Of a stretch of DNA of 64,000 nt, positions 1 to 64,000 are shown piece by piece. Made by a program: the position numbers and the translations under genes. This DNA comes from Bacillaceae bacterium. Lineage in GTDB: Bacteria; Bacillota; Bacilli; JACDOE01. The notes under the pieces are model-generated. The model did not search any database. It worked only from the letters and a program-made list of their open reading frames with translations, and was not told where the DNA came from. Numbering within the stretch: the first letter of the stretch is position 1; the number at the start of each line of letters is the position of its first letter. Location of the stretch: positions 36,400 through 100,399 of the forward strand of contig JACDOE010000010.1 of the NCBI GenBank assembly GCA_017656255.1, in the 5' to 3' direction.

Positions 1-33
1 GCAGGCAGCACCCGCCCACTCCTAGGTGAGACT

Positions 34-441
34 ATGGATAATACGTATTTAAAACAGCAACTGACCCTGGAAGAACTGAGTATTCTGGAATCGGAAATGC
101 TCAAAAAACGGAAAGGGAAAGAAGCGGCATGGGGCCTGTGGGCCGGGTTATCTTTCTTTGGTGCTCATCGGTTTTACACCGAAGATTATAAATACGCATC
201 GGTGATGCTGACTACAACCATCATTCCGATAATCGGACTGATATTAATCTTAATATACGGTTCCGATACGGATTCCACGTGGTTTCTTGTTCGCCTTTTC
301 CTGATTTTCCTCGCCGGTTCAGTGGTCTGGAGCTGGATCGATGCTTTTTTTCTGAACCGGAGACTGGAAACATTAAATAACGAGATCGAGCAGAAGATCT
401 TACAGGATATTATGCAAAAAAGAGAAAGGCATGGAGCTTAA
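34..441 (+). CDS. TM2-domain small membrane protein
   Basis: 135-aa ORF with a GAHRFY motif followed by hydrophobic segments, as in TM2-domain proteins; start not verified. Confidence 0.45.
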   Translation: MDNTYLKQQLTLEELSILESEMLKKRKGKEAAWGLWAGLSFFGAHRFYTEDYKYASVMLTTTIIPIIGLILILIYGSDTDSTWFLVRLFLIFLAGSVVWSWIDAFFLNRRLETLNNEIEQKILQDIMQKRERHGA

Positions 442-497
442 GTGCTTCCACGCCTTTCTTTTTATTATGGCTTTTTCCTGTCGTTCTACCTTCTGTC

Positions 498-537
498 CTG
501 TTACACCCATACCCGCGAGTATGTTTGTAACAGAACC
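498..537. repeat. Intergenic palindromic repeat, copy 1 (TGTTACACCCATAC-N7-GTATGTTTGTAACA)
   Basis: Imperfect inverted repeat between convergent genes; near-identical copies at 26864-26903 and, inverted, 48385-48418. Confidence 0.55.
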
Positions 538-551
538 CTCCCTCTCTTCCT

Positions 552-1757
552 CTACGAAGCCGATATCGCCTTCGGTCGAAACACCTTTTCCCCGACGGCA
601 ACAATTACCTTTTCCGAGAGCGGGAAGGCAAATCCTGCCGGATCCTTCTGAACGGCCGGCACGGTCTTCTGAATGGTATCCTGAGGAACGCCGCGATCGG
701 AAAAATCAGCGGGGAGTCCCACCTCTTGCTGCAAATCCCTAATCCGGTCAATTACTTCGGCCAGGACGGTCTGCGGATGCTTGCCTTCCACTTTTAATCG
801 CAACGCTTCACCGAACTCATGGATTCTTGGCAGGTACAATTCGGGCAGTTCCTCCATCACCACCGGCAACAGAACCGCATTCGCCAGTCCGTGGGGGATC
901 CTGAACATGGCCCCGTAGGCATGGGCAAAATTATGAACCGGAATCGGCCCCAGCGCAAAACTGAATGCCGTAATCCCCATCAGGCTTGCCTGCAACATCT
1001 GCAGCCGGGCCTCAATATTCTCTCCGTTCTCCACGGCCTGAGGTAGATAATGCTCAATCAGTCGAATCGTCTGTAGGGCATACGCATCCGTCAACGCCGT
1101 CGCGCTGGGAGACATCAGCGCTTCCACCGCATGAGTGAGGGCATCAAACCCGGTAAAGGCAGTGATAAAAGGAGGCAGTCCCGCCGTCAATTCCGGATCC
1201 AGGACGGCCATGTCAGCACTGATAAACGGATGAATGATGTTGGTCTTCAGTTTCAACTCCTCATGATAGATCACCGCAATCGGGGATACTTCCGACCCGG
1301 TGCCGGCTGTAGTAGGTACGGCAATATGGGGGATCGGGATAAGATTGGCTTCCGGCCAGGTCAGATTGACCAGCCCACCCTGCAACCCGTCTTTGATATC
1401 GGTCAGCTCTTCATGCAAAGAAAATTTGACACCCTTCACCGTATCCATCACACTTCCGCCGCCGACTGCCAGGAGCCCGTCTCCTTCCACGTCGCGAAAA
1501 TAGTGGACGGCCTCATTAACACACCGACTGGCTGCATCCTGTTCAATATCCAGGAACACGCCTGCCAGTTCTACATCGGCATCCTTGAACTGTTCCACGA
1601 CCTTTTCTACGACGCCAGCCTTCTCCAGGCCCCGGTCACTGAACAAAACCACCCGGCGAGACTGCAATCCTTTAAACAGATCCGGGATCAGTTCCCGACT
1701 GCCGGCACCACTGTGCACCGCGGTCCGCATCATAAATTGGGCATGATTTGAAGTCAT
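552..1757 (-). CDS. Iron-containing (group III) alcohol dehydrogenase family protein
   Basis: 401-aa ORF; GGGS glycine-rich NAD(P) loop and conserved His-rich metal-binding region typical of Fe-ADH. Confidence 0.7.
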   Translation of the reverse strand: MTSNHAQFMMRTAVHSGAGSRELIPDLFKGLQSRRVVLFSDRGLEKAGVVEKVVEQFKDADVELAGVFLDIEQDAASRCVNEAVHYFRDVEGDGLLAVGGGSVMDTVKGVKFSLHEELTDIKDGLQGGLVNLTWPEANLIPIPHIAVPTTAGTGSEVSPIAVIYHEELKLKTNIIHPFISADMAVLDPELTAGLPPFITAFTGFDALTHAVEALMSPSATALTDAYALQTIRLIEHYLPQAVENGENIEARLQMLQASLMGITAFSFALGPIPVHNFAHAYGAMFRIPHGLANAVLLPVVMEELPELYLPRIHEFGEALRLKVEGKHPQTVLAEVIDRIRDLQQEVGLPADFSDRGVPQDTIQKTVPAVQKDPAGFAFPLSEKVIVAVGEKVFRPKAISAS

Positions 1758-1778
1758 GTCGACACCTCCATCAGGATA

Positions 1779-2675
1779 TCAGGCTTGAACACCCAGTTCA
1801 CTTTCACTGGTTTTGTATATCTCAGCCAAACTTTTTCCCCTTGCTTTAGACAGCACTTCCATCCGTGCCTTGATCTGTTTTTGTGAGAATGCCATGGTAT
1901 CTTCCAGTGCCACCCCGAAGTTACTGACCTCTTTGCCACTCAGCCCTTCCTGATTCAGCCGGAAGGAGTATGGAGCGAGCTCTTCCATTTTTTGAACGAC
2001 ACGATCATAGATGTGGGGCTTTTCACTGATCAGGCGCTGTAACAGAAATGTCCCGTATGCGATATGCCGCGATTCATCCCGCTTCAGATACCCGATCCCC
2101 TTCATCAGCCCCGGCATGATACCGGCTTTGTCCAAAGACTCGTAGAATGAAAAATAACCCGTTTCCGCGAGCACCCCTTCGACGAACATGTTATAAACCG
2201 TTGACGCTTCAGCCAGGGCTTCCGGTGATTGATCCGTCACCAGCCGTTCCATCGCTTCCGGGAGAATCTCATAGAAAATCTCTTTGTAGGTATCCGAATG
2301 AAAATGGGACAAATCGTGGTTCGCCCCGAGGGCATTCAGGACCAACCGGAAAAACTCAGTGTGTTTCGCCTCTTCAAAGAGAAACGTGGTCAAAAACATC
2401 TCTTCCTCCAGGCGTCCTTCCTTCGCAATCACCATAATCAGTGGCAGCAAATCCAGGGTCACCGCTTCTTCCCCCGCCTGAAACTGGGAAATGAGCCGCA
2501 GAATATCATGCTGCTGCTCGGATGTGAGGGTCTGCCAGTCATCTACATCTTTTGAGAAATCAATGTCTTTCGGATCCCACACCCCGAATTTTTTGGCTTT
2601 TTGATACAGCCGGAAGGGGAGCGAGTCTTCGTTGATGCCCCGTTCACTGGTGGTGATAATGTGTGTCCTGCCCAT
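1779..2675 (-). CDS. R2-like ligand-binding oxidase (ferritin-like, RNR small-subunit-like)
   Basis: 298-aa ORF with paired E...EExH-type ferritin-like motifs (EEAKH, RDESRH); immediately upstream of and co-oriented with the Fe-ADH gene. Confidence 0.55.
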   Translation of the reverse strand: MGRTHIITTSERGINEDSLPFRLYQKAKKFGVWDPKDIDFSKDVDDWQTLTSEQQHDILRLISQFQAGEEAVTLDLLPLIMVIAKEGRLEEEMFLTTFLFEEAKHTEFFRLVLNALGANHDLSHFHSDTYKEIFYEILPEAMERLVTDQSPEALAEASTVYNMFVEGVLAETGYFSFYESLDKAGIMPGLMKGIGYLKRDESRHIAYGTFLLQRLISEKPHIYDRVVQKMEELAPYSFRLNQEGLSGKEVSNFGVALEDTMAFSQKQIKARMEVLSKARGKSLAEIYKTSESELGVQA

Positions 2676-2820
2676 TACGCTTACCTCCTTTTACTAAATG
2701 GAATGTATGACGCATAAAATAAACATGTATGATATAGTTATAATATTCAGAATTTTATCCACCTTCATTGTATACCGGTTAGACTCAAGAAAACCATTCC
2801 CGAAAAAAGGGGGGTGAAAT

Positions 2821-3498
2821 GTGTCGATGAACACGGATAACATGAGGCCTTACGTTTCTGAAGAACCTCTGGAAAAATTGAAGGAGATGATGCGGACCAG
2901 CCTGGAGCTTTTTCCGTTTCAGAGAGCCTCACTTTTTACATATTCTCCACTGACACAGGAGGCTCAGGGACTATTGGCGGCAACGCCCTGCGGCATTTTC
3001 TCCATGGAACATATCAAAGAAGATGTCCGCTCCATTCCCCTGGTTGAAATGGCGATTAAACAAAAAAAGGCGCAATTCGCCGTTATTTCCAGGTCCACTT
3101 TTCTTTTTCCTGAGAAATATATAGAGGCTTTTTCTCTTTCTTCCCTGCTGGTGGTCCCCCTGTGTGATCAGCATGCCGTGACCGGCTGTGTGCTGGCCGA
3201 TCGTTTTAGTCGGGACCAGGCCATCGATGATGTCCTGATCGGGAAGGTTGAACGGTACTTTAATCATGAGGTAAAAAAGATGATCGGTCGGGAGGAACCG
3301 GTCTGCAAATTGAGCCGGCGGGAGAGGGAAATCCTGTACTGGTTCTCCCGGGGACTGGGGACGAAGGAAGTGGCGGACCGCATCCGGATCAGTGAATATA
3401 CGGTGCGGGATTATACGAAGTCCTGTATGCGAAAACTGGGGGCGAAAAACCGGACGGAAGCGGTGGCGATTGCGCTACGGGAGAGGATGATTGATTAA
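2821..3498 (+). CDS. LuxR/GerE-family transcriptional regulator
   Basis: C-terminal LuxR-type HTH (REREILYW...GLGTKEVADRIRISEYTVRDY); N-terminal sensor domain of unknown type. Confidence 0.7.
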   Translation: MSMNTDNMRPYVSEEPLEKLKEMMRTSLELFPFQRASLFTYSPLTQEAQGLLAATPCGIFSMEHIKEDVRSIPLVEMAIKQKKAQFAVISRSTFLFPEKYIEAFSLSSLLVVPLCDQHAVTGCVLADRFSRDQAIDDVLIGKVERYFNHEVKKMIGREEPVCKLSRREREILYWFSRGLGTKEVADRIRISEYTVRDYTKSCMRKLGAKNRTEAVAIALRERMID

Positions 3499-3535
3499 AT
3501 GAAAAAGAGGACGTATGTCGTCCCCTTCTTTGATG
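3499..3535 (-). terminator. Putative intrinsic terminator downstream of the sigK 3' fragment
   Basis: Minus strand GGGGACGACAUACGUCCUC hairpin followed by a U-run, a few nt after the stop at 3545. Confidence 0.4.
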
Positions 3536-3544
3536 TTTACTCTG

Positions 3545-3920
3545 TTATTTTCGTTCCGGATGTTTGCGGTAAAATTCATGCAGCAGCTTCATCAAGGCCC
3601 TTTTTTCAATCCGGGAGACATAGGAACGTGAAATCCCCAGCTCTCTGGCAATTTCCCGCTGCGTCTTTTCTTCTCCCGATTCAAGCCCGAACCGGCCGAT
3701 GATCACCTCCTTTTCTCTTTTATCCAGCACGTGAATGTTTTTGTAGATCTTGCTTCGTTCGATTTTGAATTCCACTTTGTCGATGACTTCGTTGGCGTCT
3801 GTTCCGAGGATATCCATCAGGCTGATTTCGTTACCTTCTTTGTCGGTGCCGATTGGATCGTGGAGGGAAACGTCTTTGCGGGTTTTTTTGAGGGAGCGCA
3901 GGTGCATGAGGATTTCATTT
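3545..3920 (-). pseudogene. sigK: Orphan sigK 3' fragment (codons ~122-245 plus stop)
   Basis: Nucleotide-identical to 8150-8526 of the intact sigK except one synonymous difference (3551 vs 8156); identity ends abruptly at 3920 where AT-rich DNA begins; lacks the sigK 5' half. Confidence 0.85.
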
Positions 3921-4024
3921 CTAAAGTCAATATTTGAGCTATAAATTTGTTATATGAATGTTTATTCTCTTTCTTTAAAAAAATCTATAATAAAAACTAT
4001 TATAAGTTTCATATACTCACTAAC

Positions 4025-4816
4025 TTATTTCACTGCCTTCCATATTGTCCATCTATCTTTTTCGACTATATTTTTTTCTATATTAATTGACTTATCTATA
4101 TATTTTATTAGTTTATCCAATTCTTTATCATCTATTTCATATAAAATGCTTCTTCCTGTTCTATTCCTTAAATCTTTAAATAATTCCTCTTTCGTTTCAT
4201 GTACCTTTCTTATTTCCCATAACTTAACTTCTATAACATCTCTGAATCCAACATATTTAAGGGATTCAATAACAGTTTGTCCATTATGACGTCGATCAAT
4301 TTCTTTTTCAATTAGTCTGGGGAAAAGTTTAAAAAAATATCCTCTAATATGAGTTTCGTCCCCTTCTAATAAGCAATCTTCAGGGGTACGGTCTTGAACA
4401 ATATAATATCCATCTTTCTTTAATAATCTATATGCTTCTTTGAAACAAGCATATAAGTCATTAATATGATGTATTAATGCTCTTTCAAGTAATAAATCAA
4501 AACAGTCGCTTTCTAAATCAGTATCAAAAGCATTTCCATACTTAAAAGATATGTTTTTATATTCCTTACAGTTTTCTTCAGCTTCTTTAAGTATAGCTTT
4601 TGAAAAATCAACACCAGTAACGGAAGGTACACCCATATCCGAAAGTGCTTTACAATATATTCCACCACCACAACCGACATCTAAAGCTTTAGAAACATTT
4701 TCGATTGGTACAAGTTTTTTAATTGCTTCTATCCATGATTTGTCTGCCTTTCGTGTTGAATAAGTCTTGCTGTTTTTCTTATTATGAAAATCTATACCCA
4801 TGGTAAATCTCCTCAT
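4025..4816 (-). CDS. Class I SAM-dependent methyltransferase
   Basis: VDVGCGGG motif I; start probably at the internal Met (MGIDF...). Confidence 0.65.
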   Translation of the reverse strand: MRRFTMGIDFHNKKNSKTYSTRKADKSWIEAIKKLVPIENVSKALDVGCGGGIYCKALSDMGVPSVTGVDFSKAILKEAEENCKEYKNISFKYGNAFDTDLESDCFDLLLERALIHHINDLYACFKEAYRLLKKDGYYIVQDRTPEDCLLEGDETHIRGYFFKLFPRLIEKEIDRRHNGQTVIESLKYVGFRDVIEVKLWEIRKVHETKEELFKDLRNRTGRSILYEIDDKELDKLIKYIDKSINIEKNIVEKDRWTIWKAVK

Positions 4817-4926
4817 TCTATTGATTAAACTTTTATAGGGTAAATTTATATGAATGTTTATAATTTACCTCTTTAATTTTAAAACATACCACTAATGTTG
4901 CATAAATAGTTACAGAAAATCCAGAT

Positions 4927-5460
4927 TTATATGTTTGCGTGGAAATGGGCTAAAAAGCCAAATGCTAAAGTAAAATGTCCATTTAGAGTTGCAACGATAT
5001 AGATTTTCTTATGGACTACCTCGGATTTCCCATTGAATTTGGCGAACCATTTTTGAAAGGGATTTAATGTTTGTAACCAACGTTTGAAGAAGGGATTGCT
5101 TTGTTCTGTTTCCACGAGTAAACAATTTGTGATTAGGGCGGATTAAAGTCGGTTTTGAACCACCGTTTCCCATTTATACCATAAAAACCCTTTATTCAAA
5201 CATGTTGCTTAAACTATTTGAATAACTTAATTCCCCAACGAAACCAGTAGGTGTTACTAATCTGTTTAGCACTAATATCAAAGCGACTAGTAACGAATAT
5301 CTTTGCCTTGTGAGTCTACCGTTTCCACTAATTGAAATTCATTTTCGGTTCGCTTTACGTAGTTCCGATGACAAAGAGTCTAAGGAAATCGTTTTTATTT
5401 CAGATATAGCAAAGTGCTTGATTGTACAGTTCAACAACGGAATTTTTCTTGAGTCGTGAA
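4927..5460 (-). pseudogene. Possible degraded DDE transposase (IS remnant)
   Basis: Minus-strand frames give stop-interrupted peptides resembling transposase C-termini (ENEFQLVETVDSQGKDIRY, DISAKQISNTYWFRWGIKLFK); family not assigned. Confidence 0.25.
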
Positions 5461-5932
5461 GCAAAAGAAAATCCTTTAATAAGAAAAGCGATCAAAAAAC
5501 GTACATAGATTCTTTTTAGTCAATCAAAATCTCATGTTGCTAAAATTTGTTCACACGTTAAGAGTGATGATGACTTTCTCCGTAGATGGTACCGAAATCG
5601 ATAAATGCCAAACTTAAGTATAGTTTTACCCCTGCTTTTGTTTTTTGCGAAAGGATTCTCACTGGTAGTTTGTTAAATACATGTAGAATAATACTTGAAT
5701 TAATGATTTATAGATCAACTCATTTACCAAATAACTTGTCACATAGCGTTTTCCTTTCCTTTACTTTAGATTTGGATAGGGATCACCTATACTCTCCATT
5801 GTAAAGGATTTATAACACTTGCAGATCGAACATTCATTGTATTTTTAATACTCTGATTTAATTATTACAATACTAATACATAACAATCTGAATTATAAAT
5901 ATTATTCAAAGATTAACTTTGAAAGGTGCGTT

Positions 5933-7144
5933 TTATTTCATATCCAACTTACTGTTATACTTAATCGAGTCGGGAAGTGGAATATGCTCTACCTTAGGAA
6001 GAGATAAAAGACTTAGTAAACATAAACCCATAAATCCCAAGAATACATAGTGCGTATTCATAATCCCAGCCAAATACCCAGAAAGCAAGGCTGAAGAAAT
6101 CTTAGCAAATGATACCACAATTGACCGGAAACTAATCACGCGGCCCATTAACTCTTTAGGAGTGTTAATCTGAACCAGTGTCTGCATAGAAATCACATGA
6201 AATAGAATGAAGAATCCGAACCCGAACAAAGCAAAAACTGTAAACCAAACGTACCCATCAATTCCCATAAATAAGGAAAATACTACTAAACCAACTAAAG
6301 TTACCACACTAACTTTCTCTTTATATTTATATAATGCTTTTTCCACAACAAATCCACCCAATGATCCACCTAGTGTGAATGAAATGGTTATTATAGAAAA
6401 TAAAACGCTGGAACCTTTCATATCTCGTGCAACCATTGGAGCGAGTAGAGTATTTGTCATTTGATACCCTGCACTACTAATAGTAGCGAGGAAAAACAAG
6501 TATAACATTCCTCTTTTTTCATTTACAAACTTCCAACCAACTTTAATACCTTCAATAACGTCCATACTTTTACTTTGAATATTACGTCTATCTATTCGAC
6601 GAAGCAGTATAAAGAAAATTGATGATACCATAAAGGTTAATGCATTGATTGCAAAACAAATTTCTACTGATAAAATAGACATTACGATTCCTGCTATACC
6701 AGTACCAATCAATGCCATGACAAAATTAATTGAAGATGACTTAGAGATAACATAAACCATTTCTTCATCGCTGAATGATTCTCTAATTAACGTTTGAGAA
6801 GATGGCTTAAATACCAGATGACAAACTGCTAAAACAACTTGAAGAAGATAAAACATAACAATTGATATAGTATCTATAAAAATTAACAGAACAACAATAG
6901 ATACAGCTAACCCACGAATTAACTGAACAGCAACTGTTAACACTTTGGAGTCCTGATGGTCTGTAATTATTCCTACCCATGGTGCGAAAAATAAGGGAGG
7001 TAGGTAATTAATGGCGATTAATATTCCAAGGGACAGGGGACTTCCTGTAAGTTTTAAAACCAACCACATCAACGCTACCGATTGGAAACCATCTCCTAAA
7101 TTATTAATTGCTGAACCTAACAAATAAAAGAACTTATTTCGCAT
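5933..7144 (-). CDS. MFS transporter
   Basis: 403-aa ORF, about 12 predicted hydrophobic helices, N-terminal region typical of MFS efflux pumps. Confidence 0.7.
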   Translation of the reverse strand: MRNKFFYLLGSAINNLGDGFQSVALMWLVLKLTGSPLSLGILIAINYLPPLFFAPWVGIITDHQDSKVLTVAVQLIRGLAVSIVVLLIFIDTISIVMFYLLQVVLAVCHLVFKPSSQTLIRESFSDEEMVYVISKSSSINFVMALIGTGIAGIVMSILSVEICFAINALTFMVSSIFFILLRRIDRRNIQSKSMDVIEGIKVGWKFVNEKRGMLYLFFLATISSAGYQMTNTLLAPMVARDMKGSSVLFSIITISFTLGGSLGGFVVEKALYKYKEKVSVVTLVGLVVFSLFMGIDGYVWFTVFALFGFGFFILFHVISMQTLVQINTPKELMGRVISFRSIVVSFAKISSALLSGYLAGIMNTHYVFLGFMGLCLLSLLSLPKVEHIPLPDSIKYNSKLDMK

Positions 7145-7308
7145 AGTTGTGCCCTTCCATTTTTTATTTTAACTGGAAAATCATTTTATTTAGAAACATT
7201 AAATCGAGGAGGAATCGAAAAATAACATTCAAAAACACACTCTCTAAAATATATCCTTAAACTGTTGCTATTCGAATTCCTCCTCTGACATTCATGAAGT
7301 GAAGTGTT

Positions 7309-7989
7309 TTATTGTCTTCGTAATGAAAGGTTAGATAACTTAACGAAGCGTTTATATTTAAGAATAGTATCTAATACATCGCAAAGAATTAACATATTAG
7401 ACTCTTCCCCTGGAAAGTCACCCCAACTATCGTCATCGTTGCGAATGCTCATTAACCATTTGAAACCTTTTTCAATAGTGTTATGCCAAGAATAATCATC
7501 AAGGAGTTCACTCGCTAATATTAATGCTCGAATACTGTCACAAGTGTGGTCAACATTCATGTTATCGTAATGTCCTTCAGGATGTTGAGTCTTAACCAAG
7601 TATTGAACTGCTTTCTTAGAAGCTTTAACACCTTTCTTATCATATCCAAGAGTCTTTTGTAATAAGTGTGCTGTAACACAAACTGGTGTTTCATACTTTT
7701 CTTTATATTCCCATTCACCATCCTTACCCTGTCTTTCTATAATAAACTCCATAGCTTTGTTGTAAGGTTCTTCTACCATGTTTCTAATACGTTGTGGTAT
7801 ATCTGGAAGCATTCTAGCGAACATCAATGTACCGGCGCTTACACTAACAGCATCATAGAGTCCCCACTTATCATCCCACAAAGTCCCATCCTCTTTTTGT
7901 TGAGTGATTAACCAGGATAACCCATTATAAATTGCATTATCAAATCGCTCATTCCTCTGAGACAATGCATTATTAGCACGTAGAAGCAT
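7309..7989 (-). CDS. Prenyltransferase/squalene-cyclase-type (QW-like) repeat protein, possibly a fragment
   Basis: Repeated Q-x2-DG-x-W motifs (QQKEDGTLW, RQGKDGEW, NDDDSWGDFPG); only 226 aa and abutting the sigK repeat junction. Confidence 0.4.
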   Translation of the reverse strand: MLLRANNALSQRNERFDNAIYNGLSWLITQQKEDGTLWDDKWGLYDAVSVSAGTLMFARMLPDIPQRIRNMVEEPYNKAMEFIIERQGKDGEWEYKEKYETPVCVTAHLLQKTLGYDKKGVKASKKAVQYLVKTQHPEGHYDNMNVDHTCDSIRALILASELLDDYSWHNTIEKGFKWLMSIRNDDDSWGDFPGEESNMLILCDVLDTILKYKRFVKLSNLSLRRQ

Positions 7990-8149
7990 TTGTGTAGAAA
8001 ACGCAGTTTTTCTTACATGGCTTTTAATTTCCTTAGTGGTATTTCCCCAGCCACCATCCTCATGTGGGATAGAGCCCCATCTGAATTAACAGGGTCTGGG
8101 GTTTACACAGAAAAATTGACAGACCCTCCCCTTATTTTGACGTGTGCTT

Positions 8150-8887
8150 TTATTTGCGTTCCGGATGTTTGCGGTAAAATTCATGCAGCAGCTTCATCAA
8201 GGCCCTTTTTTCAATCCGGGAGACATAGGAACGTGAAATCCCCAGCTCTCTGGCAATTTCCCGCTGCGTCTTTTCTTCTCCCGATTCAAGCCCGAACCGG
8301 CCGATGATCACCTCCTTTTCTCTTTTATCCAGCACGTGAATGTTTTTGTAGATCTTGCTTCGTTCGATTTTGAATTCCACTTTGTCGATGACTTCGTTGG
8401 CGTCTGTTCCGAGGATATCCATCAGGCTGATTTCGTTACCTTCTTTGTCGGTGCCGATTGGATCGTGGAGGGAAACGTCTTTGCGGGTTTTTTTGAGGGA
8501 GCGCAGGTGCATGAGGATTTCATTTTCAATACATCTTGCTGCGTATGTGGCCAATTTGGTCCCTTTGTTTACCTTGTAACTTTCGATGGCCTTGATCAGC
8601 CCGATGGTGCCGATGGAGATCAAGTCTTCGCTGTCTTCGCCGGTGTTTTCAAATTTCTTGACGATATGCGCCACCAGGCGAAGGTTATGCTCGATCAGCA
8701 TATTCCGTGCCTCAACATCTCCCTGTTCCATCAAGCGTAAGTATTTCTCCTCGTCTTCTTCCGACAGTGGCTGGGGAAAGGCATTGTTCTTGACGTAGGA
8801 GACGAACAGAATCAGTTCTTTGTACAGAAGCGCCAGTAACCCGAGCAGTCCAGACACCCGATCCCACCTCCAGGAATAGTGCTTCAT
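8150..8887 (-). CDS. sigK: RNA polymerase sporulation sigma factor sigma-K (pro-sigma-K), intact
   Basis: 245-aa ORF with pro-sequence and conserved sigma-70 regions 2-4 ([84 protein letters not shown]), closely matching B. subtilis SigK from memory. Confidence 0.9.
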
Positions 8888-9061
8888 TTATGCCTATTCC
8901 CTTCTGGGCTTGTTTGTGTCTGTACTAAAAAAACTGTAATCAGTTTTATTTGCTTTTTTAAATTCTTTAAGTAAGTATCATATAACACCATAACAGACAG
9001 TAAAAGACAAGATCCCGGTTTGAATACCGAGATCATCACAGTAACTTAATACATCTCTAAT

Positions 9062-9562
9062 TTAATTAACCTTCTGATCATAAAACGCAATGGCCTCATC
9101 TATTAATTTTTCAAGATGTGGTTTAAGTTCAATTGCTTTTGATTTAGCTTTGTGTGTGTCATAGCCTAAATCAATTAAAAATGCATATGTACTAACCATT
9201 TCCAAAAACTGAGAACTTTCCTTGACCATAGAATTCAAAAGATCAGTATTAATTTTTAAAGAGTATCCTCCATCAGCTTCTAAAGTTTCTTTAAATGCTT
9301 TCCCCTTCTTAGTAATAGAGTACACATAAGCTTCATCGTTTTTTGATTCAGTTAGAAATCCTTGTTGTACTAAAGTATTTATCTCTTCTTGAAGTTCTGC
9401 AGAATATGGGCCATAAAAGTGGTATTCATACTTAAATGGTAAATCTAATCCGGCTGATTCAAGCAAATGCACCATCTTTTGTACCTTTTTTCGACCGTGT
9501 ACCTTTTTAATTTCATCAAACAGACTCAATAAACTGTAGGCTCCTTCGAACAATTCAATCAC
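9062..9562 (-). CDS. Panacea (DUF4065)-like protein, possible antitoxin-type partner of the HD protein
   Basis: GRKKVQKMVHLL...FYGPYS resembles the Panacea/SocA-like signature; start overlaps the HD gene stop (ATGA). Confidence 0.35.
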   Translation of the reverse strand: MIELFEGAYSLLSLFDEIKKVHGRKKVQKMVHLLESAGLDLPFKYEYHFYGPYSAELQEEINTLVQQGFLTESKNDEAYVYSITKKGKAFKETLEADGGYSLKINTDLLNSMVKESSQFLEMVSTYAFLIDLGYDTHKAKSKAIELKPHLEKLIDEAIAFYDQKVN

Positions 9563-10869
9563 CCTCCAAAAATTTCATTTTTATAATCTTCGGGCATAAA
9601 GTATCTATCTATAGAGATTTTTTTATTTCTAATTCCATTAATTATATCAGAGATCACTGATAATTCTGTACCATTTCCGTTATTATCAAATAAAATTATT
9701 TGCTCTGAAGCTTCACGTTCGCCTTCTTTTTCATCCGTTTTGGGCGTATGAAAAATATAGGGATCTTTGTATGAACTACTTTTAGCTTCGTCCATTAGAA
9801 AGTAGTACTTAATTGGAATGCCTTTTTTGTTTGAATATTCGAATACCTCCTGCCAAAACTCCATAGGACTTTTGTCTGGAATGGAAACTGACTTAAAAAA
9901 CTTTCTTCTTAATAGTCGAGTACAAAGATCGCTCAATATCGAATCTTGGTGTCTACTCCATATCGAAATAAAATACCAAATCGTATTATCTGTTAAATTA
10001 ATATAATTATGTAGTGTTTCTTTAAGGTTGCCTTTTTCTGATAAAATCCGAATCAAATCTTCAGGAAATTCAATCTCCTGTTTTTCTTGAAAAATCTCAT
10101 AAGCTCTATTAAATATTTTATCTACTAGTAGTTCAGCGCTCCGAGTTGTTTTGTGAAAATACACATTCATATACATATAGTACCTTGCCATAACAAAATC
10201 TTCGGCTATACTAATACCTTTTTCAAGATCTAACCCTACCTCAATTTGACCATTATATTCACCGATTCTCAATACATTTATCATCCATTCAAGATCGAAT
10301 GAACCGTAGCCTGCACCAGTCATTTTAGAGTCTCTTAATAAATAATCAATTCTATCTGTATCTAACTGACTTGATAACAATTTCACAAGAGCTTTGGATC
10401 TATGAGTTCGTTGAATAACATCAGCAACTTCATCTGGGTCCACATTGTACTTTTTGAGAACGCTATTGATTTCTGTATCCCCACGTATTATTTCTATTGT
10501 CCACTTTTCATGTCTAACGCCAGTTGTTTTTTCTAAAGCATGGGAAAAAGGGCCATGCCCAATATCATGTAGGAGTGCTGCAGTTAATGCTAACATTCTA
10601 TTATCAGCTAGCTCTTGAGAATATTGTTTGTATTGTTCATCCTTTAAGCTACATATCTTATTAATAAATCTTTTAGTTAAATGTGTCACACCAATAGAAT
10701 GAGCAAACCGAGTATGTTCGGCTCCTGGATATGTAAATGACGATAATCCAAGTTGTTTTATATGGCGTAGTCTTTGAAATTCTTGGGTATCTATTAATTC
10801 CAAAAGCAAAGCATCTGATTCTTTATCAAAATGAATAATATTATGTACGGGATCACGAATAGTTTTCAC
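9559..10869 (-). CDS. HD-domain dNTP triphosphohydrolase-like protein (dGTPase/SAMHD1 family)
   Basis: Motifs RFAHSIGV, LLHDIGHGPFSH, DTDRIDYLLRD characteristic of HD dNTPases; 436 aa. Confidence 0.7.
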   Translation of the reverse strand: MKTIRDPVHNIIHFDKESDALLLELIDTQEFQRLRHIKQLGLSSFTYPGAEHTRFAHSIGVTHLTKRFINKICSLKDEQYKQYSQELADNRMLALTAALLHDIGHGPFSHALEKTTGVRHEKWTIEIIRGDTEINSVLKKYNVDPDEVADVIQRTHRSKALVKLLSSQLDTDRIDYLLRDSKMTGAGYGSFDLEWMINVLRIGEYNGQIEVGLDLEKGISIAEDFVMARYYMYMNVYFHKTTRSAELLVDKIFNRAYEIFQEKQEIEFPEDLIRILSEKGNLKETLHNYINLTDNTIWYFISIWSRHQDSILSDLCTRLLRRKFFKSVSIPDKSPMEFWQEVFEYSNKKGIPIKYYFLMDEAKSSSYKDPYIFHTPKTDEKEGEREASEQIILFDNNGNGTELSVISDIINGIRNKKISIDRYFMPEDYKNEIFGG

Positions 10870-10917
10870 ATTATCACCCCATTATAAAACTCTTTAATTA
10901 TTATCTAACTCGACAAA

Positions 10918-11556
10918 CTAGAATGCATTGTGTTTTCCCATTTGTCTCAGTACTTCTAATCTATCTAAACAACTTGTACATAATAAGCAATGTCGATCCC
11001 CTAAAGCATTACAAGAAAAGGTTTTTTCTATTGGTACTGACATGTTAATTGCCTCATCAATTACAATCTGTCTGTCTAAACCCACAAATGGAGTGATCAA
11101 TTCAAATTCATGAAGTGATTCTGAAAGAGTAGTAGATATGCTCTCTATAAATGACTTACTTGTATCCTTATAAGATCTTGACCCAGTCACACCTATTGCT
11201 ATTTTTCGTATATCGTTTTTATACGCATATGCTCCAGCCAAAGATATTAAAATCATATTTCTGTTCGGAAAAAACTCGGTATTAAACCATTCTTCTGCTG
11301 AATATCCTGATTGAGGACTATCCCCCACAAGTGATCCAGAGCCAAGGTGCTTCATATTAGAAATGTCTAAAAATAAGACTTTATCCGCATACTCATTTCC
11401 TATTATTGATTTAATTGCTCTAATTTCGCCAGACACTGTTACTTGCCCATAGTTAATATGAATAGGGAATATATCGTATTTTCTTTTTCGCAACCAATAA
11501 TAAAGAACAACAGAATCAATGCCCCCTGATAATAATAATACGACTTTTTTTCTCAT
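10918..11556 (-). CDS. QueC-like PP-loop ATPase (7-cyano-7-deazaguanine synthase family)
   Basis: PP-loop SGGIDS near the N-terminus and a C-terminal Cys cluster (C-x8-C-x2-C-x2-C) as in QueC. Confidence 0.75.
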   Translation of the reverse strand: MRKKVVLLLSGGIDSVVLYYWLRKRKYDIFPIHINYGQVTVSGEIRAIKSIIGNEYADKVLFLDISNMKHLGSGSLVGDSPQSGYSAEEWFNTEFFPNRNMILISLAGAYAYKNDIRKIAIGVTGSRSYKDTSKSFIESISTTLSESLHEFELITPFVGLDRQIVIDEAINMSVPIEKTFSCNALGDRHCLLCTSCLDRLEVLRQMGKHNAF

Positions 11557-12818
11557 AATATATACAACTTCTCTATTAATTCTTCAATAGATTCAACTAT
11601 AACATTACAACCATAAACTAGCATATTATTTAATTCAAACTGTGAGGTTTTTAAAGCAATTATAGGGATACCTCTTTCATAAGCAAACCCAACTTCAAAA
11701 CATGTACCCGGATCATTATGATCTAACAATGCTACCACAACATCAGATTGTCTTATCAAGTCAAGATCTTTATCAAAAATATTTTTGCGTTCATCCATTG
11801 GTGTGTCTTTCTTTATAATTCCATTTTCTCGTAGAGGTGATAAAACTTTAAATCCACAATTTTCTATTCTATTCGTTATTAATTTAACCCAATCCTCTTC
11901 CTGTTTACTAAAAAATGGACCTGCCAAGTAAACGCTTTTGTCTGAATTACCAGATACAACAATTTCTCTTCTGTCCATATCTTCTTCTACCGCTACTCTA
12001 TTTATTATATTTTCAATTGTAAAATTCTCAATGAAGTTAGCAGCAACACAACTTGCTAACCTCGTACTATACTCAATATCCCTCGTCCTGAGAAATGTAG
12101 CAGCTAATGCACCACCAAAAACATCACCAGAGCCTAAAGTGCATTTAACATTACTTTTATACGCCGGTATATGTATAGTCTTTCCTTCGTTTACTAGAAT
12201 ACAACCTTTATATCCTCTTTTTACGATTATGTACTTAGGCCCCATATGAATTAACTTTTCAATAGCATTCTCTAAAGTATTTGCTTGAGTTAATAATAAA
12301 ACCTCTTCCTCATTTACTAAAAGTACAGATACATATTCTAAAATTTTTCTAGCATCATGAATTGATTTGCTATTTGGTTTTGGGTCAAGAAAAACAGGAA
12401 TATTTTTTTCACATGCTTGCTTACATAAATCTTCCGGAAGCGAGTGATCCACTGGAAATACTAAGATACCCTCACATTCATCACTTAGCTGTGGATTATA
12501 TTCAATACCGATTTTAACATCTATCAAAGGAGTACTTTTTTTAACTTCATAAGCTTTATAACCTTTTACTAAATATTTTGGCAGACAATAATTTTCCATA
12601 TATTTAGCACTCGAAAAACTTACACCCATTAAGTTCCATATTTTTATACTATATGAATCGATTTCGGGCCCGTATACTGTCATAAACTCAACATTGATGC
12701 CTTGTTTTGCTGCAGATATTGATGCATATAAACCGGCTCCCCCAAATCTATCGATAATCTTTGTATCATAATCTAATAATAAGTCAATACCTATCTCTCC
12801 GTATACAGCAATATTCAT
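11553..12818 (-). CDS. PfkB-family kinase fused to a nucleoside 2-deoxyribosyltransferase-like domain
   Basis: N-terminal ribokinase-like motifs (GGAGLY; TLGSGDVFGGALAA); C-terminal NDT/Rcl-like motifs (VYLAGPFF; DPGTCFEVGFA with putative catalytic Glu). Start set at the internal Met with a GAGGTG RBS; the track ORF runs to 12866. Confidence 0.6.
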   Translation of the reverse strand: MNIAVYGEIGIDLLLDYDTKIIDRFGGAGLYASISAAKQGINVEFMTVYGPEIDSYSIKIWNLMGVSFSSAKYMENYCLPKYLVKGYKAYEVKKSTPLIDVKIGIEYNPQLSDECEGILVFPVDHSLPEDLCKQACEKNIPVFLDPKPNSKSIHDARKILEYVSVLLVNEEEVLLLTQANTLENAIEKLIHMGPKYIIVKRGYKGCILVNEGKTIHIPAYKSNVKCTLGSGDVFGGALAATFLRTRDIEYSTRLASCVAANFIENFTIENIINRVAVEEDMDRREIVVSGNSDKSVYLAGPFFSKQEEDWVKLITNRIENCGFKVLSPLRENGIIKKDTPMDERKNIFDKDLDLIRQSDVVVALLDHNDPGTCFEVGFAYERGIPIIALKTSQFELNNMLVYGCNVIVESIEELIEKLYIL

Positions 12819-12823
12819 CGGTA

Positions 12824-13534
12824 TCACCTCACGAATTGAAAGTATCCGTTTCTCCCTAATATCCATAATAAATAGTCCATCTTACCTAAAGGCACTCCAA
12901 TCTTCAAGCAAATAATTCGTAATGCTTCTTCATATTGTAAGTAAACCTTTTCTGTTATGTTTTTAGGAATATTATATCCTAAGTAACCAAGAAATCTTAG
13001 TATATGGATATCCAGTACTGCACAATCATTATTAAATCCTGTATTCCTTAATAGCCAACTAGCTGATTTCATGCCAATACCTGGACATTCACATAGCCAT
13101 GTTCTAGCATCAAATGAATTAAGTTCATTAAGTTTATCAAATAATCTCCAGTGACAGTTCTCCCAAAGCCAATATCCAGCCTTGGATATAACCTTAGGCT
13201 TCGTTTCCACAAATCTATATTTTCTGAACTGGCCGTTACAAGTAATGGGATAAAACTGCTTTTTTGATAACTCTCTCTTTATTACATTTTCAATTATATA
13301 TAAGTTAGATATAGAGGAATAATATTTTGCTTCGATTAACCCTTTATTCTTTAATACATGTAAACCTGATTTGTTTAACTCATAACTGATTCCAAATCCT
13401 CCAAGAACTACGAAAAAAAATTCATCTATAACTTGTTCATTAGATTTTGAAACAAACGAAAACTCTCTTTCAATTGCAATACCATAAGTTTCCCAAAGTT
13501 CTTTTAACACATTGAATGCTCTAGTATTTTCCAT
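12824..13534 (-). CDS. Ogg-type HhH-GPD DNA glycosylase-like protein
   Basis: Helix-hairpin-helix with Lys (CPGIGMKSASWLL) followed by an Asp motif (VLDIHILR), matching the 8-oxoguanine glycosylase/AP lyase pattern. Confidence 0.6.
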   Translation of the reverse strand: MENTRAFNVLKELWETYGIAIEREFSFVSKSNEQVIDEFFFVVLGGFGISYELNKSGLHVLKNKGLIEAKYYSSISNLYIIENVIKRELSKKQFYPITCNGQFRKYRFVETKPKVISKAGYWLWENCHWRLFDKLNELNSFDARTWLCECPGIGMKSASWLLRNTGFNNDCAVLDIHILRFLGYLGYNIPKNITEKVYLQYEEALRIICLKIGVPLGKMDYLLWILGRNGYFQFVR

Positions 13535-13540
13535 ATCACT

Positions 13541-13891
13541 TTACGCCTCTACCTCTACTGTAACCTTCGGGTCATGTTGATTCCCTTCTTTTTTTATTAC
13601 AACCCCCTTGTATTCCCACCCTTCTTCAATACATTTTAAGAGCCAACTGTATTTTGGAGGAACGACCCCTATACTAAAATTATCTTTTTCTTTTTTTACT
13701 TCCATGACCGGCAATGTATCATCATTTCTTAAGATAATAGACACTTCATCATTCACAGAAACATTTCTCCACACTGCTTTTTGATTCTCATTAACAATTA
13801 ATAAAATTGTAACTTTTTCACCGCATCTATTTACTGTTTTTCCAGTTCCTCCTCCAAAACCACCAAATGATGAAAAGCCACCACTTCCCAT
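13541..13891 (-). CDS. Small protein with glycine-rich N-terminus (unknown function)
   Basis: 116 aa; N-terminal GSGGFSSFGGFGGG; strong RBS (TAAGGAGGA); first or second gene of the block B operon. Confidence 0.4.
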   Translation of the reverse strand: MGSGGFSSFGGFGGGTGKTVNRCGEKVTILLIVNENQKAVWRNVSVNDEVSIILRNDDTLPVMEVKKEKDNFSIGVVPPKYSWLLKCIEEGWEYKGVVIKKEGNQHDPKVTVEVEA

Positions 13892-14024
13892 ATAAATCCT
13901 CCTTACTAGTTATTTTTTTTTTTGCAATCTTTATAATACTCCAAAACTATTTATATTTAAATTAAATGAAATCTCATTTTGATCACTTCTTTTGTAAATT
14001 GTCTAATGTGCTTAGAATATGTTA

Positions 14025-14450
14025 TTATTTCTCTAGACCAAATTCTCTTTTTAATTTATTAAAGTCATATTCTTTTATTTCGATTGGGATACTAAGGTTC
14101 TTAAGTTTTGACATCAAATCGCTTTTATTAACAACAGGTTTGTCCTCGTAAACAATTGCGAATATCAATTTAAAATTATTTATTGAAGCACTGTCTAAAT
14201 TTTTAGCTGTCTGATATAACGATTCAATAACATTACGAGTTAACTTACCTCGTTTATTATATTTTATCTCAAATCCATAAGTTGAATTATCAGTTTTACT
14301 AATACCATCAATTTCAATTAACTTATCAGAAGATTTAAATGCCATGTGTCTCTGAATAGGAATTTTAAATTCTTGTTCAAGTTTCCTAAACACCAAATCT
14401 TCAGCTAAAAAGTATTGCATTTTGGGATCAACAGTCACTTTGGAAGGCAT
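14025..14450 (-). CDS. Hypothetical protein, possible PD-(D/E)xK-like fold
   Basis: 141 aa; spaced D...E-x-K residues (IEIDG, FEIKY); weak RBS; in-frame open sequence upstream without an ATG suggests possible truncation. Confidence 0.3.
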   Translation of the reverse strand: MPSKVTVDPKMQYFLAEDLVFRKLEQEFKIPIQRHMAFKSSDKLIEIDGISKTDNSTYGFEIKYNKRGKLTRNVIESLYQTAKNLDSASINNFKLIFAIVYEDKPVVNKSDLMSKLKNLSIPIEIKEYDFNKLKREFGLEK

Positions 14451-15283
14451 GTCTAACGTACCCGCTTTATCCTCTTCAATATTATTATCACTAGAAGATT
14501 CTTCAAGCTCTGCTTCTGCTTTCTTTCTTTGTGAATCACTAGTTAATTTTAAGAAATTCCCTTCATCCTTAAAATCACTTGGCGCATATAATTTGGTATG
14601 ATAAAAATCACAAGTCTATAAAATGTAAATAAAACAAGTAAAGGGAAAATTACTATGAAACACACAAGGAACCATTTTTGAGAAACATTTAATTCCGAAC
14701 TAAATTGAAGTACTAATGCTGCTATTCCATAAATTAGTGATATAAATAATGCAATGATACCTAAGGGGTTCTTTGTAAAACCTGATGCACTTCTCGTGAA
14801 TTCTATTATTATCGCTCACCTTCCTTGTAAAAATTTTAAAATGATGCCAACGTTACTCATTCTTAATACCAATCCAAATCATATCCGTGGACAAAAATGG
14901 CTGGAAAATATAAAACATGTCTGAGTATCAAAAAATTAATCTTTTAATATAACATTCTTCTCTTTTTTCTCATTAACTCCTCCTAGCTTTTGTGCACACC
15001 AATATATTAAAAAACAATCTTCAAAACTATACTTACTCCTTTTAGATCAAAGATCAAAAAATCCCTAACAAAAAAATTAGTGTTTATTCTCAATTGTATT
15101 TCGGTAAAAAAACAGATAATCCCTTTTAGGACAAATAAAAAATAATTAGTAAGGATATCACTCTATACTATATACTTATCTGAATTAATAGGTTTAATTG
15201 GTTTTATAATTATCTTCTTTTAGCTATTTGAAACCCCCCCTGACCCAGCACCACACCAGCATTCTTCCGACATCGCTTCGTGT

Positions 15284-15561
15284 TCACAACCTCTTGACGA
15301 TATGCGCCACCAGGCGAAGGTTATGTTCGATCAGCATATTTCGCGCCTCAACATCTCCCTGTTCCATCAAGCGTAAGTATTTCTCCTCGTCTTCTTCCGA
15401 CAGTGGCTGGGGAAAGGCATTGTTCTTGACGTAGGAGACGAACAGAATCAGTTCTTTGTACAGAAGCGCCAGTAACCCGAGCAGTCCAGACACCCGATCC
15501 CACCTCCAGGAATAGTGCTTCATTTATGCCTATTCCCTTTTGGGCTTGTTTGTGTCTGTAC
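15284..15561 (-). pseudogene. sigK: Orphan sigK 5' fragment (36-bp leader plus codons 1-77, then VKRL-stop)
   Basis: 15292-15561 matches 8654-8925 of the intact sigK with 4 mismatches, all synonymous or in the leader; homology ends at codon 77/78. Confidence 0.85.
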
Positions 15562-15742
15562 CGGAGATTTGTTTTTGCTCTTTTGTTAAAAACTGTTTAA
15601 GCATTTTTAACACTAGCGTTCTCAAATAAATTTAATGTTTCTGTCCTTCACTTCTTTTTTCTACAAGTAAACAAACATCCCGCAATACCTTAATAGTAAT
15701 GCGGGATATTATGAGAACCTTTTAGACATACCCTTCTTTACC

Positions 15743-18346
15743 TTATAACCTCGGGTCAATTTCTTTCTCTTTACTTACTTCAAATAGCATGTTAGCAACC
15801 ACCTGTTTATATTTATGATCTGACTCATTTATTTTATCTAAATGAAAGGCCAACATCTCTTTCCCAAGTTTGAATTCATTGATAGAGGTTTTTAGTTTCT
15901 TTGAAATATTTTTTTGCTTTAAAAGCTTGGCATATTTGTGTGGAAAGCGATAATCATATCCATAAACAATGGTTAAATAATCTGGATTGCGAACTTTCAT
16001 ATAAGGGGCAGTATCATCTGCCAATTTTTCAGGTTTAATCACGACACCTTCCATTTTTCTTTCTGTTGTCAAAGTCTTAAAAAAGGTTAAAGCTTTTTCA
16101 TAATAATCCTGTTCGTTTAAATCGATCAACATAAATTCATCATCAGATACAAACTTAAAAATTTCCGATGTTGATTCTGCAGGGATGATCTCTTCTCCAT
16201 TTTCCTTGACCATTTTTAAAATATTAAATGGTTTATAGTTAATCTCATCATCCTTTGCATAGAGCTCGATTTGTTCATGATATTTTTGATGGGCTTCCAC
16301 ATGTTTTTCTATTGGTTCATATGACTTTAACATAGTTTGCAACGCCTTATAAGTCTGGTAAGTGGCACCGCCAAACTTTTTAATCAAATCTTTCTTAGAC
16401 ATTGTTTGCTGATCGACTTCATAGTCACTTGATTTATATTGCTCAACAAGTTTTTGAAAGTGGGCATCAAAGCCTTGCTCCTTTAAAAAATCCAACTCTG
16501 TTTGTAAAGCTCTGTCTATAGTCCTAAATTGCTTTTCAATCAATTCCTCTCCCAAAATAGACCAGGGCAGTAATTCACCATCAAACACGATTGTTTTTAT
16601 TTTATTCTCTTTCATGTAATCCGAAAATTTATTTAACAGATTATCATATACCGGAGACAAATCCACTTTCTTAATTTTAAATCCATTTCGACTCACTGCA
16701 TAACATTGATCTAGTTCCCTTGCTAAGTAAATGTTACATCTTGACCCCATGTACTTCGGTTGCAAAACCACTTTATGGACGCCTTTTCTCTTAAAATACA
16801 ACAACCCCTGTTTTAAAGATTCCAATTCATTGCTATCCAAATCTTTGTCAGCCGGCGACATGGTACCAGAAATATAATTAATCTTATTTTTCAAGACATA
16901 ATTAAGGCGCTTTTGGTCCTGTTCATGTAAATCCTCGATGTTAACATGTTTATCTCTTTGTTTAAATAAAGTAGGTAAAGGTTCGTTCCAGTATTTACTA
17001 GTGCTTGTAATTCGCTGCTGTTTAAAAAACGGTCTCCAGGAGTCAATCACAACAGAAGAAAGAACATTTCCATTGGCAGCTCCCGTATCAATGTTAATCT
17101 TATTTTTAATTTGGACTATTTCTTTTACAGCAACATGTCCAAAAATATGATACGGATGATTTCCAACACTCTCTGACTCCAGAAAGTGCAATTGCTCCTC
17201 GTAGGGTTTTTCTCGATCAAGAACAAAGCTTCTTTGCTTTTTCAGAGACGTTTTATCTAACTTCCCTATATATTTGTTTTGACACGGAGCATGTGTCACA
17301 TAAAAGGAAGGCTTTTGTAATCCAATATACCTGTAGAATTCTTTCGAAGATTCAACGAGTCGGAAAAATTTGTGTTTTAAATCCTCATCCTTTTCAAAGA
17401 TTTCTATAGAGTCAAAGTAGTTGTCTAGTAAACTTGAATCTACTGAATTCTTATCAATTTCACCTTTCAAGTATTTGTAAACAAAATTCTCATGATTTCC
17501 TTTTACAAGCACAAAATGATCCATATTTTGTTCAATAAATTCTACCGTCTCTTTGGTAGCATTTCCTTTGTCAATCCAGTCTCCGTTAAGAATAATTTTA
17601 TATTCATCCGTTTTTTCAGTGGATAAAATACGATTATTTTCAATATTAAACCCATAGCTGATAAGCAGCTTTTTTAAATCAGCCACTTTTTCATGAACAT
17701 CTCCAACAATTATATATTTGTGTTCCTGCGGCAAAATATGACTGAGATAATGATCTAAATCCTCTATCATAATTTTATAATTTGCATTCGGTTCATTGGT
17801 ATCAGGGTTATAGAAATCCCGCTCCCTAATTTTGTGTATTCGACGAAATTTTGACTTTGAAATTTGTTTCAGAACCTCTCTTTTGAGACGAGTGACATGA
17901 TTTGAAATTAATCGTCTTGAACCACCTGAAGCATAGAAATCTTCTCTATTTTTAAAATCAAAAAGTATAGCTTCCAGGTTATATTGCTTTTCTTTAGCAA
18001 TTTCCATGATTTGCTCACGGAATTCTTCTGAAAGGCCAATTGTATCAACAATGACGAACTCGGCGTTAATTGGAAATGACGTAACGGCTTTTAGTTTCTC
18101 AAATAAAATATGAAAGGCTTGTTCGCTGCTTTCCATCATAATTCTGTCATGTTTGTCATATTCATGTCCCAAAATATCCTGCCTGATTTCATCAGAGGAA
18201 ATATATTGAACATTGGTTTTAAAGCCCCGATCCTTATCCTGAATAGAAAGTTGAGGCAACAATATTTCTTTAGCAAATGTTGATTTACCGGAATTAGTAG
18301 CACCAATTAACATAAATATGGTATGCATATTTGTTTTTAATTCCAT
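15743..18346 (-). CDS. pnkp: Polynucleotide kinase-phosphatase (Pnkp): kinase, metallophosphatase and ligase-like domains
   Basis: 867 aa; P-loop GATNSGKST; calcineurin-like GDVHEK and GNHE motifs; C-terminal domain with a KYMGSR lysine motif; size and order match bacterial Pnkp. Confidence 0.8.
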   Translation of the reverse strand: MELKTNMHTIFMLIGATNSGKSTFAKEILLPQLSIQDKDRGFKTNVQYISSDEIRQDILGHEYDKHDRIMMESSEQAFHILFEKLKAVTSFPINAEFVIVDTIGLSEEFREQIMEIAKEKQYNLEAILFDFKNREDFYASGGSRRLISNHVTRLKREVLKQISKSKFRRIHKIRERDFYNPDTNEPNANYKIMIEDLDHYLSHILPQEHKYIIVGDVHEKVADLKKLLISYGFNIENNRILSTEKTDEYKIILNGDWIDKGNATKETVEFIEQNMDHFVLVKGNHENFVYKYLKGEIDKNSVDSSLLDNYFDSIEIFEKDEDLKHKFFRLVESSKEFYRYIGLQKPSFYVTHAPCQNKYIGKLDKTSLKKQRSFVLDREKPYEEQLHFLESESVGNHPYHIFGHVAVKEIVQIKNKINIDTGAANGNVLSSVVIDSWRPFFKQQRITSTSKYWNEPLPTLFKQRDKHVNIEDLHEQDQKRLNYVLKNKINYISGTMSPADKDLDSNELESLKQGLLYFKRKGVHKVVLQPKYMGSRCNIYLARELDQCYAVSRNGFKIKKVDLSPVYDNLLNKFSDYMKENKIKTIVFDGELLPWSILGEELIEKQFRTIDRALQTELDFLKEQGFDAHFQKLVEQYKSSDYEVDQQTMSKKDLIKKFGGATYQTYKALQTMLKSYEPIEKHVEAHQKYHEQIELYAKDDEINYKPFNILKMVKENGEEIIPAESTSEIFKFVSDDEFMLIDLNEQDYYEKALTFFKTLTTERKMEGVVIKPEKLADDTAPYMKVRNPDYLTIVYGYDYRFPHKYAKLLKQKNISKKLKTSINEFKLGKEMLAFHLDKINESDHKYKQVVANMLFEVSKEKEIDPRL

Positions 18347-19618
18347 TTACTTTTCACCTCTTGCTTTAACCAAAACTCCCTGAGTGGTATAAACCCCGTC
18401 TACACAATCGCCAATACTTAAATGATGAATCTCAAAATCTCGTTCATCAAAAATCTCACTTATCCATTGTTTAAATTCATTTGTCCCCATTTCCCATTTA
18501 TGATCTTCATGCCGATATTCATCCAGGGAATAATACTTATTAAAATCATGATTTGGAGTCGTTATAATAATGGATTCAAAATGAATGTCATCAAGAATTG
18601 TTAAAATTAGTTTTTTAGCCTCATCCTTCTCCATGTGTTCAATGACTTCTGTAAGGATGACATCAACTAATTCCCCATTGTAATCTTCAATAAAATCCTC
18701 AATGGATCCATAAGTTAATATATTTTCAATACCCCTTTTTTTAATTCTTGCATCCAGCGAACGAATGATATCTTCATCAATGTCAATGGCATAATAGTAT
18801 TTGTCACCTATACTTTCGGAGAAAAGAAAGGCATAATAACCTTCCCCACATCCAACATCAACAATTGGTTTGTTGAAGGGTAATAACTTTTTTATCGCTT
18901 CTCTTCTTTGGTGAGCTGTATGTCCGTAAGAAAAGTTTATGTCATACCTTTGTGTTTCTTCCAGGCTTTCTTTAAATTTTGAAAATAATTTCCTGCTGGT
19001 AAGTATGTTTCGTGCAAACAGATACCTTATAAAAAACGGAGCATCCAGGACTTTAATTTGATTAACATACTTTTCAATCAAACTATCTGTAACATCAAGG
19101 TATTCGTTACCTATTAAAGATAAAAATAAAAACAATAGATTAGCTGTATTCAATAAATCATAAATACTTTTGTTCGTTTTGATTTTAATTGAATAGCTCT
19201 TGTGAGATTGATGAATCATTTCGATAGAGAAATCCTCAAAATGTTTGCTAAAAAAATCTATATATCTTGGTAGTGTGATATGAACCATATTCACAAATAA
19301 TTCATTTTCATATCCTTCAAGATCATTATCATACCGGTTTTTGATTGTGGAATTAAAGAATTCTGTCATTGCGTTTAATGGAAAAAGAGGTGTATTATAT
19401 CTTGAAACATTTAGATATTCAAAGCTTTCTTCTTTATGTTGCTTGTAAGATATCTCGTTGTCAGCGTCCTTAAAATATATATTGTAGGTTTGATCATCAG
19501 AATACCAGCCAAACGCAATTCCCTGTCTGACTGTACGCAACATCATGCCTGAAGCTGGATTTTTGCGTATTAAAAAAGAAAAGTGCGGATTCGTTGATTT
19601 TAACTGAACAATAGCCAT
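18347..19618 (-). CDS. hen1: Hen1-like RNA 3'-terminal ribose 2'-O-methyltransferase
   Basis: 423 aa; C-terminal class I MTase motif (VDVGCGEGYY); stop abuts the pnkp start. Confidence 0.7.
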   Translation of the reverse strand: MAIVQLKSTNPHFSFLIRKNPASGMMLRTVRQGIAFGWYSDDQTYNIYFKDADNEISYKQHKEESFEYLNVSRYNTPLFPLNAMTEFFNSTIKNRYDNDLEGYENELFVNMVHITLPRYIDFFSKHFEDFSIEMIHQSHKSYSIKIKTNKSIYDLLNTANLLFLFLSLIGNEYLDVTDSLIEKYVNQIKVLDAPFFIRYLFARNILTSRKLFSKFKESLEETQRYDINFSYGHTAHQRREAIKKLLPFNKPIVDVGCGEGYYAFLFSESIGDKYYYAIDIDEDIIRSLDARIKKRGIENILTYGSIEDFIEDYNGELVDVILTEVIEHMEKDEAKKLILTILDDIHFESIIITTPNHDFNKYYSLDEYRHEDHKWEMGTNEFKQWISEIFDERDFEIHHLSIGDCVDGVYTTQGVLVKARGEK

Positions 19619-19773
19619 CTACTTTCACTCCTGTTATTTCCCTCAATCATTTTCCAATAAACCAATAAACTTTAATTGCTATACTAACCTGATTCCCAGT
19701 TCAAAAGAATAATCAAATAAAATATGAAAAGAGGAAAAATGTAGTCCCCTTTTCCTAGTGCTTGGTAAAAATA

Positions 19774-21105
19774 TCATGCTTTTGAAGATATACAACACAA
19801 CATAAAGAGACCAATTATGAATCCATATAAGATTAAAATCCAGTAGCATAAACTTAACACATACTTTCTTTTGATTCGTCGTCTCATCTGAATCCAATAT
19901 TCAATTATAGAGGCTTTAAGTAATATTCGGACATAAAAAAATTGATATATCATAACTAGCAATATAATCCCCGCTGTCATTATTGTCGCAAGTAACAACT
20001 TGAACCAAAAAGAAACAGTTTGAATATCAATCATCATAATAAATAGTAATATGCTGCCCCCTGTTCCTAATGCAATCAGTAACAGCATAGATAAAGAAGC
20101 AATAATTCTTTTAGATAGGGAAATATGGTCAATATTTAACGTTTCCTCCAAAACTTCTTTGTTCTCCTCATGATTTTTTAGTTCGTCAAGATTTTCAATA
20201 CCTCTTAAATCAAAAAAGTCTCTAAACTTATCTAAAAACCACTTAGCTATATCATGTGCATCTTTTTCAAGTTCTTCAGAACGAAGAGATAATTGGATAT
20301 ACTTTTCATCTTTATCTGTCGTGTCTTCAATAACACCTTTAACTCCCTCTCCCCTTCTATCAATCTGGATATACATAAGTAATTGATCCTCTTTAATTTG
20401 AAAAATTATCTGAATTTCATCCATCTTATCCCATAGAATTTCCTTTATCGGTTTAAAATCGTATATAAACATAAAAGGTTTCTCATCACTATAGGTATAA
20501 AAAGAGTTGAAATTCATTCTCATATTATCAATAGACACATGGGATTCTGTTTTTAAATTCTTTTTATATCCTTGCCAATTTTTAAACTGATACAAAATGT
20601 AAGATAATGAAAAACCAAGTTCTTTCTGAAGAGCTTCAATTACTTTTTGTACCCATGGATGAGGGAAAACATTAATTTCGTTATATTCCTTCCAATTTGG
20701 CCACTTGTCAAGGGAGCATATCGTGTCAATCGATATATGAAAGAATCCTTTAGAAACCAAATCCTTATCTCCATTTTCTGATTCTTTTACATTGTGAACG
20801 GCAATAGGGGTATCATAGGGAACCTGAAAAGAAAAGGAAAATTCTAATTTTTCACCAATTTCAATTTTACGTTCTTTTGCAATCGTAGTTTTTAACAGTG
20901 GGACACGAGAATATATTAAGTCGTCACGGGTATCCATTTTTGTTGTAATCTGAATGACTAATTCCTTAATTATTCTTTCCTGTATTCCTCCCTGAACTAT
21001 TACTTTGCCCGATACTTGTTCACCGGGGCGGTAATAATTTTTATCCAGAATAGTCTTGATTGCTATATCTCCATGTCTTAGCCTCCAAAGCTTTTTTCTT
21101 AACAT
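19774..21105 (-). CDS. Spo0M-like (arrestin-like) protein fused to a C-terminal multi-pass membrane domain
   Basis: N-terminus DKNYYRPGEQVSGKVIVQGG resembles Spo0M; the C-terminal ~130 aa are strongly hydrophobic. Confidence 0.45.
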   Translation of the reverse strand: MLRKKLWRLRHGDIAIKTILDKNYYRPGEQVSGKVIVQGGIQERIIKELVIQITTKMDTRDDLIYSRVPLLKTTIAKERKIEIGEKLEFSFSFQVPYDTPIAVHNVKESENGDKDLVSKGFFHISIDTICSLDKWPNWKEYNEINVFPHPWVQKVIEALQKELGFSLSYILYQFKNWQGYKKNLKTESHVSIDNMRMNFNSFYTYSDEKPFMFIYDFKPIKEILWDKMDEIQIIFQIKEDQLLMYIQIDRRGEGVKGVIEDTTDKDEKYIQLSLRSEELEKDAHDIAKWFLDKFRDFFDLRGIENLDELKNHEENKEVLEETLNIDHISLSKRIIASLSMLLLIALGTGGSILLFIMMIDIQTVSFWFKLLLATIMTAGIILLVMIYQFFYVRILLKASIIEYWIQMRRRIKRKYVLSLCYWILILYGFIIGLFMLCCISSKA

Positions 21106-21664
21106 ATTTTCACCTACTCCTTAAAAGCCTTTTATCAATTTCATATTCTACAAATTTCAACAATTACCTTTAAGTAGAAAAGGCATAAAGAAAGGAGATA
21201 AATATTGCCGCTAATCCCCATGGCTAAATAATGGGCCAAAAGAGAGTAAGATTGCAGATTGTCCTTATTATTATTTTGATCTGGCCAGTACATATCAGGG
21301 TGCTCTATAAGATATTCCTTTTAATCTTTGTAGTCGAATCTTTTGATACCCCCCATCTGAACTCTCGGAAGTGACAATTTCGATGTTAGCACCTAAATCT
21401 TTTAAACGGTTATATAATTATATCCCTTGATAACATTCTTAGAGCTATTTCAAATGTCCCCGATGTCGTTTATAATATGACTACCTTTTCTTATAAACTT
21501 CTTTTCTTCTGCTTTTTGTAGAATATGTTTTAGGTTAACTTCATAATATAAAAACTTGCCCCCAAACAAATTTTTCTCTAATGGTCTATTCCAGGTAATA
21601 CATAATCTGAAAAAGGCCAACCTTTTGTAGGAAAGCCAAACATATAAATACCCTCCCTAAAAAA

Positions 21665-22810
21665 TCAAAAAGATAAACCTTTAAAACCATGAGAGGTGGA
21701 AATGGCCAGGATTCTGTCAGATTCATCCACCTCATGTTTAAGTTGTGTGATAGCACTCCAGATCGTGGCTGACGACGTTTCCAAATACAATCCATATCTC
21801 CCTAATTCCTGTTGACTTTGCAACGCATTTTGAAGGTTAACGACTTTGACCAGGCCCTTTGTATCAGTAATCGTCTTTTTTAACTGATACGTTACCGTTG
21901 ACCCACTGATAGAAGGAAGGCCATCAGATACACCTGCAAAATGATTTCTGTAATCTTCACCTTTTATGACACGCGTTAATCTGGGAAACGGTTCCACCGC
22001 TACAAATTTTGGGATTTCATTAATCCATCCAAGTTCTCTGGCGTCCCTGAAACCGCGATATATGCCCCAGATTAAATCGCCTCGAGAAGCTGGCGCTACA
22101 ATAATACTCGGCAGCGTCTCTTTCAGTTCTTCCATAATTTCATAGGCAATCGTTTTATATCCTTCAACCCCAAACACATGACTGCCGACGGGTGGGTTAA
22201 TGAAATTTGTTGCAGGATACCACCCTTTGTTTGAAACGGCTTTCTCCATACAGTCCCAGCGACTCAATGAAGTTTGCGTATAAATCATTTTGGCTCCGGT
22301 CATTTTAATCGCTTTAGAGTATGTCTTCTGAATGGCATCCGTAGCGATAATGACACATTTCAGACCAGAAGCAGCACTATAACTGGCTATCGACACGCCG
22401 GCATTGCCTGATGAAGCGGCCACCACTGTCGAATACCCCATGTTCTTCGCTCTTGCCATGATGAGAGGACTCATTCGATCTTTGTGAGAACCGGTCGGAT
22501 TTTGAGCTTCATTTTTGATCCAGACATGGCGAACACCGATTTGTCTGGCTAAATCCCTTAATTCCATGATAGGAGTCGATCCTTCTCCCAATGTAGGAAA
22601 AGAACGATAAGGCAATAAATCGGTGTATCTTTGTAAGCCTCTTTGTGACCGGTCAATATTAACTTTTTGATAATCATACAGAGCAGTCAAACTGGCCGGA
22701 TACCCTTCTTCCAGACAAAGAGGACATCCTTTGAAATAATCTTTGACTTCAAAGATAGAATGACATCGAATGCATTGGAAACCGATCATATTTTTGTTTA
22801 ATTGATACAT
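21665..22810 (-). CDS. PLP-dependent threonine synthase-like enzyme with N-terminal zinc ribbon
   Basis: PLP-lysine motif TGSHKDR, glycine-rich SSGNAG loop, N-terminal CxxC...CxxC; start set at the internal Met with a GGGGA RBS. Confidence 0.55.
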   Translation of the reverse strand: MYQLNKNMIGFQCIRCHSIFEVKDYFKGCPLCLEEGYPASLTALYDYQKVNIDRSQRGLQRYTDLLPYRSFPTLGEGSTPIMELRDLARQIGVRHVWIKNEAQNPTGSHKDRMSPLIMARAKNMGYSTVVAASSGNAGVSIASYSAASGLKCVIIATDAIQKTYSKAIKMTGAKMIYTQTSLSRWDCMEKAVSNKGWYPATNFINPPVGSHVFGVEGYKTIAYEIMEELKETLPSIIVAPASRGDLIWGIYRGFRDARELGWINEIPKFVAVEPFPRLTRVIKGEDYRNHFAGVSDGLPSISGSTVTYQLKKTITDTKGLVKVVNLQNALQSQQELGRYGLYLETSSATIWSAITQLKHEVDESDRILAISTSHGFKGLSF

Positions 22811-23068
22811 GTTTAAAATCCCCTTCATGGAAATATGTTTTGAATCAAAACCCCAACAAAACATATACCGGATAAAGCTAAGCCAGGCCGCCATTCACAT
22901 CCCTGTCAGACCCGGACCTTATTCCATGCCTCCCTGCACTATTTGACAACCACCCAGTAAAATCCTTCCTTATAATGATTAAATCCCCATCAACCTAAAT
23001 ACATCCAAAGACTATACCGAAGTATAATATCTTCCACCGGTGCACCGTGATACATTATTGACAAAGAG

Positions 23069-23440
23069 ATGTTTTCAGGAGAGAAACGGAAACATCAATT
23101 AAAAGGAGAGATCATTTTGCTTGAAGAAAAAGTGGAAACGAAAGACGTTGAGGAAAACAAAGCGATGGGGATACTGGCTTACATTTTGTTTTTCATCCCC
23201 CTGCTTGCTGCCAGAGAATCAAAGTTTGCTATGTACCATGCCAACCAGGGGCTAAACCTGTTCTTAACCAGCGTGATCATAAACGTTGTCGGTACTATCA
23301 TTCCCCTTCTGGGCTGGCTGCTCATCCTGCCGATCGGAAACCTGTTTGTCATCATCCTGGCCGTCATGGGAATTATTCATGCGGCAAAAGGGGAAACCAA
23401 ACCGCTCCCCATTATCGGAAAATACAAACTGCTGAAATAA
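23069..23440 (+). CDS. Small membrane protein (DUF4870-like)
   Basis: Hydrophobic segments and a YHANQG motif; true start probably an internal Met. Confidence 0.4.
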   Translation: MFSGEKRKHQLKGEIILLEEKVETKDVEENKAMGILAYILFFIPLLAARESKFAMYHANQGLNLFLTSVIINVVGTIIPLLGWLLILPIGNLFVIILAVMGIIHAAKGETKPLPIIGKYKLLK

Positions 23441-23513
23441 CCAAACCTGCCATCGAGTATGCAGATATCGAGTTGGCCAGGATATCTGCATCTCATCCCA
23501 TTATCCCGTCATC

Positions 23514-25544
23514 TCACATAAACCGTTTCATCAATTGTAACCGGTTCTTGACCCCGGTCTTTTTAAGAATGCTGCTGACATGCTTTTTCACCGTAATCTC
23601 CGTGACATGCAGCTGTTTCGCTATCTCTTTATTGGAGAGCTCCTGCAGGATCAGTTTGACAATTTCTTTTTCCCGTTCCGTCAATTGAAACTGTTCAGCC
23701 AGCTCATGCAGATTCTGATCCTCAGCAAACAGGTGGGACGTGATCTTCTTAAGATAGTGAGCCAGTTTCGGCCCGCGCAAATCCAGCACATAAGTGGGAG
23801 AGGGCTGATCAGGACCGTAGTCATAGTGAGTGGCACCATCCACCTGTTGATATCCCATTCGTTTGTTAAGTTCCTGATAAAAAGGGATCGGCGTAGATAC
23901 AATAATGCGTCCACCGGTGAGAAGAAGAGGAAAGAGGTTATACAGGAGAAACGAGCGGATATCCGCATTGGTCGGATCAAGAACATCCAGCATCCGGATA
24001 AACCACCCGGCACACCGATCTTCTCGGACCGCATATTCCTTTTCTTCATCCGGGCTTAGACGGCTAAAATACGCTCTCGAGACAGGCTCCGTTTTCAGGT
24101 GAGGCAGAGTGCGTTCATTGATGGGGACAATGATGGACAGACCCAGCGTCTCACCCTGCCTGTTTTTAACCAGTTTTGCCGAATCATACCCCATTTTTTT
24201 CACATAATCGGCACCGATTAATTCCGATTCCTTTTTGTTATGCTGGGCTGTAACATAATAATGATACATTTCATCGGTTTCCCGGTTATAAAAATGGGCA
24301 CTTGTTTCGATCGCCTGTTTTTTTCGCCTGTCAAAGTACTCTTCTATCTCGTGAAAATTGTGGGGCCCTACGTGTTCAATATACTTGTCATCATCCAGCG
24401 CCCCCTGGAAAAAGGTGGATTGAATAACCCTGTCCCCCATATGGTAAAAGAACTGGGCCACATCCCAGTAGGATACAGATTGTTCGTTAATTTTGTTGTA
24501 ATAATAAGTCATGGCTCGCTGGCGCAAAGCCTGGCACCGATCCGGATTTCGCTGTTGCAATTCAACTTTAATGGCATCACCGATCAATTCATGCAACATC
24601 CAGCCACGGCTGTTCTTTTTAATAAAGGAGAGTGAGACGAATGCTTTAAATTGAGAGGCGGAAATTTCCTGCTCCAGCAGAAATGAAAGAGAGGATTGAT
24701 CGAAGTGTCCCATGACGGCCGCCGCTTCCAGCATATCATGCCACTCCGGTTCCGATACTTCTTCCAGCCATTTGTGGGTAAGCTCCGTTAAGATATCTAT
24801 TTTTTCATCTGCTTCCGGGAGAGATGACAGATTTTCCTCCCCGGCCATCACGGCCAGCGACAGCGTGAGCGGGTGTCCCTGGCTGAACAGCCACAGATTA
24901 CGAATCGTCCTGTCTTCTTTAATGTCATAGCGATTTAAATACTGGCGGGTTTGCGAACGGGTAAACTCCTTAATCTCAAGCTTTTGGACCATCCTTCGCC
25001 ACGCCGGCGATTGCGACCAGGTTCCGGACAACGGAAACCGGCCGGCAAGGATGATCTTCACCTGCCCGGGGAGTTGTTCCAGAAAGAACTCTCGAATCCA
25101 GCGATCCATATCACCCATTTTTTCATAGGTGTCAATGGCGATAACCACCCGGTTATCCCGGACCAGCTTTTCCAGCATATTGACCACGTAGGTCAGACTA
25201 CTGGAATGGTTTGAAAGTGGCATGTTCAACTGGCTCTCCAGCGCAGCCAGCAGATTGTGGGCCAGTGTAAATGGTGAGTGCAGAAAGTCCTGGCTGTCCA
25301 GCATCAGGAAAATCACATCTTTTTCACGTTCAGCCACCCTCTGAAAGGCGTGAAGCAGATACGTCTTGCCGGTTCCACCGGTTCCGTACAGATTGAGAAC
25401 ACGTGGGGTTTCTTCACGTTGTTGAAGAAAACGGCGAAATACATCCAATTCTTTTTCCCGTCCGACAAAGAAATGCTCTTCCATCCTGCTTACAGCCGAA
25501 CCCATTTTTCCCACTTGCTTGTTCGGCTCTTTAGAAACTTCCAT
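23514..25544 (-). CDS. ATPase-domain (STAND/MalT-like) LuxR-family transcriptional regulator
   Basis: N-terminal Walker A (GTGGTGKT); C-terminal LuxR HTH (LTEREKEIVKL...NKEIAKQLHVTEITVKKH). Confidence 0.65.
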   Translation of the reverse strand: MEVSKEPNKQVGKMGSAVSRMEEHFFVGREKELDVFRRFLQQREETPRVLNLYGTGGTGKTYLLHAFQRVAEREKDVIFLMLDSQDFLHSPFTLAHNLLAALESQLNMPLSNHSSSLTYVVNMLEKLVRDNRVVIAIDTYEKMGDMDRWIREFFLEQLPGQVKIILAGRFPLSGTWSQSPAWRRMVQKLEIKEFTRSQTRQYLNRYDIKEDRTIRNLWLFSQGHPLTLSLAVMAGEENLSSLPEADEKIDILTELTHKWLEEVSEPEWHDMLEAAAVMGHFDQSSLSFLLEQEISASQFKAFVSLSFIKKNSRGWMLHELIGDAIKVELQQRNPDRCQALRQRAMTYYYNKINEQSVSYWDVAQFFYHMGDRVIQSTFFQGALDDDKYIEHVGPHNFHEIEEYFDRRKKQAIETSAHFYNRETDEMYHYYVTAQHNKKESELIGADYVKKMGYDSAKLVKNRQGETLGLSIIVPINERTLPHLKTEPVSRAYFSRLSPDEEKEYAVREDRCAGWFIRMLDVLDPTNADIRSFLLYNLFPLLLTGGRIIVSTPIPFYQELNKRMGYQQVDGATHYDYGPDQPSPTYVLDLRGPKLAHYLKKITSHLFAEDQNLHELAEQFQLTEREKEIVKLILQELSNKEIAKQLHVTEITVKKHVSSILKKTGVKNRLQLMKRFM

Positions 25545-25659
25545 TTCGCCTCAACTCAGCCCCCTTAACATAATGGTTAAATTAAATTTTACCAGCTATA
25601 CGATAAAAAGAAAGAGAAATATACATAAAATATCATTAAATAGACGGTAATCAGATGAC

Positions 25660-26781
25660 TTAATCGGTTATACGGCTGTGACGTTTTTGAAAATCCACAC
25701 CCGGATAATATACATTTTTAACCAGAAGATTGGGGCCCAGACACTTGACTTCCGGGCAATGACAACTGAGACTCCCTGCTGTTTCAGATGCGACCCATTT
25801 TTGATAGGCCTCATGTAACGTATCCTGTTGAATGTGTCCCAGCGGGGGTTCATCACCGAAGTCCGTCACGATGATCTCACCGGTGAAAATATTGACATTT
25901 AGCCGAGAACGTCCGTCGGGATCATTGCGAACGGTGACGTTTTTTTCCTGGTGGAGTCGTTTTAACAGGTGCAGGTCTTGTTCACGGTCACTGCACGCAA
26001 AAAAGGGCAATGTTCCGAACAGTAGCCAGATGTCCGGGTGACGGTGATCCAGCAGTGTATGGATCGCCTGCCTGATTTCATCGAGAGAAAGAGTGTCCAG
26101 GTTACCGGCAAAATCGCTGGGATACATCGGATGGACCTCATGCCTCCTGCAACCCATTTCGGCGATCTGGTGATGGATCTCTTTTAAATAGGGAACCGTT
26201 CGCTTATTTAACATGGTCTCCGCCGAAATGAACACACCTGCATCCGCCAATACCTTCGCATTCTTGATCATGCGCTCAAAATAGGCGACGCGCTGCTGAT
26301 AGGACGGCTTTCGTTCCATCATGGCGAACCCGAATTCAGCAAACTCTGCTTCGGTTCCCCAGTTGTGTGAAATATGCAGCACATCCAGATACGGGATAAT
26401 CTTCTCGTAACGTTTCAGGTCCAGCGTCAGATTGGAATTGATCTGGGTACGGACACCCCGCTCGCGAGCATATTTTAACAGCGGCACCACGTATTCTTCC
26501 ACGGATTTCATGGATAGCATGGGTTCACCGCCGGTGATGCTTAAAGCCCTTAACTTCGGTACTTCTTCCAGGCGTTGAATCAAGAGATCAAGTGGAAGAG
26601 CCTCCGGATCTCTGCTCTGCAGGGTTTCACCCACGGCGCAGTGCCCGCACCGCATATTGCACAGGGTCGTCGTAGTAAATTCGACATTGGTTAATTGAAG
26701 TTGACCGTATTGTTCGACATCCAGATACGCTTCCCACGGATCAAAAGAAGGGGAAATGTGCTGTTGTTTTATTGTATTCAT
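25660..26781 (-). CDS. Radical SAM domain protein
   Basis: CNMRCGHC (Cx3Cx2C) cluster near the N-terminus and a glycine-rich SAM motif (SITGGEP). Confidence 0.6.
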   Translation of the reverse strand: MNTIKQQHISPSFDPWEAYLDVEQYGQLQLTNVEFTTTTLCNMRCGHCAVGETLQSRDPEALPLDLLIQRLEEVPKLRALSITGGEPMLSMKSVEEYVVPLLKYARERGVRTQINSNLTLDLKRYEKIIPYLDVLHISHNWGTEAEFAEFGFAMMERKPSYQQRVAYFERMIKNAKVLADAGVFISAETMLNKRTVPYLKEIHHQIAEMGCRRHEVHPMYPSDFAGNLDTLSLDEIRQAIHTLLDHRHPDIWLLFGTLPFFACSDREQDLHLLKRLHQEKNVTVRNDPDGRSRLNVNIFTGEIIVTDFGDEPPLGHIQQDTLHEAYQKWVASETAGSLSCHCPEVKCLGPNLLVKNVYYPGVDFQKRHSRITD

Positions 26782-26863
26782 GCGTCATCACCTTTTTTAC
26801 ATGGAAATCAGGGTCAAGTCTATGATAGCGTAAAATCGTATTTTATCAATGAGTGAATTCGCT

Positions 26864-26903
26864 TTGTTACACCCATACTCGCGGGTATGTTTGTAACAGA
26901 ACT
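26864..26903. repeat. Intergenic palindromic repeat, copy 2
   Basis: TTTGTTACACCCATACTCGCGGGTATGTTTGTAACAGAAC between the radical SAM and TetR genes. Confidence 0.55.
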
Positions 26904-26967
26904 TAAGGTAAATGCAATAAAATTCCTCACCTCCATCATTGAGGTGAGGGTATTGGTGAAATCGGAT

Positions 26968-27630
26968 TTATTCCTTTCTCCGTGACAACCCGTGCATCAA
27001 AAACTGAATCGTATGCTCAATCTCCACATCATCATCCCAGTCCCTTTCAGGGAGAACCAGAAACCGGGTAATCAAATAACCGACAATCGTGGTAATCGTC
27101 ATACGTATCACAGTCTCTGGCGGCAGCTCGATGATTTCCCCTTTTTGCTGAAAATGAGAGACAATCTTTCTAAATTTGTCATAGACATGTTCCACAAAGA
27201 TGTGACGATATTGTTCCTTGATTTCAGGGTGAAAAGCCAACTCCTGCAAAAATATCTTGATCATCGGCAGGTGCTTTTTCACAAAATCAAAGCGGTTGCG
27301 AATCAGGGCCCGAATGAAATTCTCATAACTCTGGTAATCATCTTCAAACACTTTCTGGGCAAAATCCCGGGCCAAAAAAGGAGCCACCACCCGGGTCAGC
27401 ACGGGTGTGACAATGGCCATCAACAGATCCTTTTTCGTTTTGTAGTGACGAAAAATGGTTCCTTCCGCCACCCCTGCTTTTCTGGCGATCTCACTGGTGG
27501 ACGTTGCCGCATACCCTTTTTCCGAGAACATCTCGATCGCCGCTTCCAGGATCTTTACTTTTTTTTCACTCATTTTTTCCTGCTCGTCACCGGCCTGCAA
27601 CAGTTCCCGCAGCAGCTCCTGTTCGGTCAT
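26968..27630 (-). CDS. TetR/AcrR-family transcriptional regulator
   Basis: N-terminal TetR HTH (ILEAAIEMFSEKGYAATSTSEIARKAGVAEGTIFRHY). Confidence 0.8.
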   Translation of the reverse strand: MTEQELLRELLQAGDEQEKMSEKKVKILEAAIEMFSEKGYAATSTSEIARKAGVAEGTIFRHYKTKKDLLMAIVTPVLTRVVAPFLARDFAQKVFEDDYQSYENFIRALIRNRFDFVKKHLPMIKIFLQELAFHPEIKEQYRHIFVEHVYDKFRKIVSHFQQKGEIIELPPETVIRMTITTIVGYLITRFLVLPERDWDDDVEIEHTIQFLMHGLSRRKE

Positions 27631-27650
27631 GATCCATCATCCTCTAACAT

Positions 27651-28676
27651 TTATAATCGACGGTGTTTTTTAAGAGCATAGACATTTAATATCATAAAAA
27701 ACAGAGAGAAGGCAAGCAAGATGTAGATATCGTGATCAATGAACGACCAGCCTTTTCCTCGAATCATCACTTCCCGCAGGGCATCTGCGCCATAAGTAAG
27801 CGGCATGATCACGCTTATAGACCTTAACCATTCCGCCATCGTGTCCAGATTGAACAATCCGGAAAAGAAAATCTGCGGAATCACCACCAGTGGAATAAAC
27901 TGCATCATCTGCAGTTCGTTATTGGCGAAGGCAGACAAAAGCGTCCCCAGCGTCAGCGCGGTCATCGCCAGCAAAAACGTGATTAACAGGACATATCCAA
28001 AAGAACCTGCCATCATGATGCCGAGTACCTTAATCGCAAACCAGGAAATAATACTGGCTTGAAACGTGGTGAATATACCAAACCCGAGTACGTATCCGGT
28101 GACAATCTCCCATCTTCTCAAAGGTGTGGCCAGCAGCCGTTCCAGTGTTCCGCCGGTCCGTTCACGCAGGAAAGAAACCCCGGAAATGATGAAAACAAAG
28201 AAAAAGATGAAAAAACCGATAAGCACCGGACCAAAATTGTCGAACAGGGACAAATCTTCCGCACCATACAGATACGTGACATCAGGACGAACACTTCGTT
28301 CCGATGGTTTCATGTTCTCAAACGCCTGCTGGAGAGCCTGCATCACTGCCCGATTGGCGGTCGGATCACTCCCTTCCAGTATAACAGAAGGTGTCATACC
28401 GTTCATCGTAATGAACGCATCGATTTCCTGATGGTCCATCGCCGTGTAAGCTTCCGGTTCCGTCATCCGATCCGTTTTTGCCCCTGTATCCGCCAGTTGG
28501 TCTTCAATCTGCTCCGGTACGTCCCCCACACCGATTACCGGGATATAATCCTCCCCGTTGAAGACCAGGTGCAGAAGCAAGAGAATAAACATCGGAGCTA
28601 CGATCATCAGAGCCAGTGTTCTTTTGTCCCGGAAAAACTGGCGGATAATACGGATCACAATCGCTCTCACTCTCAT
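27651..28676 (-). CDS. ABC-2 family transporter permease
   Basis: Multi-pass membrane protein directly downstream of and overlapping the ABC ATPase stop (ATGA); start set at the coupled ATG. Confidence 0.7.
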   Translation of the reverse strand: MRVRAIVIRIIRQFFRDKRTLALMIVAPMFILLLLHLVFNGEDYIPVIGVGDVPEQIEDQLADTGAKTDRMTEPEAYTAMDHQEIDAFITMNGMTPSVILEGSDPTANRAVMQALQQAFENMKPSERSVRPDVTYLYGAEDLSLFDNFGPVLIGFFIFFFVFIISGVSFLRERTGGTLERLLATPLRRWEIVTGYVLGFGIFTTFQASIISWFAIKVLGIMMAGSFGYVLLITFLLAMTALTLGTLLSAFANNELQMMQFIPLVVIPQIFFSGLFNLDTMAEWLRSISVIMPLTYGADALREVMIRGKGWSFIDHDIYILLAFSLFFMILNVYALKKHRRL

Positions 28677-29395
28677 TGTCTTGCACCCCCGTAATACAGA
28701 AACGCTTCTTCGAGCGTGGCGGAAGAAGAGGCTTCCTTCAGTTGATCCGGTGCTCCCATAGCAATCAGCCGTCCATCCCTTAACATACCGAGGGAATCGC
28801 ATTTTTCGGCTTCATCCATCACATGCGTGGTGACGACGATGGTGGTCCCTCTCTGACTCCACTGGTGAAGTTCTTCCCACACGGCCTGACGAAGGACGGG
28901 ATCGATTCCCACTGTCGGTTCGTCGAGAATCAGGATATCCGGTTCGTGGAGCAGGACGGCTGCCAGGGAAAGCCGTCGTTTCATACCGCCGGAAAACTGG
29001 TTGACGATTTTCTTCCGGTCCTCCGTCAAATTGACCAGTTCCAGCACTTTTTCGATCCGTTCTTGACGCTTTTTTTTGGGAAGGCCATAGACCGATGCAA
29101 AAAAGTCCAGATTCTCATAGGCGCTTAACTCGCCGTACAGGGCATCAGATTGCGCCATGAAGCCGATCCTGCCCATGGTGTTCAGATCAGGCATCACCGT
29201 ACCCAGAACGGTAATCCTTCCGGTTGAGGGCGATTCGATGCCGGCCATCATCTTGACCAGTGTTGTCTTGCCGGCACCGGAAGGGCCCAGCAGGCCGAAA
29301 ATTTCAGATCCCTTGACTGTTAGAGAGACGTCTTTTAAAACTTCTTTTTTTCCAAAGGACTTACTCACGTGATCGACCTTTATGTGAGGTTGCAA
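28673..29395 (-). CDS. ABC transporter ATP-binding protein
   Basis: Walker A GPSGAGKTT, signature LSGGMKRR, Walker B ILILDEP; start set at a TTG with a GGGAGAGGAG RBS because the longer track ORF would overlap the operator palindrome. Confidence 0.8.
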   Translation of the reverse strand: MQPHIKVDHVSKSFGKKEVLKDVSLTVKGSEIFGLLGPSGAGKTTLVKMMAGIESPSTGRITVLGTVMPDLNTMGRIGFMAQSDALYGELSAYENLDFFASVYGLPKKKRQERIEKVLELVNLTEDRKKIVNQFSGGMKRRLSLAAVLLHEPDILILDEPTVGIDPVLRQAVWEELHQWSQRGTTIVVTTHVMDEAEKCDSLGMLRDGRLIAMGAPDQLKEASSSATLEEAFLYYGGARQ

Positions 29396-29428
29396 GTGTA
29401 TCCGACTCCTCTCCCTGATTAAAATAGT

Positions 29429-29492
29429 GTGAGTAATCACTCATTTTTATTTTAAGGGGTAAAAGATTGTTTGTAAAGTGAGTAATCACTCG
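29429..29492. promoter_or_regulatory. Two copies of a palindromic operator-like 14-mer (GTGAGTAATCACTC) upstream of the ABC operon
   Basis: Copies at 29429-29442 and 29479-29492; each an imperfect palindrome GAGT-N4-ACTC; candidate binding sites for the TetR regulator at the operon end. Confidence 0.4.
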
Positions 29493-29531
29493 CTTTTTTC
29501 AAAAAATGGGAGCTTTCCGATCTCCGGCAAA

Positions 29532-30065
29532 CTAATTTTCCAACAACTCAACCAGCGAAAACGATTGTTCAATTTTTTCCCCGTTTTCAACCCAGCTTAC
29601 ATCAATGTATTCATCTTTAAAAATATGTTTTAAATCCGCCACATCAAGCCCCTGATAGTCAAAAACCAGATCCCGACTCGCAACCAGATTTGTCCCTTCG
29701 CTGCCGATATCTCTGGAATAGGAGGATATAGACCGCATCCGGTCATAACCGTCGATGCTCGGTACCAGTTCCGGAATTAAAACCTCAACATCCCGAACAT
29801 CACCGGGATGTTCGATCGTGACCGTCACCCTTAACAGTCTGACATCTTCACGTTGCAAATCATCTCTCGGTCGAAACGCATTGTTAATTGCATTAAATTC
29901 CGCTTTCGTTACGGTGGTTAATTGAACGTCCGGAACCACACTGAATCCGGAATGGCAGGATGTGAGACTCAGCAATAGCATGAGCATGATCAATCCGGTG
30001 ACCCATGTATCAACCCATTTACTAAACCACTTCATCGTATTCTTTCCCTCCCGAAAATGACTCAC
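29532..30065 (-). CDS. Putative lipoprotein
   Basis: Signal peptide ending in lipobox-like LTSC; start probably the internal Met (MKWFSKW). Confidence 0.4.
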   Translation of the reverse strand: MSHFREGKNTMKWFSKWVDTWVTGLIMLMLLLSLTSCHSGFSVVPDVQLTTVTKAEFNAINNAFRPRDDLQREDVRLLRVTVTIEHPGDVRDVEVLIPELVPSIDGYDRMRSISSYSRDIGSEGTNLVASRDLVFDYQGLDVADLKHIFKDEYIDVSWVENGEKIEQSFSLVELLEN

Positions 30066-30276
30066 TTACCAAAATCACGAAACCCTTCCCGTCCATTTTG
30101 TCAAACCATTACCGTTCAATTATTTCCCTGTATTTTTCATTATATATTCAGATTTACTCAATAGCCATAAAAAGTGAAAACACGGCTGTTATAAAAACTT
30201 AAAACCTGCCAATCAATCTGATTGCGATTAAGAGGATTTTGCGACAAAAAATAGAAAGTAGTAAAAAAGAACGATT

Positions 30277-32463
30277 TTGGTCGAAAGGATTGGAACAATG
30301 TCGGAAAACACGAACGAAGCTATCTTTTCTCTCGATATCGGAACCAGAAGTGTTGTCGGATTGATTCTGGAACCGGAGGACAACGGAAAAATGAAAGTGG
30401 CCGGATGTGAAGTGGTCGAACATGAGGACCGCTCCATGCTGGATGGACAGATTCACGACGTCGTCGCCGTATCTAAAGTCATTCGGCAGGTCAAGGAAAA
30501 ACTGGAGAAAAACCACGGCCCTCTTCACAAAGTAGCGGTGGCGGCAGCCGGGCGCTCCCTGAAAACCATCCGGGCCTCGGTGGAAAAAGAAATTAACGGC
30601 ATGCCGATACTAACCCGGGATGACATCCTTGCCCTGGAACTATCGGCGGTCCAGGATGCTCAGAAACAGCTGGCTGCAGAACAGGATACCCACGACCAGC
30701 ACGAATACTACTGCGTCGGCTACAGTGTGGTTCATTACTATCTGGATCATGAGGTTATCGGGAACTTAATCGATCAACGCGGCGAAACGGCAAGCGTCGA
30801 AGTCATCGCTACCTTTTTGCCCCGGGTGGTGGTCGATTCTTTGCTCGCTGCCCTGAAACGGGCCGATCTGGAAATGAACGCTCTGACTCTGGAACCGATC
30901 GCGGCCATCAATGTCCTCATCCCCTCCACCATGCGTAAATTAAATATTGCGCTGGTGGACATCGGGGCCGGCACCTCCGACATTGCCATCGCGGAACACG
31001 GCACGATTACCGCCTATGGCATGGTTCCCAGTGCCGGCGATGAAATTACAGAGGCACTCAGTGAAGCGCTGCTGCTCGACTTCACGATGGCGGAACAGCT
31101 GAAGCGGAACCTGAATGATCCGAAGCAGGAAGAATATAAAGTCACCGACATCCTCGGCTTCGAACAAACGATGAGCAAGACGGACATTCTGGATCAAATC
31201 GACGAACCGATCGACCGTCTGGCCCAATTAATCAGTGATAAAATCCTGGAATTGAACGGCAGGGCGCCCCAGGCCGTCATGTTGATCGGAGGCGGAAGCC
31301 AGATTCCCCGGCTGACAGATAAAATCGCGAAAAAAACGGGACTCTCACCGAACCGGGTGGCGGTGCGCGGTGCCGATGCCCTGCAGAATACCATTCACAA
31401 ACACCGGAAAATCAAAGGGCCTGAATTTGTCACACCGGTTGGTATCGCCGTGGCAGCGACGCTTCATCCGGTCAAATATTTGACAGTCACGGTCAATGAC
31501 AATATTCTGCGTATTTTTGACCTGAAAGAACTGACCATCGGCGATGCCCTGCTGCATGAAGGCATTGATATCAAAAAACTGCACGGACGTCCGGGATTGG
31601 CTGTAACAATCCAGGTCAACGGCAAACTTAAATTTATTCCCGGCGGGCACGGTACGCCCCCGTCCATTCTTTTGAACGGTGAACCTGCCCATCTGGATAC
31701 GCCCATTTCCGAAGGGGACAGTATCACGGTCATCAAGGGCGAAGATGGTGCGGACGCCAGCGCCAGCGTCAAGGATGTGATCGATGAATTGACGACACTC
31801 GATATCACCATCGACGGCCGTCCCTATTCCCTGGCACCTCTCATTCGGGTCAACGGGGAACCGGCCACACTGGAAACTTCACTGACAGACCGGGACGAAC
31901 TGGATATCCACCTCCCTTCCACGCTGGAAGAAGTAGTGGATGAATCGGAGCTTCTGAGCTGGGATGATATTATTGCCAGCTACACGTACCGTTTAAACGG
32001 ATCAGAAAAACAGTTGAAATGGCAAAAGGCCACGATCTATGTGAACGGAAGAAAAGCCGGACGCAAAACACCGGTCAAAACCGGTGACCGGATTACGATT
32101 GAACCGCAACCATCTGGTCAGCCGTTATTGAAAGATGTGATCCCGGCGGACCAACTTTCCGGGATGATGACACCGGTCACTTTTAACGGTGAAAAGGTGA
32201 ACATCCACGACCTGCAGTACAGCATCATCATGAACGGTGAGAAGGTCTCTCCTGATGAGCCGCTGGTTGACGGGGCGACGATCCGGATTGAACGTCATGA
32301 AGACCAGGGGCTCATTTTCAGCGATGTTTTCCGTTACGTTGAAGTGGATACCGGGCAACCGCCCGGCAAAAAAAAGCTGGTGATTCTCGTCAACGGGGAA
32401 CCCGCTGATTTAAACACCCCGATCAAGGCCGGCGATCATCTGGAAATGAGATGGGAAGCCTGA
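30277..32463 (+). CDS. Actin-like ATPase domain protein (FtsA/PilM/EutJ-like) with C-terminal ThiS/MoaD-like repeats
   Basis: N-terminal SLDIGTRSVVGLI and VAVAAAGRSLKT phosphate-loop-like motifs; at least five C-terminal repeats of VNGE-x(n)-GD-x-I type. Confidence 0.45.
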   Translation: MVERIGTMSENTNEAIFSLDIGTRSVVGLILEPEDNGKMKVAGCEVVEHEDRSMLDGQIHDVVAVSKVIRQVKEKLEKNHGPLHKVAVAAAGRSLKTIRASVEKEINGMPILTRDDILALELSAVQDAQKQLAAEQDTHDQHEYYCVGYSVVHYYLDHEVIGNLIDQRGETASVEVIATFLPRVVVDSLLAALKRADLEMNALTLEPIAAINVLIPSTMRKLNIALVDIGAGTSDIAIAEHGTITAYGMVPSAGDEITEALSEALLLDFTMAEQLKRNLNDPKQEEYKVTDILGFEQTMSKTDILDQIDEPIDRLAQLISDKILELNGRAPQAVMLIGGGSQIPRLTDKIAKKTGLSPNRVAVRGADALQNTIHKHRKIKGPEFVTPVGIAVAATLHPVKYLTVTVNDNILRIFDLKELTIGDALLHEGIDIKKLHGRPGLAVTIQVNGKLKFIPGGHGTPPSILLNGEPAHLDTPISEGDSITVIKGEDGADASASVKDVIDELTTLDITIDGRPYSLAPLIRVNGEPATLETSLTDRDELDIHLPSTLEEVVDESELLSWDDIIASYTYRLNGSEKQLKWQKATIYVNGRKAGRKTPVKTGDRITIEPQPSGQPLLKDVIPADQLSGMMTPVTFNGEKVNIHDLQYSIIMNGEKVSPDEPLVDGATIRIERHEDQGLIFSDVFRYVEVDTGQPPGKKKLVILVNGEPADLNTPIKAGDHLEMRWEA

Positions 32464-32556
32464 ACCGGATAATATGATGACCCCAAATCGCATACAAATG
32501 AAAAAACATCCCGATCCACCTGTATGGAACGGGGTGTTTTGTTTGTCGGCTACTAT

Positions 32557-32748
32557 TTAATAACACTCAGGATAATAACGGTACAACCACCCAAGTCCCA
32601 AAAACAAGATCGAGACGACACCCAGCGTCAACATACGTTCTGATAGTGAACCGTCAGCCATCAGAACCGGCCCCAGCCCGAAGAAGGCAACCAGTAACAG
32701 GCAAAATATAAAAATGAGGTGTACGAATAACCTTTTCACTTGTATCAC
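32557..32748 (-). CDS. Small hydrophobic protein (hypothetical)
   Basis: 63-aa ORF with two hydrophobic stretches; no other support. Confidence 0.25.
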   Translation of the reverse strand: MIQVKRLFVHLIFIFCLLLVAFFGLGPVLMADGSLSERMLTLGVVSILFLGLGWLYRYYPECY

Positions 32749-32813
32749 GCTCCTGTTCTCTCATTTTATCGCAGATACAGAAGAACAGGTACAGGAAACA
32801 GATGGACCGTATG

Positions 32814-33242
32814 TCAGATTTCGATATCTTCCGGTGGCCGGTCAGACAGATACAACAAATGGCTTACACACCGGCAATCTGAAGAGCCAAATCCCCTTGC
32901 CGGCATACTCGCCCTATTTTCGTTCTTCACATGTTCACACAGGCTGCATTCTGTCCACACGTCTCCGGAAAACGTCTCCACCCGGACAATGTCCGCATGC
33001 GGTCGCAGATAATCCATGTGCCATCGCTTCTTTTTCTCTCTCTTTAGATGGCGTTCAATTCTCGCTTTAATATGCTTACGGGCACTTCCGATATAAGCAT
33101 AGAATCCGGGCGGAAAATGAAAGCTTCCCAGTTTGCCGATTTGTAGCGTTTGATCCTGTGCCACATAAAGATGCAGGACATACAACTGATGTTCCGTGTT
33201 AATATCCATTCCAGAACGTACTCCTTTATACCTTCCGTTCAT
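32814..33242 (-). CDS. GIY-YIG domain protein (DUF123-like)
   Basis: GFYAYIGSA matches the GIY-YIG core; size typical of stand-alone GIY-YIG proteins. Confidence 0.5.
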   Translation of the reverse strand: MNGRYKGVRSGMDINTEHQLYVLHLYVAQDQTLQIGKLGSFHFPPGFYAYIGSARKHIKARIERHLKREKKKRWHMDYLRPHADIVRVETFSGDVWTECSLCEHVKNENRASMPARGFGSSDCRCVSHLLYLSDRPPEDIEI

Positions 33243-33504
33243 ATTATATTAACATTGAGATCTTGAGTTGAACACCATCGCTATTATGGCATCCTTTTAA
33301 TAGGTATGAATCAAAATAAAAAAATCGTATTAAAAGACAATGTTTCAGGTGTCATCCTTTTTTTATTATAAAGAAGTTTCCCTGGTTGCGACCTGATCAT
33401 CCATATTAAAATGAACCCGAGCGAAAACAAAAAAAGACCCTGTTATTTTCCGGGAAATAATAAGGGTCTTCGATTCAATCTCGCCGTAACTTCAACGTAT
33501 GTAC

Positions 33505-34425
33505 TTATCCTCTCGGCCCCGCCTGTTCTTCCCTGTTTTTCACCATGTTCATCCAGCGGTTATTGACACATTTTTTCTTGAATAGATTCCATTTATGGCG
33601 AATTTGATATCGCTGATTGATGCGTGTTGCAACACCCTGTTCCGGAAGTGGATACGGATCTTCAATCCCGGTCACAAATAGACTCACTTTAAAGCGTTGG
33701 CCGGGTTCATCCATCGAATAGGTGCCCATCTTCAGAATGTCCGCTTTGTGAAACAGGTCATTAAGACGGAGCGTCATGTGGCGAAAGGTATTCATGTCCA
33801 CCTCACGCGCATACCCGATATTGACGATCATATTGCGCCCTTCCGCATAATCCGGGGCCAGGTAAGGTGCCGATATGGCATACTTTAAAGGTTCATTGAA
33901 AGAGTCGCCTTCGATCGTCCGGATAAAAACCGGACCGTCATCTCCTTTCAACAGCGTTTTGATATCATGGACATCGATATTGATTTCACCGGATAAACGA
34001 ACCATCTCCTCTACAATTCGCACCGGGGCTTCTTCAAGGGATTCAATGGTCTCCTGGGCCTGCTTGTACGGCACCTCCGGGTCCATCAATTCCATCATCC
34101 CGTCACTGTCAAAATAAGTGACCGCGTCGCAGATTCCCTTCATCTGGTGGTACTGCATCACAGCCGTTTCAAGTCGCTTTTTTCCTTCAAACTTGAACGG
34201 AAACCGAAAGATGCCGATCAAAAAACCCTGCGTCTCTTTCAAACGGTACAAACTTTCCACCATCTCCTCCGTTTCACCCGGATTGCCGCCACGAAACCGG
34301 AAAAAACAGATGTCATCCGGTTCTATCTGAGAGACCTGCGACATATCCTTGTTACCCACAGACTGTTTAAAAATAAAGATGCTGACCTCTTGACCCATAG
34401 CCTGTCCCCCTTGCTTTTTATTCAT
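33505..34425 (-). CDS. Divergent FtsZ/tubulin-like protein with degenerate GTP-binding loop
   Basis: FPFKFEGKKR aligns with FtsZ RPFTFEGRKR; NIDVHDIKT matches the T7 loop NxDFxDxxT; the position of the GGGTGTG loop is GGNPGETE. Confidence 0.45.
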   Translation of the reverse strand: MNKKQGGQAMGQEVSIFIFKQSVGNKDMSQVSQIEPDDICFFRFRGGNPGETEEMVESLYRLKETQGFLIGIFRFPFKFEGKKRLETAVMQYHQMKGICDAVTYFDSDGMMELMDPEVPYKQAQETIESLEEAPVRIVEEMVRLSGEINIDVHDIKTLLKGDDGPVFIRTIEGDSFNEPLKYAISAPYLAPDYAEGRNMIVNIGYAREVDMNTFRHMTLRLNDLFHKADILKMGTYSMDEPGQRFKVSLFVTGIEDPYPLPEQGVATRINQRYQIRHKWNLFKKKCVNNRWMNMVKNREEQAGPRG

Positions 34426-34565
34426 TATATACGGAACAGGACGTAAAGAATGTCATCCCGGGTCGATGGCGGGGTTCTAGTTTTGCAGAATTTTGATGAA
34501 ACTGATTGTAATTCCTGATATACTCTAGTAACGAATAGATAATGACATAAATTGGAGGCATTGAC

Positions 34566-35798
34566 ATGGATCAATTTGCTGAAAAACTTGAAAAATACGC
34601 TGAACTGGCTGTCAAAAAAGGGGTAAACATCCAGAAGGATCAAACCCTGGTGATCCACGCCCCGATTACAGCCGCCGATTTTGTGCGAAGAACCGCCAGA
34701 ATTGCCTATCAAAGCGGAGCACGGCATGTTCATGTCGACTGGCAGGATGAACAATTGTCACTCACCCGCTTTATGTATGCTCCGGACGAATCATTTGATG
34801 AATATCCGATGTGGAAAGCCAGAGGTCTGGAAGAAATGGCGGAAAACGGCGCCGCTTTCCTGGCAATTTATGCGCCAAATCCCGATCTGTTGAAAGATGC
34901 AGATCCGGATCGCGTGGCCCGCGCCAATCGCGCCAGTGCGCAGGCCCTTGAAAAATATGCCGACTACCGGAAAAAAGATGAGGTGAGTTGGTCGATTATT
35001 TCAGTTCCCACGCCGGAATGGGCCACCCGGGTTTTCCCCGATGCCACGGAGGAAGAAGCGATGAATCGGTTGTGGGAGCGCATTTTTAAAGCGACCCGCA
35101 TCGAGGAGGCGGATCCGGTGCAGGCGTGGGATGAACACAGCCGCACGCTGCATGAAAAAGTGAATTATCTCAACCAGAAAAAATATAAAAAGCTTCACTA
35201 CCGGGCACCCGGCACTGACCTGACTGTGGAACTTCCGGATGGGCACATCTGGGTAGGCGGCGGCTCGACCAATAAAAACGGCGTTCCCTTTATCGCCAAC
35301 ATTCCGACAGAAGAAGTGTTCACCCTTCCCAAAAAGGACGGGGTAAACGGAACCGTATCCAGCACCAAACCGCTCAACTACAGCGGAAACCTCATCGACA
35401 ACTTCACCCTGACGTTTAAAGACGGAAAAATTGTTGATTTTAAGGCTGAAAAAGGGGAAGAAACGCTGAAACGCCTGATTGAGACGGACGAAGGATCTCA
35501 TTACCTTGGAGAACTGGCGCTTGTTCCGGATGACTCACCCATATCCAACCAGAACACCATTTTCTACAACACCCTGTTCGATGAGAACGCTTCCTGCCAT
35601 CTGGCAATCGGCGCGGCCTATCCCCTGTGTCTGGAGGGAGGCACCAAAATGAACAAAGAAGAGCTTGAAAAGAACGGAGCCAATACCAGCCTGACTCACG
35701 TCGATTTTATGATCGGTTCCAGCAAGCTGGACATCGACGGCATAACCGAAGACGGAAAAACAGAACCGGTGTTTCGCGGAGGTAACTGGGCATTTTAA
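34566..35798 (+). CDS. M29-family aminopeptidase (AmpS-like)
   Basis: 410 aa; N-terminal region and overall length match thermophilic aminopeptidase AmpS/PepS family. Confidence 0.75.
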   Translation: MDQFAEKLEKYAELAVKKGVNIQKDQTLVIHAPITAADFVRRTARIAYQSGARHVHVDWQDEQLSLTRFMYAPDESFDEYPMWKARGLEEMAENGAAFLAIYAPNPDLLKDADPDRVARANRASAQALEKYADYRKKDEVSWSIISVPTPEWATRVFPDATEEEAMNRLWERIFKATRIEEADPVQAWDEHSRTLHEKVNYLNQKKYKKLHYRAPGTDLTVELPDGHIWVGGGSTNKNGVPFIANIPTEEVFTLPKKDGVNGTVSSTKPLNYSGNLIDNFTLTFKDGKIVDFKAEKGEETLKRLIETDEGSHYLGELALVPDDSPISNQNTIFYNTLFDENASCHLAIGAAYPLCLEGGTKMNKEELEKNGANTSLTHVDFMIGSSKLDIDGITEDGKTEPVFRGGNWAF

Positions 35799-35924
35799 AC
35801 TCTCTTTACGGTCCTCCCTGTCAATAAGCCGCCTTGATCAGGCGGCTTTTTCTATCAGAGCGAATCTTACATTAAAATACCCGGCATCACTGAAACGTGC
35901 CGGGTATGTATCGATTCCACATGA

Positions 35925-36815
35925 TCAGCTGACCGCATCGGTAATCATCTTGTGGTGAAACACCTGCTTCAATGCCGCCATCTCTTCGTCCGTCAGAGGG
36001 ACCAGGGGCAGACGAACCGATCCAACCTGAACCCCTGTCAACTCCAGCGCCGCCTTGACCGGAGTCGGACTCGGCGCGGCAAACAGAGCTTTCATCATGG
36101 GGAGCAGTTCCCGATGCAGACGGGCTGCCTCCTGTACCTCACCGTTAAAATAGGCTGATACCATTTGTTTCATTTCGTTACCAATCACGTGAGACGCCAC
36201 GGATACCACACCCCGACCCCCGATGGACAGGACGGGAAGTGTCATGGAATCGTCTCCGCTGTACAGGCTGAAATCAGCATCGGTTTGTTGAATGATCTCT
36301 GCCATCGCGTCCAAATTGCCACTCGCTTCTTTAACCGCAACGATATTTTCAATCCGGGACAGCCGCACGATGGTCTCGACAGAGATGTTGACGACACTTC
36401 TGCCCGGGATATTGTAGAGCATCACCGGAAGTGTTGTTGATTCTGCAATCGCCTTGAAGTGCTGATACAACCCTTCCTGTGACGGTTTGTTGTAATAGGG
36501 AGCCACCAGCATAATCCCATCAACGCCGCAACGCTCCGCTTCTCTTGTCAATGCAATCGATTCCGCCGTATTGTAAGAACCGGTTCCGGCAATAACCGGG
36601 ACCCGTCCGTCAACAACTTCCACCACATGCCTGAATAACTGGATTTTCTCATCCTTCGAGAGTGTCGGAGATTCCCCCGTTGTACCGGCTACGACAAGTC
36701 CGTCGGACCCATTGCTGATCAAATGGCGGATCAGCTTACTGGTTGCCTCGAAATCCACTTCATTGTTCTGATCAAACGGTGTTACCATTGCCGTCAATAC
36801 CTGACCAAAGTTCAT
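35925..36815 (-). CDS. dapA: 4-hydroxy-tetrahydrodipicolinate synthase
   Basis: 296 aa; TPF, GTTGE and catalytic-Lys region (AVKEASG) conserved. Confidence 0.9.
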   Translation of the reverse strand: MNFGQVLTAMVTPFDQNNEVDFEATSKLIRHLISNGSDGLVVAGTTGESPTLSKDEKIQLFRHVVEVVDGRVPVIAGTGSYNTAESIALTREAERCGVDGIMLVAPYYNKPSQEGLYQHFKAIAESTTLPVMLYNIPGRSVVNISVETIVRLSRIENIVAVKEASGNLDAMAEIIQQTDADFSLYSGDDSMTLPVLSIGGRGVVSVASHVIGNEMKQMVSAYFNGEVQEAARLHRELLPMMKALFAAPSPTPVKAALELTGVQVGSVRLPLVPLTDEEMAALKQVFHHKMITDAVS

Positions 36816-36894
36816 GCATTTTCACCCTCTACTTAGAATTTTAGATTGCCGGGTATCTCCGCCTGACCTGAGACGTTCACACCAAACGCCCTTT

Positions 36895-37140
36895 AAACGC
36901 AAAAAAGCAACAGCGGAGGGTTTCCGTTGTTGCTTTAGAAACAATACCGGATCGTTTCCTTAGCGTGAGATAGCCCTCCATATAGCAACAAGACTATATG
37001 ACAGTTCTGCACTTATTCAGTGCAAAACCAGCTGCAGGAATCATGAGCTTCCCGAAGCTTCGGCAAATCCCCCTTTCCACAACCTTCACCGGAGCTCATT
37101 CTCCTCTGATTGTGTACTGATGGTCTTTGCGCCTCTATCC
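36895..37140 (-). ncRNA. Lysine riboswitch (L-box) with terminator, in the dapA leader
   Basis: Minus strand contains AGAGGCGC, UGCACUGAAUAAGUGCAG and AUGGAGGGCUAUCUC, matching conserved L-box segments of the B. subtilis lysC leader from memory, followed by a hairpin plus U-run (36899-36936). Confidence 0.65.
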
Positions 37141-37237
37141 TCACTCCATATATATTACTGAAGCAGGAAATATTGAATTTTCCTGTACTATATCAAATAA
37201 ATTTTTTTCTTGCAAGGTGTTTGTCACATTTTTTTGT

Positions 37238-37281
37238 ATTTTTATAAAATCAGGCCGTTACTCCGCAAGGAGTAACAGCCT
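37238..37281 (-). terminator. Intrinsic terminator after MCP gene 1
   Basis: Hairpin GGCUGUUACUCC-UUGC-GGAGUAACGGCC followed by a U-rich tract. Confidence 0.6.
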
Positions 37282-37296
37282 TAAATGTAAGATCTG

Positions 37297-39033
37297 TTAC
37301 ATTTTGAATCGGGACAGGGACTGATTCAATTCTTCCGCCATCTGGGCCAGGTTCTCGGCCATGCTGTTGATCTCCTGCATGGACGCGTTCTGCTGTTCCA
37401 TCGAGGCAGACAGTTCTTCCGTTCCCGCGGATGATTCTTCCGTCACGGCAGCGATGTCTTCCACCGCTTTCACACCCTGTTCCACTCTTCCCGTAATCTG
37501 TTCCGTTGCCATCGACACCTGCTGGATCTTGCCGCCCATCTCCTGGATGATTGCCGCAATCTCTTCGAAGGTCTTGCCGTTGGTTTCGATTACTTCCGAA
37601 CCTTCTTTGACCTGATCCACCGCTTCCTGCATCACCGTACCGGCTTCTTCTGCTTCCTTCAGCACCGAATGAACGATATCGGCGATCTCATTGGTAGATT
37701 TACCCGCCTGTTCTGCCAGTTTCCGTACTTCATCAGCCACCACGGCAAACCCTCTTCCCTGTTCACCGGCACGGGCTGCTTCAATCGCTGCATTCAGTGC
37801 CAGCAGGTTGGTCTGCTCGGCTATTTCATTGATCACTTTCAAGATTTCACTGATCTCTTTCGACTTTTCACTCAGCGTAAACACCACATTGGCCGATTGT
37901 GACACTTTCTGTTCGATGATTTGCATCTGTTCGATGGACTGATGGGCACTTTCCGCTCCCTGCCTGGATGCTTCATCTCCCCGGCGGGAACTTTCTTCCA
38001 TCTCCGTGGCACTGGCATTAATCTGTTTGATCTCTTCGTCGATCTGCTGCATGATCTCCAGCGCACTGCCTGCCTGCTCCGCCTGTGTGGTAGCACCTGC
38101 CGCCAGTTCTTCGGTGGTGGCAGATACCTGTTCGATTCCCTGGGTGATCTGGTTGGACGAAGCCGTCAGTTCCTCACTGGAGCCCGTCACCTTCTCAGAA
38201 ATGGTGCTGGCATCCTTGATCAGGGATCTCAGGTTATCCACCATGGCGTTCATGGCCTCGGACAGCTGACCGATCTCATCTTTCGAACGCACTTTCATCT
38301 GCGAAATCGCCAGGTTACCGTCCGCCAGCTGTTTCATTTTCTCCGTAATCTGTACGATCGGCGTACCCATGCGTCCGGCAAACATATAAATCACCACGAT
38401 ACCCACCACCAGTGCAATACCGAGGGTCAGCATCAACACCTGCAGAATACGGGTCGCTCCGCTGTTATAGTCCTCCATGTAAGAACCGGCACTGATCACC
38501 CATCCCCAGTGAGGGTCCAGTTCGCTGTAAGAAATTTTCGGCGCCAGTTTATCGGGGTTATCGGGAAGCGGCCACTCGTAATAGGTGAAACCTCCGCCTT
38601 CCTGAGCCTTTTTAATAAAATCACGAATAAAATAAAAACCGTTTTGTGTCTGGAAATCCCACATGTTTTTCCCTTCTACTGCGGGATGAGCCAGGGTATT
38701 CCCTTTTTGATCCACAACGGTAAAGTACCCGCGGGCCCCCAGATCGATCGTCTTATCGACCGGGCGCTTGCCCTCACTGTTTTTTTCACCGAGAATCTGT
38801 ACTTTGACCCGCTCCTGAGCTTCTTCGAGGGTCAGGGTTCCTTTCTGTACTTCCTCATCCAGCGTGGCAATCATTTTTTTAACCATCCGTACATTATTCT
38901 GGAGTCCCGTCGCTCCGGCATCATTCAGCTCATTCTCGGCGATCTGATAGGCTATCACGCCGATGATGAGACCGGGTATCACCAGTAAAGCAAGGCTGAT
39001 CAAAATAAGTTTCGCTTTAATGTTAAGTTTCAT
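37297..39033 (-). CDS. Methyl-accepting chemotaxis protein 1
   Basis: 578 aa; periplasmic sensor domain, two TM segments, HAMP and conserved MCP signalling domain ([34 protein letters not shown]). Confidence 0.85.
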
Positions 39034-39074
39034 TGTCCTACTCCCATCCTTTTAATCTGTCTTTGTATATGAAT

Positions 39075-39235
39075 ATAAAAAGACTATTTCAACCATATGA
39101 AATAGCCTCCGTTACCTGTAGATGCACGTTCCCTGAAGCTGGTTCTCTCTTCGGTAACCCGGCATCTGTTCGATCTGATTTCAGACACCTGGGCTTTGCG
39201 CCCCCATCTCTCAATGAGTTTGCCGTTTCGGAGTT
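39075..39235 (-). ncRNA. c-di-GMP-I (GEMM) riboswitch with terminator-like expression platform, leader of MCP gene 1
   Basis: Minus strand ACGGCAAACUCAUUGAGAGAUGGGGGCGCAAAGCC...GCCGGGUUACCGAAG matches the Vc2 c-di-GMP-I aptamer core from memory; followed by hairpin CUAUUUCA-N6-UGAAAUAG plus U-run. Confidence 0.75.
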
Positions 39236-39479
39236 CATTATGTATTTGTGACAAAAACATGAAAGTTTTTCCTGTAAAACAATTAATAATATACGACAAT
39301 TTTTTATATTTTTCAACATCTGCAGTGTAAAATTGCAGTTAAAAAGTACTATTTCCTTTGTACCAGTAGGTGATCAGGGAATTCGCAAAAAATTATTTTG
39401 CACGTCGTTAAATAGTCTGTCTGAAACAAAATAAAAATGCCGCCACTCCCGAAGGAGTAACGGCATGATCTGACCGCTG

Positions 39480-41219
39480 TTACATTTTGAATCGGGACAG
39501 GGATTGATTCAATTCTTCCGCCATCTGGGCCAGGTTCTCGGCCATGCTGTTGATCTCCTGCATGGACGCGTTCTGCTGTTCCATCGAGGCAGACAGTTCT
39601 TCCGTTCCCGCGGATGATTCTTCCGTCACGGCAGCGATGTCTTCCACCGCTTTCACACCCTGTTCCACTCTTCCCGTAATCTGTTCCGTTGCCATCGACA
39701 CCTGCTGGATCTTGCCGCCCATCTCCTGGATGATTGCCGCAATCTCTTCGAAGGTCTTGCCGTTGGTTTCGATTACTTCCGAACCTTCTTTGACCTGATC
39801 CACCGCTTCCTGCATCACCGTACCGGCTTCTTCTGCTTCCTTCAGCACCGAATGAACGATATCGGCGATCTCATTGGTAGATTTACCCGCCTGTTCTGCC
39901 AGTTTCCGTACTTCATCAGCCACCACGGCAAACCCTCTTCCCTGTTCACCGGCACGGGCTGCTTCAATCGCTGCATTCAGTGCCAGCAGGTTGGTCTGCT
40001 CGGCTATTTCATTGATCACTTTCAAGATTTCACTGATCTCTTTCGACTTTTCACTCAGCGTAAACACCACATTGGCCGATTGTGACACTTTCTGTTCGAT
40101 GATTTGCATCTGTTCGATGGACTGATGGGCACTTTCCGCTCCCTGCCTGGATGCTTCATCTCCCCGGCGGGAACTTTCTTCCATCTCCGTGGCACTGGCA
40201 TTAATCTGTTTGATCTCTTCGTCGATCTGCTGCATGATCTCCAGCGCACTGCCTGCCTGCTCCGCCTGTGTGGTAGCACCTGCCGCCAGTTCTTCGGTGG
40301 TGGCAGATACCTGTTCGATTCCCTGGGTGATCTGGTTGGACGAAGCCGTCAGTTCCTCACTGGAGCCCGTCACCTTCTCAGAAATGGTGCTGGCATCCTT
40401 GATCAGGGATCTCAGGTTATCCACCATGGCGTTCATGGCCTCGGACAGCTGACCGATCTCATCTTTCGAACGCACCTTCATCTGCGAAATCGCCAGGTTA
40501 CCGTCCGCCAGCTGTTTCATTCTCTCCGTAATCTGTACGATCGGCGTACCCATGCGTCCGGCAAACAGGTAAATGGCCACGATACCTACCACCAGCGCAA
40601 TGCCGAGGGTCAGCATCAATACCTGCAGAATACGGGTTGCTCCGCTGTTATAATCTTTCATATAGGAACCGGCAGCCACTATCCAACCCCAGTGGGGATC
40701 CAGTTCCGTGTATGCAATCTTGGGCGCAAGAGAGTCCGGGTCATCCGGAAGCGGCCAGTCATAATAAGTGAATCCTCCGCCCTCCTCCGCCTTCTTTACC
40801 ATATCACGGGCAAAGTAGTATCCGTCTTCTGTTTTTGTATCCCACAAACTCTCTCCCTCAAGCAGTGGATGTGCAATAAGGACTGCTTTTCGCGACATAA
40901 CAAAATAGTAACCGTTTTCACCAATGTCAATCGTTTTATCGATCGGGCGCTTGCCCTCACTGTTCATTTCTCCCAGAATCTGTACCTTCACCCGCTCCTG
41001 GGCTTCTTCGAGGGTCAGGGTTCCTTTCTGTACTTCCTCATCCAGGGCGGCAATCATCTTTTTTACCAGGCGGACATCATTTTTCAATCCCGTAGCCCCG
41101 GCGTTGTTCAATTCGTCCTTGGCAATCTGAAAGGCCGTCATCCCGATGATCAGGCCGGGGACCGCCAGCAAAGCAAGGCTGATTAAGATAAGCTTGGCTT
41201 TAATGTTGATGAGTTTCAT
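39480..41219 (-). CDS. Methyl-accepting chemotaxis protein 2 (tandem paralog)
   Basis: 579 aa; divergent sensor domain; 3' ~1 kb nearly identical to MCP gene 1. Confidence 0.85.
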
Positions 41220-41254
41220 ATGTAGCTTCCCATCCTTCTTTTCTTTTTGATGAT

Positions 41255-41410
41255 TATAAAAAGGCTATTTCAACCCGTTGAAATAGCCTTCGTTACCTGC
41301 TGTTGATGACTCTTGATGAGGATTTCTCACGGTAACCCGGCATCTTTCATCTACTTCACAGACACCAGGGCTTTGCGCCCCCATCTTTCGATGAGTTTGC
41401 CTTTTCTAAA
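41255..41410 (-). ncRNA. c-di-GMP-I (GEMM) riboswitch with terminator-like expression platform, leader of MCP gene 2
   Basis: Minus strand AAGGCAAACUCAUCGAAAGAUGGGGGCGCAAAGCC...GCCGGGUUACCGUGAG; followed by perfect hairpin GGCUAUUUCAAC-CG-GUUGAAAUAGCC plus U-run. Confidence 0.75.
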
Positions 41411-41577
41411 TCCTGTTGAAACGACATATCGTAAGATATTCCCGATTCATTTATACTAAAATATACGACAATTTTTGTTATTTTTCAACAATTATTGTGT
41501 CGAGTGGGATAATAAAGGTTTATATCCTATGATAAATTATTATAGCCCCGATCACCACGGTTGGGCCGGCCGGGACT

Positions 41578-42075
41578 TTAATTTTTTACCTCATAGAAAC
41601 GATGCTCAAATGTCAGCTTGTCCCCAACAGTCAAGACACCATATGAATAGCGGGGTTGTCTGCGTTTATCCGTTGGAGAGCCCGGATTAAACAAAATGAT
41701 TCCGTCACGTTCTTCAAGCAGCGGAATATGCGAATGACCGAAAATAATGGCATCCACCTGTTCCCCCTTAAAGGCATCCACCGCCCGCTGTAAGGTAGTC
41801 TTCCCCCGACCGTCCCCGTGAACGAGACCGACTCTGAACCCTTCCAGAGAGAGAATCTTCTTTTTGCCAAACCGCCGGATGATCTCTTCGCCGTCTACAT
41901 TACCTGCTACCCCTTCAACCGGGGCGTAGGTTCTAAGTAACTCATAGATCTCCATGGTCTGCCAGTCTCCGGCATGGATGATGAGATCCGCCTGTTCCAG
42001 CTCCTCCACCAGTTGATGGGGGAATTCCTTAGCGCGACGCGGCATATGGGTATCGGAAACAACACAGACTCTCAT
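41578..42075 (-). CDS. Metallophosphoesterase (YfcE/MJ0936-like phosphodiesterase)
   Basis: 165 aa; DTH, GD and GHSH metallophosphatase motifs. Confidence 0.7.
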   Translation of the reverse strand: MRVCVVSDTHMPRRAKEFPHQLVEELEQADLIIHAGDWQTMEIYELLRTYAPVEGVAGNVDGEEIIRRFGKKKILSLEGFRVGLVHGDGRGKTTLQRAVDAFKGEQVDAIIFGHSHIPLLEERDGIILFNPGSPTDKRRQPRYSYGVLTVGDKLTFEHRFYEVKN

Positions 42076-42704
42076 GCCTGACGACCTCCTGAAGGTAACA
42101 TTTTTAAATAGGTCAACACCTGATCGGGATGATCAATCAGGTTCCATCCCCTGGCCTGCAATTGTTCTTGATGGACACGATTAAATGACTCCGCCTCTTC
42201 GATAATACTTCTTTGCCACGTTTTCAATTGCTGCCGGGTTTCTTCCGCAGCCTGATCTTCAATGGTATGACAGACAAACGAGCGGCAGATACTGGTCTTG
42301 TAACGGGGTGGCAGGCCGCACCCCTTTCCTGAAACAAAAAAAGAACAGATCGAATATGTCATCTTGAAATCCACCGCGCGATAACGGGTGGAAGCATTGG
42401 CCAGCCATTTCCTGTATTTCTCCTGTTCCTCTGAACGGTAAAACCGGTCATCCACCTGTGCTTCAACCAGGATCTCGTAAGGGAAGATACGTCGTTTCGG
42501 ATGATGATAGATATGATTCATAAAAAAATCGTCATCTCCATCCCGCACCATTTTATAGATTTCAAACAGAGTAAACACCGGCTCATACCGGCAGCACCCC
42601 ACATTTTCCATATCGTCAAAAACAGGCGTGAAATCCGGATCACCGCAGTGCATACACAGCGAGGAAAGGATCTGTTTGTTGTCACCGTCCCAGCGGCAGG
42701 ACAT
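42072..42704 (-). CDS. Cysteine-rich hypothetical protein
   Basis: 210-aa ORF, several Cys pairs, stop overlaps the start of the downstream phosphoesterase gene; no recognised family. Confidence 0.35.
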   Translation of the reverse strand: MSCRWDGDNKQILSSLCMHCGDPDFTPVFDDMENVGCCRYEPVFTLFEIYKMVRDGDDDFFMNHIYHHPKRRIFPYEILVEAQVDDRFYRSEEQEKYRKWLANASTRYRAVDFKMTYSICSFFVSGKGCGLPPRYKTSICRSFVCHTIEDQAAEETRQQLKTWQRSIIEEAESFNRVHQEQLQARGWNLIDHPDQVLTYLKMLPSGGRQA

Positions 42705-42896
42705 ACCACATTCTCCTTTGTTTCTGAGCTAATATTATGTTCATTATCTTAACACATCCCCCGGTATCACGGGAAACGAAATACTTTCCCCCGGCAGATC
42801 ACCCCTGTTGACGCAAGGATAAAATATTTGAAAATTCGTGAAATAACATCTACAATGAAAGAAGTTAGGAAAAGTCAGTGTTCAGGAGGAAAATCA

Positions 42897-44843
42897 ATGA
42901 CATGTAATCATCTGTTTCAACCGATTCAAATTGGGGGAACAACTCTGCCCAACCGGGTGATGATGGGTTCGATGCATGTTGGACTTGAAGGTATTGATGA
43001 AGACGGTGAAGCCCTGATCGCATTTTACAGGGAAAGAGCTGGCACGGACGGCCCGTCCCTGATCGTCACCGGGGGTATCGCCGTGTCTCCGGAGGGCGAA
43101 GGAGGCGGCCATTTTCATGGATTTTACCGGGAAAAAGACTGCCGATTTATGCAGCGGATGAACGATGAAATCCACAGGGCCGGCGGACGCATGGCCGCTC
43201 AATTGTTTCATGCCGGCCGCTATGCCCATGCTTTTGCAGGAAAAGGGACCGTTGCCCCGTCAGCCATCCAGTCACCGATTACCCGCTTTCCACCCCGTGC
43301 CCTTACGTCCGGAGAAATTGAAGCCCTGATCGAAAAATACGCCGCCAGTGCAGCAAAAGCAAAGGAAGTCGGATTTGATGCGATTGAAATTATGGGCTCA
43401 GAAGGATATCTGATCAATCAATTTCTGTCTCCGGTCACCAACCAGCGGGACGATGAATGGGGCGGCGATTTTGAGCGAAGAACCCGCTTTCCCCTGGCGA
43501 TCATCAAAGCGATCCGCCGCGAGGTGGGCAAAGATTGTCCCGTCATTTTCAGGCTTTCCGGTGCTGATCTGGTCCCGGACAGCACGACGGAAGACGAAAC
43601 GCTCCGGTTTGCCCGAATGGTACAGGAAGCCGGTGTGGACCTGATCAATGTCGGCATCGGCTGGCATGAGTCCCGGGTTCCGACCATTTCCATGATGGTG
43701 CCCCGTGCCGGATTTGCTCCTATCGCCCGGAAAATCAAAGAAGCCGTTGAGATTCCAGTGGTGGGCAGCAATCGTATCAACGACCCGCTGCTGGCAGACA
43801 GACTGATTGAACAGGGTGATTGTGACATGGTTTCCATGGCCCGCCCCTTCCTGGCTGATCCAGATCTACTGCGGAAGGCACGCAGGGAGGAATATGACCG
43901 AATCAACACCTGCATCGCCTGTAACCAGGCTTGTCTCGATCATATCTTCGAAGGAAAACCGGCTTCATGCCTGGTCAATCCGCGGGCGGGACGGGAGTGG
44001 AAGTGGCCTCTATCTGCAACGGATAACCGGAAGACTGTCGTGGTGATCGGCGGAGGCGCCGCCGGTATGGAAGCCGCTCGTTCCCAGGCCGAAATCGGCA
44101 ACCGGGTGATCCTTTATGAAAAAAGTGACCGGCTCGGTGGACAGCTCAATCTGGCCACCCGAATTCCAGGGAAAGAAGAATTTAACGAAACACTCCGTTT
44201 CTACAGGCATGAGCTGGATCGATTAGAGGTGGACATCCGGTTCAACCACACCCCTTCCGCTGCAGAAATTATGGAAGACAAACCGGATCTGGTGGTCATC
44301 TCGACCGGTGTCCGTCCCCGCGTTCCATCTATTCCGGGTGTTGATCTTCCTCATGTGATGTCGTATCCCGAAGCTCTTCGGGAGCCTGAGCGGATCGGCA
44401 AACAGGTAGCGATTATCGGAGCCGGCGGCATCGGATGTGATCTCGCTCATTTTTTGACGGAACAGGGAGATCATCAGGTGGTGCTGATGAGAAGGAAAGG
44501 AAAAATGGGTGAAAATCTGGGGAAAACAACCCGCTGGGCGTTAATATCCCACCTGTATCAGCAGGGAGTTCGTTTTTTAAATAACCTGCGGTATGAAAAG
44601 ATTGAAAAAGACGGCGTTCTCATTACCCTTTTTGGAGAAGAAGGTGCCGAACAGAAAAAGATCCCGGCCGATACCGTCATTCTGGCGGCCGGACAGGAAT
44701 CAGTTCTATTCGATCAAGAACGTCTGAAACAGGCAGGGATCCCTGTCGTCACGGTGGGTGGTGCCCGGGAAGCGGGCGAACTGGATGCCAAACGGGCCAT
44801 TTATGACGGCGCCCGACTTGCCTATTCCACGACGACCGTTTAA
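42897..44843 (+). CDS. NADH:flavin oxidoreductase / 2,4-dienoyl-CoA reductase-like (OYE TIM barrel plus FAD/NAD(P)-binding domain)
   Basis: N-terminal old-yellow-enzyme-like region and C-terminal GGGAAG dinucleotide-binding motif; start set at the ATG behind an AGGAGG RBS (track ORF starts at 42828). Confidence 0.7.
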   Translation: MTCNHLFQPIQIGGTTLPNRVMMGSMHVGLEGIDEDGEALIAFYRERAGTDGPSLIVTGGIAVSPEGEGGGHFHGFYREKDCRFMQRMNDEIHRAGGRMAAQLFHAGRYAHAFAGKGTVAPSAIQSPITRFPPRALTSGEIEALIEKYAASAAKAKEVGFDAIEIMGSEGYLINQFLSPVTNQRDDEWGGDFERRTRFPLAIIKAIRREVGKDCPVIFRLSGADLVPDSTTEDETLRFARMVQEAGVDLINVGIGWHESRVPTISMMVPRAGFAPIARKIKEAVEIPVVGSNRINDPLLADRLIEQGDCDMVSMARPFLADPDLLRKARREEYDRINTCIACNQACLDHIFEGKPASCLVNPRAGREWKWPLSATDNRKTVVVIGGGAAGMEAARSQAEIGNRVILYEKSDRLGGQLNLATRIPGKEEFNETLRFYRHELDRLEVDIRFNHTPSAAEIMEDKPDLVVISTGVRPRVPSIPGVDLPHVMSYPEALREPERIGKQVAIIGAGGIGCDLAHFLTEQGDHQVVLMRRKGKMGENLGKTTRWALISHLYQQGVRFLNNLRYEKIEKDGVLITLFGEEGAEQKKIPADTVILAAGQESVLFDQERLKQAGIPVVTVGGAREAGELDAKRAIYDGARLAYSTTTV

Positions 44844-44910
44844 CGAATCTTTCATAATATCGATTCAAAAGAAATGATCCCGTCCGGAAATGGGGACGGG
44901 ATCATTTTTA

Positions 44911-45699
44911 CTATTTCTGAAGGGGGCGCAGGACCGGTTGTTCCTTATCGGCATTACTCACAAATTTGTAGATTGAGATTTCAACACGGCGATTCAGCGC
45001 TCTTCCCTCTTTCGTTTCATTGGTTGCAATCGGACGGAATTCCCCGTAGCCTTCTGCATGAAACCGGCCGGGATTTAACTGATCATTTTGCAACAGGATT
45101 TTCATAAAATTGAGTGCCCGTTCGGTGCTGAGATCCCAGTTGGATTCAAACTGAGCAGTACGAATGGGACGATTGTCCGTATGACCGGCCACCACCACTT
45201 CATAGCCCGGATATTCAACCAGCATTTCCGAAAGGGCGACGCCGAGTTGTCTGGCTCCGGGATTGACCTCGGCACTTCCCGAGTCAAACAGGGCATGGTC
45301 GCGAATGGTGATCATCAGCAGGTTTTTGTTCAGGCTCGTTTCAATTTCCGATTCCAGATGATTCTCTTGAATGTAGCGATCAACCCTTTTTTTCAATTCT
45401 TCCAGATTTTTTAATTCCGCCCCGATGTTTTTATCCGTATCGGAACCCCGGTGTTCCGTCGACTCCGTCGGTTGATCCACTTCAAGCGGAAAGGCACTGG
45501 TATACTCCAAAATGCCTGAACCACTATGGAAGGCAGAATTCATGGCCAGTATCAACCGGTCATATTTCTTCTGATCAATGTTACTGACAGCAAAGAGAAC
45601 AATGAACAGAGCCAGCAGCAGGGTCAGCAGATCGGCATATGGAATAAGCCAGGTTTCATCAATATGCTCTTCCTCATGCTGTTTGCGCTTCTTCGGCAT
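44911..45699 (-). CDS. motB: Flagellar motor stator protein MotB (OmpA-like C-terminus)
   Basis: N-terminal TM with WLIPYADLLTLLLALF and C-terminal OmpA-like peptidoglycan-binding domain; overlaps the motA stop. Confidence 0.8.
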   Translation of the reverse strand: MPKKRKQHEEEHIDETWLIPYADLLTLLLALFIVLFAVSNIDQKKYDRLILAMNSAFHSGSGILEYTSAFPLEVDQPTESTEHRGSDTDKNIGAELKNLEELKKRVDRYIQENHLESEIETSLNKNLLMITIRDHALFDSGSAEVNPGARQLGVALSEMLVEYPGYEVVVAGHTDNRPIRTAQFESNWDLSTERALNFMKILLQNDQLNPGRFHAEGYGEFRPIATNETKEGRALNRRVEISIYKFVSNADKEQPVLRPLQK

Positions 45700-46498
45700 T
45701 TGCCGGATCCTCCTGTTGAGTGCCTGTATCCTCCTGCACCTGTTTCAATTCGGAGCTAGAAACAAATACAGACAATTTTTGTTCAATATTCGTTGGCGAC
45801 ATCCCCAGTTGGATGGACAACAATCCTTCCACCATCAACAGTTTGGTTTCAACTTCCTGTCTGGACAAACGTTTAAGTTTGTTGGCAATGGGATGCCACA
45901 GGACATATCCGGTAAAAATACCGAGGAGCGTTGCGACAAACGCGGCAGCAATCGAATGCCCGAGGACTTCAATGTCATCCAGATTTCCCAGGGCAGCAAT
46001 CAGGCCGACAACAGCCCCAAGTACCCCCAGTGTCGGTGCATATGTACCAGCCTGTGTAAAAATCAGGGCTCCAGCTTTATGTCTCTCTTCGATGGCTTCG
46101 ATCTTTTCCAGCAACACATCGCGGACAAAGTCGTTTTCACTTCCGTCAATAATCATCATCAGCCCGTCTTTTAAAAAGGGATCGTCCAGATCTTCCACTT
46201 TGTTTTCCAGGGATAAAAGGCCTTCGCGTCTGGCATGTCCGGCCAGGTCGACAAATAATTTGATCAATTCCGGTTTGGAGGGAATATCCGGTTTCTTAAA
46301 CACAATTTTGATCAATTTGGGGAATTTTTTTAATTCTTCCAGCGGAAAACCGATAAACAGAGAAGCAGCTGTTCCGACGATAATAATTAAAAATGCAGCC
46401 GGGTTAATCAGTGCGGCGAGGGAGGCGCCTTTTAACACCATTCCCAGTCCCACTGCAATAAGTCCCAGTGTAATCCCGATCCATGTTGATCTTTCCAT
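45674..46498 (-). CDS. motA: Flagellar motor stator protein MotA
   Basis: Close match to B. subtilis MotA across the length (from memory), e.g. IFTQAGTYAPTLGVLGAV and AAAFVATLLGIFTGYVLWHP; start set at MERSTWIG. Confidence 0.85.
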   Translation of the reverse strand: MERSTWIGITLGLIAVGLGMVLKGASLAALINPAAFLIIIVGTAASLFIGFPLEELKKFPKLIKIVFKKPDIPSKPELIKLFVDLAGHARREGLLSLENKVEDLDDPFLKDGLMMIIDGSENDFVRDVLLEKIEAIEERHKAGALIFTQAGTYAPTLGVLGAVVGLIAALGNLDDIEVLGHSIAAAFVATLLGIFTGYVLWHPIANKLKRLSRQEVETKLLMVEGLLSIQLGMSPTNIEQKLSVFVSSSELKQVQEDTGTQQEDPANAEEAQTA

Positions 46499-46877
46499 GA
46501 TTGCCACTCCCTTTCGGTCCATGGTCCTTGTTGCGTTCTACATGTTTCGATTTATTTTTTAAGATTATATCATTAATTGGTCAAAACTACCAAGTTTTTT
46601 TACATATCATGACACTGCATTTAATTTTATGTAATAAATTGTCGTATAGATAAATGTTATCCATTTATAGAAAAAGGTCACCGGGGTTCAATGGTTGTCG
46701 TGGAAGGCAGAGTTCGACCGAAGGAGTGTCTCCGAATTAAAAGGGGGACCCGTCCTGGAGAATTTCTCTGTTATACGCCGATTTAGACTCGAATATGAGG
46801 CGACGGGTTGAGAGCTGATCTTCCGTTTTCCGGAACACCTGACGACTGTTTCTGTCACATCTTCACCCATCCCCTGT

Positions 46878-46919
46878 AAAAAAAAGCTGTTTCACACAGG
46901 AATGTGAAACAGCTTTTCA
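46878..46919. terminator. Bidirectional intrinsic terminator
   Basis: Perfect hairpin AGCUGUUUCACA-N6-UGUGAAACAGCU flanked by an A-run and a U-run. Confidence 0.6.
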
Positions 46920-46984
46920 CATGGATTCGACAGGGTCTATCTTACGGGGTTTCGGACCACTCATCAGACAGGAACGGCCGCCAT

Positions 46985-47116
46985 TTACTCCTGATGTGTA
47001 TTCATACACCGGCAGCATTCATACATCACACCATCACGCTGATCCAACAGTTCGACTCCGCACTCGACACAGGTTCCTTTCGTCCTCCGGTTCTGCTCAC
47101 GATTGTTTTTCATCAT
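46985..47116 (-). CDS. Small cysteine-rich protein (43 aa) not in the ORF track
   Basis: Translates to MMKNNREQNRRTKGTCVECGVELLDQRDGVMYECCRCMNTHQE with a GGAGG RBS upstream; four Cys arranged like a small zinc ribbon. Confidence 0.35.
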   Translation of the reverse strand: MMKNNREQNRRTKGTCVECGVELLDQRDGVMYECCRCMNTHQE

Positions 47117-47312
47117 GTTTTTCCTCCTTAATCGTTTTTTAATCCGTTTATCTTTGTTAATGGTATTGTACTATAACAGTTTTTATAAGTCAACAACTGT
47201 TTTAAAACAATTCACCCATTTTATGATTACCACTATTTGGTTGATGAATCGAGGCCCTATCAATTTTAAAATGGAATCGGTAGGATATGAATAAATACTG
47301 GGAGGGAAACAA

Positions 47313-48353
47313 ATGCGCGTCTGGCATAAAATCAAATGGAAAAAATGGATGTTGACCGGTTTCACCGCCACGATGATAGCAGGAACGGGGCTTCTAACCG
47401 GTGAGGCCAGTGTCCATGCAGCAGCCGACACCGCCATACACACGGTACAACCGGGAGACAGCCTGTATAAAATTGCACAGAAGTACAACATTACCGTTGA
47501 ACAAATCATGACATGGAATCAATTGCAAACTACCTGGATCTATCCTCAGGATCAACTAATTGTATCACCTGTTCGTACATATCAGGTCAAAGCGGGAGAT
47601 TTCCTCTGGAAAATCGCTAAGGAACAGGGAACAACGGTAGAAACCATTCAAAACCTCAATCATTTGACCTCCAGTTTGATCTATCCGGGGCAAACGCTTC
47701 GTATCCCGGAATCATCAGCAAAATCCAGTGTCTCCGATTCCCCGCAACCGGAACAATCACGGGTCGAATACAAAACCCATACCGTCCAACAGGGGGAAAC
47801 CGGCTGGACCATTGCACTGAAATACGGAATCCCGTTCCAGGAATTTCTCGACCTGAACAATCTGAAGGAATCTTCCATTTTGATGCCGGGAGATCAGGTA
47901 ACGGTCGCCATCCATCACATTGCCGTCAAACCGACACTGGGCCCCCGTTTCGGAGAATATCTGGACTGGTGGAGTGAAGCTCAGTATGTATGGCCGATCG
48001 GAACTGTGGCAAAGGTGACAGATTTTGAGACAGGAGCAAGCTGGAAAATGAAACGAACCATCGGCGCTTTTCATGCGGATGTTGAGCCGCTTACAGCACA
48101 GGATACAGCGACCATGAAGAAAGTGTGGGGGGGAACATGGAGTTGGGAGAGACGCCCTGTACTGGTAGAAGTAAACGGACACCGCATTGCGGCGTCAGCC
48201 AGTGCCATGCCGCACAGCGTCCAGTACATTCAGGATAACCAGTTCCCGGGGCATACGGATATTCATTTTGCCGGAAGCCGGCGTCATAAAGATAACCGGA
48301 TCGACCCCGAACATCAGAAAAATGTGCGGATTGCCGCCGGTCAGGATCAATAA
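47313..48353 (+). CDS. LysM-domain cell-wall-binding protein
   Basis: Signal peptide followed by three LysM repeats (e.g. HTVQPGDSLYKIAQKYNITVEQI); C-terminal domain unassigned. Confidence 0.7.
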   Translation: MRVWHKIKWKKWMLTGFTATMIAGTGLLTGEASVHAAADTAIHTVQPGDSLYKIAQKYNITVEQIMTWNQLQTTWIYPQDQLIVSPVRTYQVKAGDFLWKIAKEQGTTVETIQNLNHLTSSLIYPGQTLRIPESSAKSSVSDSPQPEQSRVEYKTHTVQQGETGWTIALKYGIPFQEFLDLNNLKESSILMPGDQVTVAIHHIAVKPTLGPRFGEYLDWWSEAQYVWPIGTVAKVTDFETGASWKMKRTIGAFHADVEPLTAQDTATMKKVWGGTWSWERRPVLVEVNGHRIAASASAMPHSVQYIQDNQFPGHTDIHFAGSRRHKDNRIDPEHQKNVRIAAGQDQ

Positions 48354-48384
48354 TTGAATGTTTAATGGTTCATAATACAAAAAA

Positions 48385-48418
48385 TGTTACAAACATACCG
48401 ACGGGTATGGGTGTAACA
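48385..48418. repeat. Intergenic palindromic repeat, copy 3 (inverted orientation)
   Basis: TGTTACAAACATACCGACGGGTATGGGTGTAACA between the convergent LysM and GGDEF genes. Confidence 0.55.
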
Positions 48419-48423
48419 TTTTT

Positions 48424-49563
48424 TTATAGATTTACTGTTTTGGCATCGCTGTAAATGATTCGGTTGCGACCGGCCTTTTTGGCTGCATACATGGCCTGGT
48501 CCGTCCGGTTGATCATTTGATCCGCACTTTCAGCAGTTCCGGGTACCACCGTGGTAACGCCGATACTGACGGTCACCCGTGAAGACGTATCTGAATGCGG
48601 GTGTTTAATGTCCAGAGACTCAATGTCACGACGGATATTTTCCGCTATGTGGAGCGCATTGTCCTTGTCTGTATCAGGGAGGATCATCATAAATTCTTCT
48701 CCACCGTAGCGCGCCGCCAGGTCTCCCGGTCGCGTCGCCGCATCAACCAGTACCCGTGCCACCTCTTTCAAACAGGCATCCCCGGCCTGGTGACCGTAAA
48801 CATCATTGTAGTTCTTAAACCGATCGATATCGAGCATCAGTAAAGAGAGTGGATTTTTCTCACGAATCGCCCTGTTCCATTGCTTTCTCAGGGTCTTTTC
48901 AAACTGTCTCCGGTTTGGGATACCGGTGAGGCCGTCCACCATGGAAAGACGCCGCAGCGAATCTTCTCTTTTTTTACTCTCTGTGATATCGCGGGACACT
49001 CCCAAAAGGTGCGTACAGTTCCCTGTTTCATCAAGCATGGGAATCAGGGATGTTTCTACAATCAGCGTTCCCACCGGAAGCTGAACGTCCTCTTCATATT
49101 TTAAGGTATCCCGTTGTTGAACCGCTTCTTTATATTTACCGATGACAAAATCGGCTTCACGTGGTGGAAGGATGTGTTCAATACGATTTCCCACGACGTC
49201 CTCCCTTTTCATTCCCGTTGCCTGCAGATAAGCGTCGTTCACCTCGACACATCGAAAGACTTGTCCCGGTTCCACCCTCATTAAAAACATCAAATCGGAT
49301 ACCCCGTTAAAAATGAGGGAAAGCCTTCTTTTTTCATGCATTTCCCGGGCAAGAAAACGAACACCAAACAGATAGACAAAAGGTAAGCTGATCAGTGATA
49401 AAAGCACAGCATCAACCAAGTGCTCCCAGCGATTCGGAAGGGTTAGCCTTTCCAGAAATATCATGATGAAATATTCAATGATTCCGATGATGACCAGATT
49501 CAGCAGAAACAGATAAACCAGGGTTCCGGTCTTTTTATTAGGCAACATCCTCACGCCTTTCAC
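48424..49563 (-). CDS. Membrane-anchored PAS-GGDEF diguanylate cyclase
   Basis: Active-site-type RYGGEEF motif and upstream DxLTG-like region; N-terminal TM segments. Confidence 0.8.
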   Translation of the reverse strand: MKGVRMLPNKKTGTLVYLFLLNLVIIGIIEYFIMIFLERLTLPNRWEHLVDAVLLSLISLPFVYLFGVRFLAREMHEKRRLSLIFNGVSDLMFLMRVEPGQVFRCVEVNDAYLQATGMKREDVVGNRIEHILPPREADFVIGKYKEAVQQRDTLKYEEDVQLPVGTLIVETSLIPMLDETGNCTHLLGVSRDITESKKREDSLRRLSMVDGLTGIPNRRQFEKTLRKQWNRAIREKNPLSLLMLDIDRFKNYNDVYGHQAGDACLKEVARVLVDAATRPGDLAARYGGEEFMMILPDTDKDNALHIAENIRRDIESLDIKHPHSDTSSRVTVSIGVTTVVPGTAESADQMINRTDQAMYAAKKAGRNRIIYSDAKTVNL

Positions 49564-49690
49564 TGTAAACGATAGCTTATCTTAAGTATACACGGGTTCA
49601 GACTGGAAAGAAATATAAAAATGGCAAGTTTCGACTTTTTTCTTGAAACTGTTTCCAGCTTAACAGAGGTCGGAGGTTAGAGGCCGGAAG

Positions 49691-50428
49691 TCAGATTATG
49701 GGGGCATTCAGCAGGATTTTACTGAACAAATCCATTTTGTTCCCTTTTATTCCGAAGGGATACCCATTTCCATCCTCTCTTTCATGGTGTTGAAGGGCAA
49801 CCAGCGCCAGGCGGCGTGAAGCACCTACCGTATTTTGAATTAATTCATAGCCGTAAATGGTATGTTTTTGTATAATTTCATACTCTTGATCTGTGAGTTT
49901 ACCCGGTTTGTTCAGAATCTCGACAGGGATTCTGGTTTTGCCGATATCGTGGAGTGTAGCAGCGAGGGATAGAAGTGAAAGCTGAGAAGATTCAAGGTTC
50001 ATCCAGTTACCGATCATTGTCGCGATGATTCCCACTCCGATATTATGCCGGAATGTATAATCATCTTTGGACTGCAGTTCAGCAAACAATTGAAAAATGT
50101 CCGGATCTTCCGTGGCCTGATGAATGGCAGGAATGATTTTTTCTCTGATTTCAAAAAGAGGGATTTTTTTGCTGAACCTGACCGATTCGAATATGTGCGT
50201 GATCTCCTCAGTCGCCTGTTCGATCAGCACCTGACTTGCCTTTTTCTCCGGTGATTCCTCCGTCAACACAACATCGTCTTCCGTCAACCGAACGTTGTTT
50301 TCTACCATAATCATCCGGAGATAATGTTCATTGAGAACCGTGTCTTTTGGTAACAACAGAATTCCGGAAGCGTTAAAGATATCTCGCCTCAACCGTAAAC
50401 CGATCCATTTTTTAAAAGATGATGCCAT
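49691..50428 (-). CDS. HD-GYP domain c-di-GMP phosphodiesterase-like protein
   Basis: HDIGK and HHEREDGNGYP motifs; start set at the Met behind a GGAAGGGGA RBS. Confidence 0.7.
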   Translation of the reverse strand: MASSFKKWIGLRLRRDIFNASGILLLPKDTVLNEHYLRMIMVENNVRLTEDDVVLTEESPEKKASQVLIEQATEEITHIFESVRFSKKIPLFEIREKIIPAIHQATEDPDIFQLFAELQSKDDYTFRHNIGVGIIATMIGNWMNLESSQLSLLSLAATLHDIGKTRIPVEILNKPGKLTDQEYEIIQKHTIYGYELIQNTVGASRRLALVALQHHEREDGNGYPFGIKGNKMDLFSKILLNAPII

Positions 50429-50570
50429 GCATTCCCCTTCCTTTGACAAATGGATTCATTTTTTGAATGCGCCGTATACCAGATGATGCTAGTTAATGTT
50501 AGATTATGTATGATATTCTTCATAAAAGTAAAATCTCCTTTTTTACAAATGGTTTATTTCTTCCTAAAGC

Positions 50571-50601
50571 CATAAAAAAAAGGCGGAATAAACGCCGCCT
50601 T
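50571..50601 (-). terminator. Intrinsic terminator after the KamA-family gene
   Basis: Hairpin GGCGG-N8-CCGCC followed by a U-run on the minus strand. Confidence 0.55.
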
Positions 50602-50624
50602 TCATGTTATCCATTAAGTTATAC

Positions 50625-51797
50625 TCAGGATTTAACCGTTTTTTTCTGCGGGGTATCCGGTAATTCATCCACGGACACCACTTGATCGGTTTTCTTCTTC
50701 GGTTTATTCCAGTACTTTTCGTTTCCGGGCAGATCATCAAACCAGGCCGCATCTTTCGGGCAATCCAGTACCATGAACTTGCCGTAATGGCCATCGCGGG
50801 ACTGGTGATACTTGAGGTAGGCCTTTCCGTTTTCGATAGCCAGAATTTCGATCTTACCAGACGTATGACTCATGGACAGGCGTACCCGCTTACCAAGACC
50901 GGATGTTTTCGCTTTCGCCTGTTCCACAATGTTGTACACTTCTTCAAGAGTCAACACGAAGTCGCGGTTTCCGGCCACCGGACGGTTGACGAAGAAGTAA
51001 TACGGGGTGACGCCGGCCCAGGACAGTTTATCCAGCAGTTCACCCAGAACTTCCGGGTCATCATTAATCCCTTTGAGAACCGGTGTCTGGTTGACGACAA
51101 TTGCACCGGCATCATGCAGGGCGTCGATTGCTTTCTTGGCCTGTTCCGTAATTTCACGCGGATGGTTGATGTGAGCCATGACGTAAATCCGTTTGTCCGG
51201 GGAGGAATGCTCACGGATCAATTCAAGCAACTCCTGGTCTTCATAAATACGCATCGGATTAAAGACCGGCAGTTTGGATCCGAAACGGATAATCTTCACG
51301 TGATCGATGGCACGCAATCTTTCCACGATCATCCGCAGTTTCTTCGTAGCCAGAATAAGTGAATCTCCACCAGTCAGGAGAACGTTGTTAATCTCGGGAT
51401 GTTCACTGATATATTTCAAACCGGGTTCAACGTCGGACATCGCTTCTTTAACGTCATTTCTGAACAAACGCTTGCGGAAACAATAACGGCAGTAAGCACC
51501 GCATACTTCTGAAACGATTAATAGAGCCGTGGTTTCATATTTGTGCTGGCAGCCCGGCACCACATAATTGGTGGCTTCATCGGAAGCATCCCAGCGTCCG
51601 TATTCCATTAACTCTCCTTCATTGGGGATGACCAGCTTTCGAATCGGGTCATTGGGGTCATTCCAGTCAATCAGGCTGAGATAATAGTCATTTACGCGAA
51701 ACACATATTTTTCAGTGATTTGCTTCAGCTTCTTCCGCTCTTCCTCCGGAATCTGCTCAATCTTGTCAATGTCCGTAATATACTTCGGCATTGCCAT
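50625..51797 (-). CDS. KamA-family radical SAM protein (lysine 2,3-aminomutase-like)
   Basis: CGAYCRYCFR radical SAM cluster in a KamA-type context; 390 aa. Confidence 0.75.
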   Translation of the reverse strand: MAMPKYITDIDKIEQIPEEERKKLKQITEKYVFRVNDYYLSLIDWNDPNDPIRKLVIPNEGELMEYGRWDASDEATNYVVPGCQHKYETTALLIVSEVCGAYCRYCFRKRLFRNDVKEAMSDVEPGLKYISEHPEINNVLLTGGDSLILATKKLRMIVERLRAIDHVKIIRFGSKLPVFNPMRIYEDQELLELIREHSSPDKRIYVMAHINHPREITEQAKKAIDALHDAGAIVVNQTPVLKGINDDPEVLGELLDKLSWAGVTPYYFFVNRPVAGNRDFVLTLEEVYNIVEQAKAKTSGLGKRVRLSMSHTSGKIEILAIENGKAYLKYHQSRDGHYGKFMVLDCPKDAAWFDDLPGNEKYWNKPKKKTDQVVSVDELPDTPQKKTVKS

Positions 51798-52003
51798 CGC
51801 GTATCACCCTCCCATTAAGATTATTGAAAACACGCCTGAAAAAACTTGTCTTATAACAAGCAAGCCTCCGGCGCATTTGTACGGCTCAGCTGCCTCTTAA
51901 GCTTAACAGGATTAAAGAATTCATTCCTGTCCGCCAAAAAAAAGAGAGCAACTATATTATAACAGGAGGGGTGTCAAACGGTCAAAAATGAAATAAAATT
52001 TCA

Positions 52004-52032
52004 ATTATAATTCTATTGACGAAAAAAATCAA
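52004..52032 (-). promoter_or_regulatory. Candidate sigma-A-type promoter (TTGATT-N17-TATAAT) ahead of the KamA-family gene
   Basis: Hexamers read on the minus strand with a 17-nt spacer; leaves a ~200-nt leader containing a hairpin plus U-run at 51838-51862. Confidence 0.3.
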
Positions 52033-52126
52033 TCATTTTTGAAGGAAAAGATTCATTTTTTAAGAATGAAAGAATTCTTTTATCATTTTGTCCCAATATG
52101 ACAGGCCTGTTTCATGGGAGACCCAC

Positions 52127-52267
52127 TCAGGTTGATGGACGATTGGGACCATCCAGTTTTTTATTGCCGTAACCCGGTGCTTTTTCCTTCGTCACTTCCG
52201 GTTGTTCCGTATGTTCTTCCACTCTTTTCTCGACATTGCTGCTCGTCCGCTTCGGGTCCTGTTTCAT
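52127..52267 (-). CDS. Small hydrophilic protein (46 aa)
   Basis: Internal Met of the track ORF has an AGGAGG RBS 8 nt upstream; product MKQDPKRTSSNVEKRVEEHTEQPEVTKEKAPGYGNKKLDGPNRPST. Confidence 0.3.
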   Translation of the reverse strand: MKQDPKRTSSNVEKRVEEHTEQPEVTKEKAPGYGNKKLDGPNRPST

Positions 52268-52337
52268 TTTGACAGAAACCTCCTTTCCGTTGTAGTATGT
52301 GCAAAAATAACGAAAATCAGAAGGACGTTTTGAGAGG

Positions 52338-52988
52338 GTGATCATGATTAAAGGAATTCTGTTCGACCTGGACAACACACTGCTTCAATCCCGGATTGAT
52401 TTTTTCGCCATGAAAAAAGAGCTTTATGAAAAGCTCCTTGACAAAAGTATATTTGAGCCCTTTGACTGGAAACACAACACCCCGTCCCAGATCATTGAGC
52501 TGGCCCGGAACAAGGGGATTGACCCCGAAACAGAGGCGATGATCTGGGAAACGGTGACCCGATTTGAAGAAGAAGGGATGCGCGATGCCGCTCTGTCACC
52601 AGGCGTTCCGGAAATGCTGCAGTTCCTTTCACAGCAGGGGATCGTCCTGACCGTTGTCACCAATAATGCTCATTCCGCCGCCGTGAAAGCCCTGAAGGAA
52701 ACCGGTATCGTGTCCTTTTTCGACCGGATTGCCGGCCGGGAGCAGATGAAGGCGCTCAAACCTTCCCCTTCCGGCATTGAATACATACTGGCCGGGTATC
52801 CGGACATCCGGCGCAGCGAATGGCTGTATGTGGGAGATTCATGGATCGATGGCCGTGCCTCAGAGCTGGCAGGGATTTCATTCGTTGCCTTCTGCGCCTG
52901 TGAAAAAACACTGAAGCAAAAAGGGGTTGAGCCGGTGGCCCGGATCACTCAATTCTCCGATCTGCCGGATATCCTTGCGGCTCTTTGA
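52338..52988 (+). CDS. HAD-family hydrolase
   Basis: N-terminal FDLDNTL motif I and downstream HAD motifs. Confidence 0.7.
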   Translation: MIMIKGILFDLDNTLLQSRIDFFAMKKELYEKLLDKSIFEPFDWKHNTPSQIIELARNKGIDPETEAMIWETVTRFEEEGMRDAALSPGVPEMLQFLSQQGIVLTVVTNNAHSAAVKALKETGIVSFFDRIAGREQMKALKPSPSGIEYILAGYPDIRRSEWLYVGDSWIDGRASELAGISFVAFCACEKTLKQKGVEPVARITQFSDLPDILAAL

Positions 52989-53692
52989 CCTTTCTTCCTG
53001 CGGCACGCCTCGATGAACGCCTGAAACAGGCGGTGTGCCAGGGCATCGGTGGCAGTCATGTTTTCCGGATGCCACTGTACCCCCAGCACAAACGGGTGGC
53101 TTCGGCTTTCAATCGCTTCAATTACCCCGTCTGCCGTCCTTGCCGAAACCACAAAACCGGGGGCGGGTTCTTTCACCGCCTGGTGATGAAAACTGTTCAC
53201 CTTAAAACTTTCTTCCCCTGTGATTTGATACAGTAGAGACGGTTTCACGACCCGGATTTTGTGGGAAGCATGATACCTCGGAGCCTGCTGGGTGTGCTGT
53301 AACAGGCCGTCGAGCTGACTGTCCAGATCCTGGTACATGTCTCCTCCGGCAGCGACATTGAGAATCTGGCATCCCCGGCATATCGCGAAAATCGGGCTGC
53401 CGCGATTCAGCATGAGCCGAATCATCCTGATTTCCAAGTGGTCCCTTTCCGGTGTAATGGGCCCCAGCCCCGGCAATGGATCTTCACCAAACAGGGACGG
53501 ATCGATATCGCCTCCCCCGGTGAGAAGCAGTCCGTCCACCTGATCCGCCATCTGATTGAAATCCTCGTCATCCGTGGAATAGGGCAAAATGAACGGGAGT
53601 CCTCCCGCCCTTCGGACACTGTCCGTATAATCACGATGAACCCTCACCGACTCATTTTCCAGAGATGGGATGATGCCGATAATCGGTTTCAT
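52949..53692 (-). CDS. Class I glutamine amidotransferase-like peptidase C26 (gamma-glutamyl-GABA hydrolase family)
   Basis: Catalytic Cys context (AICRGCQ) and H-x-E-type C-terminal region (SFHHQAV). Confidence 0.65.
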   Translation of the reverse strand: MKPIIGIIPSLENESVRVHRDYTDSVRRAGGLPFILPYSTDDEDFNQMADQVDGLLLTGGGDIDPSLFGEDPLPGLGPITPERDHLEIRMIRLMLNRGSPIFAICRGCQILNVAAGGDMYQDLDSQLDGLLQHTQQAPRYHASHKIRVVKPSLLYQITGEESFKVNSFHHQAVKEPAPGFVVSARTADGVIEAIESRSHPFVLGVQWHPENMTATDALAHRLFQAFIEACRRKKGQRAARISGRSEN

Positions 53693-53783
53693 GGCCGGCT
53701 CCTTTCAGGGGCTGACAGATTTGTGCGTATGACGCTACATTAATTATAAAATGCAACGGGATGCCATGAGGTTCGCCCGAATC

Positions 53784-55607
53784 CTAGACAACAGTCCTGC
53801 CGGAATCGGCTGAAAACCTCCCGTCATGGATTAAGGTTTCCACCGGAATGTGGCCATACTCCATTAATTTTTCAAAATAGTCCAGTTCCACCGGACGTGC
53901 GTCTTTTAAACCCCTGTCCTGGAAACACTCAAAATGTTTCTTTTTGTAAAGGCGTGCCACCACAAATTTACGTGCGTTCCCGTCACGGGTGACCTGATCC
54001 TCCGCTTCTTTTAAAATCTGAATCAGTTGGAATACGTCGATCATGTAATCGGCAAAACGCTTCATGTGCCAGGTGATCACGTCTTCTTTTTGCTGAAACA
54101 GGAATTGGATTGTTTCCCTGATCTCCGCCACGGCATTGTTTAGCACCGGTATGAAGGCCTGAGAAAGCGGATGGTTCAGTTCATTTATCTCCTGTTCCAT
54201 GACACGAATAAAGACATCATGCCCCTTTTCCTTACGAAATACCCTAATCACATCAAGGGCCAGGATGTTGGACGTTCCCTCCCAGACAGTCAGCACCTGG
54301 GCGTCCCGCAAAAGGCGGGGCGTGACATATTCCTCGATATATCCGTTGCCGCCGTGGGTTTCAATCGATTTGTGCGCGGCGGCTACCGCCTCTTCCCCGG
54401 TCCGGTATTTCAGCAATGGAACCAACAGCCGGGCCATCACCTTTTCATCCCGGGTGGCATCGCCGGTGGTTACCACACGGTCAAAATAGCGAATCATCTC
54501 AAAACAGGCGCCTGTGTTGACCTCCAGTTCCATCAGCATATCCAAAAGCGTTTCACGTACCATGGGATAACGGCTGATCGCCTGGCCGAAGGCCTTTCGC
54601 TGCGACGCATAGTGCCAGGCCTCATAAAAAGCCCGCCGCATAATCCCTACTGAAGCTATTGCGTTACAGATCCGCGAGATATTGAGGGCATCCGCCATAT
54701 ACTTGAATCCTTTATCCGGATCTCCGATCAGATAACCTTCCGCCTCCTCCAGGATCACTTCAGCCGATGGGACGGCATTGACACCCAGCTTATCCTTCAG
54801 GCGGCGGACATAAACGGTATTACGGGTCCCATCCGGTTTCACCCACGGGACCAGAAACAGGCCAAGCCCTTTTGTCCCCGGCTTATCCGGGTTGACCCGA
54901 GCCAGAACAGTAGCGACCATCGCCCCGGCATTGCTGGCGAAAAACTTTTCACCGGTCAGGCGATACACACCCCGTCGCTTTGGATCCGGTTCCGCCACCG
55001 TCAGATTCGCTCCCACATCAGACCCTCCCTGCCGCTCCGTCAGCCACGTGGCACCTTCGTAGAGGGTCTTATAGTCAAGGGAAGCCAGGCCTTTCAGGTA
55101 GGTTTCTTTTTGTTCTTCCGAACCGTAACGGTCAATCAGGTAAGCCGCCGACATGGTGAGGGTCACCGGGCAGTAGAATCCGGGTTCACTCTGGCTGAGC
55201 AAGTAGCCCTGCAGATAGGAATAGGCATAGGGTGCCTTATGTTTCAATTCGGGAATCTCGTGGTACAGATACCCGACGATGCCGGATTCATAAACGTCTT
55301 TCACCGTCTGTTTATAGCCGTCATTGGTGATAATCTCCGAAATCTCTTCTCCGCGTCGGTTGTATCGCTTTAATCGGGGACGCCCTTCGTCATCGGTGTA
55401 AGATGCCCGCTCATCCACCGGACCGGCCACCAGTTCCCCGAATCGAGACAGTTCACGGTCCGCCCATTCCTGCATGGATGCCGGCAGATAACGCATCATC
55501 AGATAGCGGATGTTGGGATCATCCTCATAGAAATTGGAGTTTTCGGCGGGGCGCGGAATATTGTTCGAATAGGCGCCGCTGTCAATTTCCCGCTGGATGT
55601 GCCTCAT
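53784..55607 (-). CDS. Acyl-CoA dehydrogenase family protein (long form)
   Basis: ACAD middle and C-terminal domains; start set at the Met behind a GGAGAGGA RBS. Confidence 0.75.
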   Translation of the reverse strand: MRHIQREIDSGAYSNNIPRPAENSNFYEDDPNIRYLMMRYLPASMQEWADRELSRFGELVAGPVDERASYTDDEGRPRLKRYNRRGEEISEIITNDGYKQTVKDVYESGIVGYLYHEIPELKHKAPYAYSYLQGYLLSQSEPGFYCPVTLTMSAAYLIDRYGSEEQKETYLKGLASLDYKTLYEGATWLTERQGGSDVGANLTVAEPDPKRRGVYRLTGEKFFASNAGAMVATVLARVNPDKPGTKGLGLFLVPWVKPDGTRNTVYVRRLKDKLGVNAVPSAEVILEEAEGYLIGDPDKGFKYMADALNISRICNAIASVGIMRRAFYEAWHYASQRKAFGQAISRYPMVRETLLDMLMELEVNTGACFEMIRYFDRVVTTGDATRDEKVMARLLVPLLKYRTGEEAVAAAHKSIETHGGNGYIEEYVTPRLLRDAQVLTVWEGTSNILALDVIRVFRKEKGHDVFIRVMEQEINELNHPLSQAFIPVLNNAVAEIRETIQFLFQQKEDVITWHMKRFADYMIDVFQLIQILKEAEDQVTRDGNARKFVVARLYKKKHFECFQDRGLKDARPVELDYFEKLMEYGHIPVETLIHDGRFSADSGRTVV

Positions 55608-55647
55608 AATATATCCTCTCCTCTGGTTCGGGCAACGCCCGTGACTT

Positions 55648-56010
55648 TTATTCTTGCAACGCGGCCAGTTTCGCTTCAAACTTCTTCTTGTATGCCATCA
55701 TCTCGTCCCGCAGCCGGGTCAACTCGTCAATCTGCTCATTGATTTCCGTGATTTTCCGTTCACCGTATTCAATCGTTTTCTCCAGTTGTTTTTTTCCGCT
55801 GCGGTCCTCATCAAACAGCGTAATCAGTTCCTTGATTTCCCTCAGGGAAAACCCGAATCGTTTCCCGCGCAAAATCAGTTTCAATCTAGCCCGGTCCTTT
55901 CGGGTATAATACCGGGTACCCCGCCCGCTTCGCGCCGGTTGCAACAGATCCAGTTCTTCATAATACCGAATCGTCCGTGTACTGATGTCAAGTTCCCGGG
56001 CCAGTTCGGA
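55648..56010 (-). CDS. MerR-family transcriptional regulator (start uncertain)
   Basis: N-terminal HTH (ISELARELDISTRTIRYYE) continues in frame upstream of the track ORF without a canonical start codon; an AGGAGG lies 9 nt before an in-frame ATC. Confidence 0.55.
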   Translation of the reverse strand, partial: SELARELDISTRTIRYYEELDLLQPARSGRGTRYYTRKDRARLKLILRGKRFGFSLREIKELITLFDEDRSGKKQLEKTIEYGERKITEINEQIDELTRLRDEMMAYKKKFEAKLAALQE

Positions 56011-56224
56011 AATTGTAAAATAGGTTTCTGACGGATTGAGTGGGATGGCCGTTCACCTCCTGTACGCTGCCATGTTACCTGGTTTCATCATAATGGCTGG
56101 ATCTCATTAACGTCAACGTTAATTTAGTTAATTGATAAAATTATCAGATTATTATGCACGCCTGTTATTCATGTTATCCGGCCATCCGGTAATCCTATAA
56201 CTATCACATCATGCAGCAGGAGGA

Positions 56225-56692
56225 ATGAATTTGTACAAAATGCTGACAGCAATCACGTTGTGCCTGGTTGTGTTGACGTTTCTGTTTCCTGCGCAGGCGG
56301 AACCTGCAAAACCGCCTCCGGAATCAACGGAGGAACTTTATCACGATCTGTTCATCACCCTGCTTCATCCACATATCAAGCAGGCGGTAGCCGCTTATTA
56401 TACAAAGGCCGGAAAAAGGGTCCCCATGGTCTATCCATACATGGTCGAGCTCATCGAGGCCGAACGGATTCTCGGCTATCGCTCCTTTTTATTCAGAGTC
56501 ACGCTTGACGTCACATCCGTTGTAGGGCCGCACCACCCTGTGGGCCGGGACCGGTTAACCTTTAAAATCGGAACGGGACGCATACAACTGGAACAGTTTA
56601 AACACCTTGAGAGTTATGATCCTCCACCACGGGGACCGGCTGAACCCATCATTTCCATCCGTCAGGAACCATACGTATTCCGTAAAATCTGA
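56225..56692 (+). CDS. Secreted hypothetical protein
   Basis: N-terminal signal peptide (LVVLTFLFPAQA); no recognised family. Confidence 0.4.
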   Translation: MNLYKMLTAITLCLVVLTFLFPAQAEPAKPPPESTEELYHDLFITLLHPHIKQAVAAYYTKAGKRVPMVYPYMVELIEAERILGYRSFLFRVTLDVTSVVGPHHPVGRDRLTFKIGTGRIQLEQFKHLESYDPPPRGPAEPIISIRQEPYVFRKI

Positions 56693-58458
56693 ATCACCTG
56701 CCGGAACATCTCGACTGCCTGATTGTTCCCATAAGACGGCTGATTTTCAGCCACAACCGCAATCGCATAACGGGGACGATCAGCGGGAGCATAACCGACA
56801 AACCACTGGTTGACCCTGCTGGTCGGTGAATCCGTGACTTCCGCCGTCCCACTTTTGCCCGCCACCTGCCACCCGGCATCCTGCAGGTCGGAACCGGTAC
56901 CTTCGGTTACGACCATCCGCATCATCCGCTGCAGTTGATAGGCGGTGTAACGTTCAATCGAATCAGTTGAGAGGCTGCGGCTTTCAAAGGTGTAAAAAGG
57001 AACGCCGGTTTTATACCGGATTTCGTTGACAATCCGCACCTGTTCACTCCTCCCCTCTTCGGCGATGGTTGCCGCCATGTTCGCCGCCTGAAGGGGTGTC
57101 ATGCGGACGTCCCGCTGGCCGATGGCCGTCTGGATCAGAACCCCCTCATCATCGGACGGGGTGGAAGGGGCAAATACCTGCCCGACATCTTCGGCATCAA
57201 ACTGGGCAAACGCCTCCATCTTAAAAAAGGGGGCTTTTTGCCAGCCATTGGGGAGCGTGACCCCTATTTTTCCAGCATATTCCCTGATTTTTTCATCCCC
57301 CAGTTCCAGGGCAACCCGGGCAAAGGTAATGTTACAGGATTGGGCATACGCTTCGGCAAAGGTCAGTTCACCGTGACCCCCTTTTTTCCAGCAGGAGAAC
57401 CCGTATTTTCCCCATTCCCCGTCGCAATAAAAACGATCCAGGGGCTTCGCTACGCCTTCTTCAAGGGCCGCTGCGGCAATCACGGTTTTGAATACAGAAC
57501 CCGGCGCAATCTGTTCCAGGGCACGATTTCGCCAGCCGCCCTGCTCCAGGTCCACCTGATTGGGATCAAACCCGGGCCGGCTGACCATCGCCAGCACCTC
57601 CCGGCTTTCCACATCCAGCACCACAACCGACCCTTTATGAAGGCCCTGCCGGTCCGCAAGCTGCTCCAGTTCCCGCTGCAACTCCAGATCGAGGGTGGTG
57701 ACCAGTGAGAGGGGATAAAACTGATTTTCAGGCTGATACAAACGAACATCCAGCCCCTTTAATGGATTGCCGTAGGCATCGACAAAATAGGAAACGGTCG
57801 TCGGCCCCACTCCATGCAAAAAAGATTGGAAACTGCGCTCCAGGCCGGATCCGCCGATCAGGCTGTCCAGATGAAGAATCCCGTCTTCCCATTCTTCCCG
57901 GTAACGGGTTCTGATGGCCTCCGGGTTCTGGCTGATGTAGCCGATCACCTGTGCCGCCATCATATCCGAAGGGTAACGTTCTTTGACGGGAAACGTAAGG
58001 ATACCGGGTATGTTCATTTCCTGAACCGCTTCAGCCTCCATCGGGGTTAAACGCACGATTTCACCACGTCGATTCCGATACACCGCCGGCTGTTTCAAAT
58101 GCTTGACAAACCGGATCAGTTCATCGACGGGGATCTGCAATTGACGGGCTACTTTTTGCAATTCATCCGTCCGGTCTTCATGCCGGACCACGGGAAAAAT
58201 GATCAGGGCCTGTGTCTTTTTACCGGTGAGGGGACGGCCTTCCCGATCCAGGATATCTCCCCGTCCGGTGTCCAGCACTAGACTCTGCTGACGCTGCTTG
58301 ACGGCCTGGCGGACCAGATCAATCCCCTGATCGGAAAAGTGGCGGGTATCGACCAGTTGAATCCAGGCCAGTCGCGACCACAGGAGAGCGATCATGAAGC
58401 TGATCACCAGAAGTGTCGCAAACATGCGACGTTTGGTGGACTTCGGAGCGGTTTCCAC
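56662..58458 (-). CDS. Class B penicillin-binding protein (transpeptidase)
   Basis: N-terminal membrane anchor, dimerisation domain and transpeptidase SxxK motif (GSVFKTV) with SxN and KTG(T) regions. Confidence 0.8.
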   Translation of the reverse strand: METAPKSTKRRMFATLLVISFMIALLWSRLAWIQLVDTRHFSDQGIDLVRQAVKQRQQSLVLDTGRGDILDREGRPLTGKKTQALIIFPVVRHEDRTDELQKVARQLQIPVDELIRFVKHLKQPAVYRNRRGEIVRLTPMEAEAVQEMNIPGILTFPVKERYPSDMMAAQVIGYISQNPEAIRTRYREEWEDGILHLDSLIGGSGLERSFQSFLHGVGPTTVSYFVDAYGNPLKGLDVRLYQPENQFYPLSLVTTLDLELQRELEQLADRQGLHKGSVVVLDVESREVLAMVSRPGFDPNQVDLEQGGWRNRALEQIAPGSVFKTVIAAAALEEGVAKPLDRFYCDGEWGKYGFSCWKKGGHGELTFAEAYAQSCNITFARVALELGDEKIREYAGKIGVTLPNGWQKAPFFKMEAFAQFDAEDVGQVFAPSTPSDDEGVLIQTAIGQRDVRMTPLQAANMAATIAEEGRSEQVRIVNEIRYKTGVPFYTFESRSLSTDSIERYTAYQLQRMMRMVVTEGTGSDLQDAGWQVAGKSGTAEVTDSPTSRVNQWFVGYAPADRPRYAIAVVAENQPSYGNNQAVEMFRQVIQILRNTYGS

Positions 58459-58536
58459 AATAAAAATCCCCTTTCACACCGATTTACTTCCATTTTTGCC
58501 GGTGTAAAAGAGGATTTATACCTTCTTAATGGCAGA

Positions 58537-59853
58537 TTAGACACTCTCTTTTCGCATCATATCCCGCGGCCGAACGGGCCGGTCTACTTTCATCCGGACC
58601 AGTTGCAGCGGATGGCGGGCGGCATCCAGTTCGTTCCCGTCCTCATCCCAGATGGTATCGATGGTCTGGACGAAGGTATAGTCGGGTCCGAAAAATTCCA
58701 CTTCCTGTCCCGGTTTGAAGTGATTGCGCTGCTGAACCGTGGCGATACCCGTCTGCTCGTCATAATCGACAACCAGGCCGGCAAATTCATACTGCGCATG
58801 TTCTTCCGCTTCATGGAACAGCTGATCTTCATGTCCCGGTTTTCCATAAAAGAACCCGCTGGTCGCCGAACGATGTCCCGATTTTTTCAATTCTTCGATC
58901 CATTCGGGTTTCAGTTCATAGTTGTCGGGATCTTCACAATAGGCGTCGATCGCCTGACGATAGACTTTGACGACGGTAGCCACGTAGTGAATACTCTTCA
59001 TCCGCCCTTCAATCTTGAAGCTTTCCACGCCAAGATCGACGATGTCCGGAATGTGGCGGATCATCGATAAATCCTTGGAGCTCATCGTGAACGGATCATC
59101 CTGTTCGTTAAACAGCGGAATTTCCCGTTTACCCACGTTTGCCTGAAGGGCATCCTCATCCGGTCCTTCTTCGAATAGATCATATTTCCAGCGACAGGAC
59201 TGGCAACAACCGCCCCGATTGGAATCCCGCGCCGTAAAATGGTTGGAGAGGACGCAGCGTCCCGAGTAGGAAATGCACATGGCACCATGAATAAAGACTT
59301 CCAGCTCCACGTCCACATGTTCCTTGATCTGGCGAATCTCCTCCAGGGAAACTTCCCGGGCCAGCACGATCCGGGAGACCCCTTCCTCTTTCCAGAACTT
59401 GACCGCCTGCCAGTTGGCCGTCGAAGTCTGGGTACTGAGATGAACTTCCAGATCGGGAGCAGCCTCCCTGCAGGCCTGGATCAGGGCCGGGTCGGCCACG
59501 ATGACGGCGTCAATGCCGATATCCTGTAGCGTTCGGTAATAATCATGCACGCCGGGTAAATCTTCATTATGGGCGATAATATTGGTGGCGACAAATACTT
59601 TGGCGCCCCGTTCATGGGCAAAACGGACGCCTTCTTCCATCTCTTCAAAGGAAAAGTTGTCAGCGTTGGCACGGAGCCCGTACTGCTGTCCGCCGATATA
59701 GACAGCATCCGCTCCGTAATGAACGGCACACTTCAATTTTTCCAGATTGCCGGCCGGCGCCAGCAATTCCGGCTTCTCGAGTCTGGGCCGGACGATTTTT
59801 TTATCTGGTACCGTAATGGTTGACGACATGTGAGTTCCCCCCTTTTTACACAC
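58537..59853 (-). CDS. U32-family peptidase (YrrO/TrhP2-like)
   Basis: U32 N-terminal region (ELLAPAGNLEKLK...AVYIGG) and size; adjacent to a second U32 gene and an O-methyltransferase as in the B. subtilis yrrMNO cluster. Confidence 0.75.
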   Translation of the reverse strand: MCKKGGTHMSSTITVPDKKIVRPRLEKPELLAPAGNLEKLKCAVHYGADAVYIGGQQYGLRANADNFSFEEMEEGVRFAHERGAKVFVATNIIAHNEDLPGVHDYYRTLQDIGIDAVIVADPALIQACREAAPDLEVHLSTQTSTANWQAVKFWKEEGVSRIVLAREVSLEEIRQIKEHVDVELEVFIHGAMCISYSGRCVLSNHFTARDSNRGGCCQSCRWKYDLFEEGPDEDALQANVGKREIPLFNEQDDPFTMSSKDLSMIRHIPDIVDLGVESFKIEGRMKSIHYVATVVKVYRQAIDAYCEDPDNYELKPEWIEELKKSGHRSATSGFFYGKPGHEDQLFHEAEEHAQYEFAGLVVDYDEQTGIATVQQRNHFKPGQEVEFFGPDYTFVQTIDTIWDEDGNELDAARHPLQLVRMKVDRPVRPRDMMRKESV

Positions 59854-59864
59854 TTTTATCCTAA

Positions 59865-60803
59865 CTAAAAGATCTGTTCCTTGAAAAAGAATCCGGTGGT
59901 CAGCGGACGTCCGTCAGGTTGCATCGCTTCTAACTGTTGTCTCAGTTCAGACGCCTGTTGCTCATAGTCAACAGGGTTCTCCAGATACAGATCGATAGCT
60001 TCCCGGTACGCTTTCACCACGTTAATCTGGTAATCCGCCGATTTCATCAACCCATCCACTTTCAGGCTGTCGATGCCGGCGTCAAGGAGTTCCGACAGGT
60101 GGTCAATCATGCAGACATCCTCGGCACTCATGATATGGGTACCGTGATCATCTTCGTAAATGGGGTATTTATAATCTTCCCTTTTTTCTTCCCTGATAAA
60201 TAAACGGCGCTCAAGTGACGTATCCCGGTCCCGGTCTTCTCCGCGATGGGTCAGGTAGTTGGTAACCAGATCCCGCTTCGAGTGAAACATACACATTATG
60301 CCGTGCACCTGAACCTGGATCTCCAGATTGGCCTGCTCCTTGGTTTCAATAATCTCTTCCATATTCAGCTCCCGGGCGAGATCGGCACGACTTGCTCCCC
60401 GGGATGCCCAGTAATTGATGGTCGCCACATTGGTGGTCGTGATTTCCGTACTGAAATGAAGCGGTATCTCGGGAATCTCCGCCCGCGCCGTCATCAAGAC
60501 TGCCGGATCGCTGAATACAATCGCATCCACACCGGCTTCTCCCAGTTCAGACAGATAGGCGGGCAGGCCGTCCAGGTCTTCATTATGCATCAGACTGTTG
60601 ACGGCAACATAGAGCTTCGCTCCTTTTTCCCGGGTGTATGCGGCGGCCGTGCGGATCTCTTCCATGCTAAACCTGCCGGGGGTGCGCAGGGCGTACTTTT
60701 CGCCTCCTATATGAACAGCATCGGCACCCGCTTCGATGACGCCTTTCAGTTCATCAAAATCAGCTGCCGTTGCCAGCAGTTCCGGTTTCTTCATCGGTTT
60801 CAC
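59865..60803 (-). CDS. U32-family peptidase (YrrN/TrhP1-like)
   Basis: U32 N-terminal region (ELLATAADFDELK...AVHIGG). Confidence 0.75.
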   Translation of the reverse strand: MKPMKKPELLATAADFDELKGVIEAGADAVHIGGEKYALRTPGRFSMEEIRTAAAYTREKGAKLYVAVNSLMHNEDLDGLPAYLSELGEAGVDAIVFSDPAVLMTARAEIPEIPLHFSTEITTTNVATINYWASRGASRADLARELNMEEIIETKEQANLEIQVQVHGIMCMFHSKRDLVTNYLTHRGEDRDRDTSLERRLFIREEKREDYKYPIYEDDHGTHIMSAEDVCMIDHLSELLDAGIDSLKVDGLMKSADYQINVVKAYREAIDLYLENPVDYEQQASELRQQLEAMQPDGRPLTTGFFFKEQIF

Positions 60804-61440
60804 CTCTTTTTACGCCAACCGCCAGTCCGTCCCCGACCGGAATAAAAGACACGTCCAGTTGCGGATGGCGGCTCAAATACGCATTAAATGCCTTCAGTTT
60901 CTCAACAAGCTGTCTGTAACGGCCGGAGGGGGGCTCATCTTCCGCCACCATGCCGCGAAACAGCACGTTGTCACAGACGAGAATCCCCTGTTCTTTTAAC
61001 CGGGGAAAATATAAGTCAAAATAAGTGCGATATTGCCCCTTGGCCGCATCCAGAAAAATAAGATCAAAGGTATAGTGATCAGGCAAACCATCCCGGGCAT
61101 CTCCTTCGATCACTTCCACCCGGTCCCGTACTCCGGCCTGTTCCAGGTTGTTCAGGGCGCGCGTGACCCGGTCCGGATCCAGTTCCATGGTGGTTATCCG
61201 GGCGCGGGGAGCGGCCAGGGCCAGCCAGATGGTGGAGTATCCGATGGCTGTTCCTACTTCCAAAATCCGGGTCGGCTGCCGGGCGGCAACCAGGGTGGCG
61301 AGAAACTGTATCGCCGGCAGCTGCATAACCGGAATATTTTCTTGCGCGGCCTCCCGTTCCAGCCGTTCAAGCAGCGGCGTTCTGGGGGGAACGAGTTGCT
61401 GGAGATAGGCCTCTGTTTTCGGGTCCGTGATCGTCATCAA
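60760..61440 (-). CDS. SAM-dependent O-methyltransferase (YrrM/TrmR-like)
   Basis: Class I MTase motif (ILEVGTAIGYS) in an O-methyltransferase family 3 context. Confidence 0.7.
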   Translation of the reverse strand: MMTITDPKTEAYLQQLVPPRTPLLERLEREAAQENIPVMQLPAIQFLATLVAARQPTRILEVGTAIGYSTIWLALAAPRARITTMELDPDRVTRALNNLEQAGVRDRVEVIEGDARDGLPDHYTFDLIFLDAAKGQYRTYFDLYFPRLKEQGILVCDNVLFRGMVAEDEPPSGRYRQLVEKLKAFNAYLSRHPQLDVSFIPVGDGLAVGVKRGETDEETGTAGNGS

Positions 61441-61443
61441 TGG

Positions 61444-62568
61444 TCACTCCGTTCCCAGCTCGCGCTGGTTCTGTTTGCTTTTGGCGATGTTTCGCTGATG
61501 CTCGGGAAATGTCTCGGCAAAATAATGCTCGCCGGATCCGTCTTTTTTGGTCACGTAATAGAAATACGGGTGTTCTTCAGGATAAACCACCGCTTCCAGG
61601 GATTTGCGTCCCGGGCTTCCGATCGGTCCGGGAGGAAGTCCTTTTTGAATGTAGGTATTGTAAGGATCTTTGATCTCCAGATCCTCATAGGTCACGATTT
61701 CCTTCTGTTCTCCCAGAATGTACTGAATGGTGGCATCCGCCTGAAGCAGCATATCGATGGCCATTCGATTGTAGTAAACGCCTGCCACTTTGGCCCGTTC
61801 TTTATCGGAGCGGACTTCCCGTTCCACGATGGAAGCGAGGGTGACAGCGTCATGTATCGTCAGCCTTTTCTGTTCCATGACCTGTTGCCATTCTGCTTTA
61901 AATTCGGTGTCAAATTGTTTTAGCATGCGGTTGATAATATCATGCTCAGTGGCCCCGACTTCCATTTCATAGGTCTCGGGAAACAGGTAGCCTTCCAGGC
62001 GGTATTTGATGTCTGGATTGTCCGGAATCTGTTTGACAAAGTCGTAATCAAACTGACCCTCATTAACCTCTTTTAAAAAAGTTTCCCGGTCCACCAGTTC
62101 CTGTGCAGCCAGCCGGTCCGCAATCTGCTCGACGGTGAACCCTTCCGGAATGGTAAAGGTGAAGGTTTCCATATAGGTATCGCCTTTGACCAGTTTTTCC
62201 AGAATCTCTTCCTTGGATACGCCGGGTGTGAATTGATAGTCCCCGGCCTTTAACTGGCTCCCTTTTTCCGTGTATTTAATATAGTAATTAAAGATAGTAG
62301 CATTTTTAATCAGTCCGTTATCCTCCAGAATCTGAGCAATCTTCAAGCTGGTCGCTCCGGACGGAATAGTGACGATAACCGGTTCCACATCCCCGGACGC
62401 TTCGACTGGCTCAAGATTACTGAAAATGTAGGCAGCCAAGCCTCCCAGACCGGCAATTCCCAGGATAACGACTGTCATGACTGAAATGATGAGTATTTTC
62501 CAGATATTCGTGCCAGATTGATTTTCTTTGAATCCCACGAGGATTCCCCTCCTCTCACCAGATTCCAT
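61444..62568 (-). CDS. mltG: Endolytic murein transglycosylase MltG (YceG-like)
   Basis: N-terminal TM and YceG-like domain; conserved position in the yrr cluster. Confidence 0.8.
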   Translation of the reverse strand: MESGERRGILVGFKENQSGTNIWKILIISVMTVVILGIAGLGGLAAYIFSNLEPVEASGDVEPVIVTIPSGATSLKIAQILEDNGLIKNATIFNYYIKYTEKGSQLKAGDYQFTPGVSKEEILEKLVKGDTYMETFTFTIPEGFTVEQIADRLAAQELVDRETFLKEVNEGQFDYDFVKQIPDNPDIKYRLEGYLFPETYEMEVGATEHDIINRMLKQFDTEFKAEWQQVMEQKRLTIHDAVTLASIVEREVRSDKERAKVAGVYYNRMAIDMLLQADATIQYILGEQKEIVTYEDLEIKDPYNTYIQKGLPPGPIGSPGRKSLEAVVYPEEHPYFYYVTKKDGSGEHYFAETFPEHQRNIAKSKQNQRELGTE

Positions 62569-62616
62569 TATACAATAACGGGGAAAATAAAAAAAACGGC
62601 TGAACCTGCTTGAAGA

Positions 62617-62931
62617 TCAGCCGTTCTCCTTATGTTTGAAATACAACCATTCATCATAGGCGTCTGCTACCTGTTCCCATTCCTGGTCATCCTCAATCGG
62701 TTCCACCCGGTGATGATCGCCATCCAGCTGATACCGGTAGATATAGAGATCATCCCGTCTGGCGTCCTGCGGAAGCAGACAGGCATAAAATTCTCCGCTG
62801 ATTTCCAGTTCCGCAACGATGTGGCAGGGAACTTCCTGTGCATCTTCCTGCAGTGACAGCCGGGATCCGATTTTCTCACGCAACAGTTGTATTTCTCTGG
62901 CCAGCGGCCGGTTCGAGGACAAGGTCATCAC
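62617..62931 (-). CDS. DUF1292-family protein (tandem copy 2)
   Basis: Paralogous to the upstream DUF1292 gene (shared YxCLxPxE...EPIEDDQEWE pattern). Confidence 0.5.
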   Translation of the reverse strand: MMTLSSNRPLAREIQLLREKIGSRLSLQEDAQEVPCHIVAELEISGEFYACLLPQDARRDDLYIYRYQLDGDHHRVEPIEDDQEWEQVADAYDEWLYFKHKENG

Positions 62932-63272
62932 CCTTGCTGGTCATCAGTTTCTGCTTCATGAACCAGTGTTTCAAAAGTCTGCTGGACATTTTCCCATTCC
63001 TGTTCATCTTCAATGGGTTCCAGTGTATCCGTTCCGTTGTAGCGCAGGAAATAGACATCATATTCTTCCTCGGTCTGCTGTTCGACCGGAACCAGGCACA
63101 GATAGGTCTGGTCCTCAATATCGAATGCATACATAATGGTAAAGTCTTTTTCAAACTCCTCATTGCCTTCTTCGGTCAGGGTGATTGTTTCACCGACTTC
63201 AATCCCATCCAACATAGGAAAATTATCATCCCTTCTTTCAAAATTTACAGGCCGGTGGATGACCTGTTTCAC
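62928..63272 (-). CDS. DUF1292-family protein (YrzB-like)
   Basis: Acidic ~110-aa protein with the [10 protein letters not shown] motif; directly downstream of ruvX. Confidence 0.55.
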
Positions 63273-63694
63273 TCCTTCAACTGGTTTCCCCTGTAATCCA
63301 GATAACTCTGAAGGATCATCACCGCAGCCATCTTGTCGATGACGCGTTTGCGTTTCTTACGGCTGACATCGGCTGAGAGAAGGGCACGTTCAGCGGCCAT
63401 GGTGGTCAGTCGCTCATCCCACATGGTAACGGGGAGGTCCAGCGACGCTTCCAGCTGTCCGGCAAAACGCTGACATTCCTCCCCTCTGAAACCGATGGAT
63501 CCATTCATATTTTTGGGAAGACCTACGACGATGTGACGGACCTGATATTCATTGACAAGTTCCTGTAAACGTCTGATGTCCGTTTGAAGATCACGGCGAC
63601 GGATCGTTTCGATGCCCTGGGCAGTCCAGCCCATTTCATCACTGACCGCAACACCGATTGTCTTCTCCCCGACATCAAGTGCCATGATTCTCAT
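63269..63694 (-). CDS. ruvX: Holliday junction resolvase-like RuvX (YqgF)
   Basis: N-terminal [16 protein letters not shown] and conserved GLPKNMNGS region. Confidence 0.85.
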
Positions 63695-63752
63695 TGTTTA
63701 CTGACTCCTGTTTTTTAGTGTGGCAACGGAAAGCGGCAAATATTCATCGCTT

Positions 63753-63995
63753 TTACCTGCTGTGCTGGTTCAGATAAGATCTGACCAGTTCTTCGATGAG
63801 TTCGTCTCTTTCCAGTTTGCGAATAATGGTGCGGGCATTGTTGTGCCTCGGGATATAAGCCGGGTCTCCGGACAGAAGGTAGCCGACGATCTGGTTGATG
63901 GGATTGTATCCTTTCTCCTCCAGAGCCTGATAGACTGTGAGAAGTGCTTCCTGGGCACTGATCTCCACTTCTTCCGTCTTCATATTGAATTTCAT
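63753..63995 (-). CDS. IreB-family protein (UPF0297, YrzL-like); N-terminus may lie beyond the window
   Basis: [21 protein letters not shown] core typical of YrzL/IreB; the reading frame is open to the window edge. Confidence 0.7.
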
Positions 63996-64000
63996 AGTCC

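Follow-up and report, generated by a model that had tools for sequence, protein, structure and literature searches.

The window, the entire stretch of 64,000 nucleotides analyzed here, contains a gene cassette in its four-gene minimal form, accompanied by genes for an HD-domain protein and a YwgA-like protein, within a low-GC insert of 6.6 kb located in sigK between direct repeats (Table 1). The four genes encode a small partner protein, an OGG-like glycosylase, a fusion of a PfkB-type kinase with a nucleoside 2-deoxyribosyltransferase (NDT), and a QueC-like ligase. An ORF of 79 codons (15284–15523) is identical to the N-terminus of SigK. The hairpin that follows ywgA is a possible end of a six-gene transcription unit; the promoter and terminator scan gave no more sites in total than shuffled sequences did.

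Table 1. Positions in the window of the cassette genes, the fusion domains and the associated features
Feature	Position	Strand	Remarks
Direct repeat, remnant sigK 5' fragment, left-hand copy	15292..15561	.	pairs with 8656-8925
Small partner protein, 116 aa	13541..13891	-	directly upstream; disordered MGSGGFSSFGGFGGGTGK tail and HIRAN-like domain
OGG-like HhH glycosylase, 236 aa	12824..13534	-	counterpart of Cap11; Pfam Ogg-HhH 4e-21
PfkB kinase/nucleoside 2-deoxyribosyltransferase fusion gene	11553..12818	-	421 aa; end includes stop codon
PfkB (ribokinase-family) kinase domain, ~residues 1-285	11964..12818	-	Foldseek and conserved residues
NDT domain, ~residues 293-421	11556..11942	-	PF05014 and nearest solved NDTs
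QueC-like ATP-dependent ligase, 212 aa	10918..11556	-	Pfam QueC 1.7e-37; start overlaps fusion stop by 4 nt
HD-domain phosphohydrolase, 436 aa	9559..10869	-	Pfam HD and HD_assoc_2; 48 nt downstream of QueC
YwgA-like protein, 166 aa	9062..9562	-	overlaps HD stop by 4 nt; weak DarG C-terminal and DUF4364 matches
Terminator-like hairpin after ywgA	9011..9034	-	consensus scan; total sites not above shuffles
Direct repeat, 5' part of sigK, right-hand copy	8656..8925	.	270 nt, 99% identical to 15292-15561

The fusion protein and its enzymatic partners

The fusion is encoded by one unbroken ORF on the minus strand, whose longest form (11553..12866) has 437 codons. The ATG at 12818 is preceded, 6 nt upstream, by a strong Shine-Dalgarno sequence (GAGGTGA), and the resulting 421-residue form matches the database protein P0001. 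For these two reasons we regard this ATG as the real start, as originally proposed. The original prediction of a PfkB–NDT fusion is borne out by profile searches and by structure prediction. The sequence scores 85.1 bits against Pfam PfkB (PF00294; cut-off 25.8) and 76.5 bits against Nuc_deoxyrib_tr (PF05014; cut-off 28.8, residues 312–411 of the 437-residue form), with an additional match to PF15891 (57.2 against a cut-off of 30), and the AlphaFold2 model has a pLDDT of 90.3 and a pTM of 0.79. The best PF00294 stretch covers profile positions 149–290 only, the N-terminal half being divergent. In the model, the whole PfkB fold is present, with its α/β core and β-sheet lid, and Foldseek aligns the N-terminal ~285 residues with complete PfkB kinases over ~300 columns. 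The matches include YihV, ribokinases, and nucleoside and pseudouridine kinases, with E values down to 7e-21 and target TM scores of 0.7–0.8.

The same two-domain architecture was found in all 93 protein clusters recovered (93/93), as a single conserved ORF. A frameshifted pair of separate genes, an outcome that would have undone the prediction, was rejected on this basis. No unrelated Rossmann-like family matched the C-terminal domain better than NDTs did: in phmmer searches, its closest solved relatives are the NDTs 7m5h (9e-9) and 6evs (1e-8), with weaker similarity to Rcl/DNPH1 (0.02–1). By sequence, the domain is thus nearer to true transferases than to the DNPH1/Rcl hydrolases, which we take only as a lean towards transferase activity.

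The motifs RFGGAG, NEEE (of the NxxE type), TLGSGDVFGG, YLAGPFF and DPGTCFEVG are present, including all of those quoted originally. The kinase domain carries DP at 145–146, the NxxE residues Asn169 and Glu172, and GSGD at 229–232. Among the 83 full-length relatives, G[ST]GD is kept in 83, Asn169 in 74 and Glu172 in 82. The NDT residues are similarly conserved (Tyr297 in 81/83; Asp351, Asp369 and Glu375 in 82/83 each). Glu375, the residue proposed earlier as a candidate nucleophile, aligns with the nucleophilic glutamate of 7m5h, 6evs and Rcl, and the putative roles of Tyr297, Asp351, Asp369 and Glu375 are taken from the NDT family. Both active sites are conserved in every cassette variant. 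PADLOC has no model for the fusion of the window, nor for the CBASS-linked fusion described below.

The best solved relative of the QueC-like ligase is Cap9 (9nto_B, 1.7e-11), followed by QueC itself (3bl5, 2.8e-10). Its conserved features are SGGxDS, YGQ..E, PxRN, Asp131 and four cysteines. The nearest solved relatives of the OGG-like protein, for which PADLOC has no model either, are of the Ogg2 type (9o00, 3n0u and 3fhf), and its catalytic Lys156 and Asp175 are kept in 63–64 of 66 sequences. The HD gene is a facultative neighbor, possibly with a functional link to the cassette. HD/dGTPase-family genes lie within 10 kb of the cassette in 19/86 and 13/80 loci, as well as in E. coli, and dGTPase-family genes adjoin it in the window, in loci L002, L007, L049 and L060, and in E. 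coli. An HD gene is present in ~16–25% of loci. The HD and YwgA genes adjoin it as a pair in the window, L007, L020 and L040, YwgA traveling with this type of HD protein.

Distribution of the cassette and its small partner

The fusion is found in a tight operon with the small protein and the QueC-like ligase in ~170 loci from bacteria, archaea and proviruses, usually together with the OGG/Cap11-like glycosylase. The small gene is present in 55 of the 65 genome loci, an adjacent QueC-like gene in 57 and OGG in 50; in the 80 metagenome loci, the three genes are present in 75, 67 and 57. Since most of the ~170 loci have the QueC-like and OGG-like genes in one operon with the fusion, the functional tie between them that was suggested from the window alone is substantiated. 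The order small gene, fusion, QueC-like gene (abutting or overlapping) holds across phyla. Together with strand and the 4-nt overlaps or abutting stops and starts, it persists across Bacillota, Proteobacteria, Bacteroidota and Archaea at only 21–26% protein identity. Where the small gene and the fusion occur as tandem pairs, the pairs share a single QueC. A Dam-type DNA methylase accompanies OGG in 16–19 loci per set.

The surroundings of the cassette are those of defense islands and mobile elements. Its neighbors include Wadjet, TerB, BrxC, AbiE, Mrr, CBASS-II and Gabija genes, and the 134 neighbors, which span 118 Pfam families, match PADLOC models for dGTPase (the commonest, 10/134), AbiL, PARIS and Septu. 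Seven provirus contigs have the same gene order. These are the only seven IMG/VR contigs with the fusion, most NDT matches there being stand-alone phage genes unrelated to the cassette. In E. coli, the cassette occurs in 22 of 5426 complete genomes (0.4%), in a selC integrase island. One copy of this version (NZ_CM136168.1, 1568175–1572357) encodes the small protein WP_223597170, the fusion WP_001095700, the QueC-like WP_000844892, a nitroreductase-like protein (WP_001567923), the OGG-like WP_001567922 and a Dam-like protein (WP_001567921). Literature searches found no named system of this composition, the sole mention of the gene pair being that of Libby et al. (Biochem J 2026, PMC13329287). 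The cassette is widespread, mobile and undescribed, and the fusion is its signature enzyme. The original prediction had missed the near-universal partner of ~110 residues, the defense-island and mobile setting, and the replacement of Cap10 described below.

The small partner of the window has no Pfam, NCBIfam or PADLOC match, and a homologue search with its single sequence returned only itself. Its family was recovered using an alignment of locus-derived homologues; it extends over bacteria, archaea and proviruses and forms at least 1400 clusters when grouped at 50% identity. The window protein begins MGSGGF and the family consensus is MSGSGG, the start of 51 members, with MGGSG or MGSGG as other starts. 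Almost all of the 150 best representatives have the Gly/Ser motif at their actual N-terminus, and a disordered tail follows it. The same motif, M(G/S)G(G/S)GG, is the acceptor in the CD-NTases of type IV CBASS, for which the modified peptide reads GGSGGSFGSGFDPR (Wassarman et al., bioRxiv 10.1101/2025.04.06.647259). We presume that the small partner is likewise the acceptor of an N-terminal nucleobase. Most members of the family begin Met-Ser rather than Met-Gly, which counts against such a role: the published motif permits Gly or Ser, yet only a Gly acceptor has been demonstrated (bioRxiv 10.1101/2025.04.06.647259).

The body of the small protein shows fold similarity to HIRAN domains in a medium-confidence model (domain pLDDT ~65–88). 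Its relation to known HIRAN domains (HLTF, Rad5 and the bacterial lp_0118, PDB 3k2y) is undetectable at the level of sequence profiles. Pfam HIRAN matched none of 65 members at E<=1, and the family profile matched no PDB sequence at E<=10. The small protein further differs from these domains in two invariant cysteines (Cys23 and Cys87) and in its N-terminal Gly/Ser tail. It may bind DNA 3' ends, and the modeled HIRAN-like body suggests that a conjugate would be used there.

Relation to known QueC-dependent and NDT-containing systems

The closest known system is type IV CBASS (Cap9/Cap10/Cap11; Wassarman et al.). Like the cassette, it combines a QueC-family ligase with a disordered M(G/S)G(G/S)GG partner and an OGG-like glycosylase. 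It also has an N-glycosyl transferase that exchanges bases by way of a covalent sugar–enzyme intermediate, as is predicted for the fusion. The cassette of the window contains the Cap9-like ligase and the M(G/S)G(G/S)GG partner that characterize type IV CBASS; however, it lacks a CD-NTase and a CBASS effector (Pfam and PADLOC searches of its genes gave no SMODS/cyclase or effector match), and its presumed acceptor is a HIRAN-like protein of ~110 residues. Its transglycosylase has the NDT fold fused to a PfkB kinase instead of the TIM barrel of TGT. The donor would accordingly be a free (deoxy)ribose, and there would be a step of phosphorylation, which is not known in type IV CBASS. No TGT-like gene is present in the window cassette and no TGT family occurs among the 25 most frequent neighbor families. 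With its defining genes (CD-NTase, effector and Cap10) absent, an assignment of the window cassette to type IV CBASS was rejected.

Three loci have operons like those of type IV CBASS, namely L053 (Thermoplasmata), L034 (Dehalococcoidales) and L167. They combine the fusion with a Cap9-like QueC, an exonuclease, an effector resembling Cap17 and a CD-NTase that bears a Gly tail; L053 additionally has an OGG. No TGT/Cap10 gene was seen in the portions of these loci that were read, the reading being most complete for L053. In these TGT-less operons, the fusion occupies the Cap10 slot. Cap10 is essential in the characterized type IV CBASS system (bioRxiv 10.1101/2025.04.06.647259).

QatABCD also pairs a QueC-family protein (QatC) with a partner (QatB) whose unstructured N-terminus (MGTS, with a small second residue) is essential. 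In contrast, the cassette has neither the KAP NTPase QatA nor the TatD nuclease QatD, its ligase lacks the N- and C-terminal extensions of QatC, and its partner is β-rich and HIRAN-like where QatB is helical; Qat, in turn, has no kinase, NDT or OGG. An identification as Qat was rejected, as neither QatA nor QatD genes lie alongside and the QueC-like protein has 212 residues, compared to ~400 for QatC. A DNA 7-deazaguanine modification system of the Dpd type was also rejected, given that no DpdA/TGT or DpdB-like genes are present.

Libby et al. (PMC13329287) describe a "Cluster 4" of the QueC superfamily whose members are slightly shorter than QueC, contain SGGxDS, YGQ..E and a variant Cys motif, have a PF00294–PF05014 neighbor in ~89% of cases and frequently have HTH neighbors. 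Cluster 4 probably represents the same gene pair; the consensus of the QueC-like family of the cassette is C-H...CxxCxGCxK. The window protein departs from this consensus with Asn183, Ser195 and Asp198 in place of His, Gly and Lys, and has the P-loop, YGQ..E, the four cysteines and the PF00294–PF05014 neighbor. The passages of the paper that were covered make no mention of the small acceptor, OGG, the nitroreductase-like and Dam-like partners, the defense setting, the CBASS variant or the PurA variant (see below).

Classical NDTs (Lactobacillus-type NDT/PDT; 7m5h, 6evs) and DNPH1/Rcl belong to the same fold family as the C-terminal domain of the fusion, sharing YxAGPxF, the Asp residues and the Glu of D-x-G-T-x-x-E-x-G. 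Unlike them, the fusion is tied to a kinase, is located in a conflict-system operon and likely uses a protein-linked base as acceptor. Retron Ec86 (Eco1) likewise employs an NDT-fold protein, there in anti-phage defense. In contrast to the cassette, this effector is a stand-alone protein tied to a reverse transcriptase and msDNA, with no kinase, QueC or OGG partners.

Proposed function and competing explanations

The original prediction envisaged base exchange or N-glycoside hydrolysis together with phosphorylation, possibly of a modified base. Such chemistry, involving a 7-deazapurine, is still the most plausible for the fusion. The other element of the prediction, a free (deoxy)nucleoside as substrate, found no such support: the acceptor-like partner, the defense and mobile setting, and the replacement of Cap10 make a protein-linked nucleobase the more likely substrate. 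We propose, by analogy to Cap10 and with an even chance of being right in our estimate, that the fusion is the transglycosylase and kinase of a mobile cassette of the deazaguanylation type, probably anti-phage, and acts on a protein-linked nucleobase. We count the conserved gene set, the acceptor-like small protein, the Cap9-like ligase, the OGG-like protein with its catalytic Lys and Asp, the Cap10 slot, the co-variation of ligase type and N-terminus described below, the tandem pairs, the conserved active sites of the fusion, the affinity of its NDT domain to true transferases and the defense setting in favor of this proposal. Against it, in addition to the Met-Ser starts, the four-gene minimal form has no obvious toxic effector, based on a profile search of the window genes. 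Further points against it are the HIRAN assignment from fold similarity in a medium-confidence model, the lack of a PADLOC model for the fusion and the purine-salvage interpretation of Libby et al. To our knowledge, NDTs are known only to act on free bases and nucleosides, so that a protein-linked acceptor would be unprecedented.

We infer each of the following steps. After removal of Met, the QueC-like ligase would use ATP to couple 7-carboxy-7-deazaguanine to the free amine at the N-terminus of the small protein, as Cap9 does with the CD-NTase. The small protein would thereby carry an N-terminal 7-amido-7-deazaguanine whose N9 is free. The NDT domain would then take up the sugar of a (deoxy)nucleoside donor as a glycosyl-enzyme intermediate on Glu375, to be resolved by N9 of the protein-linked base; this double displacement would follow the logic of the TGT-like Cap10, with a free sugar in place of tRNA. 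The neighboring HD/dGTPase-type enzyme, where present, could supply deoxynucleoside donors. Phosphorylation of a hydroxyl of the new sugar by the PfkB domain would yield a protein-tethered nucleotide, and the HIRAN-like body may direct the action of the conjugate to DNA 3' ends. The OGG-like glycosylase could recut the N-glycosidic bond for reset or regulation, as proposed for Cap11.

Protein deazaguanylation was discovered in 2025, and its discoverers stated that the final transfer target of the modified N-terminus is unknown and that the free N9 might receive ribose (bioRxiv 10.1101/2025.04.06.647259). The cassette offers an independent transglycosylase, from a nucleoside-specific family and fused to a sugar/nucleoside kinase. 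This enzyme takes exactly the place of Cap10, in type IV CBASS operons devoid of TGT as well as across a large gene family that is independent of CBASS. The addition of a sugar to a protein-linked base, followed by a phosphate, thereby becomes a concrete hypothesis that is testable by mass spectrometry. If correct, the proposal would add a third family, and a very widespread one, to the QueC-dependent conflict systems; this family includes a version in the E. coli selC island.

The fusion could instead be an effector that depletes nucleotide pools, the NDT domain destroying (deoxy)nucleosides or nucleotides as an N-glycosidase or transferase, PfkB trapping the released sugar or nucleoside by phosphorylation, and the QueC-like ligase, the small protein and OGG serving as sensor or regulator. 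We consider this rather unlikely. NDT-like anti-phage effectors are known, as in retron Ec86, and the minimal cassette has no other obvious effector; however, the CBASS-type loci already have a Cap17-like nucleosidase and an exonuclease, and the fusion stands there where the essential Cap10 is missing. The dGTPase family, which converts dNTPs to deoxynucleosides, provides the commonest neighbors, although the HD gene is found in only the minority of loci given above. The hydrolases DNPH1/Rcl, MilB and BlsM are also more distant from the domain than true NDTs are. Finally, the small and fusion genes duplicate together, which speaks for a relation to a cognate substrate or partner and not for a generic effector.

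The production of a free 7-deazapurine (deoxy)nucleotide, for salvage or as an antiviral analogue, would account for the three enzyme families most simply and comes close to the original interpretation. The QueC-like protein would make or modify a free base, NDT would add deoxyribose, PfkB would form the monophosphate, OGG would clear the product from host DNA, and the small protein would act as a regulator or chaperone. All known NDTs take free bases, Libby et al. (PMC13329287) proposed purine salvage, and the Dam-type methylase that accompanies OGG hints at DNA involvement. We nevertheless judge this explanation unlikely, as it leaves unaccounted for the near-universal small protein with its acceptor motif, the affinity of the ligase to Cap9 rather than QueC, and the presence of the fusion in type IV CBASS operons without TGT, in which the CD-NTase tail serves as acceptor. 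Housekeeping salvage is also at odds with the rarity of the cassette in E. coli genomes and with its location in integrase islands and proviruses.

A more far-reaching version of protein-linked chemistry, which we regard as quite improbable, is that the cassette would build a whole (deoxy)nucleotide on the N-terminus of a DNA 3'-end binder, with base, sugar and phosphate supplied in turn by the QueC-like ligase, the NDT domain and the PfkB domain. This would then be joined to, or incorporated at, phage DNA ends as a reversible DNA–protein cap that blocks replication or packaging and is removed by the OGG-like enzyme. Were this the case, it would reveal what Cap10 attaches the CD-NTase to, i.e. 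a sugar or a nucleic-acid position. That the fusion is independent of its neighbors and adjacent to them only through crowding is barely credible: defense islands do pack unrelated genes, as the many Pfam families among the neighbors illustrate, but the order, strand and overlaps conserved from Bacillota to Archaea at such low identity already contradict it.

In six loci, the QueC-like ligase is replaced by a PurA-like ligase, an exchange seen in Bacteroidota. PurA couples an amine to C6 of the purine. In the four genome loci of this kind that were read, the small protein begins MKGGGG, MTAKGGG or MKGKPD in three and is called truncated in the fourth; the type of ligase thus co-varies with the N-terminus of the small protein. 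The PurA variant fits our proposed order of sugar addition and then phosphorylation less neatly, since this ligase would already deliver a nucleotide. If the proposal is correct, the exchange of PurA for QueC would extend nucleobase–protein conjugation beyond 7-deazapurines.

Domain structure of the fusion protein

The PfkB kinase and nucleoside 2-deoxyribosyltransferase (NDT) domains are encoded by a single long ORF, which contains every motif quoted in the original prediction and no frameshift that would divide it into two genes. The longest ORF call spans 11553..12866 of the minus strand. The functional start is ATG 12818, based on a ribosome-binding site (GAGGTGA) 6 nt upstream and on the match to P0001, a 421-residue protein in the database that comes from a Bacillaceae MAG. 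Both domains exceed the curated Pfam cut-offs (85.1 bits versus 25.8 for PfkB and 76.5 bits versus 28.8 for NDT), and this pair is present in all of the protein clusters recovered with the fusion (93/93). Since an NCBIfam search gave only ribokinase-family matches, all sub-threshold, the fusion is not an orthologue of any named kinase.

The AlphaFold2 model, built from 27 homologues, is confident (pLDDT 90.3, pTM 0.79). Residues 1 to ~285 superpose on PfkB kinases over their whole length, including the lid; the kinases matched are YihV sulfofructose kinase, ribokinases, and nucleoside and pseudouridine kinases. For the C-terminal ~130 residues, the nearest relatives are genuine NDTs (7m5h and 6evs), with DNPH1/Rcl, blasticidin M and CMP N-glycosidase being more distant. 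The homologues form a Bacillota clade with 47–75% identity to the window protein and a much larger clade from Proteobacteria and many other phyla with only 21–26% identity. The DP motif, NxxE and G-S-G-D of the kinase half are invariant or nearly so across both clades, as are Y-L-A-G-P-F-F, two to three Asp and a Glu in the NDT half. In alignments, this Glu, the candidate nucleophile of the original prediction, falls at the nucleophile position of known NDTs and Rcl. Among 83 full-length members, G[ST]GD is present in all, and the Glu residues of NxxE and of the NDT half are each retained in 82. Thus, judged by sequence conservation, both halves appear to be under selection as active enzymes.

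The cassette and its small protein

A look-up of three homologues, from Desulfitobacterium, Paenibacillus and Yersinia, identified the same cassette beside Wadjet, TerB, BrxC-like, AbiE, Mrr, type II CBASS, Gabija and dGTPase genes. Further sets of 80 genome, 80 provirus-collection and 80 metagenome loci were searched with HMMs made from the cassette neighbours in the window. The fusion is present in only 7 of the 80 provirus-collection loci, the remainder being stand-alone phage NDT genes. With crude ORF calling, in which the longest ORF was taken, the small protein accompanies the fusion in 55 of the 65 genome loci with enough flank and in 75 of the 80 metagenome loci; the corresponding numbers are 57 and 67 for the QueC-like protein, and 50 and 57 for the OGG-like protein. 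The order small gene, fusion, QueC-like gene is nearly universal, with stops and starts abutting or overlapping. The OGG-like gene occurs in two arrangements: upstream and co-directional, which is how the window has it, or downstream in convergent orientation.

The window contains the minimal, four-gene form. Most cassettes outside Bacillota have an additional nitroreductase/SagB-like gene after the QueC-like gene (~220 residues; motifs RRSxRxF, PSAGxxHP, WRDAG and CPLG; 33 genome and 48 metagenome loci, L003 and many others), and often also a Dam-type methylase gene adjoining OGG (~225 residues, DPPY; 16 and 19 loci), both absent from the window. An XRE-type HTH protein also recurs outside Bacillota (12 genome and 10 metagenome loci). 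In the window, the cassette is followed by an HD phosphohydrolase (HD and HD_assoc_2 domains) translationally coupled to a YwgA-like protein with weak resemblance to the C-terminal domain of the antitoxin DarG (9062–10869, and related loci L007, L020 and L040). Distantly related phyla also have this pair beside the cassette, and in L040 the pair adjoins a stand-alone NDT-like gene. A 141-residue ORF upstream of the small gene has no family match and is not conserved in related Bacillota loci, and the about 800 bp from there to the sigK repeat (14450–15290) contain no ORF of at least 60 residues.

Coordinates of features in the window and in related loci
Feature	Sequence	Position	Strand
sigK 3′ fragment, 99% identical to intact sigK	window	3542–3841 (ORF 3545–3907)	
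Low-GC insert without the cassette	window	3842–8146	
Genes of the insert without the cassette	window	4025–7989	
sigK, intact	window	8150–8887	minus
Low-GC insert with the cassette	window	8926–15291	
YwgA-like gene, after HD phosphohydrolase	window	9062–9562	minus
HD phosphohydrolase, after cassette	window	9559–10869	minus
QueC-like	window	10918–11556	minus
Fusion	window	11553–12818	minus
OGG-like	window	12824–13534	minus
Small protein	window	13541–13891	minus
141-residue ORF	window	14025–14450	minus
sigK 5′ fragment, 99% identical to intact sigK	window	15292–15561	
Pnkp/Hen1 pair	window	15743–19618	minus
Spo0M-like protein	window	19774–21105	
STAND/AAA_16-LuxR regulator	window	23514–25544	
Two further genes of cassettes outside Bacillota (nitroreductase/SagB-like protein and Dam-type methylase)	L003	11825–12499 and 13285–13854	
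CBASS-like operon	L053	2352–7710	
CBASS-like operon	L034	6683–11152	
CBASS-like operon	L167	4439–8965	

The small protein has no match in Pfam, NCBIfam or PADLOC, and its family is annotated as hypothetical everywhere. A word-indexed search gave 624 clusters at 90% identity, and an exhaustive search gave 1439 clusters at 50% identity (E<=1e-3). The sequence starts with MSGSGG in 51 of 78 distinct sequences, with MGGSG and MGSGG as other starts. In the window, the N-terminus is MGSGGFSSFGGFGGGTGK, preceded by a perfect AAGGAGG ribosome-binding site. In the exhaustive search, almost all of the 150 top hits align their first residue with profile position 1, which places the Gly/Ser motif at the true N-terminus. 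A medium-confidence model predicts a HIRAN-like fold. Both Cys23 and Cys87 are invariant throughout the family (65/65 and 121/121 aligned sequences); HIRAN domains are not known to have such a cysteine pair. Three loci (L047, L074, L087, and possibly L075) contain tandem pairs of small-protein and fusion genes with one shared QueC-like gene, which suggests cognate partners and supports a direct relation between the two proteins.

Relation to type IV CBASS and proposed role

In type IV CBASS, the QueC-like Cap9 joins 7-carboxy-7-deazaguanine to the glycine at the N-terminus of the CD-NTase, which "universally" begins M(G/S)G(G/S)GG (modified peptide GGSGGSFGSGFDPR). The modified N-terminus sits "poised for transfer" in the base pocket of Cap10, a TGT-like transglycosylase; defence requires the Cap10 nucleophile. 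The OGG-like Cap11 is proposed to reverse the transfer (Wassarman et al., bioRxiv 10.1101/2025.04.06.647259). QatC and QatB are likewise a QueC-family enzyme and a partner bearing an N-terminal tail. Among solved structures, the window QueC-like protein is closest to Cap9 (1.7e-11), with B. subtilis QueC ranking lower. It retains the P-loop, YGQ..E and PxRN, together with the base-binding-motif Asp and the four zinc cysteines. The OGG-like protein retains the catalytic Lys and Asp, which are mutated in deposited Ogg variants, and the small protein shares the acceptor motif of the CD-NTase. These three proteins fit the type IV CBASS/QatBC pattern.

The strongest evidence on the role of the fusion comes from type IV CBASS-like operons in a Thermoplasmata archaeon (L053), Dehalococcoidales (L034) and a metagenome (L167). 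Their QueC/Cap9 matches the PADLOC CBASS QueC model at 1e-60, and the CD-NTases match the cyclase model (6e-93 and 1e-97) and have Gly-rich N-termini (MGGGTPIGNSSWSSGG; MCGSGGSYRR). The operons also contain the PfkB-NDT fusion, a Cap17-like effector and an exonuclease effector, with OGG in addition in L053 (1e-82). No TGT/Cap10 was seen in the portions of these operons examined, most complete for L053. Thus, the fusion appears to occupy the slot of Cap10, which is essential in the characterized system. NDT and TGT have unrelated folds and common chemistry, in which a carboxylate nucleophile forms a covalent sugar-enzyme intermediate that is resolved by N9 of an incoming purine-like base.

Six loci (L023, L030, L049 and L078, L196 and L200; four Bacteroidota genomes and two metagenome contigs) contain, directly after the fusion, an adenylosuccinate-synthetase-like (PurA) gene instead of QueC (PF00709, 1e-44). 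Enzymes of this family join an amine to purine C6. In the four genome loci, whose N-termini were read, three small proteins have Lys-containing starts (MKGGGG, MTAKGGG and MKGKPD) and the fourth was called truncated; OGG is absent from this variant. Ligase type and small-protein N-terminus co-vary, which further supports a direct relation of the small protein to the fusion.

We propose that the QueC-like enzyme would conjugate deazaguanine onto the small-protein N-terminus, the NDT domain would take a (deoxy)ribosyl group from a donor nucleoside and attach it to N9 of the protein-linked base, the PfkB domain would phosphorylate that sugar, and the OGG-like enzyme could re-cleave the glycosidic bond. 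The HIRAN-like fold, OGG and, in many loci, the Dam-type methylase point towards DNA as the direction of the conjugate. HD/dGTPase-family enzymes, which would yield deoxynucleosides, the natural NDT donors, are the commonest cassette neighbours (10 of 134 neighbour ORFs); they are encoded no more than 10 kb away in 19/86 and 13/80 loci, and directly beside the cassette in both the window and E. coli. This link is facultative, and island clustering could be its sole cause.

A nucleotide-depleting effector role for the fusion is plausible, though of low probability: NDT-like effectors exist in retrons and the minimal cassette has no other effector, but the CBASS-type loci already hold effectors and lack Cap10. 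Slightly less probable still is a free-nucleotide salvage or antimetabolite pathway, a reading close to that of the original prediction; such a pathway accounts neither for the acceptor-motif protein and the CBASS variant nor for the sporadic, island-borne distribution. It is also the reading of Libby et al. 2026 (PMC13329287), who record the PF00294-PF05014 co-occurrence with QueC "Cluster 4" and interpret it as purine salvage. Mere crowding in defence islands is so improbable that we exclude it, since gene order and overlaps are kept at ~22% identity. Literature searches found no description of the small acceptor protein, of the OGG, nitroreductase or methylase partners, of Cap10 replacement by the fusion, of the PurA swap, or of a defence test; we therefore file the cassette as a variant among QueC-dependent N-terminal nucleobase conjugation systems.

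Defence islands and the sigK-bounded inserts

Among the 134 nearest neighbour ORFs, 118 Pfam families are represented, many with roles in defence or mobile elements (including dGTPase, AbiL, AbiE, PARIS AriA, Septu PtuA, CapP, Mrr, GmrSD, HipA, IS66 transposases and resolvases), and the cassette occurs on seven IMG/VR contigs. Among 5426 complete E. coli genomes, just 22 have it. There the cassette occupies an integrase-bearing island at selC (tRNA-Sec), and its genes carry no more than the annotations [quoted passage not shown]. In the E. coli locus L166 (NZ_CM136168.1, 1560532–1580929), the neighbours of the cassette are a dGTPase-family gene, IS elements and three genes of the heat-resistance island, trx-GI, kefB-GI and psiE-GI.

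In the window, the cassette lies within a ~32% GC stretch of a ~49% GC genome, inside a 6.6-kb insert. The direct repeats on either side of this insert are 270 nt long, share 99% identity and correspond to the 5′ part of sigK. Both low-GC inserts of the window are bounded by sigK direct repeats of 270–300 nt, a structure that assembly could in principle affect in this MAG contig, and neither contains a recombinase gene. They look like single-crossover (Campbell-type) insertions that leave sigK intact, unlike the skin element. The other insert encodes a class I methyltransferase, an MFS transporter and a squalene-hopene-cyclase-repeat protein. Just past the sigK remnant, the same low-GC region as that of the cassette encodes a bacterial Pnkp/Hen1 RNA-repair pair (an 867-residue kinase-phosphatase-ligase and a 423-residue Hen1 methyltransferase); a Spo0M-like protein with a multi-pass membrane tail and a STAND/AAA_16-LuxR regulator are encoded further along.

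Follow-up and report, generated by a model that had tools for sequence, protein, structure and literature searches.

The orphan 5' fragment of sigK on the minus strand of the 64,000-nt stretch of DNA analysed here (the window) is probably the attL scar of a skin-like element, of which a part was imported and joined to a resident sigK gene by homologous recombination, and the short peptide that the fragment could encode would be an incidental by-product. Elements that intervene in sigK are the classic example of a gene that is put back together under developmental control. The relic in the window belongs to this known kind, the sigK-intervening elements of the serine recombinase type; of its arrangement, a scar, an intact sigK, and recombinase-less cargo found together and recurring in several genomes, we know of no earlier description.

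A truncated sigK copy next to an intact gene

The sigK copies and the DNA between and beside them occupy the following window positions.

15292 to 15561, minus strand: duplicated sigK 5' block (promoter, 5' untranslated region, and codons for 67 residues counted from the GTG start), matching 8656 to 8925 at 266 of 270 positions
8150 to 8925, minus strand: intact sigK with its promoter (box at 8916 to 8925, GTG start at 8857, stop codon at 8150 to 8152)
3545 to 3924, minus strand: orphan sigK 3' fragment (codons 122 to 245 and the stop codon), with one synonymous mismatch, continuous with host-like downstream DNA
15562 to 21650, minus strand: X3, AT-rich DNA upstream of the orphan 5' fragment, with a Pnkp/Hen1 RNA repair pair, a Spo0M-like protein, and the remnant of a PALP pseudogene
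8926 to 15224, minus strand: island X2, ~32% GC, without a recombinase
9011 to 9034, minus strand: intrinsic terminator closing X2, ~85 nt ahead of the promoter that serves the intact sigK
3925 to 8146, minus strand: island X1, AT-rich, without a recombinase, with a prenyltransferase-like protein, an MFS transporter, and a SAM methyltransferase

The alignment of positions 15292 to 15561 with positions 8656 to 8925 of the intact sigK (ORF at 8150 to 8887) is free of gaps and contains four mismatches in 270 nt, three of which are synonymous third-position changes (GCA/GCG, CGG/CGA, and GAG/GAA), and the fourth lies upstream of the coding region. This duplication of the sigK 5' end is far beyond chance. 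The identity stops after ...CATATCGTCAAGA, from where the orphan frame runs into R-L-stop. The GC-rich DNA after the break was considered as diverged sigK and rejected, as tblastn past codon 77 of the 5' fragment gave no real sigK similarity. The earlier note had described just such a fragment, and its 79-amino-acid (aa) ORF, ending in VKRL-stop, was found on the minus strand at 15284 to 15523. The note had also reported a shared 36-bp leader; upstream DNA is indeed shared, but it reaches 38 nt upstream of the ATG and corresponds to the conserved sigK promoter, not to a leader.

The intact sigK encodes 245 aa counted from the ATG, and its product is identical to one annotated SigK in the Bacillaceae metagenome-assembled genome (MAG) and contains the Pfam domains Sigma70_r2 (residues 64 to 133) and r4 (residues 184 to 233). 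The third sigK piece, at 3545 to 3924, was absent from the earlier note. Read along the minus strand, the order of segments is host DNA (~50% GC), X3, the orphan 5' fragment, X2, the intact sigK, X1, the orphan 3' fragment, and again host DNA. X2 carries a defence-like gene set, comprising an Ogg-like protein, PfkB with a nucleoside deoxyribosyltransferase, a QueC-like protein, an HD/dGTPase-like protein, and a 166-aa protein that matches the DarG C-terminal and LmuC models (and DUF4364 below the cutoff), as well as a noncoding stretch of 830 nt and two orphan ORFs of 141 and 116 aa, the first of which had no relatives but itself in IMG/VR or the protein database.

No Resolvase or Recombinase domain was identified in any ORF of the window, and a Pfam search of the noncoding gaps at 4817 to 5932 (six frames) and 14451 to 15291 (four of the six frames) revealed no recombinase remnant. 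When nine recombinases of the element family described below were compared by tblastn with both strands of the window, the only match was in the palindromic arm at the end of the 5' fragment. The unique flanks gave no blastn match to any of the fetched loci. The ruvX...PBP block, which precedes sigK in Ammoniphilus-like genomes, was considered as the native flank of sigK; it is located at 56.6 to 63.7 kb in the window, 41 kb from sigK, and does not define the native flank because ordinary host genes fill the intervening DNA.

Start codon and promoter

The transcription and translation signals of the orphan fragment are predicted at the following positions.

15552 to 15561, minus strand: upstream promoter box GTACAGACAC, with which the duplicated block begins; it represents the -35 region and may overlap a SpoIIID-type site
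15526 to 15534, minus strand: -10 position AATAGGCAT, 17 nt after the box (CATAnAnT in relatives), the same in both copies
15501 to 15507, minus strand: ribosome-binding site GGAGGTG, 7 nt before the GTG start
15284 to 15493, minus strand: probable truncated ORF of 69 aa, with a 20-aa pro-sequence, the S20/Y21 cleavage site, and regions 1.2 to 2.1 up to ...AHIVK, followed by R-L-stop

The true start codon is almost certainly the GTG at 15493, which would give an ORF of 69 aa. SigK homologues of Ammoniphilus, Aneurinibacillus, Brevibacillus, and Paenibacillus (identities up to 83% to 85%) align from residue 11 of the annotated protein, and this residue is encoded by GTG both in the orphan (15493) and in the intact copy (8857); a start there yields a 20-aa pro-sequence ending in ...LFVS/YVKNN, as in B. 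subtilis. The 79-aa peptide proposed in the earlier note thus exists as an ORF, but since the homologues start at the GTG, its size as a product does not hold. The ATG at 15521 to 15523 abuts the -10 element and, lying in or beside it, is probably absent from the mRNA.

In 83 of the 85 related loci, GTACAGGCAC (allowing up to two mismatches in the box) is found upstream of sigK and is followed after 17 nt by CATA, the full -10 sequence of the relatives being CATA(c/a/g)A(a/c)T. The established -10 consensus of sigma-E and sigma-K is CATAcA-T and CATA---TA, respectively, and on that basis the conserved box and -10 element upstream of sigK have the form of a sigma-E/sigma-K promoter. The search for promoter boxes that had been proposed earlier located exact copies of GTACAGGCAC in the window only at 8916 to 8925 and 15552 to 15561, that is, in the first ten bases of each repeat copy. 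Both sigK copies hold the whole predicted core promoter, and because they share it, there is no need to ask which of them retains the native one. With AATA in place of CATA at the -10 position in the window, the strength of the promoter is uncertain.

Transcription of the fragment had been suggested on the condition that a promoter lies in the ~180 bp upstream. The possibility stands, given a core promoter, a strong ribosome-binding site, and a start codon, but the promoter is inside the duplicated block rather than in that upstream DNA. A hairpin with a T-rich tail, recognized by eye at about 15669 to 15707 after the Pnkp gene, resembles a terminator and would insulate the orphan fragment from upstream transcription. 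A terminator scan gave no match after the orphan stop codon, and folding of the next 221 nt was weaker than that of any of 200 shuffled controls. It is plausible that the fragment is transcribed in the mother cell and read through into X2, since the promoter, ribosome-binding site, and start are intact and no terminator was found past the stop. A scan for sigma-70 promoters gave 55 sites with 54 expected, and the Rfam and tRNA scans gave no RNA gene near the orphan fragment.

The break at codon 77 is an attachment site junction

Three features make up the junction at which the sigK identity ends.

15294 to 15295, minus strand: inferred crossover dinucleotide AA in GTC-AA-G (attB site A, HIVK/KF)
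15258 to 15293, minus strand: P' arm of a palindromic attP, GAGGTTGTGAACACGAAGCGATGTCGGAAGAATGCT, the reverse complement of which matches the P arm ACATCGnTTCGTGTTCACAAC of other loci
15225 to 15257, minus strand: remainder of the GC-rich scar ahead of the AT-rich island, assigned by composition

The sequence that follows GTC-AA, GAGGTTGTGAACACGAAGCGATGT, is one arm of a palindromic attP. Partial sigK copies were found near an intact sigK in 7 of the 85 related loci, and four of these, in Paenibacillus genomes (L058, L054, L010, and L064), are 3' fragments that start exactly at the window breakpoint (HIVK/KF) and represent attR. They are preceded by the motif ACATCG..T..TGT(T/C)CACA..GTCAA, and the window sequence just past the break, GGTTGTGAACACGAAGCGATGT, is the reverse complement of this element-side motif. 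Likewise, the reverse complement of window positions 15270 to 15291, ACATCGCTTCGTGTTCACAACC, matches the element-side sequence that abuts the sigK 3' fragments at the identical site in the four Paenibacillus loci, with agreement to the P arm at 19 to 20 of the 22 positions. The two arms combine into the palindrome ACATCGnTTCGTGTTCACAACnTC-AA-GAGGTTGTGAACACGAAnCGATGT around a central AA; the attP in its P-AA-P' form is, as a full sequence, ACATCGGTTCGTGTTCACAACCTC-AA-GAGGTTGTGAACACGAAGCGATGT.

A metagenome scan for the arm joined to sigK returned 34 contigs, comprising 28 with attR, 4 with attL (L116, L122, L125, and L149), 1 attP-like contig (L133), which shows P-AA-P' without a sigK part, and 1 with a non-sigK flank (L118). 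The AA breakpoint at site A is common to the four Paenibacillus attR junctions, 32 to 33 metagenome junctions, and the complete element L135. In the attL contigs, the truncated ORF has the tail HIVKRL-stop, HIVKTL-stop, or HIVKRLW.... In L117, L120, L131, L133, L135, and L138, the arm contains the 3' end of an ORF of 546 to 580 aa (...DIGSCSQPQ) that has the domains Resolvase, Recombinase, and Zn_ribbon_recom. L135 (Ga0207866_1000062) contains a complete element of 6,021 bp with a serine recombinase and a gerA-type operon, located between a promoter-bearing sigK 5' half and a 3' half, and a complete SigK ORF results when the two halves are fused at the AA. These loci show that elements of this family integrate by means of a large serine recombinase at the AA of GTC-AA-G in sigK.

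Because the same arm and the same AA breakpoint recur in elements that split sigK, the orphan 5' fragment is best read as the attL of a skin-like element at site A, with a VKRL-stop tail that is encoded by the attP arm and not accidental. The window holds a relic and not an active element, given that the recombinase is absent here but present in the complete relatives. No partner attR or P arm was found elsewhere in the window, where codon 78 onward occurs only inside the intact sigK, which itself carries a perfect attB. With the recombinase and attR both absent, excision is impossible here. IMG/VR pattern scans and a blastn comparison of a 50-nt attP model with GenBank phages gave only chance matches to the attP of this family.

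A second scar at codon 121/122

The orphan 3' fragment is predicted to be the attR of an element at another site, B, and is adjoined by the following feature.

3925 to 3945, minus strand: element-side arm of the second att scar (attR, site B; AATGA/GAAAT motif in CIE/NEILMH), resembling the arm in L139

In L139, sigK is split at both of the window sites, site A and about codon 122. The second element in this contig has its own serine recombinase and DarT/DarG-like cargo, and its arm resembles the DNA beside the 3' fragment in the window.

Assembly support

The source is a MAG, and how the segments on either side of the 270-nt and 380-nt repeats are linked depends on its assembler. In run SRR13776092, Logan unitigs with 100% identity to the window reproduce the junctions on both sides of the 5' fragment. 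One unitig (window 28346 to 15510) extends from host DNA through X3, here contiguous with the host DNA, to the orphan promoter; another (15321 to 8874) covers sigK codon 77, attL, X2, and the promoter of the intact copy; and a third (8096 to 3891) covers X1, attR, and the 3' fragment. The unitigs stop inside the repeats.

An assembly artefact would require that the chromosome has a single sigK and that the contig threads the repeats into DNA of other strains or into small circles consisting of X2 or X1 with one repeat each. The metagenomic source, repeats longer than the usual k-mer sizes, and the unitig breaks within them speak for such an error. However, the truncating junctions (codon 77/P' arm and X1/codon 122) occur in independent unitigs at 100% identity and are to that extent real, so that a sigK fragment fused to the attP arm exists in some molecule of the sample; a circle with attL and a gene fragment would arise only through direct-repeat recombination of the very arrangement in the contig; single nucleotide polymorphisms tell the copies apart; and the same architecture exists in the isolate genomes L058, L054, and L010. 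We consider an artefact very improbable, and the order of the segments is credible given the isolate genomes.

How the scar came to lie beside an intact gene

Integration by a serine recombinase makes no duplication, so a further step is needed to account for two copies of the sigK 5' end. The coding differences between fragment and intact copy were found to be 34 synonymous and 0 nonsynonymous in L058, 24 and 0 in L064, 24 and 6 in L054, and 6 and 2 in L010, and in the window they are 3 and 0 for the 5' fragment and 1 and 0 for the 3' fragment. The proposal in the earlier note that the fragment derives from a functional allele agrees with this, all coding differences being synonymous in the window and the pattern being much stronger in the related genomes. 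The ends of the blocks are also exact: in the window, the promoter box forms the outer end of the 5' block and the stop codon that of the 3' block, and the homology in L058 likewise ends at the stop codon. Synonymous or mostly synonymous differences, together with blocks that end exactly at functional gene ends, would mean that fragment and intact copies are distinct functional alleles from different genomic contexts that were joined recently. The synonymous-only divergence points to horizontal transfer followed by homologous recombination.

We propose that a skin-like element once split sigK at site A through its large serine recombinase and that the recombinase and the matching attR have since been lost in this genome. 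A partial element with an attached flanking sigK fragment, which may have originated by aberrant excision or by looping-out between such repeats, would have come from another lineage and recombined with the resident intact sigK inside the shared sigK segment, either by a Campbell-type single crossover of a circular intermediate or by homology-anchored illegitimate recombination. As a result, the AT-rich X2 would now separate the scar from the complete sigK, and the 270-nt block of promoter and 5' codons would form a direct repeat. The same logic would apply to site B, with an attR-type scar and the sigK 3' fragment. Such a route, its recombination step being inferred from the allele patterns, would require no integrase and would never inactivate sigK, and it could account for the synonymous-only differences, the exact block ends, and the missing integrase. 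The AT-rich X2 has no relationship to any of the complete elements and may perhaps not be a remnant of the original element. A homologue search retrieved only the SigK of the MAG itself, with the next match at 85%, exact-protein look-ups of the 245-aa, 235-aa, 79-aa, and 120-aa products gave no match, and the databases hold no genome of the same species from which the ancestral state and the direction of transfer could be reconstructed.

Two other origins rank below import with homologous recombination. The first is a duplication in situ, in which a lysogen with split sigK underwent a tandem duplication that took in the promoter and 5' half together with attL and the left portion of the element, after which attL x attR recombination excised the element from the second copy and left the scar, a remnant of the element, and an intact sigK. 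One illegitimate junction and a standard excision would suffice, it would be clear why the recombinase and attR are missing and why the intact copy has a perfect attB, and the copies in the window are 98.5% to 99.7% identical (5' and 3' blocks). However, the ends of the duplication would need to coincide precisely with the promoter box and, in the case of the 3' block, with the stop codon. All four differences between coding copies in the window are synonymous, and relatives have copies that differ at 24 to 34 codons with no amino acid change, a pattern incompatible with neutral decay of a local duplicate. A local duplication is accordingly unlikely.

The second is a restoring integration, in which attP carried the sigK promoter and the first 77 codons, so that the native 5' end was displaced and the gene was rebuilt, as by prophages that target tRNA genes or icd; we regard this as still less probable. 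The restoration of genes by fragments carried in attP is common among integrative elements (PMC7192596), the copies differ synonymously, and their identity extends from the crossover as far as the promoter box on the 5' side and the stop codon on the 3' side, where the gene functionally ends. However, the displaced fragment adjoins the ordinary P' arm of the palindromic attP, elements with this attP split sigK without restoring it (L135 and the attL contigs L116, L122, L125, and L149), and no integrase is present in X1 or X2. Moreover, a serine recombinase attP with a sigK-like arm would differ from the P-O-P' site in L133. Import and homologous recombination with the resident gene is therefore the origin that we prefer.

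What the fragment could encode

With a promoter of the form described, the orphan fragment is probably transcribed in the mother cell by RNA polymerase carrying sigma-E/sigma-K, and a 69-aa pro-sigma-K stub could result. The orphan keeps the pro-sequence, the S/Y cleavage site, the helix that packs on the interdomain linker (...ARNMLIEHN), and equivalents of L41, N53, and E57. It ends at residue 77 in the ATG numbering, or after 67 sigK residues from the GTG, and lacks complete sigma-70 regions 2 and 4. The earlier note had suggested competition for the core RNA polymerase, which found no support: only the beginning of region 2.2 is present, and without most of the sigma-2 fold, binding to the core polymerase would be unlikely. 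Pro-sigma-K contacts the cleft, re-entrant loop, and interdomain linker of SpoIVFB through F18, V20, S21, K24, A27, F28, L41, E49, N53, and E57 (PMC11486902; PMC9042235). All of the contact residues reported for the SpoIVFB cleft and linker lie within residues 18 to 57, inside the 69-aa stub, and for this reason competition for SpoIVFB is mechanistically conceivable.

The stub could in principle be a functional micro-protein, kept as a decoy or inhibitor of SpoIVFB that delays sigma-K, or its promoter could be kept as a module that places the island under mother cell control. The fragment has a complete promoter, ribosome-binding site, and start codon, its ORF is uninterrupted and shows synonymous changes only, no terminator precedes the co-oriented island genes, and the stub retains the pro-sequence, the cleavage site, and the SpoIVFB contact helix (F18 to F28, L41, E49, N53, and E57 in B. 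subtilis numbering; PMC11486902, PMC9042235). However, the recent import of a functional allele already accounts for the synonymous-only pattern, and the tail of the ORF is set by the attP arm and differs from one attL junction to another. Comparable relics of the 3' end in L054, L010, and L064 are truncated or contain stop codons, without a sign of selection on relics, and a portion of sigma-2 with only two helices would probably be unstable. Prince et al. (2005) are also said to have found that about 117 residues are needed for processing, which counts against a function of the stub. The product furthermore lacks residues 68 to 127, including the A97 region, which cross-links to the CBS domain (PMC9042235). 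A selected function is thus hardly probable, and the 69-aa product is most likely an incidental by-product of the scar. We likewise give little weight to a broader reading in which the scar is not inert. Having kept its promoter, ribosome-binding site, pro-sequence, and SpoIVFB contact helix, and being beyond the reach of excision, it would be coexpressed with pro-sigma-K in every sporulating mother cell and could act as a decoy that tunes the timing of sigma-K, its promoter could drive the co-oriented defence-like island in the mother cell, and islands that lack a recombinase but are anchored by a sigK fragment may move between lineages by homologous recombination, with the conserved sigK segment as a portable homology arm. 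The peptide would matter only if its expression and an effect on SpoIVFB were demonstrated.

Relation to other sigK elements

As in the skin element of B. subtilis (spoIVCB/spoIIIC, with the large serine recombinase SpoIVCA and the directionality factor Skr), the element was inserted in the sigK coding region by a large serine recombinase, the sigma-E/sigma-K promoter stays with the 5' half, and the ORF of this half is closed by a short tail that the element encodes. Each att site of skin has a short core between imperfect inverted repeats (PMC5025042, PMC6957869), and AATGA has been reported as the core (PMC10745906). Site B of the window is at an AATGA motif like the skin core, a match by the reported motif and not by sequence comparison (PMC10745906). 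The scar at codon 77, in contrast, represents another site and another attP, without a recombinase or a partner attR, and an intact germ line sigK next to it makes excision neither necessary nor possible. Island IV of B. cereus biovar anthracis is inserted at sigK nt 195, with a serine recombinase ORF overlapping an att arm (PMC10745906), which is within a few bases of site A (nt 199 to 200 from the GTG) when compared by reported position only. Unlike the window relic, island IV is complete and excises in sporulation, and its recombinase is on the 5' fragment side and on the opposite strand (PMC10745906).

The closest counterparts are the complete site-A elements such as L135, with the same AA crossover, P and P' arms, and type of tail on the truncated 5' ORF. 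These elements, however, split sigK and carry their recombinase, whereas no more than the attL half is present in the window, together with AT-rich cargo that is unrelated to theirs and a second sigK, which is intact. With the restoring prophages (e14 and phage 21 in icd of E. coli, and those that carry tRNA fragments), the window shares an orphan fragment by an island, near identity with mostly synonymous differences, and direct repeats. In those prophages the replacement fragment is carried in attP and an integrase acts, whereas the window fragment is on a nonrestoring attP arm and its duplication is best explained by homologous recombination. A last comparison concerns Pro-sigma-K(1-127), which the Kroos laboratory and others employ as a shortened SpoIVFB substrate and which shows that the C-terminal half is dispensable for recognition (PMC9042235); the orphan shares with it the N-terminal pro-sequence and the cleavage site but stops at residue 67 and lacks residues 68 to 127 with the CBS cross-linking region.

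The window and at least four Paenibacillus genomes illustrate a fate of sigK elements in which the att junction and a gene fragment persist beside a whole sigK, the recombinase is gone, and new defence-like, regulatory, and transport cargo lies between scar and sigK. If sigK fragments do pass between lineages and join by homologous recombination, as their synonymous divergence indicates, a highly conserved sporulation gene doubles as a landing pad for islands without a recombinase. For annotation, orphan ORFs that end in ...HIVKRL-stop, or that start with KKFDNTG after ACATCG..TGTTCACA, can be recognized as att scars of one recombinase family, and the start codon and promoter of sigK can now be placed.

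Second sigK piece and probable start of SigK

Besides the orphan sigK 5' fragment, the window carries a second orphan piece of the gene:

3545-3945, minus strand: sigK codons 122 to 245 plus an element-side arm, with one synonymous mismatch relative to the intact copy

The arm, which precedes the sigK codons, is similar to the arm of the element at site B (codon 121/122) in metagenome contig L139, and the junction falls on AATGA/GAAAT, a motif reported to form the core of the skin element in Bacillus subtilis. The public annotation of SigK (245 aa, ATG at 8887) is probably 10 codons too long and the true start is probably the GTG at 8857, because both the homologues and a ribosome-binding site point there. 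The annotated ATG falls within the promoter -10 region.

Related sigK loci

A common order was identified in the related loci L058, L054, L010, and L064 (from Paenibacillus castaneae, P. zeirhizosphaerae, P. allorhizosphaerae, and a Bacillota MAG, respectively): intact sigK is followed by a recombinase-less island, a P arm (one half of the palindromic attP of site-A elements), and a sigK 3' fragment that begins at KKFDNTG. These islands are 1.7 to 10 kb long, that of L064 reaching the end of the locus, and their cargo varies, comprising a LuxR/MalT-type regulator and an alcohol dehydrogenase, an LRR protein, or an ABC transporter. In P. castaneae, the protein encoded by the fragment is identical to the intact SigK copy, although 34 codons differ synonymously. 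Partial sigK sequences near an intact sigK were also seen in three other loci (L041, L048, and L080), with other breakpoints (at about residues 105, 178, and 139); these might be att scars left by different element families.

In metagenome contigs L133, L120, and L118, a conserved protein of 252 to 253 aa and ORFs of ~500, ~375, and ~313 aa adjoin the site-A serine recombinase. In L133, to which the Pfam result is confined, all three ORFs contain Phage_integrase domains and represent a tyrosine-recombinase trio; ORFs with N termini matching this trio are present in L120, and partial ones are present in L118. These proteins might, for example, act in directionality control or belong to a nested element.

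Cargo of island X2 and DNA upstream of the orphan 5' fragment

The AT-rich, recombinase-less island X2, located between the orphan 5' fragment and intact sigK, contains the following:

9062-13534, minus strand: co-oriented cluster encoding an Ogg-like glycosylase, a PfkB-nucleoside 2-deoxyribosyltransferase fusion, a QueC-like protein, an HD/dGTPase-like protein, and a 166-aa protein
13541-14450, minus strand: a pair of ORFs, 116 and 141 aa in length, unmatched in both Pfam and PADLOC

The 141-aa protein had no homologue but itself among 5.8 billion proteins. PADLOC matches in the cluster were limited to QueC, dGTPase, and DarG/LmuC-type models, the 166-aa protein matching the DarG C-terminal and LmuC models. 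The cluster is reminiscent of the accessory genes (QueC/OGG) that accompany type IV CBASS, but it contains no cyclase and might represent a defence system not described before.

On the other side of the orphan 5' fragment, the features are, in order:

15743-19618, minus strand: Pnkp (kinase-phosphatase-ligase, 867 aa) and Hen1 (423 aa), a bacterial RNA-repair pair, in AT-rich DNA immediately upstream of the fragment
19774-21105, minus strand: Spo0M-domain protein of 443 aa, upstream of the Pnkp/Hen1 pair
21105-21665, minus strand: non-coding stretch after the PALP-enzyme gene, with an apparent decayed second PALP/SbnA-type coding remnant (...PDMYWPDQNNN...)

It is roughly at the last of these that host-like DNA gives way to AT-rich DNA.

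Other features of the window

37294-41411: two paralogous genes in tandem for methyl-accepting chemotaxis proteins (578 and 579 aa), with repeats that are partly 100% identical
39150-39234 and 41328-41411: c-di-GMP-I riboswitches, one ahead of each chemotaxis gene
56662-63694, minus strand: conserved block of ruvX, DUF1292, yceG, methyltransferase, two U32 peptidase, and PBP genes
499-536, 26865-26902, and 48385-48422: three copies of a palindromic repeat of 34 to 38 nt, TGTTACACCCATAC..GTATGTTTGTAACA, in intergenic host DNA

In Ammoniphilus-like relatives, sigK directly follows the ruvX-to-PBP block, whereas in the window it lies 41 kb further on, with ordinary genes for metabolism, motility, and signalling in between. 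A REP-like element is one possible identity of the palindromic repeats, shared bidirectional terminators another.

Follow-up and report, generated by a model that had tools for sequence, protein, structure and literature searches.

A probable Hen1-Pnkp RNA repair gene pair of the Hen1_N type on a low-GC segment of a Bacillaceae genome

[quoted passage not shown] In phage T4, Pnkp/Rnl1 undoes PrrC cleavage and so counters a host anticodon nuclease. Two systems lie closer to our locus. One is the canonical Pnkp-Hen1 of the Clostridium thermocellum (Cth) and Anabaena (Ava) type, and the other is the Pnkp1-Rnl-Hen1 heterohexamer of Capnocytophaga gingivalis (PDB 4xrp, 4xru; Wang, Selvadurai & Huang 2015), whose hen1 lies far from pnkp1-rnl (PMC4411300). 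The N-terminal module of Hen1 binds and activates the ligase domain (PMC4411300, Wang et al. 2015; PMC3675462, Wang et al. 2013).

The window, a 64,000-nucleotide stretch from a Bacillaceae bacterium, holds a hen1-like gene followed by a pnkp-like gene (Table 1). The sequence-only reading had described two directly abutting ORFs of 867 and 423 aa, and both their coordinates and their junction were confirmed at base level (...aag TAA ATG gaa..., with the hen1 stop at 18349-18347 and the pnkp ATG at 18346-18344). With its GAGGTG motif lying within the end of hen1, pnkp may be translationally coupled, and the 155-nt spacer upstream of hen1 yielded no convincing promoter. The hairpin after pnkp folds at -26.6 kcal/mol (z = -5.1 against 200 shuffles) and was not picked up by a simple consensus terminator scan. 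An independent Logan assembly of SRR13776092 matches window positions 28346-15510 with 0 mismatches, and the source of the cassette sequence is a MAG, so the host assignment is provisional. The two-gene module is real and intact and, judging by its sequence, likely serves RNA repair.

Table 1. Features of the cassette and its immediate surroundings, in window positions.
Feature	Position	Strand	Basis
hen1-like gene, 423 aa, Hen1_N-type	18347..19618	-	ORF, Pfam PF22032 and methyltransferase families, 4xrp_C match
pnkp-like gene, 867 aa, kinase + metallophosphatase + ligase	15743..18346	-	ORF, Pfam AAA_33, Metallophos and PNKP_ligase
Shine-Dalgarno-like AGGAG, 5' of hen1 ATG	19628..19632	-	Direct sequence reading
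Shine-Dalgarno-like GAGGTG for pnkp, within hen1 3' end	18355..18360	-	Direct sequence reading
Probable intrinsic terminator after pnkp, GC-rich hairpin then U-tract	15662..15713	-	RNA fold
Hen1 N-terminal domain, aa 3-224	18947..19612	-	PF22032, all 222 profile positions
Hen1 methyltransferase domain, aa ~236-418, 3'-terminal ribose 2'-O-methyltransferase type	18365..18913	-	Structure-sequence matches
5'-OH polynucleotide kinase domain, aa ~8-190	17777..18325	-	AAA_33; Cth Pnk (structure 4gp6), weak match
Binuclear metallophosphoesterase (2',3'-phosphatase) domain, aa 210-432	17051..17719	-	Metallophos E=8e-12; Cth 4j6o E=7e-5
ATP-dependent RNA ligase (adenylyltransferase) domain, Rnl-like, aa 478-867	15746..16915	-	Structure-sequence matches
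Spo0M-domain protein, 443 aa, low GC (GC3 0.28), upstream of hen1	19774..21105	-	Pfam Spo0M E=8e-24
Partial sigK copy, 270 nt (38 nt 5'UTR + 77 codons)	15292..15561	-	Direct repeat with 8656-8925

Pfam annotation found a kinase, a metallophosphatase and a PNKP-type ligase in the longer protein, and a Hen1 N-domain and a methyltransferase in the shorter one, as had been proposed. We checked whether the 423-aa protein might be a generic methyltransferase with no Hen1 N-terminal domain, and found PF22032 (Hen1_N) matched over its full length at E=1e-93; PF12623 (Hen1_L) had no match in this protein at E<=0.01, whereas the canonical Nostoc Hen1 matches PF12623 at 393 bits and has no Hen1_N match at E<=0.001. 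The C. gingivalis Hen1 (4xrp_C) aligns to residues 3-418 (E=3e-37, 132 bits, ~29% identity), and by homology aa 3-224 would be a ligase-binding, ligase-activating module. The methyltransferase domain matches the Cth and Ava Hen1 structures 3jwg, 3jwi and 3jwh, and also human and plant HEN1. Ligase homology, the possible absence of which in the 867-aa protein was likewise checked, was found with PNKP_ligase at E=1e-34, scoring 121 bits against 611 bits for a canonical protein. Residues 9-867 fall in one collinear tblastn alignment to PGAP-named polynucleotide kinase-phosphatases at 21-23% identity, and the best solved relative of the ligase domain is C. gingivalis Rnl (4xru_B, 195 bits, ~32% identity), with the Cth Pnkp ligase 3ty9 at 67 bits.

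The pair shares with canonical Pnkp-Hen1 a co-oriented two-gene cassette with hen1 first, a kinase, binuclear metallophosphatase and ligase joined in one polypeptide that is collinear end to end, and a Hen1 in which an N-terminal module precedes a C-terminal Mn-dependent 2'-O-methyltransferase with conserved catalytic residues. It differs in having Hen1_N in place of the Hen1_L N-domain and Lys in place of the phosphate-binding Arg237 of Pnkp. The sequence-only reading of an RNA-repair pair stands insofar as the domains are those of a Hen1 and Pnkp-type pair, but its assignment to the family of Martins and Shuman and of Chan et al. does not, as Hen1_L is missing and neither protein attains the cut-off of any curated NCBIfam model; the equivalog models gave 187.1 bits against a cut-off of 750 (TIGR04075) and 72.3 bits against 340, in the methyltransferase part only (TIGR04074). 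Identity to canonical proteins is 17-27%, and neighbor-joining trees of both ligase and Hen1 split the canonical proteins from the Hen1_N-type plus Capnocytophaga proteins with a bootstrap of 200/200. These comparisons place the pair in a second deep clade with a Hen1_N-type Hen1, sister to canonical Pnkp-Hen1.

Nor is the gene order unusual. The sequence-only reading had taken pnkp to come first as a rule, and this was contradicted by every set of loci compared: hen1 precedes pnkp in 80/80 relatives' loci, where the two genes are strictly linked, in all six canonical PGAP-named operons (Nostoc, Leptospira, Deinococcus, Asticcacaulis, Methylobacterium and Rhodococcus) and in 10/11 viral loci on IMG/VR contigs. 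Hen1-first is the normal order. A canonical operon of the Martins-Shuman/Chan type with its gene order inverted relative to the norm would account for the shared domain architecture and the collinear alignment to canonical Pnkp, but the inversion itself is refuted by the relatives and the canonical operons, and the scores far under both equivalog cut-offs, the exchange of Hen1_L for Hen1_N, the low identity to canonical proteins and the bootstrap split all speak against it, leaving it very improbable.

The window pair fits the Hen1_N-type fused clade, in which a Hen1_N plus methyltransferase gene lies directly 5' of a gene for a kinase-metallophosphatase-ligase fusion of ~860 aa with Lys at the Arg237 position. 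The clade is large, with 402 representatives, most of them from Bacillota or phage-borne; its Bacillales-type members share 51-62% identity with the window proteins, and the Enterococcus copy shares 36-48%. Because no curated model exists for this clade, NCBI names its proteins "metallophosphoesterase", "AAA family ATPase" or "class I SAM-dependent methyltransferase", and the fused form occurs under such generic names in hundreds of genomes of Bacillota and in several phages of large size. Our literature search found no biochemically tested member of the clade and no paper naming Hen1, Pnkp and Paenibacillus together.

Conservation of the active sites runs through the clade sequences compared. 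In Hen1, the SAM motif (D254/G256/G258, D-x-G-x-G) and the metal and catalytic residues E324, E327, H328, H370, H373 and E376 are the same in all 70 clade sequences and all 6 canonical ones compared, suggesting that the active site of a Mn2+-dependent 3'-terminal ribose 2'-O-methyltransferase is present. The kinase residues K21, S22, D52 and R55 (K21, S22, D38 and R41 in Cth) are conserved, the P-loop Ser/Thr position being variable across the compared sequences and counted, like the Lys at the Arg237 position, as a non-catalytic difference. So are the phosphatase residues D216, H218, D256, N284, H285, H352 and H404 and, across all sequences compared, the ligase residues Lys531 in KYMGS, E591, E766/G767/K771 and K784/R786. 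By alignment, all checked catalytic residues of the four predicted active sites are intact across both proteins. Taken at face value, the NCBI names would describe two functionally unrelated proteins, one a generic metallophosphoesterase and the other a class I SAM-dependent methyltransferase; alternatively, the genes could be decaying relics. But such names reflect only the missing model, while both ORFs and the four active sites are preserved, the Hen1_N and PNKP_ligase domains are specific and the genes are linked in 80/80 loci, so that we find either reading hardly credible.

From the reconstituted homologous systems, Pnkp-Hen1 and Pnkp1-Rnl-Hen1 (PMC4411300, PMC3675462), we infer a mechanism for the pair, together with its enzymatic activities, complex formation and in vivo substrate. 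The metallophosphatase domain of the 867-aa protein would remove the 3' phosphate and its P-loop kinase would phosphorylate the 5' end, and the methyltransferase domain of the 423-aa protein, with Mn2+ and SAM, would methylate the 2'-OH of the 3'-terminal nucleotide. The C-terminal ligase domain, adenylylated on Lys531 and activated through binding of the Hen1 N-domain, would seal the break, and the rejoined junction, now 2'-O-methylated, would be resistant to re-cleavage. We propose that the two genes, on a horizontally acquired segment, probably encode Hen1-Pnkp-type enzymes that heal, mark and seal broken RNA as a self-contained pair. Weighing against this proposal, the activities are extrapolated across 21-32% identity, no promoter was identified upstream, the window holds no ribotoxin or regulator linked to the pair, and the change of Arg237 to Lys means that 3'-end healing may differ.

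This last residue, Lys260 here, is Lys in 76/76 clade members and Arg in 6/6 canonical proteins. In CthPnkp, where the variants R237A, R237K and R237Q were constructed, substitutions at R237 abolish the Mn2+-dependent phosphomonoesterase step, and an H189D mutant yields 3'-OH/2'-PO4 ends. The clade could thus heal ends differently, its phosphatase acting only as a cyclic phosphodiesterase that leaves a phosphomonoester (e.g., 3'-OH/2'-PO4) and requires a 2'-phosphotransferase of the Tpt1/KptA type; such genes are found no more than 8 kb from the cassette in 10/80 loci of the clade and in 2/11 viral ones. However, that is a minority of loci, and Tpt1 is absent from the window; the Hen1 methyltransferase and the ligase, both fully conserved, require a free 2'-OH and 3'-OH; and a conservative replacement at one site could be offset in the native setting. 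We regard altered healing as improbable. Equally doubtful is the wider proposal that the clade is a mechanistically distinct repair machine, with the Lys limiting 3'-end healing to cyclic-phosphodiester opening, and so is the separate idea of an insertion hotspot at sigK (see below). If such a machine were real, other ends would be methylated and sealed, and the recurrent Tpt1/KptA linkage in relatives would be explained. The Arg-to-Lys change poses a specific biochemical question.

The closest solved relatives of our ligase and Hen1 are those of Capnocytophaga, whose Hen1 N-domain (4xrp_C) is also of the Hen1_N type. There, Rnl is a separate protein, Pnkp1 carries a T4-like HAD phosphatase and hen1 is unlinked, whereas here one polypeptide joins an Rnl-like domain to the healing domains, the phosphatase domain belongs to the metallophosphoesterases and hen1 abuts its partner; the Pnkp1 chains of 4xrp and 4xru gave no match to the window's pnkp-like protein even at E<=10. 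Since the ligase and Hen1 of the clade are nearest to Capnocytophaga Rnl and Hen1, the sequences suggest that the Capnocytophaga three-protein complex and the fused clade share a more recent common ancestor, and that on one lineage the ligase was split or fused and the end-healing enzymes were exchanged. Phages hold further variants: Vibrio phage RYC, Xanthomonas phage XacN1 and Stenotrophomonas phages CM1 and RAS14 carry Hen1_N plus methyltransferase modules at 28-31% identity, adjoined by a PNKP_ligase-type ligase. They differ from the window in that RYC has a stand-alone ligase and a 717-aa fusion of Hen1, kinase and a HAD phosphatase (HAD_PNKP, not seen in the window), and XacN1 has kinase, Hen1 and ligase as separate genes. 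The clade therefore bridges the two reconstituted systems, with the fused Pnkp-Hen1 architecture and a Capnocytophaga-like Rnl/Hen1. From the 80/80 gene linkage only, we would predict a Pnkp2-Hen1(2) heterotetramer with a ligase dependent on the Hen1 N-domain. To our knowledge, the structure of the Pnkp-Hen1 heterotetramer is still unsolved, and the clade would offer a convenient model for it.

The low-GC context claimed from the sequence was borne out, with 33.1% GC for positions 3921-21600 (32.7% for the cassette) against 50.3% for 1-3500 and 48.9% for 22000-64000. Horizontal acquisition, also claimed, is supported because the GC3 of the cassette (0.28-0.31) is far under that of core genes (0.54-0.63), while the cassettes of 80 relatives match their own flanks (median GC difference 0.001); the nearest relatives, at 58-61% identity, reside in genomes of 34-39% GC. 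It is well supported that the cassette lies on a small low-GC segment gained horizontally by a spore-forming Bacillaceae genome of ~50% GC. The pair can be annotated cleanly as an RNA repair cassette that looks functional, is foreign to its host and has the normal gene order.

A (pro)phage could be the source, with the module first serving to undo RNA cleavage by host anticodon nucleases or abortive infection. Among viral contigs of IMG/VR, 11 carry fused relatives, and the closest relative (L099, 59% and 56% identical; 32.3% GC, cassette 32.7%) is surrounded by genes of phage families, including two RlaP genes, one for an HNH endonuclease and a phrog_1735 match at 929 bits. Hen1_N-type modules in Vibrio, Stenotrophomonas and Xanthomonas phages, mostly jumbo-sized, and a P. 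thiaminolyticus "plasmid" copy amid nrdJ, Thg1 and 5'-3' exonuclease genes point the same way. However, the 3.9-21.6 kb low-GC region has no phage structural, integrase or recombinase gene, the Spo0M-like and 141-aa neighbors in the window have no PHROG match, and most relatives are chromosomal and native in composition. We consider a phage origin unlikely, and the enzymology would be identical either way, the difference being limited to origin and selective context.

Within 8 kb, the relatives' loci hold WYL (38/80), RlaP (32/80), RtcB (17/80), Ro60 (13/80) and Tpt1/KptA (10/80) genes, and the presence of other RNA-repair genes beside the pair supports a role in RNA repair. In the window, RlaP, WYL, RtcB and Tpt1 partners are absent, the cassette being a bare pair, and T4-type Pnkp/Rnl1 or RtcB/RtcA genes were not found. 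The Spo0M-domain gene beside the cassette is absent from the loci of the 80 relatives and of the three closest ones; its product is context only and no conserved partner.

Downstream, the cassette segment is bounded by the partial sigK copy, which differs from 8656-8925 by 4 mismatches and has a GC3 of 0.66, the native composition. The sigK gene next to the cassette carries two odd low-GC insertions, with partial sigK duplications at their flanks. It may be that sigK is a hotspot at which low-GC islands insert without a recombinase: circles with sigK fragments would integrate by single crossover, and the gene would be left intact.

The abutting hen1-like and pnkp-like genes of the window are both intact and were acquired horizontally; they belong to a widespread but poorly annotated sister clade of Pnkp-Hen1, referred to below as the fused Hen1_N-type group and contrasted with the canonical Pnkp-Hen1 of Clostridium thermocellum (Cth) and Anabaena (Ava). 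A sequence-only reading had named a Hen1-Pnkp cassette of unusual gene order and proposed horizontal acquisition; the domains and the acquisition stand, while the unusual order does not. Both open reading frames are present exactly as that reading described them (see table). At their boundary (...aag TAA ATG gaa...), no base separates the hen1 stop (18349-18347) from the pnkp ATG (18346-18344); a GAGGTG Shine-Dalgarno-like motif is located at 18360-18355 within the end of hen1, and AGGAG stands before the hen1 ATG. A plausible intrinsic terminator lies just past the pnkp stop, where a GC-rich hairpin (-26.6 kcal/mol, z = -5.1 relative to shuffled sequence) precedes a U-tract. A sigma-70 promoter and terminator consensus scan of 15200-21700 returned sites no more numerous than in shuffled sequence and failed to detect this hairpin, and therefore no promoter is claimed. 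Rfam revealed no structured RNA in window positions 1-26000, and ARAGORN no tRNA in the window. Window positions 28346-15510 recur without mismatch in the independent Logan assembly of run SRR13776092, so the cassette locus is not an artefact of a single assembly.

Features of the cassette and its surroundings in window coordinates
Feature	Position	Strand	Details
sigK 3′ fragment	3542-3920		379 nt, 2 mismatches
Island B	3921-8146		4.2 kb, low-GC, between intact sigK and 3′ fragment
sigK copy region	8147-8925		includes the intact gene
Intact sigK	8150-8887	minus	
Island A	8926-15291		6.4 kb, low-GC, GC3 0.22-0.26, seven co-oriented genes
sigK 5′ fragment	15292-15561		270 nt, 4 mismatches; 38 nt of 5′ UTR plus 77 codons; downstream boundary of the cassette
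pnkp-like ORF	15743..18346	minus	867 aa
hen1-like ORF	18347..19618	minus	423 aa
Spo0M-domain protein	19774-21105		443 aa, low-GC, N-terminal Spo0M domain, hydrophobic C-terminal region; directly upstream of hen1
STAND-type ATPase	23514-25544		676 aa, AAA_16/NACHT-like, C-terminal LuxR/GerE HTH domain; core-GC region near the island

Pfam assigned AAA_33, Metallophos and PNKP_ligase (E=1e-34) domains to the 867-aa protein; in the 423-aa protein, Hen1_N (PF22032, E=1e-93) is matched over its full length, and a class I methyltransferase domain lies C-terminal to it. The reading thus survives the two refutation tests set for it beforehand, namely absence of ligase homology in the 867-aa protein and absence of a Hen1 N-terminal domain in the 423-aa protein. 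In an alignment of the window proteins with 76 Pnkp and 70 Hen1 relatives from the clade and six canonical pairs, all tabulated catalytic residues were conserved, namely those of the kinase (K21, S22, D52, R55), phosphatase (D216, H218, D256, N284, H285, H352, H404), ligase (nucleophile Lys531 in KYMGS, E591, E766/G767/K771, K784/R786) and methyltransferase (D254/G256/G258, E324/E327/H328, H370/H373/E376), and both genes look fully functional by this measure. PADLOC matches for the pair (mad2, mad8, NsnB) were weak and generic and were dismissed as P-loop and methyltransferase noise.

The gene order of the cassette is ordinary. The statement that pnkp usually comes first was wrong, as Hen1 precedes Pnkp, adjacent and co-oriented, in all six canonical systems whose annotated records we took the order from (Nostoc, Leptospira, Deinococcus, Asticcacaulis, Methylobacterium and Rhodococcus). 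Relatives of the window's Hen1 show the same order at 80/80 genomic loci (near-abutting at 79 of them), as do 10 of the 11 viral contigs. In Wang et al. 2013 (PMC3675462), a figure legend likewise names ‘the Hen1 and Pnkp polypeptides’ in this order.

Several results identify the window pair as a non-canonical member of the family. It scored 187 bits against the TIGR04075 equivalog (NCBIfam; cut-off 750) and 72 bits against TIGR04074 (cut-off 340), the latter through the methyltransferase part alone. Canonical Pnkp aligns end to end with the 867-aa protein, but at an identity of only 21-23%, and the PNKP_ligase score is 611 bits for canonical Nostoc Pnkp versus 121 bits for the window protein. 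The N-terminal domain of canonical Nostoc Hen1 is Hen1_L (PF12623, 393 bits), whereas that of the window protein is Hen1_N. Among solved structures, the ligase domain is closest to the stand-alone Rnl of Capnocytophaga gingivalis (195 bits), which forms a three-protein Pnkp1-Rnl-Hen1 complex, compared with 67 bits for the ligase of C. thermocellum Pnkp. Similarly, the window Hen1 matches C. gingivalis Hen1 over its whole length (132 bits), whereas only the methyltransferase domain matches Cth and Ava Hen1. For the N-terminal half of the 867-aa protein, matches to the Cth phosphatase and kinase domains were weak, and there was none to Pnkp1. In neighbor-joining trees built from the ligase domain and from Hen1, the canonical proteins are set apart from a group of the Bacillota-type and Capnocytophaga proteins (bootstrap 200/200 for each protein); within this group, the Capnocytophaga proteins may either be sister to the Bacillota members or fall within them. 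According to Wang et al. 2015 (PMC4411300), Pnkp-Hen1 occurs in ~250 species and its genes invariably share one operon; Pnkp1-Rnl-Hen1, described from 10 species, has a Pnkp1 of the T4-like kind, a separate Rnl and a hen1 that is not linked to the other genes. Set against these descriptions, the window pair combines the Pnkp-Hen1 architecture with a ligase-Hen1 module related to Pnkp1-Rnl-Hen1.

By homology with reconstituted systems (PMC4411300, PMC3675462), the phosphatase domain would take off the 2′,3′-cyclic phosphate, the kinase domain would phosphorylate the 5′-OH, and Hen1 would methylate the 2′-OH of the 3′-terminal nucleotide; the ligase domain, once the Hen1 N-domain has activated it, would then seal the break, leaving a repaired junction predicted to be immune to re-cleavage. 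For the cassette itself, what the data establish is catalytic-residue conservation and strict gene linkage. The position of the phosphate-binding Arg237 of CthPnkp is occupied by Lys260 in the window protein and by Lys in 76/76 clade members, and by Arg in 6/6 canonical proteins. In CthPnkp, the R237A, R237K and R237Q mutations raised the Km for 2′,3′-cAMP with kcat increased or maintained, the arginine mutations abolished the Mn2+-dependent phosphomonoesterase step according to the study of these mutants, and the product of the H189D mutant had 3′-OH/2′-PO4 ends. The loss of the phosphomonoesterase step in the arginine mutants, together with the occasional Tpt1 linkage among relatives, would fit a clade that heals RNA ends differently from canonical Pnkp, but we regard this as a minority possibility, since both the methyltransferase and the ligase need free hydroxyls and each is conserved.

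The fused Hen1_N-type form is common. Among scored candidates, the 867-aa protein had 629 homologues at E<=1e-5, the majority being ~861-aa proteins from Paenibacillus, Cohnella, Brevibacillus and Bacillus, and an exhaustive HMMER search with Hen1 returned 402 cluster representatives (50% identity) at E<=1e-30, including fusion forms of ~715 aa. The Pnkp homologues go under the names ‘metallophosphoesterase’, ‘predicted kinase’ or ‘AAA family ATPase’, and the partner Hen1 is annotated as ‘class I SAM-dependent methyltransferase’. The exact 867-aa sequence is recorded under ‘MAG: Bacillaceae bacterium’; the closest relative of this sequence shares 61% identity with it. No co-mention of Hen1, Pnkp and Paenibacillus was found in the literature searched, and the survey of Burroughs & Aravind 2016 may already describe the clade. 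Three points merit specialist attention, though they concern the clade rather than the window: the Capnocytophaga link, the Arg-to-Lys change and the lack of a curated model.

In relatives, the pair is often set inside larger RNA-repair neighborhoods. Within 8 kb of the pair in the 80 relative loci, we counted a WYL/WCX regulator (38 loci), an RlaP nucleotidyltransferase (32), RtcB (17), Ro60/TROVE (13), Tpt1/KptA (10), NADAR (10) and a PARG-like protein (9), with none of these partners at 17 loci. RlaP, WYL, RtcB and KptA are not encoded within the 64-kb window, and therefore the cassette is a bare two-gene version, as in about one-fifth of relatives. A conserved Spo0M-hen1-pnkp trio was considered and rejected, as this arrangement was found in no relative examined.

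The proposed horizontal acquisition holds, as the GC3 of the cassette (32.7% GC) is 0.28-0.31 versus 0.54-0.63 in core genes of the window. Across the 80 relatives, the cassette-minus-flank GC difference is 0.001 at the median, and the atypical composition is therefore confined to the genome of the window. The nearest relatives (58-61% identity) are found in genomes of 34-39% GC, in unrelated gene contexts and with cassette GC close to that of the flanks, and a low-GC Bacillales or phage donor is suggested. Exact-protein look-ups of sigK (two start choices) and of the PALP protein gave no match.

On the minus strand, pnkp is followed by the sigK 5′ fragment, island A, intact sigK, island B, the sigK 3′ fragment and core DNA, and every sigK piece has native GC3 (0.60-0.66). 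Island A encodes a 166-aa DUF4364/DarG-C-like protein, an HD phosphohydrolase, a QueC-like protein (PADLOC QueC, 1e-32), a PfkB kinase-nucleoside 2-deoxyribosyltransferase fusion, an Ogg-HhH glycosylase-like protein and two proteins without assigned function. Its QueC and OGG combination resembles accessory genes of type IV CBASS or 7-deazaguanine systems, but no cyclase or TGT gene was seen. Island B encodes a 226-aa squalene-hopene-cyclase/prenyltransferase-repeat protein, an MFS transporter and a class I methyltransferase. Independent Logan contigs stop exactly k-1 bases past copy-specific variants, at the repeat boundaries, and therefore the repeats and both island A junctions are real in the reads. 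Assembly collapse was rejected as a source of the duplications, as mismatches at 4 and 2 positions distinguish the copies and an independent k-mer assembly breaks precisely at the points expected of a true repeat. The read-supported junctions equally fit an integrated layout or a chromosome plus a free circle, and the layout fits that expected from Campbell-type single crossover of circles bearing sigK fragments. Skin-type elements interrupt sigK and carry a recombinase, whereas here sigK is intact and no recombinase was found in either sigK-flanked island.

A phage route for the cassette is possible. No phage, integrase or recombinase gene was found in the low-GC region of the window. A single-protein scan of viral contigs found no relatives; an alignment-based scan was required, and it placed fused relatives on 11 IMG/VR contigs. 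On the closest (L099; 59% and 56% identical, 32.3% GC), the pair has genuine phage families, RlaP genes and an HNH endonuclease as neighbors. Viral locus L107 (IMG/VR 3300045146_000225), alone among the loci seen, has pnkp before hen1, and a ~1.4-kb gap lies in its fused pnkp between residues 446 and 602; in loci L102 and L103 the kinase part is separate from the phosphatase-ligase part; inteins, homing endonucleases or gene fission could account for these interrupted or split genes. Re-arranged Hen1_N-type modules occur in several phages, mostly jumbo-sized. In Vibrio phage RYC (L089, 5001-7154) and cluster representatives P0201, P0205 and P0261, a ~715-aa protein joins Hen1_N, methyltransferase, P-loop kinase and HAD_PNKP phosphatase domains and adjoins a stand-alone PNKP_ligase-type protein, an arrangement resembling a phage-borne Capnocytophaga three-protein system in which Hen1 is fused to Pnkp1.
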